From assembly GCA_036501885.1 (NCBI GenBank), contig DASXZM010000041.1, positions 34,905 to 66,904 on the forward strand: 32,000 nt of DNA, in the 5' to 3' direction. The notes beneath the pieces were generated by a model. That model was not told where the DNA came from and ran no database searches. It was given only the letters and a program-made list of their open reading frames with translations. Below are positions 1 through 32,000 of the stretch, one piece after another. The DNA is from Kofleriaceae bacterium (GTDB lineage: Bacteria; Myxococcota_A; Polyangia; Haliangiales; Haliangiaceae). Each line of letters opens with the position of its first letter. Position 1 is the first letter of the stretch. A program made the translations under genes and the position numbers.

Positions 1-225
1 GCGATCGACGAGCGTGCGCTCGACCGTGACTCGCTCGGCGCGCAACGCCACATCTCGAACGACCGGCTCGGCGACCACGTGCGTCTCGAGATGAACGCCG
101 CTGGCGTCGACGTGCCGCTTGCCGACGTCGAGATCCTCGGTGACGACCTGCACGCGTACGTCATCGTCGTTCGCCGGCCGCGGGATCTGCGATTCGACCG
201 GGCCGCGCGTCGCGGGCGGCGGCAT
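1..225 (-). CDS. YsnF/AvaK (DUF2382) domain protein, N-terminal part; the CDS continues past the window start
   Basis: Not in the supplied track because it has no stop in the window. Minus-strand translation from ATG 225..223 reads MPPPATRGPVESQIPRPANDDDVRVQVVTEDLDVGKRHVDASGVHLETHVVAEPVVRDVALRAERVTVERTLVDR. The 'EDLDVGKRxV..G.V.L.T.V....V...V.LR.E.V.VER' pattern is the DUF2382 repeat as I remember it. GC3 is high downstream of this ATG and clearly lower upstream. Confidence 0.55.
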   Translation of the reverse strand, partial: MPPPATRGPVESQIPRPANDDDVRVQVVTEDLDVGKRHVDASGVHLETHVVAEPVVRDVALRAERVTVERTLVDR

Positions 226-536
226 GTCCTGCCGACCGTCATCTCTATTGTGATCGAAGAACCAGTGTCGATGTTTGCTAGTGTCTTTCATAAGCGTCCG
301 TCGCGCTCGCGCGGCTTCCTCTACCCCGCGAAGTTGCATCTCGTGCGCCGACGCGACCTGATCGGTGTGATTACGTGGCGCCGCCGCGCACTCCGATCGG
401 CGGTTCGACCGCGTGATCGCTCGCACTCCCGCGAGCGCGAACGCTCATCGTCTGGCGTGCTGATTCCCACTGATTCCACGCCGGTACGGCTTCCAGCACG
501 CACAAACGTGATATTCCGTGGTTCTCGGAGGATCGA
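226..536. promoter_or_regulatory. Divergent intergenic/promoter region between the YsnF-like gene and the acylase gene
   Basis: A 311-bp non-coding gap that is locally AT-richer (e.g. 241-300). It holds a tandem direct repeat TGATTCCCAC/TGATTCCACG at 461-480. GGAGG at 527-531 lies 5 nt before ATG 537. Confidence 0.4.
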
Positions 537-3500
537 ATGCGCGCAAGAAGCGTCGCTACTGCCTGCTTGATTGTCGTCTTTGGCTCGTGCGGCGGATCGA
601 ATAACAATTCGTCTCTGACGATCACGCCCATCGGATCAGGTGGCGCGCTGGCGGTCTACGGCCCGACAGACTTCAAAGCGAACCTCGTCAATAGCGACGC
701 GCCGATCACGTGGTCGGTCACCGGCGGTGGCTCGATCACGACGATGGCCGGCGATCACACGACGTTCGTGCCTCCGGCCGGAAGCGCGGCCGAGACGCTG
801 ACCGCGACCGCGGGCGATCTCACGGCGACCGTGATGATCGAATCGTCGCCGATGGTGCTGACGCCCGGCTCGATCCCCGGGCTCACCGCGCCGGTGATCG
901 TGCAGTACGACGCGCAGGACATCCCGCACGTCAACTGCGCGCAGGCGATCGATTGCCTCGCCGCGCAAGGCTACCTGCAAGCGCGCGATCGCTTGTTCCC
1001 GATGGAGTTCCTGCGCCACGTCGCGCGCTCGAACCTGTCGGAGATGATCGGTGTCGCCGGGCTCAGCCAGGACATCCAGATCCGCAACTTGTTCGTGACG
1101 CGCGCCGGGCATCGCGTCGAAGAAGATCTCGCCGCGGCGATGGATCCGAACACGCGCGGCTTGCTCGACGCGTTCCTCGGCGGCATCAACGCGTACATCG
1201 CGCAGCTGCAAGCGACGCAAGGCGACCAGCCGCTCGGCGGCGAATATCTTCAGCTGCCGTATCGGCTCACCGCCAACGATCTCCAGCCGTGGACCGAGGT
1301 CGACACGCTGGCGCTCGCGCGGCTCGAGCAGTTCCAGCTGTCGGAGGGGATCGGTGAAGAGAGCGCGTACGGCACGTTCGTCGCGGCCTACGGCCCGACC
1401 TCCGACAAGACCACCGCATGGATCCGCGCCGCCTCGCCGACGACGGAACAAGCGCACACGCTCGCCGCGACGGGGTTCACGTCGTCGGTCGCGCGCAAGC
1501 CGCTCGCGGTCAAGCCGAGCGCGCCGAGCATGGGGCCGTGGGGCAGCCAGCTCGCACAGGTTCGCGACTCGATGCTCGCGCTCGACGGACGGCTGCGCCC
1601 GCTGCGCACGTCGGTCGGCTCGAACAACTGGGTCGTGTCGGCCATGATGTCGGCGACCGGCGTGTCGATGGTCGCGAACGATCCGCACCTCGGCCTGCAG
1701 TACCCGCCGCTGTTCCACCTCGTGACGATGACGTCGCAAAATCCGAGCGACAACCTCAATCTCGCGGGCGGATCGTTCCCGGGCATCCCGGGCGCGCTCG
1801 TCGGCCGCGGTGCGAACGTCGGCTGGGGCGTCACCGTCGTCGGCTACGACGTCACCGACCTCTACCTCGAGACGCTCGACGAGAATCCGGCCACGTGCCC
1901 GGCGATCGCCGCCAGCGTGCCGTGCGTGAAGTTCAACGGCGCCTCGGTCACGCCGGTGGTCGTGCCCGAGACGTACACGGTTCGCGTCGGACCGGGCTCG
2001 GCGGGCCTCGTCGACTCGAAGACGCTGAGCCTCGGCTCGTCGGCGCCGCCGCCCGCGGTGCTCGTCGTGCCGGAGCACGGACCGATCATCTCGATCGATA
2101 TCGCCGGCGGCACCGCCGTCAGTGCGCGCTGGACCGGCCAGGAAGGCAACACGCAGGACCTCAAGGGGATCTGGGGCCTCAACACGGCCACCGACGTCGA
2201 CAGCGCGATGGCCTCGCTTACGTACTTCTCGACGGGCGCGCAGAACTTCGTGCTCGCCGACGATCAGGGCAACATCGCGTACGACCCGCACGCGCTCGTG
2301 CCGGTGCGTAACTTCGCCGACGCGCGCACGGCTCAGTTCTCGCCGACGACGCCGCCGTGGTTCCCGCTGCCGGGCGACGGCACGCCGAACGTCGAGTGGG
2401 GCGACGGCAGCGACAACTGCGCCGCCGGCTCCGGCGTCGCGGCTGCGTGCTGGATCCCGGACGCGCAGCTGCCGCAGGGCAAGAACCCCGCCAAGGGCTA
2501 CTTCTTCACCGCGAACGCCGATCCGACCAACACCGGCTCGAACGGCGGCGGCGTCTCCGACGGCAACAGCCCGCTGTCGTTCCCGCCGTACCTCAGCTTC
2601 GACTGGGACGACTCGAGCGGCTTCCGCGCGACGCGCATCGACCAGATGCTGCACGACACGATCAGCGCGAACGGAACCGTCGGGCTCGCCGACATGGAAG
2701 CGATGCAGTCGGATCACTACTCGCGGCCGGGCAAGGCGTTCGTCGACATCATCGACACGATGACGCTGACCGATCCGAACGCCCTGATGGCGAAGACCCG
2801 CCTCGACGGATGGGCGCAGGCCGGCTACGACTGCCCGTCCGGCCTGATCGGCAGCGATCCGAACGAGAGCCCGATCGATCCGACGCAAGCGGTCGTGACC
2901 AACTCGAGCGACTGCTTCTTGTTCCACACGTTCCTGCGCACGCTGTTGTCGAACGTGTTCATCGACGACCTCACGCCGATCGGCGCCCAGCTCGACGACA
3001 ACGTCGTGCAGGCGGTCAAGGCGATGCTGTACATGCTGACCAGCGATCCGACGAACTCGTTCTGCAACGATGCAGGCGGCGCGTCGCACACCTGCGCGGA
3101 GCAGGTCGAGACCGCGCTCGCGCAGGCGTACGTGCAGCTCACGACCAGCGTGAGCTCGGTCGCGGACGATTGGGTCTGGGGCCGCGTGCACACGCTGACG
3201 ACCGTGCCGCTGCTCGCGCTCGTCACGAATGGCTACGAGCCGGGTCCGTTCGCGCGGCCGGGCGGGTTGTTCACCGTCGACGTCGGCAACCCGTCGCAGG
3301 AGACGTCGTCGGGCCTATCGTTCCCGTATGCGTCGGGCGGCAACGTTCGCCACATCTCGCTGATGAACGCCGCGACGCCGGTCGTGAAGATGCAGCTGCC
3401 CGGCCCCGAGCGCGACGGCCCCGACACCGTCATCGGGCCCGACCTGCTCGGCCAGTGGGTTCTCAACGAGTACTTCGACTTCGCGTTCGGCGATCAGATC

Positions 3501-3545
3501 AACTCCGTCGCCGTCTCCAGCCAGACGTTCACCAGCGCCCAATGA
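537..3545 (+). CDS. Penicillin acylase family (S45 Ntn-hydrolase) lipoprotein with an N-terminal Ig-like extension; possible acyl-amide/AHL acylase
   Basis: Strong SD. Lipobox LIVVFGSC. Family motifs AAQGYLQARDRLFPMEFLRH, the autoprocessing/nucleophile site GSNNWVVS, and ANDPHLGLQYPPLF. Residues ~25-105 (ITWSVTGGGSI...TATAGDLTATVMI) look like a bacterial Ig-like module. Confidence 0.88.
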   Translation: MRARSVATACLIVVFGSCGGSNNNSSLTITPIGSGGALAVYGPTDFKANLVNSDAPITWSVTGGGSITTMAGDHTTFVPPAGSAAETLTATAGDLTATVMIESSPMVLTPGSIPGLTAPVIVQYDAQDIPHVNCAQAIDCLAAQGYLQARDRLFPMEFLRHVARSNLSEMIGVAGLSQDIQIRNLFVTRAGHRVEEDLAAAMDPNTRGLLDAFLGGINAYIAQLQATQGDQPLGGEYLQLPYRLTANDLQPWTEVDTLALARLEQFQLSEGIGEESAYGTFVAAYGPTSDKTTAWIRAASPTTEQAHTLAATGFTSSVARKPLAVKPSAPSMGPWGSQLAQVRDSMLALDGRLRPLRTSVGSNNWVVSAMMSATGVSMVANDPHLGLQYPPLFHLVTMTSQNPSDNLNLAGGSFPGIPGALVGRGANVGWGVTVVGYDVTDLYLETLDENPATCPAIAASVPCVKFNGASVTPVVVPETYTVRVGPGSAGLVDSKTLSLGSSAPPPAVLVVPEHGPIISIDIAGGTAVSARWTGQEGNTQDLKGIWGLNTATDVDSAMASLTYFSTGAQNFVLADDQGNIAYDPHALVPVRNFADARTAQFSPTTPPWFPLPGDGTPNVEWGDGSDNCAAGSGVAAACWIPDAQLPQGKNPAKGYFFTANADPTNTGSNGGGVSDGNSPLSFPPYLSFDWDDSSGFRATRIDQMLHDTISANGTVGLADMEAMQSDHYSRPGKAFVDIIDTMTLTDPNALMAKTRLDGWAQAGYDCPSGLIGSDPNESPIDPTQAVVTNSSDCFLFHTFLRTLLSNVFIDDLTPIGAQLDDNVVQAVKAMLYMLTSDPTNSFCNDAGGASHTCAEQVETALAQAYVQLTTSVSSVADDWVWGRVHTLTTVPLLALVTNGYEPGPFARPGGLFTVDVGNPSQETSSGLSFPYASGGNVRHISLMNAATPVVKMQLPGPERDGPDTVIGPDLLGQWVLNEYFDFAFGDQINSVAVSSQTFTSAQ

Positions 3546-3556
3546 GAGGACCATCC

Positions 3557-6500
3557 ATGTCTCGCCTTCTCTTTGTCGCGGCGCCCGCTCTCGCCGTGCT
3601 CGCCATGGCGGCGTGCAAGCCGGACCTGCCCGACACGCCTCCACAGACGTTCGTGATCGCCGAGTTCGATCCGACGACCAGCTCGATCCCGCTGCCGAAC
3701 GATCTCGTGCTGCTCCAGCCGGCGAACTCGCTGTGCACGCCGCCCGCACCGGACGGCTCGCCCGCGTGCGCCGAGGCCGAGCTGATCCAGTCGTTCAAGG
3801 ACGCCAAGGGCTTCCCGAGCGATCAGGCAGTCGACGTCACGGTCGACTTCACCGAGACCATGTTCGACGCGAACGGAAGCGCGACCCAGAGCGCGCCCGA
3901 TCTCGATCTCACCACGTTCACGCCGAGCACGTTCTTCGTCGAGGGCATGAACGCCGGCGGCACCGGCGAGATCGAGGTCGAGCCGATCCAGGCCGGCGAC
4001 TACGTGAAGCTCGCCGATCACGGCGAGCTCACGATCCACAACAAGGGCGACCAGCCGTGGCCGCCCGGCGAGTACGCCGTGCTGATCCGCGGCGGCGCCA
4101 ACGGCGTGATGACGACCGGCAAGCTGCCGGTCGAGCCGTCGCAGATCTTCTACCTGCTCGAGCAGAACGTCGATCTGTCGAACCCGAAGAACAACGGCCT
4201 GCTCAAGGCCGAGCTCGGCTCGCAAGAAGCCGCGAACAGCGAAGGCCTGCAACTCGACGAGGTCGAGGCGCTGTGGAGCCAGTTCGCGTTCCCGACGGCC
4301 GACACGCGCTTCCCGCACGAAGAGCTCGCCGTCCTCACCACGTTCGCGATCCAGCCGACGGTGACGAACGTGTCGATCGATCCGGCGCGCAGCCTCGTGC
4401 CGCTGCCGATCGATCTGTTGCGCGATCCGAACACCGGCAAGCTCAGCGCGCTCGCCGCGTGCACGCTCGCCGGCAGCTCGCTCGACGCGAACGGCAACTG
4501 CCCGAGCGCGGCGGCCGCCGGCTTCGAGGCGCTCGACGGCTTCTCGACGACGGGCGCGATCCTGGGGCCCACCTCGGATCTGATCGACGGCACGTCGATC
4601 AACGGCAGCGACTTGCAGCTGTGGGACCTCAGCGACGTCAACAACCCGGTGCAGGTCGATCCGAATACCCTGATCCTCGAGCCGTGCGAGTTCACGTCGG
4701 GCTGCAACCAGCCGACCGAGCTGTCGCCGGTGATCGCGATCCAGCCCGCCGGCGCGACCGCGAGCGACCCGACGAGCGTGTTCCGCACCAAGCCGCTCAA
4801 GGACGCGACCGACTACGCGGTCGTGATGACGACCGGCATCAAGGACAAGGCCGGCAACCCGATCGGCCCCGGCACCGTCGCGAAGATCCTGCACTTCACG
4901 AATCCGGTCTACGTGAACGGCGCCTCGCAGCTCACCGGCATCGACAACGGGACCGCGCAGTCGGTCGAGGCCATGCGGCTCGAGCTCGCGCCGCTGTTCG
5001 CGAAGCTGTCGGCGGCGGGCACCGACTTCTCGAAGATCGGCATCGCGTACACGTTCCACACGCAGACGATCTTGTCGCAGGCGAACCAGCTCGCGGCGCT
5101 GACGTACGATCCGCCGCTCAACGTCTCCAACAACGAGATCGGCGCCATCACGAACGAGACGGCAACGACGGCGTTCCAACGATTCGGCGTCGACGCGACG
5201 CAAGTGCCGCTGGCCTCGATCGGGAGCGTGTTCGAGTTCGACATCGATACGTTGAACGCGCTCGATCCCCTCACCGGCGCGTTCCTTTCCGATCCGACCA
5301 CCGCGGCGACTGAGCAGATCCATGTGCTGATGGCGCTGCCCGCTCCCACGAACCCCAACATCCCGGCGTGCACCGGTGCGGCCGCCCCGCTCGGCGCGCT
5401 CGGCCTCAAATGCGCGCCGCTGATGATCTTCCGCCATGGCCTCGGCGGAGGTCGCGCCGACATGCTCACGGTCGCCAACACGTTCACCGCGGCCGGCATG
5501 GTCGTGGTGGCGATCGATGCGGCCAAGCACGGCGATCGCTCGTTCTGCACGCCGAACGGGACGCCCGGTCAATGCGCGGCTGACACCGCCACTGCGACGA
5601 CCTGTACGACACAGCTGCCGTCGGGTGCGCAGGGCGACATGAACCCGCCCGGCACGTGTCCGCCCGTACTGCCCAACAATCCGACTGGCTTCACGTACCT
5701 GCCCGTGAGCTCCTCGTGTCTCGCGAACCCGATCGCGTGTGGCTGGGACGGCAATGAAGGCATCCCAGCGGTCGCCGGTAACTACCTCATCACCTCGAAC
5801 TTCTTCCGCACGCGCGACACGCTTCGCCAGGATCTGATCGACGAAGGCGATCTGACGCGCGTCGTCGCATTCGCGCCGCCAGCGAACTACGCGGGAGGAA
5901 ACACGTTGTTCGATACAATGTCGACGACCCTCGGCTACGTCGTCGACCCGACGACGATCTACTTCTCGGGCCAATCGCTCGGCTCGATCTCGGGCGCCGC
6001 GGACGTCGCGACGAACCCGCGCATCACGAAGGCTGGATTCAACGTCGGCGGCGGCACCGTCGTCGACGTGTTCACGAATTCGCCGGCGTTTATCAGCGAG
6101 ACCGACGCGCTGCTCGCGAGCCTCGGCATCACGCCGGGCACGTCGGCGTACTTGCAGTTCCTCGTGGTCGCCAAGACCGTGCTCGACCCGGCCGATCCGA
6201 TCAACTTCGTCGGCCACATCACGCAGGATCCGCTGCCGAGCCTGTTGCCCGGCGTGAATCCGCCGTCGCGCGTGGCGCTGTCGCAAGCCGCGTACTGCGA
6301 TCAGACCGTACCGAACCCGTGGAACTTCATCTACGCGAACAACCTCGGCGCGAACCCGCTGCCGCCGACCGGCGCGCCGGGCACGCTGCCCGCGGTGTTC
6401 GAGCTGTTCGTCGGCCCGAGCTACGCGACCGATCCGAGCTGCGCGGCCTCCGGTGTCGAGCACGGGTTCATCACCGACTGGTCGAACGCCACCATCACCT

Positions 6501-6568
6501 CGAACGCGCAGACCGACATCGCGAACTTCGTCATGCTCGGCACCGTGCCGCCGTCGATCCAGGAATAA
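3557..6568 (+). CDS. Secreted alpha/beta-hydrolase lipoprotein, Pla-1/cef-type extracellular lipase-like
   Basis: ATG 3557 with GAGAGGA upstream, 11 nt after the acylase stop. Lipobox LAMAAC. N-terminal lipase-type motifs IPLPNDLVLL and VPLPIDLL...FEALDGFSTTG. Hydrolase core FRHGLGGGRADML...VVAIDAAKHGDRS and nucleophile elbow GQSLGS. The track ORF 2357..6568 starts far upstream in an Arg-rich overlap with the acylase. Confidence 0.8.
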   Translation: MSRLLFVAAPALAVLAMAACKPDLPDTPPQTFVIAEFDPTTSSIPLPNDLVLLQPANSLCTPPAPDGSPACAEAELIQSFKDAKGFPSDQAVDVTVDFTETMFDANGSATQSAPDLDLTTFTPSTFFVEGMNAGGTGEIEVEPIQAGDYVKLADHGELTIHNKGDQPWPPGEYAVLIRGGANGVMTTGKLPVEPSQIFYLLEQNVDLSNPKNNGLLKAELGSQEAANSEGLQLDEVEALWSQFAFPTADTRFPHEELAVLTTFAIQPTVTNVSIDPARSLVPLPIDLLRDPNTGKLSALAACTLAGSSLDANGNCPSAAAAGFEALDGFSTTGAILGPTSDLIDGTSINGSDLQLWDLSDVNNPVQVDPNTLILEPCEFTSGCNQPTELSPVIAIQPAGATASDPTSVFRTKPLKDATDYAVVMTTGIKDKAGNPIGPGTVAKILHFTNPVYVNGASQLTGIDNGTAQSVEAMRLELAPLFAKLSAAGTDFSKIGIAYTFHTQTILSQANQLAALTYDPPLNVSNNEIGAITNETATTAFQRFGVDATQVPLASIGSVFEFDIDTLNALDPLTGAFLSDPTTAATEQIHVLMALPAPTNPNIPACTGAAAPLGALGLKCAPLMIFRHGLGGGRADMLTVANTFTAAGMVVVAIDAAKHGDRSFCTPNGTPGQCAADTATATTCTTQLPSGAQGDMNPPGTCPPVLPNNPTGFTYLPVSSSCLANPIACGWDGNEGIPAVAGNYLITSNFFRTRDTLRQDLIDEGDLTRVVAFAPPANYAGGNTLFDTMSTTLGYVVDPTTIYFSGQSLGSISGAADVATNPRITKAGFNVGGGTVVDVFTNSPAFISETDALLASLGITPGTSAYLQFLVVAKTVLDPADPINFVGHITQDPLPSLLPGVNPPSRVALSQAAYCDQTVPNPWNFIYANNLGANPLPPTGAPGTLPAVFELFVGPSYATDPSCAASGVEHGFITDWSNATITSNAQTDIANFVMLGTVPPSIQE

Positions 6569-6572
6569 GAAG

Positions 6573-7829
6573 ATGCGCAAGCTTATCCTCGCAACGTCGC
6601 TCCTGGCCCCCGCCGCCGCGTATGCCGGTGGCTACGCCATTCCCGACGAGAACGCGCGCACGCTGGCGCTCTCGCAATCCGATCTCGCCGATCAAACCGG
6701 CGCCGAGGCGATCCTGATCAACCCGGCGGGTATGGCGGGTCAGATCGGCCTCGACGTGTCGGCGAGCCTCGAGTGGCTCGACAACCGCACCGATTATTCG
6801 GATCCGAACCTCGGCACGTCGAGCCTGCTCTCGCACGCCAACACGCCGCCCGCCGGTGCGGTGTCCTTCGGCGACGTGCTGCCGAACGACATGATGTGGG
6901 CCGCGGGCATCGGCTTCCACGTTCCGTACGGCGGCGCGCTGAACTGGCCCGACGGCTGGCAGGGCCAGGAATACGTCCGGACCGTCGACCAAAAGATCTA
7001 TCAGATGACGGCCGGCGCGGCGTTCCAGCCGCTGCCGTACCTCAGCATCGGCGCCGCGTACGTGCGGTACCAGGTCACCGAAGAGCTGCACCAGGCGGTC
7101 AACTTCGTCGATCATTACGGCGATGCCGGCATCGGTATGTCGGGCGGCTCGAGCTCGTTCATGCTCGCGGCGCAGGGCAAGCTGCCGTGGATCCCGCTGC
7201 AGCTCGCGGTGTCGTTCAAGTACAAGGGCTCGACGCAGATCGACGGCAACGCGCACTTCACCGACGTGCCGCCGGCGTTCTCGACCACGCTGCAAGACCA
7301 GAGCGTCACCGAGCAGATCGCGATCCCGTCGGAGATTCACGCCGGCGCGGCCTACGAGGTGATTCCAAATCTCAGCGTGATGTTCACGTTCACGAACGAG
7401 TTCTGGAGCATCTATCACAGCGACACGTTCGTCGGCAGCACGGGCTTTACGGTGAACGTCCCGCGCGACTACAACGACGCGCAGGTCTACCGGCTCGGCG
7501 CCGAGTGGGCGCACGTGCCGTTCTGGTCGCCGCTGACGTTGCGGATCGGCGCGCTGCGCAGCATCTCGCAGCAGCCGACGGCGACGTTGTCGCCCTCGCT
7601 CACCGACGGCGACAGCTGGGCGGTCTCGGTCGGCGCGGGCTACGAGATCATTCCCGACCTGCGGATCGACCTCGGCTACCAGCACGCGTTCTTCGACACC
7701 GTGACCGCGAGCGGCATCGACACGCTGCCCGGCACGTACAAGACGCAGGTCGACTTGCTCTCGCTCGGCGTGAACTGGCGCTTCGATCTGCTCGGCCGCA
7801 CGAGCTCGAACGACCCGACGCAGAAGTGA
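6573..7829 (+). CDS. Outer-membrane transport protein, OMPP1/FadL/TodX family (hydrophobic-compound channel)
   Basis: ATG 6573 lies 4 nt after the lipase stop. Signal peptide MRKLILATSLLAPAAAYA. FadL-like N-terminal hatch GGYAIPDENARTLALSQSDLA...ILINPAGMAG. Alternating beta-strand pattern ending LSLGVNWRF. Confidence 0.82.
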   Translation: MRKLILATSLLAPAAAYAGGYAIPDENARTLALSQSDLADQTGAEAILINPAGMAGQIGLDVSASLEWLDNRTDYSDPNLGTSSLLSHANTPPAGAVSFGDVLPNDMMWAAGIGFHVPYGGALNWPDGWQGQEYVRTVDQKIYQMTAGAAFQPLPYLSIGAAYVRYQVTEELHQAVNFVDHYGDAGIGMSGGSSSFMLAAQGKLPWIPLQLAVSFKYKGSTQIDGNAHFTDVPPAFSTTLQDQSVTEQIAIPSEIHAGAAYEVIPNLSVMFTFTNEFWSIYHSDTFVGSTGFTVNVPRDYNDAQVYRLGAEWAHVPFWSPLTLRIGALRSISQQPTATLSPSLTDGDSWAVSVGAGYEIIPDLRIDLGYQHAFFDTVTASGIDTLPGTYKTQVDLLSLGVNWRFDLLGRTSSNDPTQK

Positions 7830-7831
7830 TT

Positions 7832-7877
7832 GCGCAGGACTCTGCGCGTTCGCGCGAGTCATCACTGATGACGCGCG
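7832..7877 (+). terminator. Two stem-loops just after the FadL stop (possible intrinsic terminator, no clear U-tract)
   Basis: GCGCAG-gact-CTGCGC at 7832-7847. CGCG(a)GTCAT-cactg-ATGAC(g)CGCG at 7853-7877. Pairing was checked by hand only. Confidence 0.3.
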
Positions 7878-7923
7878 TGGGCAGCTTTCGCGGGTCAACC
7901 GCGCGAGCCTGCGCGTCGTGTGT

Positions 7924-8763
7924 ATGGCGCGCAGCTCGCACACGGCGAGCGCGATGCGCGCGCTGTGGTTCCTAGTCCTCTTCACCGCATGCACGTCGAA
8001 CGTGCCCGGCGATTCGGACGAGTCGGTCGGTTTCGGCGATCAAGTCGACGAGGGCTGGACGAGCGTCGGTTACGGCGTCGAGTACCAGCAACAAAACGCG
8101 GGCAGCGCATTCTTGATCGTCTACGGCGGCTACCAGGCGGAGATCTCGTGGTCGTCGGCGTGGGCGACCGAGCTCGTCGACGTGAAGCTCGGCAGCGCCG
8201 GCATCGGCCGCGTCTACGCGGTGCAGGGCCCGGAAGATCCGGGCTACGACGCGAAGGAGATCGGCAACTCGAAGCTGCGCGCGCAGCTCGCGACGATCGA
8301 CGACGGCGTCTCGCCGATCATCGTCGTCGCGCACTCGAGCGGCGTGTTCGTCGCGCACGAGCTGCTCGATCAGCTCTACAACGCCGGGCAAGACGACGTC
8401 CTCGCGCGCATCTCGTACGCGAACCTCGACGGCGGCGGCACCGGGCTCACCGACGACATCGTCGCCGACCTCGGCCAGATCACGTTCGCGTATGCACACG
8501 ACCCGACGCTCGACGACGGCTACTCCGAGAACCACGACAGCGCGATCGATCTCGGCGAGGAGTACGCACCGAAGGCGACGACATTCGAGGTCACGGTGCC
8601 GAACACCGGCTGCGACGACGGCGCCGGCTGGTGCCTGCACGACGTGCTGGTCACGCATCGCCCGCACGATCCGACGTTCTACGATCTCGCCGACGACTAC
8701 ACCGACTTCGACAATCGCACGCCGACGACCGAGTACCTGGATCAGTTCCTGTCGACGAAGTAA
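7924..8763 (+). CDS. Hypothetical lipoprotein with a possible alpha/beta-hydrolase-like serine elbow
   Basis: Signal peptide plus lipobox (M)ARSSHTASAMRALWFLVLFTAC. High GC3. IIVVAHSSGVFVAHEL resembles an Sm-x-Ser-x-Sm nucleophile elbow. The start is ambiguous (7918 GTG, 7924 ATG or 7954 ATG). Confidence 0.6.
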   Translation: MARSSHTASAMRALWFLVLFTACTSNVPGDSDESVGFGDQVDEGWTSVGYGVEYQQQNAGSAFLIVYGGYQAEISWSSAWATELVDVKLGSAGIGRVYAVQGPEDPGYDAKEIGNSKLRAQLATIDDGVSPIIVVAHSSGVFVAHELLDQLYNAGQDDVLARISYANLDGGGTGLTDDIVADLGQITFAYAHDPTLDDGYSENHDSAIDLGEEYAPKATTFEVTVPNTGCDDGAGWCLHDVLVTHRPHDPTFYDLADDYTDFDNRTPTTEYLDQFLSTK

Positions 8764-10253
8764 TCGTCGGGCTGCGTGGCGTCGGGCCCGTCGGGCACGT
8801 GCAGCGCGCGCGCGAGCAGCGTGCCGATCGCCGCGACCGCGAGGTTGAGCGCGACGGCGAGCAGGCCCGCGTAGATCGAGACGTCGCCGAGCTTGAACGC
8901 GGAGCCGCCGAAGTGCGCGCGGTGCGTGGTCGCGTTCGGCGTGAGGTAGAGCATCGTGAAGCCGGCCGCCATGCCGATGACGAGGCCGCCGATCAGCGCG
9001 GACTTGTGGAACCAGCGTGTGAACAGGCCGAGCCCGACGACGGGAAACGTCTGCAGGATGATCACGCCGCCGATCAGTTGCAGGTCGATCGAGAACTGCG
9101 GCGCGATCAGCACGATGCAGACGAGCGCGCCGAGCTTGACGAACAACGAGGCGAGCTTCGAGACGCGCGCCTGGTCGGCGTGGCTCGCGTCTTTCGAGAT
9201 GTACTCGACGTAGATGTTGCGCGTGAACAAGTTCGCGGCCGCGATCGACATGATCGCGGCGGGCACGAGCGCGCCGATGCCGATCGCCGCGAACGCCACG
9301 CCGGCGAACCAGTGCGGGAACATCTTCTCGAACAGCGCCGGCACGATCGTGTTCGGATCGTGATCGACCGGCGAGATCTTCGCGGCGATCGCCATGTAGC
9401 CGAGCAACGCGATCAGGCCGAGCAGCAGCGAATACGCCGGCAGCGTGGCCATGTTGCGCTTGATGACGTCGCGATTCTTGCTCGCGAGCACCGCGGTCGC
9501 CGAGTGCGGATACAAGAACAGCGCGAACGAGCTGCCGAGCGCGAGCGAGATGAACGGCAGCTGCTGGCCGTCGCCGAGCGTCAGCTTGCCGTGAAACTTA
9601 TCGGCGGCGGCGTCGAAGATGTTCCCCCAGCCGCCGAGCTCGTACGGAATGTAGACGACCGCCGCGATGATCACGATGTAGATCAGCCCGTCCTTGACGA
9701 ACGCGATCAGCGCCGGCGCGCGCAAGCCGGATTGATACGTGTACGCGGCGAGGATCGCGAACGCGAGGATCAGCGGCAGATCGCCGGCGAGTCCCATCTG
9801 CTTGAGCACCGCCTCGATGCCGACGAGCTGCAGCGCGATGTATGGCATCGTCGCGACGATCCCGGTGATCGCGACGAGCAGCGCGAGCGTCGGCGAACCG
9901 AACCGTGCACGCACGAAGTCGGCGGGCGTCACGAACCCGTGCTTGTGCGAGACCGACCACAGCCGGATCAGCACGAGGAACACGAGCGGATACGTCGCGA
10001 CGGTGTACGGCATCGCGAAGAAGCCGTACGCGCCCGCCGCGTAGAGCAGCGCCGGCACCGCGACGAACGTGTACGCGGTGTAGAGATCGCCGCCGATCAA
10101 GAACCACGTGACCCACGCGCCGAAGCTGCGGCCGCCGAGGCCCCACTCGTCGAGGTGATCCATCGTCGCCGGCCGCCGCCACTTCGCAGCGACAAAGCCG
10201 ACGCCCGCCACGACGACGAACAGCGTGGTGAAGACGACGAGCTCGACCGTCAT
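8742..10253 (-). CDS. Sodium:solute symporter family permease, MctP-like monocarboxylate transporter type
   Basis: Start MTVELVVFTTLFVVVAGVGFVAAKWRR. SSF-like DEWGLGGRSFGAWVTWFLIGGDLYTAYTF. About 13 hydrophobic segments. Its ATG overlaps the DUF3311 stop (ATGA, 10250-10253). Confidence 0.88.
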   Translation of the reverse strand: MTVELVVFTTLFVVVAGVGFVAAKWRRPATMDHLDEWGLGGRSFGAWVTWFLIGGDLYTAYTFVAVPALLYAAGAYGFFAMPYTVATYPLVFLVLIRLWSVSHKHGFVTPADFVRARFGSPTLALLVAITGIVATMPYIALQLVGIEAVLKQMGLAGDLPLILAFAILAAYTYQSGLRAPALIAFVKDGLIYIVIIAAVVYIPYELGGWGNIFDAAADKFHGKLTLGDGQQLPFISLALGSSFALFLYPHSATAVLASKNRDVIKRNMATLPAYSLLLGLIALLGYMAIAAKISPVDHDPNTIVPALFEKMFPHWFAGVAFAAIGIGALVPAAIMSIAAANLFTRNIYVEYISKDASHADQARVSKLASLFVKLGALVCIVLIAPQFSIDLQLIGGVIILQTFPVVGLGLFTRWFHKSALIGGLVIGMAAGFTMLYLTPNATTHRAHFGGSAFKLGDVSIYAGLLAVALNLAVAAIGTLLARALHVPDGPDATQPDDYFVDRN

Positions 10254-10441
10254 CGCTTGCGGGTCTTTCGATACACGATGCCGGCGCACAGCGCGCCGAG
10301 CCCGACGAACGACAGCTGCAGCCAGTAGAAGCGCGGGAACCCGAACAAGCGCGGCTCGGCGCCGTTATAGATGAACGGCAGCATCGGCACGACGATCGGC
10401 ACGAGCAGTAGCCAGTTCCACGGGCTGCGGTCGCGATTCAT
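10250..10441 (-). CDS. DUF3311-like small membrane protein (usual partner of MctP-type symporters)
   Basis: 63 aa: MNRDRSPWNWLLLVPIVVPMLPFIYNGAEPRLFGFPRFYWLQLSFVGLGALCAGIVYRKTRKR. Two TM segments. Sits directly upstream of the symporter, with ATGA overlaps at both ends. Confidence 0.75.
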   Translation of the reverse strand: MNRDRSPWNWLLLVPIVVPMLPFIYNGAEPRLFGFPRFYWLQLSFVGLGALCAGIVYRKTRKR

Positions 10442-10968
10442 GACAGCGCCTTCGCGGTCTCGGCCCACGCGATGTCGCCGAGCTCGGCGATCGGGTGCAC
10501 GCGCGCGCAGCTCGGGCATGCCCGCGGCGACGCGTTGAACGCATGCACCGCGGCCAGATACGCGGCCTGCACGATGACGCCCGGCGCGATGTCGATCGAA
10601 TGCACGAGCGCGCCGCACGCGCAGAACCACGCGACGGCCTCGCGCACGCCGGGCTCGGCCTTGAGCCGCACTTGCACGTTCTCGCCGTCGGGGAACAAGC
10701 GGCTCGGCATGCACGCCGGGACGTACACCGCGTCACCGGGCACGAGCGACATGGCCGCCGCGCCGGCGAGCTCGATGCGACCGGTGCCCGACATCTGGAT
10801 GATCACCTGATCGGCCTCGCTCACCAGGAAGAACGGCTGCGCGCAGCGGTTGCGCGACAGATGCGGCATCGGATCGGTGCCGGGTTGGCCGACGGGAAAA
10901 TCGTCGTACGAGCCCCACGCGTCGCGCGCGTCCTTGAACACGTTGAGCGTCTTCTTACGTTCGATCAC
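10438..10968 (-). CDS. 3-hydroxyanthranilate 3,4-dioxygenase-like cupin ('cupin B', 176 aa); catalytic metal ligands apparently not conserved
   Basis: The GTG start at 10968 overlaps the upstream stop (GTGA). The C-terminal half AWFCACGALVHSIDI...RACPSCARVHP aligns closely with my remembered Ralstonia 3-HAO sequence (WYCDACGHLVHRVEV...RRCPHCGQVHP). The length matches the 3-HAO family. Confidence 0.78.
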   Translation of the reverse strand: MIERKKTLNVFKDARDAWGSYDDFPVGQPGTDPMPHLSRNRCAQPFFLVSEADQVIIQMSGTGRIELAGAAAMSLVPGDAVYVPACMPSRLFPDGENVQVRLKAEPGVREAVAWFCACGALVHSIDIAPGVIVQAAYLAAVHAFNASPRACPSCARVHPIAELGDIAWAETAKALS

Positions 10969-11618
10969 TGCGACGCCTTCTCGATGTCGGCGCGCGCGCG
11001 GTTCGCGAGGTCCACGTATTGCGCGTAGCGCCGCCAGCCCATCAACTCGCTCGGGAATCGCGGCTGCTCGGCATCGCAGCTCGCGCAGCGTCGAGCGTCT
11101 GCGTTGTACGCGTCGGCGGCATCCGCGTAGAAGCGAATGTTCGCGAGCTCGGGGTAGTGCGCGTGCGCCGGCGCCTGCCAGACGTCGCGATCCATGCGGA
11201 ACACGACCTCGTTGCATTTCGGGCAGCGCAGGATGAACGCCTCGTTCTGCGGCCCGCGCTCCTTCATGCGGATGATGATGAGCGAGATCTGATAGTGCTT
11301 GCCCTCGCTGCCGGCCGGCTGGCGGATGAACGTCGTCACGCCGTGCGTGCCCTGCTGCAGGTACAGCTGGCCGGTCGCGATGAGCCCGCCCTCACTCGCC
11401 ATGCACAGGATCACTTCGGGTACGTCGTTGTAGTGATAGAAGTGCACGCGCGGCGTGTCGGGCAACGTGAGCGACAGCGCCGCCGTCGGCACGATGTCGC
11501 CGGGTCCGACGTACGGGAACAGCGGAATCTGCTCGAGCATCCCCTGGTGGCCCGTCATGTGCTCGAACACGTTGACCTTGATCGGCCGCTTGGTCGGCTC
11601 GCGACCGAACCAGCTCAT
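10965..11618 (-). CDS. Divergent 3-HAO-like cupin ('cupin A', 217 aa) retaining an H-x5-E metal motif
   Basis: ATG 11618 overlaps the upstream stop (ATGA). FYHYNDVPEVILCMAS aligns with DYHDDPLEEFFYQLRG of 3-HAO. LIIIRMKERGPQNEAFILRCPKCNEVVFR and ARRCASCDAEQPRFP match the family's C-terminal Cys-pair region. Confidence 0.72.
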   Translation of the reverse strand: MSWFGREPTKRPIKVNVFEHMTGHQGMLEQIPLFPYVGPGDIVPTAALSLTLPDTPRVHFYHYNDVPEVILCMASEGGLIATGQLYLQQGTHGVTTFIRQPAGSEGKHYQISLIIIRMKERGPQNEAFILRCPKCNEVVFRMDRDVWQAPAHAHYPELANIRFYADAADAYNADARRCASCDAEQPRFPSELMGWRRYAQYVDLANRARADIEKASQ

Positions 11619-11887
11619 CCGCCGACCATCTTCACGAGATCGGCGTAACTCGCCGCGAACTGCTGCTCCTTGATCTCGTCGAATGGAAAGCCGATTCGCT
11701 CGAGCTCGCGCGCGACCGCCTGTTCGGAGTCGGCGTCGTAGATGTTGATGATGAGCCCGTCGGCCATGTTCGCGTAGCACTGCACGAACCGGGCAAACTT
11801 GCTCTCCAGCACGGCTGGAACGCTGTGTTGAAAATCTTCCGGGCTCACGCCCGGCGCGTGGTGCACGACGATGTAACGAGGCACCAC
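11615..11887 (-). CDS. Small DUF4242 (SCO4226-like, ferredoxin-fold, metal-binding) protein
   Basis: 90 aa from GTG 11887 (or 11884): VVPRYIVVHHAPGVSPEDFQ...GLIINIYDADSEQAVARELERIGFPFDEIKE. This resembles the 'MPKYMV.H...G..yC..eA.s.eav....e..G.p.deI.e' pattern I recall for DUF4242. The rest of track ORF 11615..12718 is Arg-rich antisense to the kinase. Confidence 0.5.
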   Translation of the reverse strand: MVPRYIVVHHAPGVSPEDFQHSVPAVLESKFARFVQCYANMADGLIINIYDADSEQAVARELERIGFPFDEIKEQQFAASYADLVKMVGG

Positions 11888-11923
11888 CGAATCGTAGTCG
11901 AACTCGGTATCATTGGGCGGCGG

Positions 11924-13999
11924 GTGCAAGACCGATCGAACGACCGGTTGCTGGTGCTGTCGGAGGCGTTTCGCGCGTTCGCCGAAGGCACGACGGAACC
12001 CGTCGGCTTGCTCGCCACGGTCGCGCGCAAGCTCACCGAGTTGATCGGCGACGCGTGCGTGATCTCGCTCGCCGACGCCGACGGCATCTGGCTCGAGCCG
12101 AGCGCCGCGTTCGCCGCCGACGACAGCCATGCGGCGATGCTGCGTGCCGCGCTCGCGAATCGCGACGGTCGCAGCGGTACCGGCAACGCGGTGCACGCCG
12201 TGCGGACCGGCGAGTCGGTGTTGATCGCGTCGATCGATCCGGCCGAGCTCGCGACGCGCGCCGAGCCCGCGTTCGCCGATGCGGTGCGCACGCTCGGCGT
12301 CCGCAGCTACCTGTCGGTACCGCTGCAGGTGCGCGACCGCCGCATCGGCGTCGCGGCGCTGCTGCGTTATCTGCCGGCAAGCGCGCCGTTCGACGAGCTC
12401 GATCGAACGCTCGCCGCGACGATCGCCGATCACGCCGCACTCGCGATCGCGAACGCGCAGCTCTTGGATTCGGTGCAGCGCGAGCTCGCGGAGCGCGAGA
12501 AGGCCGAGGACCGCGCGAAGGCATTCGTCGCGCTCGTCGAGGCGAGCACCGACATGATCGGCATGGCCGACTTCGACGGCCGCATCTTGTTCTTGAACGC
12601 GGCCGGGCGCGCGCTGATCGGCATCGAGCCCGACTACGACGTGCGCGCCGACACGCTCGGCGACTATCACGCGCCTGCGGAGCTGAGCACCGTGCTCGAG
12701 CGCCGCCGCCAAGGTCATTGGAGCGGCGAGACCGAGTTACTCCACCAAGACAACGGCGAGCGCATCGTCACGAAGGCGAGTGGCTTCCTCGTGCGCGACG
12801 TCGACGGCAAGCCGCTGTGCTACGGCACCGTGCAGCACGATCTGCGCACGATGAAGCGCCTGGAGGCCGAGCTCCGGCAGGCTCAGAAGATGGAGGCACT
12901 CGGGCGCCTCGCCGGCGGCATCGCGCACGACTTCAACAACCTGTTGACGGTGATCTTGAGCTACGCGGCGATGCTCGGGCGCGCGTTGCCCAAAGACAGC
13001 CGCGCCGCCGACGACGTTCACCAGATCGATCGCGCCGCACAGCGCGCCGCCGAGCTGACGCGCCAGCTGCTCGCGTTCAGCCGGCGCCAGGTGCTCGAGC
13101 CCAAGGCGCTCGATCTCGGCGAAGCGCTGCAGGCGATGGCCACGATGATCCGCCGGCTGATCGGCGAGGACATCGAGCTGCGCATCCTCACCGCGGGCAG
13201 CACCGGCGCCGTGATGGTCGACGCGGGTCAGCTCGAGCAGGTCGTGATCAACCTCGTCGTCAATGCGCGCGATGCGATGCAAGGCGGCGGCGTGCTCACG
13301 ATCGAGACGTCGCGCGTGCAGCTCGTGCGCGGCGAGCATGGCCTCGCGCCCGGCTGGTACCACAGCGTCGCGATCACCGATACCGGCACCGGCATCGACG
13401 AGCCGACGCGCGCGCACGTGTTCGATCCGTTCTTCACGACGAAGGAGCACGGCAAGGGCACCGGCCTTGGCCTATCGACCGTGATGGGCATCGTCGAGCA
13501 GAGCGGCGGCTACGTCACCGTCGACAGCGAGCTCGGCCGCGGCTCGACGTTCCACGTCTTTCTGCCCGTCACCGAGCGCGTGCCGGCCGTGCCGCTCGCC
13601 GTGGCGCGCACCGCGACGCCGATCCGCGGCACGCAGCGCATCCTCGTCGTCGAGGACGAAGCGCCGGTGCGCATGCTCATCCGCGAGGTCCTGAGCCAGG
13701 CCGGCTACGACGTGATCGACGCCGTCGACGGCGCGCATGCGCTCGACGTGGCCGCCGCGACCGAAGGCGAGATCGATCTGCTCTTGACCGACGTCATCAT
13801 GCCCAAGCTCAGCGGTCGCGAGCTCGCGCGGCGGTTCGCGCAGCTGCGCCCGACCTCGCGCGTGCTGTACATGTCCGGCTACGCCGATGACAAGCTCGGT
13901 CATCATGGCTTGCTCGATCCCGACGTCGCGCTGATCCAGAAGCCGCTCACGCCCGAGATGCTGCTCCGCCGCGTCCGCGCGCTCCTCGGCGACGGTTAA
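11924..13999 (+). CDS. Hybrid sensor histidine kinase (GAF-PAS-HisKA-HATPase_c-receiver)
   Basis: GAF-like region LLATVARKLTELIGDACVISL...YLSVPLQVRDRRIGVAAL. PAS STDMIGMADFDGRILFLNAAGRALIG. H-box LAGGIAHDFNNLL. N-box VVNARDAM. G-boxes DTGTGID and GKGTGLGLS. Receiver ILVVEDE...LLLTDVIMPKLSG. The start is uncertain: GTG 11924, TTG ~11953, or the track's 11825, which would overlap the divergent gene. Confidence 0.88.
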   Translation: MQDRSNDRLLVLSEAFRAFAEGTTEPVGLLATVARKLTELIGDACVISLADADGIWLEPSAAFAADDSHAAMLRAALANRDGRSGTGNAVHAVRTGESVLIASIDPAELATRAEPAFADAVRTLGVRSYLSVPLQVRDRRIGVAALLRYLPASAPFDELDRTLAATIADHAALAIANAQLLDSVQRELAEREKAEDRAKAFVALVEASTDMIGMADFDGRILFLNAAGRALIGIEPDYDVRADTLGDYHAPAELSTVLERRRQGHWSGETELLHQDNGERIVTKASGFLVRDVDGKPLCYGTVQHDLRTMKRLEAELRQAQKMEALGRLAGGIAHDFNNLLTVILSYAAMLGRALPKDSRAADDVHQIDRAAQRAAELTRQLLAFSRRQVLEPKALDLGEALQAMATMIRRLIGEDIELRILTAGSTGAVMVDAGQLEQVVINLVVNARDAMQGGGVLTIETSRVQLVRGEHGLAPGWYHSVAITDTGTGIDEPTRAHVFDPFFTTKEHGKGTGLGLSTVMGIVEQSGGYVTVDSELGRGSTFHVFLPVTERVPAVPLAVARTATPIRGTQRILVVEDEAPVRMLIREVLSQAGYDVIDAVDGAHALDVAAATEGEIDLLLTDVIMPKLSGRELARRFAQLRPTSRVLYMSGYADDKLGHHGLLDPDVALIQKPLTPEMLLRRVRALLGDG

Positions 14000-14157
14000 T
14001 CCCAGAGATCGCCTGTGTTGGTCTCGTCGTGCCACGTGCTCGTGCCACGTGCTCGTGCACGTGCTCGTCCACGATCTTGCTTGCGTTCGAAGATCTCGTT
14101 CGCACGCAGTTCGCGCCTCACGAGGTCAAATCGAAACTGATTCTGCGACGAGATCAT
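13996..14157 (-). CDS. Candidate unannotated 53-aa ORF downstream of the DMT permease gene
   Basis: GGGAG (complement of 14164-14168), then 6 nt, then ATG (14157..14155). Translation: MISSQNQFRFDLVRRELRANEIFERKQDRGRARARARGTSTWHDETNTGDLWD. Its TAA overlaps the kinase TAA (TTAA at 13996-13999). GC3 is only moderate and the ORF spans the tandem repeat, so coding status is doubtful. Confidence 0.3.
   Translation of the reverse strand: MISSQNQFRFDLVRRELRANEIFERKQDRGRARARARGTSTWHDETNTGDLWD
14023..14075. repeat. Tandem ~13-bp direct repeat carrying three CACGTG palindromes
   Basis: GCCACGTGCTCGT (14031-14043), GCCACGTGCTCGT (14044-14056), GCACGTGCTCGT (14057-14068), then a partial CCACG. Flanked upstream by CTCGTCGT. 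Confidence 0.75.
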
Positions 14158-14208
14158 CAGGATCTCCCGAAACGCGGCCCGCAGGCGCGTGCAGGTGCAA
14201 CAACCCCT

Positions 14209-15129
14209 CTAGCGATCTTGCGGTTCCATGTTGGTGTGTTGCGCGATCTGCAGGCTCTTGCGCGCGCCGTTGAGCACGACGAGCGCGAGCAAGATCGCGG
14301 CGCCCGCGTAGAACTTGACGCTCAGCTTCTCGGTTTCGGGATAGAGCAGCGCGCCGAGCACCAACGCGTACACGGTCTCCAAGTTCACGCACACCGCGAT
14401 CGTGAACGGCGACAGCGTGCGCAGCACGATCAGCGCCCACACTTGCGGCACGACGGTGCAGCAAAACGCGAGCACGCCGAGCCACCACAGGTCGGCATGC
14501 GACAGCTGCGACGGCGCGACGTACTCGCCGGGCACGATCACGAACGCGATCGTCACGACCGCGAGCGCCGCGAGCATCTCGTGAAACAAGAGGCGCATCG
14601 GCGGCTCGTGCGGCGCGAGCTTGCCGTTGAGCACGCCGAAGATCGCGCTGAACAGCGCCGAGCCGAAGCCGAGCGCGACACCGAACGGATCGGGATGACC
14701 TTGCAGCTGCACGAGCAGCGCGACGCCGACCACGACGACTCCGCCGATCACGACCTCACCGACGTCGACGCGGCGTCGATACACGATCGGCTCGATCAGC
14801 GCGGTGAAGAACGCGAGCGTCGACAGCGTCAACACCGCGATCGCGATGCCGGCCTGCTTGATCGAGCCGTAGAAGCACAGCCAATGAATGCCGATGAACG
14901 CACCGACCACGGCCGCGCGGCCGAACGACTGCAGCGACGCGCGCAACGGCTCGCGACGTGCCGTCAGGATCACGGCGAGCATCACGGCGACGAACAGGAT
15001 GCGATACCAGACGAGCGGGATCGCGTGGATCGAGATCTGGTGGCCGAGGATCGCGGTGAAGCCCCACAGCAGCACGGTCACGTGAAGCAGCGCGTGCGCG
15101 GCGGGGCGCGAGAGCTGCTTCGATGTCAC
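14209..15129 (-). CDS. DMT superfamily (EamA-like) permease
   Basis: 306 aa with about 10 hydrophobic helices and an EamA-type N-terminus HALLHVTVLLWGFTAILG. The GTG start lies 10 nt after the upstream stop. Confidence 0.82.
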   Translation of the reverse strand: MTSKQLSRPAAHALLHVTVLLWGFTAILGHQISIHAIPLVWYRILFVAVMLAVILTARREPLRASLQSFGRAAVVGAFIGIHWLCFYGSIKQAGIAIAVLTLSTLAFFTALIEPIVYRRRVDVGEVVIGGVVVVGVALLVQLQGHPDPFGVALGFGSALFSAIFGVLNGKLAPHEPPMRLLFHEMLAALAVVTIAFVIVPGEYVAPSQLSHADLWWLGVLAFCCTVVPQVWALIVLRTLSPFTIAVCVNLETVYALVLGALLYPETEKLSVKFYAGAAILLALVVLNGARKSLQIAQHTNMEPQDR

Positions 15130-15139
15130 CGCGGGTATC

Positions 15140-15751
15140 TTAGCGGCGAAGCGCTCGTCGCGCGATCAGCTGGTCGACCTCGTCGGCCCACGCGGCGCGA
15201 AGATCGCGCTCGGCGCGCCCGCTCGGGTCTTCGCGATACGGACCACCTTCGTGGTCCACGGCATGCGCGCGCTCGGCCTCGGCATACGCGTCACGCAGGC
15301 GCCGCGGGATCCGCGCGATCGTGTGCACGATCGCTCGGGCATCACCGCCGTTCGTGATCGGACGCGCGATCGAGAGCCGCACGAAGTTGCCGAACCGCGT
15401 GGTCAGCTCGGCGGCTCGCTCGCGGCGTAGCAAATCGCGCAGTGGCGCGTCGATGAAGTGCGACACGACCTCGGCCGGCGCGCCGTCGACGCCGTCCAGC
15501 GCGAACGGGTAGCCGCGTGGCAGATCGACCTCGAGCTCGGTCCACAGCTTTCCGCGGCGCCGCGCGTAGCCGATGCGGATGGCCGCGCCGTCGTGCTCGA
15601 GATGCACGAGGTCCATGAAGTAGTTGCCGCCGAGCTCGCGCGCCAGCTCCTCGAGCTCGCGCTCGAAGCGCCGGCGTGGCGAGTCGCGGGTCAGGAGCGC
15701 GGCGATCGCGTCGGGGATCGCGTCGAACAAGAAGTCGATCAGAAACTCCAC
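15140..15751 (-). CDS. Hypothetical soluble protein (203 aa), no family recognised
   Basis: The GTG start lies 32 nt after the cyclase stop. High GC3. Sequence (M)EFLIDFLFDAIPDAIAALL...; no TM segment and no motif I recognise. Confidence 0.65.
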   Translation of the reverse strand: MEFLIDFLFDAIPDAIAALLTRDSPRRRFERELEELARELGGNYFMDLVHLEHDGAAIRIGYARRRGKLWTELEVDLPRGYPFALDGVDGAPAEVVSHFIDAPLRDLLRRERAAELTTRFGNFVRLSIARPITNGGDARAIVHTIARIPRRLRDAYAEAERAHAVDHEGGPYREDPSGRAERDLRAAWADEVDQLIARRALRR

Positions 15752-15783
15752 ATCCGATCAACGCGCGAGCCGCCGCGAACGTT

Positions 15784-18357
15784 TCAGCCAGCTGCGGAGA
15801 GCGCCCACAACGGGAAGATCCGCAGATACGCGTCGTAGTGGATCGCGCACGTGTGGTTGAACACGCCGGCGATGTGCTCGGCCGGCCACGTGCCGTCGGC
15901 CTGTTGGCGGCGCAGCAAGAACTCGACGCCGCGGCGCACTTCACGGGACTCGGCGCGATCGGCGCGGCACAGCGCCAACAGCGCCCACGACGTCATCACC
16001 GCCTGGCCGGTCTCGGCGTGAATGTAGCGGCGCGCGCGACACGACTCGACGGTCTCGCCCCAGCCGCCGTCCTGCTGTTGATGCGCGATCAAGAACTCGC
16101 ACGCGCGATCGATCGCGCGTTTCGCGCGCGCGTCCTCGGATGCGGCGAGTCCGTTGACCGCGAACCACGTGCCGTACGTGAAGCACACGCCCCACGCGCC
16201 TTCCCACGAGCCGTCGGGCCGCTGCACGTCGAGCAAGTACTGCGCGCCGCGCGCGATCGCGGCCGTGATCGCCGTGCGCAGCACCAGATCGGCGCCCGGC
16301 AGGTAGTTGCGCAGCGCCGTCATGCACGCCGACGTGCACTCGGTGTACGAGCGATCGATCATGATCTCGCCGAACACTTCGGACGGGTTGAAGCGCTCGA
16401 GCCATTTCGGCCCGCGCGTCTTCTCGTACGTGGCCCAGCCGCCGTCGGCGTTCTGCCACGACAGCATGCGCGCGACCGCATCGGCGCGGCGCTCGGATGT
16501 GATCGGCTCGGCGAGCCCGTGCGCGTCGAGCGCGAGCGTCGCCTTGAGTCCTTCGGCGGTGCAATCGGTGATCGGCCAGCCGTGCGGGCGCGTCGAGAAC
16601 GGCCACGCGCCGACGCTGTCGTGCCGGTAGTAGCGCGCGCCGTCGGCCGGTTGCGCGATGATCTGCGCGCCTTCGATGAAGCGCGCGGCGTTCGCGAGCG
16701 TGGCGTGGCTCGCGCGGCCGCTCGCGTGGAGTGCCTGCACCGCGAACGCGGTGTCCCACAGCTCCGACGAGTTGTAGCCCTGCATCTTCACGCCGTCGGG
16801 CGCGCGCCACAGATAATCCGGCATGCGCGCGACGTGCGCTTGCACTTCCGCGCCGCCCGGCTTCGCGTGATGCCAGACCAGCAGGTCGAACAGCTTGTTG
16901 ACCGGACCGATGCAGATGTAGCTCGTCGCGCGATCTTCGAACGCGATGTGATCGAGCAGCATCGCGAGCGCGCGCTCGCGCAGCTTGGCGATCGACGCGC
17001 GCTCGTACACGCCGAGCACGGTGTGGATCGTGGTCAGCCACGCGTCGTGCGGATGATAGAGATCGTCGGCGGCGACGCGGGCACGCGCGCTCGCCCAATC
17101 GATCTGACCGTACGGCTCGTCGTAGATCTCGCCGCGGATCTCGTCGAGCAGCGGGCCGTTGCCGAGCACGGCACGCGCGCCGTACAGATAGCTCATCGGC
17201 AGGTAGACCATGCGCGCGTGGCACCACAGCCGCGACGGATGGAACGGCACCGCCTCCGGCAACAGCCAGAGCTCCGGCGGAACCGGCGCGACGCCGTCGT
17301 AGTCGTAGAGCCCGAGCACCGCGAGAAAAAACTTTCCCCACGACGCCGACGCGAGCGCACCGCCGCGCGGCAGGAACCACGCGCGCGCGTTTGCGAGACG
17401 CTCGTCGCTCTTGGGGAGCCCCAAGAGGCGCAGCGCGACGTAATTCAGAACCGACGTGAAGACGTGCGAGTCGCCCTCGACGTCGAGGCCCCAGCCGCCG
17501 TCGGGGTTCTGGTAGCGCGTGAGGTAGCCGACCATCCCGTCGCGGGTCTCGCGATCGAGCGGAATGCCGACGATGTGGCACGTGCCGACGTACATCGGCA
17601 GCAAGAACAGCGGCCCGCCGTAATCGCCGTGCCACGAGCCGGTCGGAGATTGTGTGGCGGCGAGCACGTCGCATGCGAGATCGATCGCGCGCTCGCGCGA
17701 CGGCAGCGGCGCATCGGCGACGAGCTCGGCCTCTTCCGGCGCCGCGGGTGGCAAGCCGCGACACAGCGCTGCAAAGCCGGCGCGCACCGCGCGATCGTTG
17801 CCCGCGACCAGCCCGGCGAGCCGATTCGCGACCGCATTGGGCGAGATCGCACCGACGAGCGGGCGCAGGCAGCTCTTGCGCAGCGCGGGCTCGCTCGCCG
17901 GGATCGCGAGCACGAAGTCGAGCGCGTGCTTCGCGTCGCGATGCAGTGCCGCGCGGTCGAGCTCGCCCGACAGCACGTTCGCGAACGCATCGGCGCGCGC
18001 CGACAGCTTCGCATGTACGGCCGCGACCGCCGCCGAGTGTCGCGCGAACAGGTGCACGACGAGCCGCACGAACGACTTCGCGAAGCCATCGCCTCGCGCG
18101 GCGGCCGCCACGCAGTCGGCGATCCCGCGCCGTGCGGCGGAGGTTTGCGTCGACAGCCGGCGGAGCAACGCGGCGGTCGGCTCGTCGAGCTTCGCGACAC
18201 GCGCGCGCCAGTCGGCGGGCAACGCGGCGAGCTCGTGCAAGTCGAGGTGTTTGCCGAGCTCGGCGGCGAGCTCGAGCGGCTCGGCGAGCTCTCGCGGCAG
18301 CTCGTCGGTCGCGATCGTGATCGTCGCAGCCACCGGGCGCTGCGCGTGTGCGATCAC
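15784..18357 (-). CDS. osc: Oxidosqualene cyclase, cycloartenol-synthase-type residues, with a long N-terminal extension
   Basis: Near-continuous similarity to eukaryotic lanosterol/cycloartenol synthases: GSWHGDYGGPLFLLPMYV, WGKFFLAVLGLYDYDG, LWCHARMVYLPMSYLYG, MQGYNSSELWDTAFAVQAL, GAWPFSTRPHGWPITDCTAEGLKA (DCTAE, not the DxDDTA of hopene cyclases), NPSEVFGEIMIDRSYTECTS, GSWEGAWGVCFTYGTWF and IAGVFNHTCAIHYDAYLRIFPLWAL. The GTG at 18357 overlaps the SQMO stop (GTGA). Confidence 0.9.
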   Translation of the reverse strand: MIAHAQRPVAATITIATDELPRELAEPLELAAELGKHLDLHELAALPADWRARVAKLDEPTAALLRRLSTQTSAARRGIADCVAAAARGDGFAKSFVRLVVHLFARHSAAVAAVHAKLSARADAFANVLSGELDRAALHRDAKHALDFVLAIPASEPALRKSCLRPLVGAISPNAVANRLAGLVAGNDRAVRAGFAALCRGLPPAAPEEAELVADAPLPSRERAIDLACDVLAATQSPTGSWHGDYGGPLFLLPMYVGTCHIVGIPLDRETRDGMVGYLTRYQNPDGGWGLDVEGDSHVFTSVLNYVALRLLGLPKSDERLANARAWFLPRGGALASASWGKFFLAVLGLYDYDGVAPVPPELWLLPEAVPFHPSRLWCHARMVYLPMSYLYGARAVLGNGPLLDEIRGEIYDEPYGQIDWASARARVAADDLYHPHDAWLTTIHTVLGVYERASIAKLRERALAMLLDHIAFEDRATSYICIGPVNKLFDLLVWHHAKPGGAEVQAHVARMPDYLWRAPDGVKMQGYNSSELWDTAFAVQALHASGRASHATLANAARFIEGAQIIAQPADGARYYRHDSVGAWPFSTRPHGWPITDCTAEGLKATLALDAHGLAEPITSERRADAVARMLSWQNADGGWATYEKTRGPKWLERFNPSEVFGEIMIDRSYTECTSACMTALRNYLPGADLVLRTAITAAIARGAQYLLDVQRPDGSWEGAWGVCFTYGTWFAVNGLAASEDARAKRAIDRACEFLIAHQQQDGGWGETVESCRARRYIHAETGQAVMTSWALLALCRADRAESREVRRGVEFLLRRQQADGTWPAEHIAGVFNHTCAIHYDAYLRIFPLWALSAAG

Positions 18358-19745
18358 GTCGCGGCCTCGTGCGTTGCCACGCGGGCGCGCTGCGGCAGCC
18401 ACGCTTGCACCGCGCCCGCGACGTGCGGCACCACGGACGCGAGCAGGCCGCGCACGGCTCGCCGGCGAGGCAGGCGCGGCCGCGACGAGTCGAACAGCGT
18501 CGGCAGCCCGCGCGCCGCGACGTGTGCGTACTCGCGCGCGAGGATCGAGAACCGCTGCTCTTGCGTCGCGAGCAGCGCCATCGAGGCGGCGCGGCCGCGC
18601 GGGCTGTGCTGCCAGTAATCGACGAGCCCGCGGCGGAGCAGCGTCATCTCCGGCGAGACCTCGGCGAACGCGCGATACAGCGCCGACGCGAGCGCGATGC
18701 GCACGCTCTGCGAACGCTGGCGGCCGCGCGCGTAGCGGGCGAGCCCGCGCGAAATGTCGTCGGGGTTGGCCGCGACCGATTCGGCGAGCACGCGCGCGTC
18801 GTGCGCGGCCGAGGCGAGCCCGCTCGCGCTGACGGGATGGCAGCAACCGGCGGCATCGCCGACGAGCACGACGCGGCCCGCGGCGAGTGCGCTCGGCACG
18901 ACGGTGAGGTTCGAGGCGATCAGCGGGCGCTGCGTGGCCACCGTGCGCGCGACGGCGGCGCGAAACGGCTCGGGCAGCGCGGCGAGCCGGTGCGGCTCGC
19001 GCACTCTCGTCGCGACGTCGCCGTCGACGTCGATCATCACGCGCACTTTGCCGGGCGCGATGCCGTAGGCGAGCACGGGAGCCGCGCCGCTCGCGAAGAT
19101 GTGGCCGTGATCGGGGCACGGGATCGCATCGGTCTCGACGAGGAAGCCGGCCATCGCCGACAGCTGCGTGCGCTCGGCCGGAATGCCGGCGAGCTTGCGC
19201 ACGTTCGACGATCGGCCGTCGGCGGCGACCAGCAGCTCCGCGCGAACTTCATGGCGAGCGCCGCCGACCGCGATCGTGACCGTGACCGCGTCGGGCAAGT
19301 GCACGACGCCGTCGACGCGCGCGCCGGTGATCACCGATACGTTCGGCAAGCTGCGCGCGCGCTCGAGCAGCGTCGTGACGAGCGCGCCGTGCTCGACGGT
19401 CGCGCCGCGCCCGCCGTCGGGATCGTAGGCGAGCACGCAGCGCGCATCGGCGCCGCCGTCGCCGCCGAGGAACACCGCGAAGCCGTCGACCGGTTGCGCG
19501 CTCGCATCGGTTAGCGCGCCGGCGAGCCCGAGCGCGCGCAGATCCGCGAGCGCCGGCGGGTGCAACAGCTCGCCGGCGAGCCGCTTCGCATACGTCACGC
19601 CCGGCTCGACGATCAGCACGTGATAGCCACGCTGCGCGAGCGCCGCGGCCGCGCACGAGCCGGCGAGACCGCCACCGGCCACGACGACCTGGACGGCTCG
19701 CGGCAGCGCGACGCTATCTCGCAAATCGCGGGTCGGTGACAGCAC
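18354..19745 (-). CDS. sqmo: FAD-dependent squalene monooxygenase (squalene epoxidase)
   Basis: Rossmann VVVAGGGLAGS, DG motif VAADGRSSNVRK, GD motif VLVGDAAGCCHPVSASG. Translationally coupled to the cyclase immediately downstream. The exact GTG start at 19745 is uncertain. Confidence 0.75.
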   Translation of the reverse strand: MLSPTRDLRDSVALPRAVQVVVAGGGLAGSCAAAALAQRGYHVLIVEPGVTYAKRLAGELLHPPALADLRALGLAGALTDASAQPVDGFAVFLGGDGGADARCVLAYDPDGGRGATVEHGALVTTLLERARSLPNVSVITGARVDGVVHLPDAVTVTIAVGGARHEVRAELLVAADGRSSNVRKLAGIPAERTQLSAMAGFLVETDAIPCPDHGHIFASGAAPVLAYGIAPGKVRVMIDVDGDVATRVREPHRLAALPEPFRAAVARTVATQRPLIASNLTVVPSALAAGRVVLVGDAAGCCHPVSASGLASAAHDARVLAESVAANPDDISRGLARYARGRQRSQSVRIALASALYRAFAEVSPEMTLLRRGLVDYWQHSPRGRAASMALLATQEQRFSILAREYAHVAARGLPTLFDSSRPRLPRRRAVRGLLASVVPHVAGAVQAWLPQRARVATHEAAT

Positions 19746-19827
19746 GGAAGCGCTGGTATGGCCCGATTCTGCACGTCTGTGAAGGCCCCGCGTGCGGTAA
19801 CTCCCGATGCTAACCGACGACGCCTAG

Positions 19828-21099
19828 ATGGTACGGAGTCATACTGAGCCGGTGCGCTCGGCAGTCCCCGCGCTCGCGTTCGCGATGGCGTGCGGCCGTG
19901 TCGATTTCCAGGCGCGCGCGATCGATGCGAGCCCGAGCGCCGATGCAACGCTCGACGCGGCGGCATGCGCCGCGCTCGTTTGCCTCGATCCGACCTTCGC
20001 GAGCGGCGGCGTGCTCGACCTGTCCGTCGACGGCGTGCCGAACGGCTCGTACGGCGACCAAGGCGTGGCGATCCAACCCGACGGCCGGATCGTGATCGTC
20101 GGCAAAGCCGGCACCGCTGCGAGCTCGACCGCGCTCGTCGCGCGCATCGAAGAATCGGGCGTGCTCGATCCGAGCTTCGGCAGCGGCGGAGTGGTCGAGC
20201 TCGCGGCCGCCTCGGCACAGGCGATCGCGGTCACGGTCGCGGCGACCGGCGACATTGTCGTCGGCGGCAACGCGAACGGCGCCGGGCTGCTCGCAAAGCT
20301 CGACGCGACCGGTCAGGTCGATCCGACGTTCGGCGTGCTCGAGCCCACGTTCGGCGGTACGGCCGTCGCGATCAACGGGGTCGCCGTCGACACCGCCGGC
20401 CGCGTGCTCGCCGGTGGCCAGGCCGATTTCGCAAACTTCGATCTCGTCGCCGGCGCGTGGCTCGGCAGCGGCGGGACCGACCCGGCGTTCACGCCGGTGC
20501 ACTACGACGGCGGCCGCGGCGACGAGTTCGGCACGCTCGCCGGCATCGCGCCCGACGGCGGCCTCGACATCGTCGGCCAGACGTACGACGGCACGTTCTT
20601 CGAAGGCTTGATCCTGCACACCACGAACGAAGGCGCGCTCGATCCGAGCTTCGGCAGCGATGGCATCGCGCAGCTCGCGGGCGGCTCCGGCGCGCGGTTC
20701 CTGGCGCTCGCGCGCGAGGCCGATGAGCGCATCGTCGTGACAGGCCAGCTCGACACGACCGGCACCGAGGCGCTCGTCGAGCGGTTCTCGGCGAGCGGCG
20801 TGGTCGATCCCGCGTGGGTCACGACGTCGATCGCGATGCATCCCGACGACGTCGGCCGCGGCATCGTGCAGCTACCCGACGGGCGCATCGTCGTCGGCGT
20901 GCGCGGTGGCAGCGCATCGACGCTGGTCGTGCTCGACGACGGCAGCGGCAGCGTGATCGGAAGCTACGAGCTGCCGATCGCGACTGCGCCGAACGGGATC
21001 GACGATCTGCTCGTCGACCGAGACGGCCGATTGCTGGTTTTCGGCGATGCCGGCAGCGATGAGAGCGAGATCTACCTGGCGCGGGTGCTGATCCCCTGA
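19828..21099 (+). CDS. Delta-60-repeat (beta-propeller-like) secreted/lipoprotein
   Basis: Signal-like N-terminus ...VPALAFAMAC. Six or seven repeats of ~55-60 aa, each with (L/V)DP(S/T)FG..G and DG(R/G)I(V)V(V)G motifs (LDPTFASGG, LDPSFGSGG, VDPTFG, TDPAFT, LDPSFGSDG, VDPAW). Confidence 0.75.
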   Translation: MVRSHTEPVRSAVPALAFAMACGRVDFQARAIDASPSADATLDAAACAALVCLDPTFASGGVLDLSVDGVPNGSYGDQGVAIQPDGRIVIVGKAGTAASSTALVARIEESGVLDPSFGSGGVVELAAASAQAIAVTVAATGDIVVGGNANGAGLLAKLDATGQVDPTFGVLEPTFGGTAVAINGVAVDTAGRVLAGGQADFANFDLVAGAWLGSGGTDPAFTPVHYDGGRGDEFGTLAGIAPDGGLDIVGQTYDGTFFEGLILHTTNEGALDPSFGSDGIAQLAGGSGARFLALAREADERIVVTGQLDTTGTEALVERFSASGVVDPAWVTTSIAMHPDDVGRGIVQLPDGRIVVGVRGGSASTLVVLDDGSGSVIGSYELPIATAPNGIDDLLVDRDGRLLVFGDAGSDESEIYLARVLIP

Positions 21100-21117
21100 C
21101 CGCGGTAGAGTCGTGGC

Positions 21118-24100
21118 GTGATCGCTCGCGTCGTCGCATCCGCACGCGCGGAGCTGCGGCTTCGCGAGGTCGCGGCGCATCTCGCTTCGCTGCCGCCCGG
21201 CGACGAAGTGATCGTGATCGGCGGCACCGCGTCGGCGGCGGCCGAGGCCGTGCGCGCGGTCGCGAAGGCGCGCGGCAGCGCGTTCGGCATGCACCGCTTC
21301 ACGCTCGGCCGGCTCGCCGCGGAGCTCGCGAAGTTGCCCCTCGTCGAGGCCGGGTTGGTGCCGATCGGCGCGTTGCCCGCCGAGGCGTTGTGCGCGCGCG
21401 TCATCGACCGGTTGCGGCGCGACGGCGAGCTCGGCCGATTCGCGGCGGTCGCCGATCAGCCCGGCTTGCCGCGCGCGCTCGCACGCACGCTCGGTGAGCT
21501 GCGCCTCGCGAACGCCACGGTCGACGTGCTAGATTGCGAGCTCGCCCTCGCGATGACCGCGTTCGGCGACGAGCTCGCACGCGGCGGGCTCGCCGATCGT
21601 GCGGCCGTGCTCGCGCTCGCCGCGCGCGTGACCGATCACGCGCTGCTCGGTCATCACCTCGTGATGATCGACGTGCCCGTGCGCGCCGCGGCCGAGCACG
21701 CGCTGATCGCGGCGATCGGCGCGACGAGCCGTTCGTTCCTCGCAACGGTGCCCGACGGCGACGAGCGCACGATCGAACGGCTCCGCACTGCGATCGTGGC
21801 CAGCGAAGCGAGACCCGTGATGATCGAGCGGCTCGACGTGCCCGCCGGCGGCTCGCTCGAGCGCGTCCAGCGCGGCGTATTTCGCGCGACGCGCGAGGCC
21901 GCGGTGCTCGACGACTCGCTCGCGATCTTTTCGGCGCCGGGCGAGAGCCGCGAGTGTGTGGAAATCGCACGGCGTGTCGTGCGAGCGGCGGAGGGTGGGA
22001 TGCCGTTCGATCGCATGGCGATCCTGTTGCGCGCGCCCGCGCAATATCGCGTGCACCTCGAAGAAGCGCTCGCGCGCGCCGACGTGCCGGCGTACTTCGA
22101 GCACGGCACCGTGCTGCCCGATCCGGCCGGGCGCGCGTTCGTCGCGCTGCTCGCGTGCGCGGCCGAGGGCCTGTCGGCGCGCCGCTTCGCCGAATATCTG
22201 TCGCTCGGCGAAGTGCCGGGCGACGTGCCCGCAGCGGCCGCGCCGCGCGGCGATCGCTGGGTGCCTCCCGACGAAGAATTGCTGCCGCGCGCGTTGATCG
22301 GCGAGCCGATCGCGGAGACCGAGGTCGATACGGACGAGCCGCGCGCGCCGTGGCGATGGGAGCGCCTGATCGTCGATGCAGCGGTGATCGGCGGGCGCGA
22401 TCGCTGGACGCGCCGACTCGACGGGCTCGCGGCTCGGCTCGAGCTCGCACGCCACGAGCTTGCCGACGACGCGCGTACGCGCATGCTCGCCGATCTCGCG
22501 CACCTCCGCGCGTTCGCGCTGCCGCTACTCGACGAGCTCGCCGCGCTGCCGGCGTCCGCGCGCTGGGGCGAGTGGCTCGACGCGCTGAGCTCGCTCGCGA
22601 CGCGCGCACTGCGCCGGCCCGAGCGCGTACTCGCCGTGCTCGCCGCGCTGTCGCCGATGGCCGACGTCGGGCCCGTCGAGCTCGACGAGGTGCAGCTCGT
22701 GCTCGTGCCGCGGCTGACCGAGCTCGTCGCGCCGCCGCCGGCGTCGCGCTACGGCCGCGTGCTCGTCGCACCGATCGAAGCGGCGCGCGGGCTCGCGTTC
22801 GACCTCGTGTTCGTCCCCGGCCTCGCCGAACGCTTGTTTCCGCAGAAGCTCGTCGAGGATCCGCTGCTGCTCGACGCCCTACGCGAACGCACCGGGTTAG
22901 CTCTCGACACGCGGTCCGATCGACTCGCCGACGAGCGGCTCGCGCTCAAGCTCGCGATCGGCGCGGCCTCGCGGCGCGTCGTGTTGTCGTATCCGCGCAT
23001 CGATCTCGATCAGGCGCGACCGCGCGTGCCATCGTTTTACGGGCTCGAAGTGCTCGCCGCGGCCGAGGGCACGCTGCCCGGCTTCGACGAGCTCGGCCGC
23101 CGCGCCGACGCCACCGGCGCGACGCGCATCGGCTGGCCCGCGCCGGCGCGTCCGATCGACGCGATCGACGATGCCGAGCACGATCTCGCGCTGCTCGCCG
23201 ATGCATTCAAGACGCAGATGACCGGGGCCGGCCGCTACTTGCTCGGCGCGAACGCGCACCTCGCACGCACGTTGCGGGCACGCGGCCGGCGCTGGCTGTC
23301 GCCGTGGCGCGCCAACGACGGCTTCATCGCGACGTCGCCCGGTGGGCGCGCCGTGATCGCCGCGAACGCGCCGAGCGCGCGCTCGTTTTCGCCGACCGCG
23401 CTCGAGCAGCTCGCGGCCTGCCCGCTGCGCTTCGCGTATCGCACGATCGCCAGGCTCGAGGCGCGCCGGGTGCCCGAGCCGATCGAAGCGATCGGTGCGC
23501 TCGAGCGCGGCAGCATGATCCACGAGATGCAGTTCGAGCTGCTCGGCGAATTGCGCGACGCCGCCGAGCTGCCGGTGCGGCCGGCGAACCTGAGTGCCGC
23601 GCGCACGCGACTCGACGATGTGATCGATCGTGTCGCCGCACGCTACCGGGACGAGCTCGCACCCGCGATCGAGCGCGTGTGGGCCGACGGCATCGCGTCG
23701 ATTCGAGCCGACCTGCGCGAGTGGTTGCGCCGGCTCGCGGACAATACCGCGTGGACGCCGCATCGGTTCGAGCTCGCGTTCGGGCTCGCCGAGGAGGCCG
23801 GCCGCGATCCGGCGAGCACCGACGAGCCCGCCGTGCTCGACATCGGCCTCGCGCTGCGCGGCTCGATCGATCTCGTCGAGCTGAGCGCCGACGGCGCGTT
23901 GCGCGCGACCGATCACAAGACGGGCAAAGCGCGCGTCCTGCCCGGCTCGCTGATCGCGGGCGGCGCGAGCCTGCAGCCGGTCTTGTACGCGCTCGTGCTC
24001 GAGCGGCTGTTTCCCGGCGCACCGATCGCAGGCGGCCGGCTCGCGTACTGCACGACGCGCGGCGACTTTCGCGACGTCGACGTGCCGCTCGATGCCGACG

Positions 24101-24297
24101 CGCGCGCCGCCGCGCAGCTGCTCGCCGACACGCTCGCGCATCACGTCGCGGACGACTTCTTCCCCGCCGCGCCGCAAAAAGGCGCGTGCGAATATTGCGA
24201 CTACCGGCCGATCTGCGGGCCGTACGAGGAGCTGCGCGTCACGAAGAAGGACCGCGCGCGCCTCGTGCAGCTGACGAAGCTGCGGGAGACCCGATGA
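21118..24297 (+). CDS. addB: AddB-type PD-(D/E)XK nuclease subunit with an Fe-S cluster cysteine motif
   Basis: C-terminal nuclease GSIDLVEL...ATDHKTGK. Cys ligands LAACPLRF plus CEYCDYRPIC. No Walker A seen anywhere in the protein. The stop overlaps the addA start (ATGA 24294-24297). Confidence 0.82.
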   Translation: MIARVVASARAELRLREVAAHLASLPPGDEVIVIGGTASAAAEAVRAVAKARGSAFGMHRFTLGRLAAELAKLPLVEAGLVPIGALPAEALCARVIDRLRRDGELGRFAAVADQPGLPRALARTLGELRLANATVDVLDCELALAMTAFGDELARGGLADRAAVLALAARVTDHALLGHHLVMIDVPVRAAAEHALIAAIGATSRSFLATVPDGDERTIERLRTAIVASEARPVMIERLDVPAGGSLERVQRGVFRATREAAVLDDSLAIFSAPGESRECVEIARRVVRAAEGGMPFDRMAILLRAPAQYRVHLEEALARADVPAYFEHGTVLPDPAGRAFVALLACAAEGLSARRFAEYLSLGEVPGDVPAAAAPRGDRWVPPDEELLPRALIGEPIAETEVDTDEPRAPWRWERLIVDAAVIGGRDRWTRRLDGLAARLELARHELADDARTRMLADLAHLRAFALPLLDELAALPASARWGEWLDALSSLATRALRRPERVLAVLAALSPMADVGPVELDEVQLVLVPRLTELVAPPPASRYGRVLVAPIEAARGLAFDLVFVPGLAERLFPQKLVEDPLLLDALRERTGLALDTRSDRLADERLALKLAIGAASRRVVLSYPRIDLDQARPRVPSFYGLEVLAAAEGTLPGFDELGRRADATGATRIGWPAPARPIDAIDDAEHDLALLADAFKTQMTGAGRYLLGANAHLARTLRARGRRWLSPWRANDGFIATSPGGRAVIAANAPSARSFSPTALEQLAACPLRFAYRTIARLEARRVPEPIEAIGALERGSMIHEMQFELLGELRDAAELPVRPANLSAARTRLDDVIDRVAARYRDELAPAIERVWADGIASIRADLREWLRRLADNTAWTPHRFELAFGLAEEAGRDPASTDEPAVLDIGLALRGSIDLVELSADGALRATDHKTGKARVLPGSLIAGGASLQPVLYALVLERLFPGAPIAGGRLAYCTTRGDFRDVDVPLDADARAAAQLLADTLAHHVADDFFPAAPQKGACEYCDYRPICGPYEELRVTKKDRARLVQLTKLRETR

Positions 24298-27200
24298 GCG
24301 CGCCCGACGAGCTCGTCGATGCCGAGGCGCGGCGCGCGATCCGCGAGGATCTCGACGCGACGCTCGTCGTCGAGGCCGCGGCCGGCACGGGCAAGACGAC
24401 CGAGATGATCCAGCGCGTGATCGCCGTGCTGCGCACCGGTGCGAGCACGCTCGAGCGCATCGTCGCCGTGACGTTCACCGAGAAAGCGGCCGGCGAGATG
24501 AAGCTCCGGCTGCGCACCGAGCTCGAGCGCGCGCGCCAGGGAGCGAGCGGTGTCGGGCGCGAGCGGCTCGAGGCCGCGCTCGGCGAGCTCGAGGTCGCGC
24601 GCATCGGCTCGATCCACTCGTTCTGCGCCGATCTGCTGCGCGAGCGGCCGATCGAGGCGCACGTCGATCCGCTGTTCGAGGTCGCCGCCGAAGAGTTCAG
24701 CGAGCAGCTGTTCTCGCGCGCGTTCGATGCGTGGTTTGCCGGCGCGCTCGCCGATCCGACGGAAGGCGTGCGCCGCATCTTGCGCCGCGACAAGCCGACC
24801 GAGCTGCTGCGCCGCGCGGGCTGGAGCCTCGTCGATCGCCGCGACTTCGACGGCGCATGGCGGCGCGATCCGTTTTCGCGCGACGCCGAGATCGACGCCG
24901 TGCTCGCCGAGCTGCGGCCGCTCGCGGCGCTCGCCGACCGCGCGCATCGCGCCGACGACAACCTCGCGAAGCTGTGCACCAAGCTCGATCGCTGGCTCGC
25001 CGAGCTCGATCGGCGCGAAGCGGTGCGCGCGCGCGATCACGACGGGCTCGAGGCCGAGCTCGCCCTGGTGCTGCGCTGGCGCGAATGGAAACCGGCCGGG
25101 CGCGGCGAGAATTTCGGCGAGGGCCTGCTGCGCGCCGACGTGATCGTCCAGCGCGACGCGGCGAAGGCGCGACTCGCGAGCTCTCGCGAGGCCGCCGACG
25201 CCGATCTCGCGGCGTGCCTGCGCGAAGAATTGCGGCCGCTCGTCGCCGGCTACGAGCAGCTCAAGGCGAAGTCGGGCCGGCTCGACTTCTTGGACCTGCT
25301 CGTGCGCACCCGCGACTTGCTCGAGCGAGATGCGCGCGTTCGCGCCGAGCTCGCCGCGCGCTTCACCCACTTCTTCGTCGACGAGTTCCAGGACACCGAT
25401 CCGCTGCAGGTCGAGATCCTGATGCTGTTGTGCGGCGATCCCATGGCGCCCGGCAAGCTGTTCGTCGTCGGCGATCCGAAGCAGGCGATCTATCGGTTCC
25501 GGCGCGCCGACATCGCGGTCTACGAGCAGGTCGTGCAACGCCTCCGAGCCGGCGGCGCGCGCCTGTTGCACCTGACGACGAGCTTTCGCGGCGTCGCATC
25601 GGTCCAGGCGGCGATCAACGCCGCGTTCGAGCCGATCATGCAAGGCGGCCATCAGGCGCGCTACGTGGCACTCGAGCGCCATCGCGGCGACCTCGATCAA
25701 CCATCGATCATCGCCCTGCCCGTGCCGAGGCCGTACGGCTGGCGCGACGTCGCGAACAGCGCGATCGAAGAATCGTATCCCGACGCGGTCGGCGCGTTCG
25801 TCGAGCATTTGCAGCGCAGCGGCTGGCGCGTCGGCGGTGGCGCAGTGATCGAGCCGCGCCACGTGTGCCTGATGTTTCGCCGCTTCCAGTCGTTCGGCAA
25901 AGACCTCACGCGGCCGTACGTGCGTGCGCTCGAGGCCCGCGGCATCCCGCACGTGCTCGTCGGCGGCCGATCGTTTCACGAGCGCGAGGAGATCGAGACC
26001 GCACGCAACGCGCTGCGCGCGATCGAGTGGCCCGACGACGAGCTCGCGGTCTACGCGACGCTGCGCGGCCCGTTGTTCGCGTTCGCCGACGAGGATCTGT
26101 TCGCGTTCAAGCACGAGCACGGCCGGCTGTCGCCGCTCGCGTGGCGCAAGCGCGACTCCAATCTCGAGATCGCCGGCGCGTTGCGCACGCTCGCCGAGCT
26201 GCACGTTCGCCGCAATCGCCGGCCGATCGCCGACTCGCTCGCGCGGCTGTTCGCGGAGACGCGCGCGCACGCCGGCATCGCGGTGTGGCCCGCCGGCGAG
26301 CAGGCGCTCGCCAATGTCTCGCGCGTGCTCGATCTCGCGCGGCGTTTCGAGTCCGGCGGCGCGTCGTCGTTTCGCGCGTTCGTCGATCGACTCGAGGACG
26401 ATGCCGAGCACGGCCGCCAGGCCGATGCGCCCGTCGTCGAGGAAGGCACCGATGGCGTGCGCATCATGACCGTCCACGCGGCAAAGGGCCTCGAGTTTCC
26501 CGTCGTGATCCTGTGCGATCCGACCGCACCGCTCGCACAGGAGCGACCGTCGCGCCTGATCGATACGGCGCGGCGCGTGTGGCTCGAGCCGCTCGCCGGT
26601 TGCGTCCCGAGCGAGCTCGCGGAGCGCGCCGATGAAGTCATCGAGCGCGATCGCGAAGAAGGCCAGCGCCTCGCGTACGTCGCGGCCACGCGCGCGCGCG
26701 ATCTGCTCGTCGTGCCCGTCGTCGGCGATGAAGAGCGTGATGGCTGGCTCGAAGCGCTCGCGCCCGTCGTGCATCCCGACGCGAAGACCAAGCGCACGCC
26801 CGCGCCGTTTGCGAACCGCCCGCCGTTCGGCGACGACAGCGTGGTCGCTCGCGCCAAGAACTGCGAGCGCATGCCGTACGACTCGGTCGCGCCGGGGCTG
26901 CACGTGCCGCGTGCCGGCGCGCATCGCGTCGTGTGGTGGGATCCGAACGTGCTCGTCCTCGAGCGCGAGCTCGGCGGCGGCGTGCGCCACCAGCAGATCC
27001 TCGCGGCCGACGACGACAACACGGTCGCGCCGGCGAGCGAAGCGGCGCACTCGCAGTGGCGCATGCGACGCGCGGCCGCGCTGACGACGGGCGGCCTGAA
27101 GAGCCTCGACGTGCGCAAGGTCACCGACGAGGCCAAGCGACTCGCGGCGATCGACGGCACGGTGGCGATCGAAGCGACTACGATCGCGCGGCATCATCGG

Positions 27201-27626
27201 CCGCACGGCGCGCGCTTCGGCAGCCTCGTGCACGCGGTGCTCGCCGCCGTCGATCTTCGCGCGCCACGCGTCCGCGCGATCGCCGAGAACCACGCGCGGC
27301 TCGTCGGTGCTTCGCCCGAGGAGCTCGCCGCCGCGATCGATGCGGTGGCTGCCGCGCTCGCGCACCCGGTGATGCAGCGCGCCGCGGCGGCGCGCGAGCT
27401 CCGCCGCGAAGTGCCCGTCGCGTTCACGACGAGCACCGGCGAGATGATCGAGGGTGTCGTCGATCTCGCGTTCGTCGAAAACGGCGCGTGGATCGTCATC
27501 GACTACAAGACCGACGCCGAGCTCGGCGCATCGCGCGCCGTCTATGAAGCGCAAGTGCGGCTGTACGCGCGCGCGATCGCGGCGGCGACGGGCATGCGCG
27601 CGGTGCCGAGCCTGCTGCTCGTTTGA
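24294..27626 (+). CDS. addA: AddA-type UvrD/Rep-family helicase-nuclease
   Basis: Walker A VEAAAGTGKTT, motif II FFVDEFQDTDPLQ, IMTVHAAKGLEFP, LAYVAATRARDLL, and C-terminal RecB-type nuclease EGVVDLAF...WIVIDYKTD. The track ORF 21534..27626 begins spuriously inside addB. Confidence 0.9.
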   Translation: MSAPDELVDAEARRAIREDLDATLVVEAAAGTGKTTEMIQRVIAVLRTGASTLERIVAVTFTEKAAGEMKLRLRTELERARQGASGVGRERLEAALGELEVARIGSIHSFCADLLRERPIEAHVDPLFEVAAEEFSEQLFSRAFDAWFAGALADPTEGVRRILRRDKPTELLRRAGWSLVDRRDFDGAWRRDPFSRDAEIDAVLAELRPLAALADRAHRADDNLAKLCTKLDRWLAELDRREAVRARDHDGLEAELALVLRWREWKPAGRGENFGEGLLRADVIVQRDAAKARLASSREAADADLAACLREELRPLVAGYEQLKAKSGRLDFLDLLVRTRDLLERDARVRAELAARFTHFFVDEFQDTDPLQVEILMLLCGDPMAPGKLFVVGDPKQAIYRFRRADIAVYEQVVQRLRAGGARLLHLTTSFRGVASVQAAINAAFEPIMQGGHQARYVALERHRGDLDQPSIIALPVPRPYGWRDVANSAIEESYPDAVGAFVEHLQRSGWRVGGGAVIEPRHVCLMFRRFQSFGKDLTRPYVRALEARGIPHVLVGGRSFHEREEIETARNALRAIEWPDDELAVYATLRGPLFAFADEDLFAFKHEHGRLSPLAWRKRDSNLEIAGALRTLAELHVRRNRRPIADSLARLFAETRAHAGIAVWPAGEQALANVSRVLDLARRFESGGASSFRAFVDRLEDDAEHGRQADAPVVEEGTDGVRIMTVHAAKGLEFPVVILCDPTAPLAQERPSRLIDTARRVWLEPLAGCVPSELAERADEVIERDREEGQRLAYVAATRARDLLVVPVVGDEERDGWLEALAPVVHPDAKTKRTPAPFANRPPFGDDSVVARAKNCERMPYDSVAPGLHVPRAGAHRVVWWDPNVLVLERELGGGVRHQQILAADDDNTVAPASEAAHSQWRMRRAAALTTGGLKSLDVRKVTDEAKRLAAIDGTVAIEATTIARHHRPHGARFGSLVHAVLAAVDLRAPRVRAIAENHARLVGASPEELAAAIDAVAAALAHPVMQRAAAARELRREVPVAFTTSTGEMIEGVVDLAFVENGAWIVIDYKTDAELGASRAVYEAQVRLYARAIAAATGMRAVPSLLLV

Positions 27627-27641
27627 CGTATAGTCGCGCGC

Positions 27642-28184
27642 ATGGGCGATCGGGGCGCGAGCTTCCACGCGCGCGGCAAAGTCACGAAGGCCATCATCCC
27701 GCTCGTCGTGGTCGTGGTTGCCGGCGGCGCGTTGTTCTGGCTGCACTCGCGCGACCGAGACGTTTCGGCCGAGCACGACGCACAACAGCAGGCGACCGCC
27801 GCGATGGCCGACGTCAATGCGACGCAGGCGACGATCGGCAGCCGCTTGAAGCAGGCGACGCTCGACGTCGCGACGACCGGGCTCTTCTCGGTCGCGAAGG
27901 CGGGCGATCTCATCAAGAACGAGCTGATGCCGATCATCGACGACTACCTCGGCAAGCTCGAGCGCGCGCTCGCGATGTCGCAGGCGTACCTCGCGTTTCA
28001 CCCGGAGCTCGACGACCAGGCGCGCACGGCGCTCGCGAGCATGGCGACGCGCGCGAAGCAGGTCCACATCGCGCGCGATCGCCTCGCCGATCTCGCGGAG
28101 CGCGCGTCGAAGGGCACGCTCTCCGTCGACGATCTCGGTGCGCAGCTCGCGAACGCCGCGAAGGCGCTGGTCACTCCACCGTGA
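27642..28184 (+). CDS. Hypothetical single-pass membrane protein
   Basis: One TM segment (AIIPLVVVVVAGGALFWL) followed by an Ala/Leu-rich helical region. High GC3. No family recognised. Confidence 0.6.
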   Translation: MGDRGASFHARGKVTKAIIPLVVVVVAGGALFWLHSRDRDVSAEHDAQQQATAAMADVNATQATIGSRLKQATLDVATTGLFSVAKAGDLIKNELMPIIDDYLGKLERALAMSQAYLAFHPELDDQARTALASMATRAKQVHIARDRLADLAERASKGTLSVDDLGAQLANAAKALVTPP

Positions 28185-29502
28185 CGATCGCGGGATCAGT
28201 CGGCGGCGGCGTATCGATCGAGACGGCACCGAGCTCGGCGTGCCACGTGCAGCCGGCGCAATCGACCGAGTAGCCGTTCGGATAGAGCCGCGGCGGGATC
28301 GCGATCTCGGTCGGCAGCGTCGAGCTGCGATCGGGCGCGTAGGTCAGCGTGAACGCCATCGAGCTCGCGTCGTACGCGTACGAGCTCGGCGTACCGGCCA
28401 CGAACGCGGGATACGGCCGCACGACCGCATCGACGATCTCCGGCACCTCTTGATCGTTCGCATCGGTGAGGCCGTAGCCGCCGTTGTCGTCGGCCCAGTA
28501 CGTGGTGCCGGCCGCGTACGCCGCGGCTGCGTCGTATTCGGCCGTCATGTAGTCGGCGATGCCGGGCTCGCTCGATTCGCCGCCGTACTCGCCGATCCAC
28601 AAGCCGGCGTGCATGGTGGTCGCTTCCTGTGCGAGCAGCGTGCCGTTCGCGAGGATCTGCTGCGTGTGGCTCGGATCGAAACCACTGCCGCTCTCGGCGC
28701 CGGAATCGTACGAGTGCGGCGCGTACATCGCGTTGTCGAACGGCAGCGACGTGATCTCGGATTCCAGCCCGATGTTCCGGCTCGCGCTCGGCTCGGCGAA
28801 GATGATCCATTGCGGCGCGATCGCGCGCACCGTCGTTGCGATGTCGGCGTACAGCGGCACGAGCCGATCGCGCTCGAAGTTGAAGACCGGATACGTGCCC
28901 CAGCTCGGCTCGTTGAGCGGATCGATGCCGATCACCGCGGGCGAATTCGCGAGCCGCTCGGCGACGTGCTGCCATGCGGCAATGAACTCGCCGCGCGTCG
29001 CGGTCGTGTAGAACTGATCGACGCACGCCTCGACCTGCGGCGACAGGCTGTTGATGTACCAGGGCTGCATGTTGACGAAGGCGGTGTAGTTCGTCGCGTC
29101 GCACGTCCACGCCGGCGCGCCGTCGTAGCCGAAGCCTTCGCCGTAGATGTCCTCGTGCATGTCGAGGATCACGGCGAGCCCGGCTTGGCGCGCCCACTCC
29201 ATGCGGTCGACGACTTGATCGAGGTACGCGTCGTCGTAGGTGCCCTGCGTCGGCTCGATCGCGGCCCACGTCATGATGAAGCGGATCGAATCGAAGCCCC
29301 AGCTGTCGTGAATGCGCGCGTAGTCGTCGAACGATTTGCCGTCGATGTACGGCGCGTTCTTCTGCGTGCCCGACAGATTCACGCCGCGCAGGATCGCGAC
29401 GCGGCCGTCGGGTGCGTGCAAGAAACCGTCGTCGACGCGCCAGCTCGAATCCGGCGGAGTCGTCGTGCACGCAGCGAGCAACAGCAGAGCGAGCCAGCGC
29501 AT
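28171..29502 (-). CDS. Glycoside hydrolase family 5 lipoprotein (endoglycosylceramidase-like subgroup by motif pattern)
   Basis: Lipobox LLLAAC. ILRGVNLSG...GFDSIRFIMTWAAIEPTQGTYDDAYLD...AVILDMHEDIYG. Acid/base IDPLNEPSWG. Nucleophile region LWIGEYGG. Confidence 0.82.
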   Translation of the reverse strand: MRWLALLLLAACTTTPPDSSWRVDDGFLHAPDGRVAILRGVNLSGTQKNAPYIDGKSFDDYARIHDSWGFDSIRFIMTWAAIEPTQGTYDDAYLDQVVDRMEWARQAGLAVILDMHEDIYGEGFGYDGAPAWTCDATNYTAFVNMQPWYINSLSPQVEACVDQFYTTATRGEFIAAWQHVAERLANSPAVIGIDPLNEPSWGTYPVFNFERDRLVPLYADIATTVRAIAPQWIIFAEPSASRNIGLESEITSLPFDNAMYAPHSYDSGAESGSGFDPSHTQQILANGTLLAQEATTMHAGLWIGEYGGESSEPGIADYMTAEYDAAAAYAAGTTYWADDNGGYGLTDANDQEVPEIVDAVVRPYPAFVAGTPSSYAYDASSMAFTLTYAPDRSSTLPTEIAIPPRLYPNGYSVDCAGCTWHAELGAVSIDTPPPTDPAIVTVE

Positions 29503-29625
29503 CGCGCGTCAGCCTAGCCGATCGCGTACGCTGGGTGCACGAAACCCTGGGTCACCATCGCGAGCGCACCCACCGCCGAGGGGCTGCTCGAGCTGCGCCG
29601 GCGCGGCGAGGCGGAATTTCTCATC

Positions 29626-30186
29626 GTGATCGCCGGCCGCGTGCTGATGAACAGCGCGTCGCAGCGCTCCGAGCAGGCGCTCGCGAAGCTGGCGCTAGCC
29701 GATCGCCCGGCGCGCCGCGTGCTCGTCGGCGGCTTGGGCATGGGCTTCACGCTGCGCGCCGCGCTCGACCAGCTGCCGAGCGACGCGCGCGTGATCGTCG
29801 GCGAGCTCGACCCGACGATCGTCGCGTGGTGCAAAGGGCCGCTCGCCGCCGCGACGAATCGCGCGATCGACGATCCGCGCGTCACGATCGAGCTCGGCGA
29901 CGTCGCCGGTTTGATCGCGCGCTCGCGCGACTTCGACGCGATCATCCTGGATCTCTACGAAGGCCCGTACGACGACGCCGGTTGCTTCGGCACGCGCGGC
30001 CTCGCCGACATCGCGCGCGCGCTCGCGCCGAATGGCGTGCTCGCCGTGTGGTCGGAAGATGCGGCGCCCGCGTTCGGCAAGCGCCTCGAGCACGCCGGCT
30101 TCACGTTCAAGAGTCATCGGATCGGCAGCAACCGGCGGCACGTCGTCTATTGCGCAGCAGCACGACCGCGACGTAGTTCTCGCTAG
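29626..30186 (+). CDS. Spermidine-synthase-like (class I methyltransferase fold) protein; the true N-terminus probably lies upstream
   Basis: RVLVGGLGMGFTLRAAL, ARVIVGELDPTIV and FDAIILDLYEGP fit the polyamine aminopropyltransferase-like fold. The first canonical start is GTG 29626, but the frame is open and coding-like from 29518. Confidence 0.68.
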   Translation: MIAGRVLMNSASQRSEQALAKLALADRPARRVLVGGLGMGFTLRAALDQLPSDARVIVGELDPTIVAWCKGPLAAATNRAIDDPRVTIELGDVAGLIARSRDFDAIILDLYEGPYDDAGCFGTRGLADIARALAPNGVLAVWSEDAAPAFGKRLEHAGFTFKSHRIGSNRRHVVYCAAARPRRSSR

Positions 30187-30251
30187 TTGCGAGATACTTC
30201 ATTGTTGCGTTGCACAAATCGAGGGGACGTCGCAAGCTGCTCTCGTCCACG

Positions 30252-31379
30252 ATGCTGTATCCCTTCCAACAGTTCGCCAGGCTCGGTTTCGACGCGATTT
30301 CGGCCTACAGCGAGGCGTTTTCGACCGCACCCGTGCCCTGGCTTCGCGCCAATGCCGCTTTGTTGCACCGCATCACGAAGCCCTACGACAAGCCTTCGTT
30401 CGGGCTCGACGGCGAACAGGTCGCGGCGAGCCACCCGTTCTGTCGCCTCTTGCATTTTCCAGGTCAAGGCCCGCGCGTGCTGGTGTGCGCGCCGCTGTCG
30501 GGCCACCACGCGACGCTCGTGCGCGACACGGTCGCGACGCTGCGCGCGCATCACGACGTCTACGTGACCGACTGGGTCGACGCGCGCGACGTCTCGCGCG
30601 ATGCGGGCACGTTCTCGCTCGACGAATACGTCGCGCTGCTCGCGAGCTTCATGCGCCGGCTCGATCGGCCGCACGTGGTCGCGGTGTGCCAGCCGACGGT
30701 GCCGGCGCTCGCGGCGACCGCGCTCATGGCGGCTCGCGGCGAGCCGGCGCCGCGCTCGCTCGTCTTGATGGGCGGCCCGATCGACGCGCGCAAGAACCCG
30801 ACGACGGTGTGCAGGCTCGCGACGGATCATTCGCTCGCGTGGTTCGAGCAGATGATGATCCACACGGTGCCGGCCGCGTTCGCCGGTGCGGGCCGCCGCG
30901 TGTATCCCGGCTTTTTGCAGCTCACCGCGTTCGTGATGATGCATCCCGATCGCCACGCGCAGGCGTACGCGGCGTACTGGATGAACCGGCTGCGCGGCGA
31001 CGACGCGGCGGCGCAGAGCCACGAGCGCTTCTACGACGAGTACAACGCCGTGCTCGACATGGACGCCGCGTACTACCTCGACACGGTGCGCACCGTGTTC
31101 CAGGAATTTTCACTCGCTCGCGGCACGTGGCGCGTGGCCGGCGAGCTCGTCGAGCCGTCGGCGATCACCGAGACGCCCGTGTTCGCGATCGAAGGCGAGC
31201 TCGACGACATCTCGGCGCCGGGCCAGACCGCGGCCGCGCTGTCGCTGTGCACGCGCGCGCCGCGCATGCGGCATCACCTCGCACCTGGCACCGGCCACTA
31301 CGGCTTGTTCTCGGGCAGCCGCTGGCGCGAATCGATCTACCCCGAGATCGCCAGCTTCATCGCGGAGGCACAAGCATGA
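30252..31379 (+). CDS. phaZ: Intracellular polyhydroxyalkanoate (PHB) depolymerase, PhaZ family
   Basis: Starts MLYPFQQF... like PhaZ homologues (MLY..YE). RLLHF...VLVCAPLSGHHATLVRDTV, VYVTDWVDAR, FSLDEYV, VAVCQPTVP, LVLMGGPIDAR, FYDEYNAVLDMDAAYYLDTV and EGELDDISAPGQT. Confidence 0.85.
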   Translation: MLYPFQQFARLGFDAISAYSEAFSTAPVPWLRANAALLHRITKPYDKPSFGLDGEQVAASHPFCRLLHFPGQGPRVLVCAPLSGHHATLVRDTVATLRAHHDVYVTDWVDARDVSRDAGTFSLDEYVALLASFMRRLDRPHVVAVCQPTVPALAATALMAARGEPAPRSLVLMGGPIDARKNPTTVCRLATDHSLAWFEQMMIHTVPAAFAGAGRRVYPGFLQLTAFVMMHPDRHAQAYAAYWMNRLRGDDAAAQSHERFYDEYNAVLDMDAAYYLDTVRTVFQEFSLARGTWRVAGELVEPSAITETPVFAIEGELDDISAPGQTAAALSLCTRAPRMRHHLAPGTGHYGLFSGSRWRESIYPEIASFIAEAQA

Positions 31380-32000
31380 GCCTGCAAGGTAAGACCGCGC
31401 TCGTCACCGGCTCGACGAGCGGCATCGGCCTGGGCATCGCGATCGCGCTCGCCGAGCAAGGCGCGTCGATCATCTTGAACGGCTTCGGCGACGTCGAGCC
31501 CGCGCGCACGCGGCTCGCGCGCACCGGCGTGCGAGTCGGCTATCACGGCGCGGATCTGTCGCGCGCCGATGACATCGCCGCGATGATGCGCTACGCGGAC
31601 TCCGAATTCGGCGGCGTCGATATCCTCGTCAACAACGCCGGCATCCAGCACGTCGCGTCGATCGATGCGTTTCCTGCCGAACGCTGGGACGCCGTGCTCG
31701 CGATCAACCTATCGGCCGCGTTTCACACCACGCGGCTCGCGCTCGGCCACATGCTCGCGACCGGCTGGGGCCGCATCGTCAACATCGCGTCGGTGCACGG
31801 CATGGTCGCATCGGTCGGCAAGGCCGCCTACGTCGCCGCGAAGCACGGCCTGCTCGGCCTCACGAAGGTCACCGCGCTCGAGACCGCGCGCACGAACGTC
31901 ACGTGCAACGCGATTTGTCCCGGTTGGGTGCAGACGCCGCTCGTCGAGAAGCAGGTCGGCGACCGCGCCGCGCGCGACGGCGTGACCGCGCAGGCCGCAC
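31376..32000 (+). CDS. bdhA: 3-hydroxybutyrate dehydrogenase (SDR), 5' part; continues past the window end
   Basis: Not in the track because it has no stop in the window. ATG 31376 overlaps the phaZ stop (ATGA). Translation MSLQGKTALVTGSTSGIGLGIAIALAEQGASIILNGFGD...VDILVNNAGIQHVASIDAFPAERWDAVLAINLSAAFHTT...RIVNIASVHGMVASVGKAAYVAAKHGLLGLTKVTALETA...NAICPGWVQTPLVEKQ closely matches remembered BdhA sequences. Confidence 0.9.
   Translation, partial: MSLQGKTALVTGSTSGIGLGIAIALAEQGASIILNGFGDVEPARTRLARTGVRVGYHGADLSRADDIAAMMRYADSEFGGVDILVNNAGIQHVASIDAFPAERWDAVLAINLSAAFHTTRLALGHMLATGWGRIVNIASVHGMVASVGKAAYVAAKHGLLGLTKVTALETARTNVTCNAICPGWVQTPLVEKQVGDRAARDGVTAQAA

Follow-up and report, generated by a model that had tools for sequence, protein, structure and literature searches.

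Bacterial 3-hydroxyanthranilate dioxygenase (HAO/NbaC), as represented by the Cupriavidus metallidurans enzyme (PDB: 1YFU), is a homodimer with a cupin fold and a C-terminal Cys-rich, rubredoxin-like segment. A division into an iron subunit and an iron-free partner is found in PnpCD/HqdAB (hydroquinone 1,2-dioxygenase) and in AmnAB (2-aminophenol 1,6-dioxygenase), the fold of AmnAB being of the LigB type rather than a cupin. Rieske oxygenases and VanAB have electron-transfer partners, and their terminal component is a Rieske/non-heme-iron alpha subunit. SCO4226 of Streptomyces coelicolor (PDB: 4OI3) is the founding member of the DUF4242 family. MctP of Rhizobium leguminosarum, a permease for lactate, pyruvate, alanine and related monocarboxylates, is accompanied by a small DUF3311 partner, and its known substrates are small aliphatic acids, not aromatics.

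Here, we have analysed a window of 32,000 nucleotides (32 kb) from a soil myxobacterium (Kofleriaceae), in which a DUF4242 gene, two cupin genes that share fold and Cys-rich segment with HAO, and a DUF3311-MctP pair lie in one operon. We found no characterised system with such a layout, in agreement with the first-pass annotation of this DNA, which knew of none.

Gene organization of the operon

Read on the minus strand, the five genes at 8742-11887 are coupled by four 4-nt start/stop overlaps. The features of the locus are as follows.

11924..13999, plus strand: hybrid histidine kinase, GAF-HisKA-HATPase-REC (Pfam domains in the contig gene calls), divergent from g1
11885..11923: very short divergent spacer that separates g1 from the kinase gene, from the gene coordinates
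11615..11884, minus strand: g1, small DUF4242 (SCO4226-like) protein, 89 aa; alternative GTG start at 11887
11618-11615, minus strand: g1/g2 junction, ATGA, g1 stop and g2 start
10965..11618, minus strand: g2 (CupA), HAO-superfamily cupin, putative catalytic subunit, 217 aa
10968-10965, minus strand: g2/g3 junction, GTGA, 4-nt overlap
10438..10968, minus strand: g3 (CupB), degenerate paralogue without metal ligands, probable partner subunit, 176 aa
10441-10438, minus strand: g3/g4 junction, ATGA, 4-nt overlap
10250..10441, minus strand: g4, DUF3311 small membrane protein, 63 aa
10253-10250, minus strand: g4/g5 junction, ATGA, 4-nt overlap
8742..10253, minus strand: g5, MctP-type monocarboxylate permease of the SSS family, 503 aa

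The single operon and the exact positions of its overlaps had been read correctly in the first-pass annotation, and the public gene calls of the source contig (JGI 3300036780, Ga0376652_0000028) contain the identical four overlaps. That these overlaps imply stoichiometric co-expression, as it had also claimed, is an over-reading, since 4-nt overlaps are common on the contig. Two of the ~8 same-strand junctions outside the operon, squalene epoxidase/cyclase (18354-18357) and AddB/AddA (24294-24297), are of the same kind. The 4-nt overlap is an ordinary operon junction type here; four in succession are the mark of an operon, are nothing unusual and demonstrate no stoichiometric expression. The start of g1 is probably the second GTG at 11884 (89 aa) and not that at 11887, because its orthologues begin with MPRY; the automatic caller had chosen a TTG at 11929. 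No sigma-70-like promoter was found in the intergenic region 11885..11923.

Family searches bear out the earlier assignments of g1, g4 and g5 to DUF4242, DUF3311 and the MctP type. g1 scores 34.3 bits against Pfam PF14026 (SCO4226-like/DUF4242; cut-off 28.5) over profile positions 1-75 of 76, and g4 scores 41.9 bits against PF11755 (DUF3311; cut-off 30). g5 reaches 707.6 bits against the MctP equivalog NCBIfam NF046076 (cut-off 625), its residues 5-480 covering profile positions 2-479 of 481, and matches Pfam SSF with an E-value of 3e-20. The DUF3311 gene stands directly before g5, a likeness to the R. leguminosarum system, whereas the pair is here, unlike in that system, translationally coupled to an oxygenase-like module.

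Two cupins related to HAO

At the fold and profile level, CupA and CupB are true but remote relatives of HAO. The CupA family profile matches HAO (1yfu) with 96.9% probability and an E-value of 1.4e-10 in hhalign, and HAO was the sole significant family when the PDB was searched with this profile. For CupB, the corresponding probability is 98.3%, and in a Foldseek search of its AlphaFold2 model (pLDDT 79) against the PDB the top 21 matches are all HAO chains (E-values 9e-8 to 1e-4, best TM-score ~0.6). Profile comparison further supports that the two cupins are paralogues (97% probability). Their identity to HAO is ~20%, and both fall far under the curated thresholds: neither passes any of the HAO models Pfam 3-HAO, NF009763 and TIGR03037. 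Pfam 3-HAO gave no match at E<=1 for either protein; against NF009763 (cut-off 220) CupA scores 12 bits and CupB 23.2 bits, and CupB scores 14.8 bits against TIGR03037 (cut-off 145.95). CupA has no Pfam or NCBIfam family over threshold, and the family searches with CupB gave only weak Cupin_2 and HAO matches below threshold. The kinship to HAO proposed in the first-pass annotation is therefore upheld by hhalign (97-98%) and by structural matches in the PDB, but lies below every curated HAO cut-off.

The two cupins are not equivalent: the metal triad, with H92 as its putative third member, is preserved in CupA and gone from CupB. In the hhalign alignment to 1yfu, H62 and E68 of CupA fall exactly on the Fe(II) ligands H51 and E57 of HAO, and H92, which is 98% conserved among representatives at 50% identity, falls 2-3 residues from H95, the third ligand of HAO. 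CupA retains H-x5-E together with a His close by. Because the predicted structure of CupA has a pLDDT of only 49, the assignment of H92 as the third ligand rests on its conservation and on the alignment near H95. Among the same representatives, F60, H62, N64, E68, R117 and four cysteines are invariant. The cysteines form a Cys4 pattern, C132-x2-C135...C178-x2-C181, that all 68 compared sequences share, and the motifs at both CxxC knuckles are recognizably homologous to those of HAO. Arg47, Arg99 and Glu110, with which HAO binds its substrate and carries out catalysis, have no counterpart in CupA: the alignment places V58 at the first position, a loop without conservation at the second and I116 at the third, and the wider family has Gly for V58 and Gln for I116.

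CupB has L48, Q54 and a deletion at the metal-ligand positions, none of the three ligands being kept, yet it is under strong constraint. Its R90 aligns with R99 of HAO and is the only HAO substrate residue that it retains. Its own cysteines (CxC...CxxC) are dispensable and are lost in some fused relatives. Fusions of this kind occur in distant relatives from Burkholderiales, Rhizobiales and other metagenomic lineages, where a CupB domain precedes a CupA-like domain in one protein, and they speak for a heteromer of CupA and CupB. In contrast to the HAO homodimer, this would be a pair of two different subunits, or a fusion, with one part lacking metal ligands. The division resembles that of PnpCD/HqdAB and AmnAB, and in the Foldseek search the CupB model weakly matches the small subunits of PnpCD and HQDO (E ~5e-4, TM-score ~0.35). 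However, PnpD, the catalytic subunit, is much larger and not HAO-like, there is no sequence-level kinship of PnpCD/AmnAB to CupA/CupB, and these enzymes have neither a Cys4 site nor a DUF4242 partner.

The conserved module and its neighbours

The conserved unit is the trio g1-CupA-CupB and not the five-gene block. Among related loci, which comprise Polyangia and two actinobacterial MAGs, CupA precedes CupB in 76/77, with an overlapping or very short junction in almost all, and CupA is in turn preceded by a g1 homologue in 62/63. For SCO4226, no such setting has been described. The DUF3311-MctP pair follows CupB in only 5/75 loci, all of them close relatives of the window; only the closest relatives have g4 itself after CupB. 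In locus L006, a gap of ~500 nt separates CupB from the transporter pair. The association of transporter and module may be a recent, lineage-specific juxtaposition. The conservation of gene neighbourhood, which the first-pass annotation had proposed as a check on the block, belongs to the trio.

The first-pass suggestion of an uptake-plus-oxygenation module is still plausible; distant relatives independently adjoin other carboxylate importers (TRAP, TAXI and MFS). The small aliphatic substrates of MctP are a counterpoint to the uptake of an aromatic acid. Other neighbours of the distant members are FAA hydrolases, an FAD ring hydroxylase, a P450 and IclR regulators, which favours an oxidative role connected with carboxylates.

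No catabolic, ferredoxin or reductase gene adjoins the trio of the Polyangia, either in the window or on five long Polyangia contigs. CupA identity between orders is unusually high (72-92%), and these two features together make a housekeeping or signalling role fit as well as catabolism. The kynurenine and 2-nitrobenzoate pathway partners (ACMSD, kynureninase and AMS dehydrogenase) were found neither in the 32-kb window, as had been observed before, nor in five long related contigs.

Possible functions of the module

On balance, we lean towards g1-CupA-CupB being a new two-subunit non-heme-iron oxygenase module of the HAO superfamily, with an organic acid other than 3-hydroxyanthranilate as its substrate. 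CupA would be the catalytic subunit, with a mononuclear non-heme Fe(II) at H62, E68 and H92, and its Cys4 would form a rubredoxin-like site resembling that of bacterial HAO. CupB would be a duplicated copy minus all three ligands, paired with CupA where the HAO homodimer has its second subunit, and the resulting enzyme would oxidise or cleave the acid. We suggest that g1 is a cofactor-less DUF4242 alpha/beta accessory protein, acting as an effector or in product processing or substrate handling, with no role in nickel. In the Kofleriaceae sub-lineage a DUF3311-MctP monocarboxylate importer would have been joined to the module, so that the genes for taking up the substrate, or its precursor, and for oxidising it would be co-transcribed. 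Such a two-subunit member of the HAO superfamily was previously undescribed, with the importer added in the lineage of the window only.

Distant members of the family raise the question of electron transfer. They adjoin a Rieske ferredoxin, in some cases accompanied by a ferredoxin reductase; one locus (L042) has a Rieske ferredoxin and a BphA4-type reductase beside the cupin enzyme, three proteins (P0334, P0331 and P0404) have a Rieske domain fused to it, and the cupin pair on Sphingobium plasmid pANTQ-1 has a PDR/VanB reductase downstream. Such partners, adjacent or fused, recall Rieske oxygenases and VanAB, but the terminal component would here be a Cys4 cupin. These arrangements, and a Cys4 that is invariant in CupA while the cysteines of CupB are dispensable, would fit an electron-dependent monooxygenase, demethylase or hydroxylase that does not cleave rings, in which the Cys4 is a true rubredoxin centre fed by a ferredoxin/reductase encoded elsewhere. 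We consider this unlikely, as the trio, unlike the Rieske and VanAB systems, has no ferredoxin or reductase gene nearby in the window or the five long Polyangia contigs, and as the ferredoxin may serve only to re-reduce oxidised iron; the XylT ferredoxin merely re-reduces the oxidised catalytic iron of an extradiol dioxygenase. A broader proposal may be entertained tentatively. CupA/CupB could represent a new class of non-heme-iron oxygenases, heteromeric or fused HAO-like cupins with a catalytic subunit and a pseudo-subunit, in which the invariant Cys4 is a working point of electron entry that Rieske ferredoxins or PDR-type reductases supply in Proteobacteria. The DUF4242 trio of the Polyangia would then be a derived, highly conserved branch, whose substrate would be some common acid of the cell or the environment. 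If so, such ancestry would explain, as a relic, the long-puzzling rubredoxin-like site in bacterial HAO.

It seems improbable to us that the pair is a genuine but highly divergent, heteromeric 3-hydroxyanthranilate 3,4-dioxygenase by which Polyangia would convert tryptophan to quinolinate for NAD metabolism. In fold and profile, HAO is the nearest relative, many CupB orthologues are annotated as HAO by JGI, the strong conservation and stand-alone context without catabolic neighbours look housekeeping-like, and the distant pair on pANTQ-1 lies near nadC. However, the low scores against NF009763, the lack of a Pfam 3-HAO match, the absence from CupA of the HAO substrate residues and the lack of kynurenine-pathway genes in the window and the five long related contigs all speak against it. 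The DUF4242 partner is a further difference from known bacterial HAO. We likewise give little credence to a sensor or regulator composed of CupA, CupB and g1 that binds a ligand, a metal or O2 and signals through adjacent kinases. In 16/54 related loci, mostly Kofleriaceae/Haliangiales, the hybrid histidine kinase is indeed placed head-to-head to g1 at a distance of 20-40 nt, the trio of Minicystis and other Polyangia has Ser/Thr or histidine kinases immediately after it, and both the very high conservation of CupA and the constraint on a ligand-less CupB would suit sensing. Nevertheless, a catalytic-type triad is kept across the whole family, relatives are located in plainly catabolic clusters, and the kinase is missing from 38/54 loci; moreover, kinase adjacency is weak evidence because myxobacterial genomes are crowded with kinases.

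A module in which g1 binds or delivers nickel to Ni-dependent cupins of the acireductone dioxygenase or quercetinase type is very improbable. The idea draws on the name of the Pfam family of g1, taken from the nickel-binding SCO4226, which is equal to g1 in size; the label "metal-binding-type" in the first-pass annotation rests on the same protein and is not borne out. The two proteins align over residues 20-76 with an E-value of only 0.0075, and g1 scores 19.9 bits against the Ni_bind_SCO4226 equivalog NF033706 (cut-off 125). The Ni-1 ligands D43, S46 and H76 of SCO4226 (numbering of PMC4186839) are replaced by Asn, Asp and Lys in g1, and g1 does not fit a nickel protein of the SCO4226 type. 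SCO4226 itself binds nickel weakly (Kd ~10 uM), and its sites lie on the protein surface and are conserved in Streptomyces only (PMC4186839). The putative ligand set of CupA is, furthermore, the 2-His-1-Glu set of the HAO type.

With g1-CupA-CupB taken as an oxygenase module, the divergent GAF hybrid kinase is probably its regulator and would control the operon. The spacing of 20-40 nt between g1 and the kinase recurs in loci L005-L009, L014, L015, L018 and L030.

Layout of the operon and its products

The operon consists of five genes, g1 to g5, lying head to tail on one strand of the window:

11615-11884/7, minus, g1, DUF4242 protein
10965-11618, minus, g2 (CupA), cupin, 217 aa
10438-10968, minus, g3 (CupB), cupin, 176 aa
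10250-10441, minus, g4, DUF3311, 63 aa
8742-10253, minus, g5, MctP, 503 aa

Since its orthologues start with MPRY, g1 more likely begins at its second GTG (11884). All four junctions were confirmed to be the 4-nt overlaps described in the first-pass annotation. That these overlaps imply stoichiometric co-expression, as was proposed there, goes too far: they are routine in this window, where the squalene epoxidase/cyclase and AddB/AddA pairs have them too, and they mark an operon, probably with translational coupling, and nothing beyond. No sigma-70-like promoter or credible terminator was found in or around the operon (8500-12300), and no Rfam family in 8000-14500. The window, with a GC content of 65-75%, has the same sequence as a segment of a 314-kb soil-metagenome contig (JGI 3300036780, Ga0376652_0000028), and the closest genome, a Kofleriaceae MAG, encodes a CupA with 99% identity.

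The family assignments of the three non-cupin products hold. The g1 product passes the Pfam SCO4226-like/DUF4242 model, g4 passes DUF3311, and g5 passes both SSF and the NCBIfam MctP equivalog (707.6 vs 625 bits). The 3' end of g5 overlaps that of a convergent gene by 22 nt (8742-8763). The surrounding genes are:

965-3545, penicillin-amidase-family gene, preceding the 279-aa gene
3557-6568, gene for a 1003-aa protein of no family, preceding the 279-aa gene
6573-7829, FadL/Toluene_X outer-membrane channel, preceding the 279-aa gene
7924-8763, plus, 279-aa gene of no family, convergent with g5
14209-15129, minus, EamA/DMT transporter, convergent with the GAF kinase gene
15784-18357, minus, squalene/oxidosqualene cyclase (SQHop_cyclase_N/C), 4-nt overlap with the epoxidase gene
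18354-19745, minus, squalene epoxidase (Pfam SE/FAD_binding_3)
21118-27626, plus, AddB-like (PDDEXK_1) and AddA-like (UvrD helicase plus nuclease) genes, 4-nt overlap
28171-29502, minus, GH5 cellulase, farther along the window
30210-31379, plus, PHB depolymerase, farther along the window

The epoxidase and cyclase genes form a sterol-type pair on this Kofleriaceae contig. A link between the operon and sterols was considered and rejected, as the adjacency is confined to the three closest genomes (L005-L007). The order EamA-kinase-trio is repeated in L012, L014, L015, L018, L037, L047 and L050.

Conservation of the g1-CupA-CupB trio

Scans of genomes and of metagenomes, one of each, yielded 96 independent loci in which the identity of CupB is 55% or more. 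CupA lies directly upstream of CupB in 76 of 77 loci, and a g1 homologue upstream of CupA in 62 of 63. The DUF3311/MctP pair follows downstream in only 5 of 75 loci, all of them among the closer relatives of the window, and in one of these (L006) the pair is set off from CupB by ~500 nt. Beyond the trio the neighbours differ, including ATP synthase, kinases and dehydrogenases. Since the trio is near-universal and its surroundings are variable, the conserved entity is g1-CupA-CupB rather than the five-gene block presented in the first-pass annotation, and the five-gene operon is an extension of it that arose recently and locally.

The trio is carried by Polyangia (Kofleriaceae, Haliangiales, Polyangiaceae, Byssovorax and Minicystis rosea DSM 24000, in the last at ~6.255 Mb of CP016211.1), and is also found in two actinobacterial MAGs at 57-59% identity. 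The latter are complete trios on short contigs binned as Pseudonocardiaceae (L032, 2125-3680) and Mycobacterium (L033, 1097-2645), with CupA 57-59% identical; either the trio was transferred horizontally into Actinobacteria or the contigs were mis-binned.

A divergent GAF hybrid kinase gene lies within 120 nt of g1 in 16 of 54 loci. In the window (11885-11923), g1 and this hybrid histidine kinase gene stand head-to-head with 20-40 nt between the start codons, a spacing kept in L005-L009, L014, L015, L018 and L030. Either the promoters must lie partly within coding sequence or the transcripts must be leaderless; no sigma-70-like site was found.

Relationship of CupA and CupB to HAO

The two cupins had been described as relatives of 3-hydroxyanthranilate dioxygenase (HAO). 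This holds at the level of profiles and structure models, while both proteins fall outside the HAO family by every curated criterion. CupA has no Pfam or NCBIfam match, and CupB has only sub-threshold matches to Cupin_2 and HAO (NF009763, 23.2 vs 220 bits). In a phmmer search of the PDB with CupB, HAO was the sole match, covering the C-terminal Cys-rich part, and a wide CupA family profile likewise has HAO as its sole significant PDB relative. The top 21 Foldseek PDB matches of the CupB AF2 model (pLDDT 79) are HAO chains (E ~1e-7, TM ~0.6); the CupA model, from a shallow 19-sequence alignment, has a pLDDT of 49. Alignment by hhalign to the reference HAO sequence (1YFU) gave probabilities of 96.9% for CupA and 98.3% for CupB, and the two are paralogous to each other (97%). 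Very probably, the pair uses HAO-type iron chemistry.

The two subunits differ at the active site. In CupA, H62 and E68 align with the HAO iron ligands H51 and E57, and the near-invariant H92 sits 2-3 residues off H95. Across 68 sequences from clusters at 50% identity, F60, H62, N64, E68, R117 and C132/C135/C178/C181 are invariant, and H92, Q124 and E126 show conservation of 97% or more. The substrate residues of HAO are absent from CupA (V58 stands at R47, a variable loop at R99 and I116 at E110), so 3-hydroxyanthranilate is improbable as its substrate. In CupB the first two ligands are replaced by L48 and Q54 and the site of H95 is deleted; the protein is still extremely conserved, its first 45 residues being near-invariant among close relatives; its R90 aligns with R99 of HAO, so that this Arg is kept. 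Judged from these residues, CupA would be the live subunit and CupB the dead one.

When all 1.84 billion cluster representatives were scanned with HMMER, only 163 relatives (clusters at 50% identity) were returned. In several, one chain joins a CupB-like domain to a CupA-like domain on its C-terminal side (P0263, P0264, P0275, P0306, P0310, P0346), and others carry an added C-terminal Rieske domain (P0334, P0331, P0404). In the fusions the CupA-domain cysteines are invariant and those of the CupB domain are sometimes missing. HAO itself is a homodimer, and the simplest reading of the sequences is that CupA-CupB would be a heteromer derived from a duplicated HAO-like homodimer. Two loci (L040 and L041, with fusions P0275 and P0397) have a fused CupB-CupA gene plus a separate unfused CupA-CupB pair beside a TAXI binding protein gene; a g1-like gene accompanies the fusion there too. 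Some cluster members (P0428, 809 aa) join the M24 peptidase/creatinase-like gene that lies upstream to CupB-CupA in one reading frame, which could also be assembly or gene-calling read-through.

Distant relatives and the candidate function

The more distant relatives lie in the following contexts:

Rhizobiales: TetR, then divergent fusion, Rieske ferredoxin, TAXI-type binding protein, MFS, porin; upstream, MBL hydrolase, FAA hydrolase, ABC importer
Burkholderiales MAG: BphA4-type ferredoxin reductase, then divergent fusion, Rieske ferredoxin, DctP, DctQM, TAXI protein
Metagenome contig: unfused CupA, CupB, then FAA hydrolase, TAXI protein, P450, SDR, FAD ring hydroxylase, second FAA hydrolase; IclR regulators on the flanks
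Sphingobium sp. AntQ-1, plasmid pANTQ-1: binding protein, CupA-like, CupB-like, PDR/VanB reductase (locus tags sphantq_RS22755, RS22750 and RS22745, the last being the reductase)
Phaeobacter gallaeciensis, plasmid pGal_C110: pair amid aromatic-catabolic genes, SCP2 protein ahead

A PF16868 (NMT1_3/TAXI-type) solute-binding protein gene stands beside CupA/CupB in each of the four metagenomic contexts of distant relatives examined (L038, L040, L042 and the P0410 contig). On the Phaeobacter plasmid, a TAXI binding protein gene precedes the pair by ~3.4 kb. Relatives at 44-51% identity have a luciferase-like monooxygenase gene in the place of g1. Two themes thus arise independently, carboxylate importers and electron-transfer partners. 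The importers support, in general terms, the earlier idea of an uptake-plus-oxygenation module, and the electron-transfer partners suggest that the invariant Cys4 site accepts electrons, at least in distant branches.

The original observation is confirmed and its interpretation partly supported. We give somewhat better than even weight to a new two-subunit HAO-superfamily iron oxygenase, in which CupA-CupB would act on an acid, g1 would serve as accessory, the module would be coupled in the window to the MctP importer, and the divergent GAF kinase would probably control it. An electron-dependent oxygenase with redox partners encoded elsewhere would agree with the Rieske and reductase genes of distant relatives; we regard it as rather unlikely. 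A divergent true HAO would suit the finding that HAO is the nearest relative in fold and profile, and is improbable given the missing substrate residues. The head-to-head kinase would suit a sensor complex, a reading to which we attach equally little probability, the kinase being present at a minority of loci. Nickel handling would rest on g1, which had been called a metal-binding-type protein. The nickel sites of SCO4226 are weak, lie on the protein surface and are conserved in Streptomyces alone (PMC4186839); its Ni-1 ligands D43, S46 and H76 are N, D and K in g1, which scores 19.9 vs 125 bits on the nickel-binding equivalog. A nickel role was therefore dropped as highly improbable. No conserved Cys/His cluster was found in g1, where only H9 and structural residues are conserved, and none of the 432 collected proteins fuses it to another domain. 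We treat g1 as a putative cofactor-less accessory protein, for which EthD, a small protein on which the Eth cytochrome P450 system depends, is a loose precedent.

No matching Pfam or NCBIfam model exists for the cupin family, whose database names are all "hypothetical protein" or automatic guesses, and no account of it was found in literature on DUF4242/SCO4226, HAO heterodimers/rubredoxin and cupin-Rieske ring cleavage; in line with the first-pass annotation, no characterised system with this layout was found. The riboflavin-catabolism system, with its P450, Rieske and cupin content, was rejected as a match, since LumY, the cupin of that system, is a hydratase and belongs to an unrelated cluster (PMC12746152). 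The family is nevertheless sharply defined (163 clusters) and under strong selection. It would illustrate subunit duplication followed by catalytic-site loss within the HAO lineage, and the electron-transfer partners of its distant members offer a way to test the role of the rubredoxin-like site in HAO-type cupins. If true, electron entry at the Cys4 site would explain in evolutionary terms why bacterial HAO has its enigmatic rubredoxin-like site. Of practical value, distant members occur in aromatic/heteroaromatic catabolic clusters that have no assigned key oxygenase step.

Cultured, tractable carriers of the family are Minicystis rosea DSM 24000, Phaeobacter gallaeciensis DSM 26640 and Sphingobium sp. 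AntQ-1. The multi-omics paper on AntQ-1 does not cover the region with the CupA-CupB pair. On pANTQ-1 (116486-120518), with IS elements close by, nadC (quinolinate phosphoribosyltransferase) lies divergently ~2 kb upstream of the CupA-like, CupB-like and PDR-reductase genes, a proximity that possibly hints at pyridine-carboxylate chemistry or is a coincidence.

Follow-up and report, generated by a model that had tools for sequence, protein, structure and literature searches.

Introduction

The 3-hydroxyanthranilate 3,4-dioxygenases (3-HAO) of bacteria (NbaC/HAAO; Cupriavidus metallidurans, PDB 1YFU) consist of a cupin barrel and, C-terminal to it, a CxxC...CxxC rubredoxin-like site and, like the yeast enzyme (PDB 1ZVF), they are homodimers encoded by a single gene. 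Animal 3-HAO is a monomeric two-domain protein of the same superfamily, in which a second module, devoid of a metal site, accompanies one catalytic cupin and replaces the partner subunit of the bacterial dimer. AmnAB (2-aminophenol 1,6-dioxygenase), an enzyme of the LigAB type acting on o-aminophenol-type substrates, combines a catalytic subunit with a paralogous subunit that lacks iron ligands, the two being encoded by adjacent genes. Classical extradiol cleavage needs no electrons except for reactivation, and XylT is a plant-type ferredoxin that reactivates extradiol dioxygenases.

Here we analyse two adjacent genes, A and B, whose products share with bacterial 3-HAO the succession of a cupin barrel and a C-terminal four-cysteine (Cys4) site, with two diverged genes or one fused chain in place of the single gene of the homodimer. 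Literature searches covering bicupin 3-HAO, PnpCD-type enzymes and 3-HAO-like cupins with two or heteromeric subunits returned no description of this family; a riboflavin-catabolism paper that matched the search terms was irrelevant.

Results

Organization of the A-B locus

The window, that is, the whole stretch of 32,000 nucleotides of Kofleriaceae DNA analysed here, contains the following features around the gene pair:

11618..10965, minus strand: gene A, 217 aa, ATG start; putative catalytic subunit, 3-HAO-like cupin with an apparently intact metal triad
10968..10438, minus strand: gene B, 176 aa, GTG start; putative non-catalytic partner, 3-HAO-like cupin without the metal triad
10965..10968, minus strand: GTGA start/stop overlap of A and B, read from the sequence; candidate for translational coupling
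11615..11884, minus strand: gene S, SCO4226-like (DUF4242), 89 aa, GTG start; its stop overlaps the A start (ATGA)
10250..10441, minus strand: DUF3311 small membrane protein (Pfam PF11755, E 1.1e-10); its ATG overlaps the B stop (ATGA)
8742..10253, minus strand: MctP-type monocarboxylate permease (sodium:solute symporter family), last gene of a five-gene overlapping operon
11924..13999, plus strand: GAF-PAS-HisKA-HATPase-REC hybrid histidine kinase (Pfam domains), divergent from the operon

The preliminary description had proposed tandem paralogous 3-HAO-like cupins at 10438-11618, coupled by a GTGA overlap. Both open reading frames are present and align with each other (hhalign E 1e-14), and the overlap at 10968..10965 is directly legible, the GTG of B being formed by the last base of the final codon of A and the TG of its TGA stop. 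Spacing between the two genes runs from -4 to about +25 nt across 37 related loci, two frameshifted calls excepted. The permease exceeds the cut-off of the MctP model (NCBIfam NF046076, 707.5 bits against 625), and its start is assigned to Met13 of the longest ORF, which yields an ATGA overlap with the DUF3311 stop. Only L001 and L002, the closest two relatives, share the DUF3311 gene, and no ferredoxin gene was detected in the window. The five genes S-A-B-DUF3311-MctP would be translated as one unit, in which MctP may import a carboxylate substrate or handle the product.

A and B are paralogues distantly related to 3-HAO

Comparison of the family alignments of A and B with hhalign returned a probability of 96.9 (E 1.3e-10), which rose to 98.4 (E 1.1e-14, 168 columns) with deeper alignments, and the B-family HMM matched A proteins directly with E-values down to 6e-10. 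As judged from these profile comparisons, A and B are true paralogues, well past chance. Bacterial 3-HAO was the best structural and profile match for both. The B profile matched PDB 1YFU with an E-value of 2e-6, and hhalign comparisons against 1YFU gave E-values of 3.9e-12 for B and 2.9e-9 for A (probability 96.1). Direct searches of A against the PDB, with the single sequence and with its profile, returned just a spurious similarity to the Ada zinc finger, and the link between A and 3-HAO therefore required profile-profile comparison.

The scores against curated 3-HAO models fell far below their cut-offs (NF009763: 12 bits for A and 23.2 for B against 220; TIGR03037: 14.8 for B against 145.95), and neither protein matched the 3-HAO-specific Pfam families. 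In addition, the columns of Arg47, Arg99 and Glu110 of 3-HAO, which we take from the 1YFU literature to be substrate-binding or second-sphere residues, hold Pro56, Glu105 and Ile116 in A and a gap, Phe92 and Lys103 in B in hhalign alignments whose loop regions are uncertain. The lack of conservation at these positions suggests that the substrate is not 3-hydroxyanthranilate and that the chemistry may differ. A further departs from bacterial 3-HAO in a shorter spacing to the third histidine, in an N-terminus longer by about 35 residues and in a C-terminal helix. On this evidence, A and B are distant relatives of bacterial 3-HAO and not members of that family.

Some B proteins carry automatic JGI labels as 3-HAO or mannose-6-phosphate isomerase-like, and Pfam Cupin_2 matches B weakly (E 0.019). 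For A, no Pfam or NCBIfam family reached its cut-off, and every one of about 374 close homologues is annotated as hypothetical. The AlphaFold model of B (pLDDT 75 overall, 75-96 over residues 37-175) displays the small beta-barrel of the cupin fold, and its top 21 Foldseek matches were all 3-HAO structures (E 1.5e-7, TM 0.57), with many other cupins also matching. The AlphaFold2 model of A, computed from a 45-sequence alignment, left the barrel unmodelled (pLDDT 57); Foldseek ranked 3-HAO first for this poor model, at a non-significant level, and the cupin fold of A was assigned by homology to B and 3-HAO.

Human (2QNK/5TK5) and bovine (3FE5) 3-HAO were among the Foldseek matches, and 1YFU aligns to residues about 9-155 of the 286-aa animal chains. 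Animal enzymes always join the two modules in one chain, with the catalytic domain at the N-terminus, whereas here the genes are mostly separate, A preceding B, and the fusions place the degenerate domain first (B-A). Unlike in the animal protein, both modules keep Cys4 sites here. The A/B duplication would be a bacterial event, and its outcome resembles the two-domain layout of animal 3-HAO, apparently reached independently.

A putative metal triad is conserved in A and absent from B

The residues corresponding to the metal ligands and cysteine pairs of 3-HAO map to the following positions:

11343..11435, minus strand: codons of the predicted metal ligands of A (His62, 11435..11433; Glu68, 11417..11415; His92, 11345..11343)
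11076..11225, minus strand: Cys4 site of A, rubredoxin-like or zinc-ribbon (C132, C135, C178, C181), aligned with C125/C128/C162/C165 of 3-HAO
10702..10827, minus strand: degenerate ligand positions of B (Leu48, 10827..10825; Gln54, 10809..10807; Ser89, 10704..10702)
10507..10623, minus strand: Cys4 site of B (C116-x-C118, first knuckle; C151-x2-C154, second knuckle), kept in 157-158 of 158 sequences

In A, the string FYHYNDVPE (residues 60-68) had been read by eye as retaining the histidine and, six residues on, the glutamate of the 3-HAO motif. This reading agrees with the hhalign alignment, in which His62 and Glu68 fall exactly on His51 and Glu57 of 3-HAO. The third ligand candidate, His92, aligns with His92 of 3-HAO, three residues before the ligand His95, in an alignment that accompanies a poor structural model (pLDDT 57). 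Across 79 diverse A domains from a library-wide search, with identities down to about 25%, conservation was 100% for His62 and Glu68, 99% for His92, and 99-100% for the Cys4 residues (C132-x2-C135 and C178-x2-C181). These patterns point to a 2-His-1-Glu mononuclear metal site in A (His62, Glu68 and, as candidate third ligand, His92) plus a Cys4 site.

For B, loss of the ligands had been claimed on the basis of SRNRCAQPFF (residues 38-47) lying opposite His51/Glu57. The loss itself stands, all three ligands being absent in either register, but the register does not: profile alignments place the ligand columns 7-9 residues further on, with His51 at Leu48 or Ala52 and Glu57 at Gln54 or a gap. The pairing of VPACMPSRL (residues 83-91) with PPHVRHSP was reproduced and sets Ser89 opposite His95. 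Leu occupies position 48 in 146 of 158 split-type B sequences and Gln occupies position 54 in 148, and at position 89 there is Ser (147) or Thr (nine); no conserved histidine column occurs between residues 44 and 100, and the triad is missing from all 158, sporadic single substitutions apart. A rigorous alignment places no His/Glu/His set in B.

Both proteins were also said to keep the C-terminal cysteine pairs, with C-A-C replacing CxxC in B, and this was borne out. The four cysteines of B align with those of the 3-HAO Cys4 site, and the first knuckle, within WFCACG (residues 114-119) in the window, is CxC in 118 of the 158 sequences and CxxC in 32; the CxxC form occurs in Binatia, Actinomycetota and fusions.

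Selective constraint on B

Estimates of dN/dS (about 0.30 for B and 0.22 for A) are indicative of purifying selection on B and, by this measure, B is not a decaying pseudogene. Its most conserved part is the N-terminal segment of 46 residues (88%, against 65-70% elsewhere), of which AlphaFold leaves residues 1-36 unfolded (pLDDT below 50). A conserved arm that is unfolded in the model of the isolated chain fits a segment that folds on a partner.

The 158 B sequences share 32 invariant residues, and the polar ones among them (His36, Ser38, Asn40, Asp53, Asp79, Tyr82, Arg90, Arg101 and Glu110) exceed the needs of a plain scaffold, so that B should not be dismissed as a mere scaffold. They lend some weight to an alternative in which B is a second functional site (an enzyme that works without metal or with different ligands, or a domain that binds a ligand) and A-B a two-activity complex; B would then act on an unstable product of A, as an isomerase, decarboxylase or cyclase, or present the substrate. 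The more basal B domains (six of seven fusions, and the distant locus L046) moreover keep a histidine at the His95-equivalent position, in PHR or PHQ motifs. Metal-independent cupin enzymes do exist; RmlC is cited in PMC2684688. Against this alternative, B conserves no other full set of ligands, its dN/dS exceeds that of A, the intermotif loop tolerates a 19-aa insertion and two fusions have lost the B-domain cysteines entirely. Weighing both sides, we regard a second functional site in B as unlikely.

The sequences indicate that B arose by an ancient duplication and then lost the metal triad. This loss would have been stepwise, the motif-1 ligands being gone in every B domain examined and the third histidine surviving in some fusions.

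Genetic linkage and natural fusions of A and B

The gene order A then B was observed in 37 of 37 genome loci from Myxococcota, Actinomycetota and Binatia, and among 65 informative metagenome loci seeded with B, 62 have A upstream. Independent occurrence in other genomes had been named as evidence against a heteromer, and the remaining three loci provide no clear exceptions: one (L115) is A itself, cross-matched by B; another (L112) matches weakly, at 33%, and has no ORF of at least 100 aa on the strand concerned; and the third (L107) ends inside B, so that A could sit downstream or be fused. In five of five further distant loci B also adjoins A, and the pairwise distances within the two families are correlated (r = 0.90). 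The hosts are soil Myxococcota, Actinomycetota and Binatia, to which two named Rieske-fusion records add Alphaproteobacteria; Minicystis rosea DSM 24000 (CP016211) is a cultured host of the cluster.

Natural B-A fusions make up at least seven independent clusters at 50% identity, two of them with a Rieske ferredoxin. Such fusion is a classical genomic signature of physical association. It bears directly on the possibility that A and B are independent homo-oligomers, co-transcribed for a shared pathway without forming a heteromer. The single-gene homodimers of bacterial and yeast 3-HAO are a precedent for that arrangement, and operon neighbours often do not interact. The fusions nonetheless speak against it, as do the adjacency of A and B in essentially all loci across phyla, with stop and start overlapping or nearly abutting, and the lack of a recognisable catalytic site in B itself. 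We consider independent homo-oligomers most improbable. Since A and B are invariably neighbours or fused across several bacterial phyla, the pair is probably an uncharacterised two-subunit enzyme.

A Rieske ferredoxin is fused or adjacent in three records (L038, L039 and P0328), and a thioredoxin-like 2Fe-2S ferredoxin is present in another (L043). The occurrence of ferredoxins at some lineages' loci runs against a simple extradiol view of the reaction.

Gene S and genomic context

S exceeds the cut-off of Pfam PF14026 (34.3 bits against 28.5) and falls below that of the NCBIfam SCO4226 equivalog (19.3 bits against 125). It lies directly upstream of A in 30 of the 37 genome loci, it is present in 41 metagenome loci together with A, and it adjoins A-B in two distant loci (L044 and L046). 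This distribution is compatible with S being a third component, an accessory shared across the lineage that might handle either a metal or the product. The nickel binding of SCO4226 is of low affinity and located at the protein surface (PMC4186839). Given its weak and surface-exposed nature, it permits no inference on metal binding by S, and the nickel ligands of SCO4226 were dropped as a clue to the metal used.

In Myxococcota the context consists mostly of kinases. Orthologues of the divergent hybrid kinase, with 58-96% identity, occupy the same position in 11 Kofleriaceae/Haliangiales loci (full-length in nine, partial in L008 and L019), making this kinase a conserved neighbour and a possible regulator of the S-A-B operon. 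Downstream of B on the same strand, Polyangia and Minicystis encode PAS hybrid kinases or a Ser/Thr kinase-AAA16 protein, separated from B by 9-12 nt in two loci (L016 and L030). The genes upstream of S in Myxococcota are otherwise not conserved. These associations raise the possibility that S-A-B is, in this phylum, a sensory or signal-processing module instead of a catabolic enzyme, in which a metal-, O2- or small-molecule-dependent cupin pair would make, destroy or sense a signal for the adjacent kinase. These genomes, however, are very rich in kinases, and catabolic operons are commonly under PAS-kinase control. The operon in the window ends in a permease, and Actinomycetota, Binatia and the Alphaproteobacteria-type fusion loci, with their catabolic context, show no kinase association. 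A sensory role for S-A-B thus appears very unlikely.

Binatia loci encode a luciferase-like monooxygenase and a methylmalonate-semialdehyde dehydrogenase. Around distant members we found TRAP or NMT1-type carboxylate uptake systems, MarR and IclR regulators, Amidohydro_2, RidA, CoA-transferase A/B and aldehyde dehydrogenases, together with PobA, an MhpA-like hydroxylase and salicylyl-CoA 5-hydroxylase, all three scoring above the respective curated thresholds. The contexts outside Myxococcota agree on carboxylate uptake and aromatic hydroxylases, without singling out one compound, and those of the distant relatives point to catabolism of aromatic carboxylates. The heterogeneity of gene contexts across lineages weighs against the enzyme reading set out in the Discussion.

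Discussion

The explanation we favour is that A and B together constitute an obligate hetero-oligomeric cupin metalloenzyme, distantly related to 3-HAO and likely an alpha-beta pair that mimics the 3-HAO homodimer. On the sequence evidence assembled here, we judge this reading probable, with appreciable room for doubt. The preliminary description had likewise suggested a heteromer of a catalytic subunit with a pseudo-enzyme or structural subunit, and those elements of it that could be checked were all borne out. As the catalytic subunit of a non-haem-metal oxygenase, A would perform O2-dependent chemistry, most likely with Fe(II), and would most likely cleave, in extradiol fashion, the ring of an aromatic carboxylate bearing a hydroxy or amino substituent. 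B, which has kept the barrel, a Cys4 site of its own and an N-terminal arm under strong conservation, may act as a non-catalytic partner that adds stability, forms part of the substrate pocket, or offers a surface for docking or electron relay.

This proposed division of labour follows the same subunit logic as AmnAB and other LigAB-type enzymes, from which the pair differs entirely in fold (those enzymes belong to the LigB superfamily and are not cupins) and in possessing Cys4 sites. The B-A fusions are bicupins of the kind exemplified by gentisate or salicylate dioxygenases and KduI; the A/B family is set apart by being mostly split into two genes and by having no Pfam or NCBIfam model and no characterised member. 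As with XylT, a small ferredoxin and a ring-cleavage-type enzyme are linked at the genetic level, the Rieske proteins neighbouring B-A or sharing its chain and the 2Fe-2S protein following B. XylT is of plant type, whereas the proteins found here are Rieske or thioredoxin-like, and they might likewise serve in reactivation.

A broader reading would take S-A-B and its fused relatives as an unrecognised class of multi-component cupin oxygenases, kinase-wired in Myxococcota, in which B is a working part and the chemistry is electron-dependent instead of classical extradiol cleavage. B would then offer a second site for a ligand or product, or serve as a subunit for docking and electron relay, and electrons would reach the metal site of A from the two Cys4 centres together with Rieske or 2Fe-2S ferredoxins particular to certain lineages. 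We deem this class distinctly unlikely.

The A/B proteins form an uncharacterised enzyme family, outside current Pfam and NCBIfam models, whose members are mostly annotated as hypothetical. They offer a clean case of subunit specialisation, in which one ancient duplicate kept the metal site and the other appears to have lost it stepwise. As an always-linked and sometimes fused pair, A and B lend themselves to direct tests of what a degenerate cupin contributes, be it stability, part of the pocket or electron relay, and the family may provide a ring-cleavage step missing in aromatic-acid catabolism.

Organisation of the cupin operon and its surroundings

The two cupin genes, A and B, lie in a five-gene operon on the minus strand (8742-11884), in which 4-nt start/stop overlaps link the genes at each junction (ATGA, GTGA, ATGA and ATGA, in order of transcription). 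The last overlap depends on MctP translation beginning at Met13 of the longest ORF.

11884..11615, minus: S, SCO4226-like protein, 89 aa, PF14026 above cut-off
11618..10965, minus: A, 3-HAO-like cupin, 217 aa
10968..10438, minus: B, 3-HAO-like cupin, 176 aa, GTG start
10441..10250, minus: DUF3311, small membrane protein, 63 aa
10253..8742, minus: MctP, monocarboxylate permease, ~503 aa, NCBIfam 707.5 bits against a cut-off of 625
11924-13999, plus: GAF-PAS-HisKA-HATPase-REC hybrid histidine kinase, divergent from S
6453-7829, plus: FadL/TodX-type outer-membrane channel, convergent to the operon end
7918-8763, plus: lipoprotein without family match, convergent to the operon end
537-3545, plus: penicillin-amidase family protein
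14209-15129, minus: EamA transporter, in several relatives also syntenic beyond the kinase
21118-24297, plus: AddB-like PD-(D/E)XK nuclease
28171-29502, minus: GH5 cellulase

The window sequence shows the GTGA overlap that the preliminary description reported for A and B, and all the peptide strings quoted there were found in the A and B translations. If the kinase used its longest ORF, from 11825, it would share 60 nt with S; with GTG 11924 as the start, the two divergent promoters would have to fit into just 39 nt. The G+C content of the window is 69%, and among genome records the closest is that of a Kofleriaceae MAG (Myxococcota), whose A is 99% identical. Synteny of the FadL/TodX-type channel and the lipoprotein is observed only in the two closest relatives. 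The window also encodes a squalene-hopene-cyclase-like protein of 1111 aa (15784-19119, minus) with an N-terminal extension of ~470 residues lacking any family match.

A and B are paralogous relatives of 3-HAO

Profile comparisons support the earlier proposal that A and B are paralogues, both resembling 3-hydroxyanthranilate 3,4-dioxygenase (3-HAO). Alignment of the two families with hhalign yielded a probability of 96.9 (E 1.3e-10), rising to 98.4 (E 1.1e-14, 168 columns) with deeper alignments, and the B-family HMM matched A proteins directly. The B profile matched the bacterial 3-HAO structure 1YFU (E 2e-6; hhalign E 3.9e-12), the sequence used being identical to the PDB chain. In Foldseek, the 21 best matches to the AlphaFold model of B (pLDDT 75, pTM 0.74; residues 37-175 well modelled) were all 3-HAO entries (E 1.5e-7, TM 0.57). 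A is linked to 1YFU through profiles only (hhalign probability 96.1, E 2.9e-9), its AlphaFold model being poor (pLDDT 57) and the 3-HAO matches obtained from it non-significant. With 12 bits for A and 23 bits for B, both proteins fall far short of the curated 3-HAO cut-off (220 bits), and hence by sequence criteria they are relatives of 3-HAO that stand outside that family. Reciprocal HMM scoring cleanly separated all 79 A-type (>=49 bits) and 20 B-type (>=106 bits) domains. This separation points to a single ancient duplication that produced two clades, such as the preliminary description had suggested looking for.

Metal and cysteine sites

An HMM search over 1.84 billion representative proteins identified only 164 representatives of the A family. 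Among the 79 near-full-length A domains from this library-wide search, His62, Asn64, Glu68, Cys132, Cys135 and Cys178 are 100% conserved, and His92, Arg117, Glu126 and Cys181 are conserved at 99%. The His-x5-Glu motif noted previously in A is shared by all of these domains, with His62 and Glu68 aligning to the 3-HAO ligands His51 and Glu57. In hhalign alignments, His92 sits in the region of motif 2 and precedes the column of the third ligand, His95, by three residues. Together, this conservation and these alignments make a Cys4 site and a 2-His-1-carboxylate site credible for A.

In profile alignments, the 3-HAO ligand columns are occupied in B by Leu48 or Ala52 (His51), Gln54 or a gap (Glu57) and Ser89 (His95). 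Of the 158 split-type B sequences, 146 have Leu at position 48 and 148 have Gln at position 54; at position 89, 147 have Ser and 9 have Thr. No column between residues 44 and 100 contains a conserved His. The ligand loss proposed for B thus holds as regards the absence of the triad and the motif-2 alignment, but the motif-1 register assigned to SRNRCAQPFF is displaced by ~7-9 residues. The C-x-C first knuckle reported for B is present, yet it is the majority form in its clade (118/158) rather than a peculiarity of the window; CxxC is kept in the Binatia, in the Actinomycetota and in proteins fusing both modules. A His equivalent to His95 (PHR/PHQ) persists in six of seven fusions and in the distant split B of locus L046, and the His51/Glu57 pair was found in no B domain examined. 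The third His is hence missing from the window's B clade and survives in more distant lineages, while the motif-1 ligands are gone everywhere examined. Arg47, Arg99 and Glu110, the substrate residues of 3-HAO, are not conserved in A or B by profile alignments. At the sequence level, A thus presents an intact putative mononuclear metal triad and a Cys4 site, and B the predicted fold and a Cys4 site without the triad.

Linkage, fusion and constraint

B lies directly downstream of A in 37/37 loci of an A-seeded search using one genome per species (Kofleriaceae, Polyangiaceae, the cultured Minicystis rosea, Pseudonocardiaceae, a Mycobacterium MAG and seven Binatia), with gaps from -4 to +25 nt. 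A B-seeded metagenome search located A directly upstream in 62 of the 65 loci with enough upstream sequence. The other three comprise a cross-hit to A itself, a weak match (33%) with no ORF >=100 aa on its strand, and a contig ending inside B. The only possible exception to the A-then-B order is the last of these, L107, where an L,D-transpeptidase-like ORF, and not A, precedes a B-like gene (2322-2627; 57% identity); the contig stops within B, and A may lie downstream or be fused. B also follows A in five of five further distant split loci, and the pairwise distances of A and B co-vary (r = 0.90). No clear case of independent occurrence of the two genes, which would have spoken against their association, was seen in either search. 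Most telling, at least seven 50%-identity clusters (P0262, P0265, P0274, P0306, P0309, P0332 and P0339) encode a single protein containing both modules, B preceding A, a Rosetta-stone pattern expected of interacting subunits. At the sequence level, A and B are co-translated, co-inherited and sometimes fused, and set beside this pairing, their assembly as independent homo-oligomers is highly improbable.

Rough Nei-Gojobori estimates of dN/dS among close relatives (B ~0.30, A 0.22, S 0.16) show that B is under purifying selection, and 32 of its positions are invariant across 158 sequences. Conservation peaks over the first 46 residues (88% mean identity versus 65-70% elsewhere), yet AlphaFold leaves residues 1-36 unstructured, suggesting an arm that folds on a partner. 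In contrast, the intermotif loop of the nearest relative (L001:6651-7235) accommodates 19 additional residues rich in Pro, Ala and Gly, the remainder of B being nearly identical. The conservation of B could also reflect a second function in B, a reading that we consider unlikely.

Genomic contexts

S (11615-11884, minus) is translationally coupled to A by an ATGA overlap and immediately precedes A in 30/37 genome loci, as it does in many metagenome loci. It also adjoins A-B in the distant lineages L044 and L046, in one of which (the 8.1-Mb genome record CP134053) it heads a divergent operon holding CoA-transferase A/B. S seems to be the third component, the core module being S-A-B. Only the two nearest relatives have DUF3311-MctP after B, and an aldehyde dehydrogenase lies downstream of B in three Kofleriaceae loci. 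No conservation was detected upstream of S in Myxococcota loci, where the remaining neighbours are mostly signalling proteins: the GAF-PAS kinase has orthologues at the same position in 11 Kofleriaceae/Haliangiales loci, and other hybrid kinases or a Ser/Thr kinase lie downstream of B in Polyangia and Minicystis. These neighbours could hint at a signalling role in Myxococcota, which is decidedly improbable given the contexts of distant members.

A Rieske ferredoxin is fused at the B-A C-terminus in two clusters (P0332, L039:2831-4537, and the partial P0328), and is encoded by a separate gene overlapping the end of the B-A gene in L038 (10001-11637). In L043, the gene after B (8053-8433) encodes a 2Fe-2S ferredoxin of thioredoxin-like type. 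B-A fusions neighbour TRAP transporters, NMT1-type binding proteins, MarR regulators, a Rieske oxygenase alpha subunit and, above their own curated cut-offs, 4-hydroxybenzoate 3-monooxygenase, an MhpA-like hydroxylase and salicylyl-CoA 5-hydroxylase; Amidohydro_2, RidA and LigAB genes also lie nearby. Split pairs are accompanied by FAD hydroxylases and hydrolases (L042), by an ABM monooxygenase, a binding protein and the 2Fe-2S ferredoxin (L043), or by IclR, S and CoA-transferase A/B (L046). The Binatia order is luciferase-like monooxygenase, A, B and methylmalonate-semialdehyde-type dehydrogenase. In the Binatia, as in L031 (4886-8701), the monooxygenase replaces S and overlaps the A start, B overlaps the CoA-acylating dehydrogenase, and a gamma-glutamyltranspeptidase and a LarA-like protein follow, a context that is not typically aromatic. 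What these contexts share is the import and oxidative breakdown of compounds that bear carboxyl groups and are mostly aromatic, which points to a candidate substrate class and not to a single compound.

Proposed function and comparison with known systems

We propose that A and B form a heteromer mimicking the 3-HAO dimer, in which A would use O2 to cleave or oxidise an aromatic carboxylate bearing a hydroxy or amino group, B would act as a non-catalytic partner, S as an accessory protein, and MctP would move the acid. The heteromer of one catalytic and one degenerate subunit, as first put forward in the preliminary description, is somewhat favoured; extradiol ring cleavage specifically is a more tentative assignment.

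Bacterial 3-HAO is the closest family, from which A and B differ in curated score, in the substrate residues and in being encoded by two genes, where 3-HAO is a single-gene homodimer. Animal 3-HAO offers a parallel architecture, a catalytic cupin plus a second module. AmnAB-type extradiol enzymes follow a similar logic, having a degenerate paralogous subunit. A further parallel is with bicupins, in which, as a general rule, only one of the domains is used (PMC2684688). The literature search returned no description of an A/B-type cupin family, and no Pfam or NCBIfam model covers it. On this evidence, A and B probably represent a heteromeric family of 3-HAO-like cupins, split or fused, accompanied by an SCO4226-like protein. 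The family is not categorically new; its interest lies in enzymology and in how pseudoenzymes evolve.
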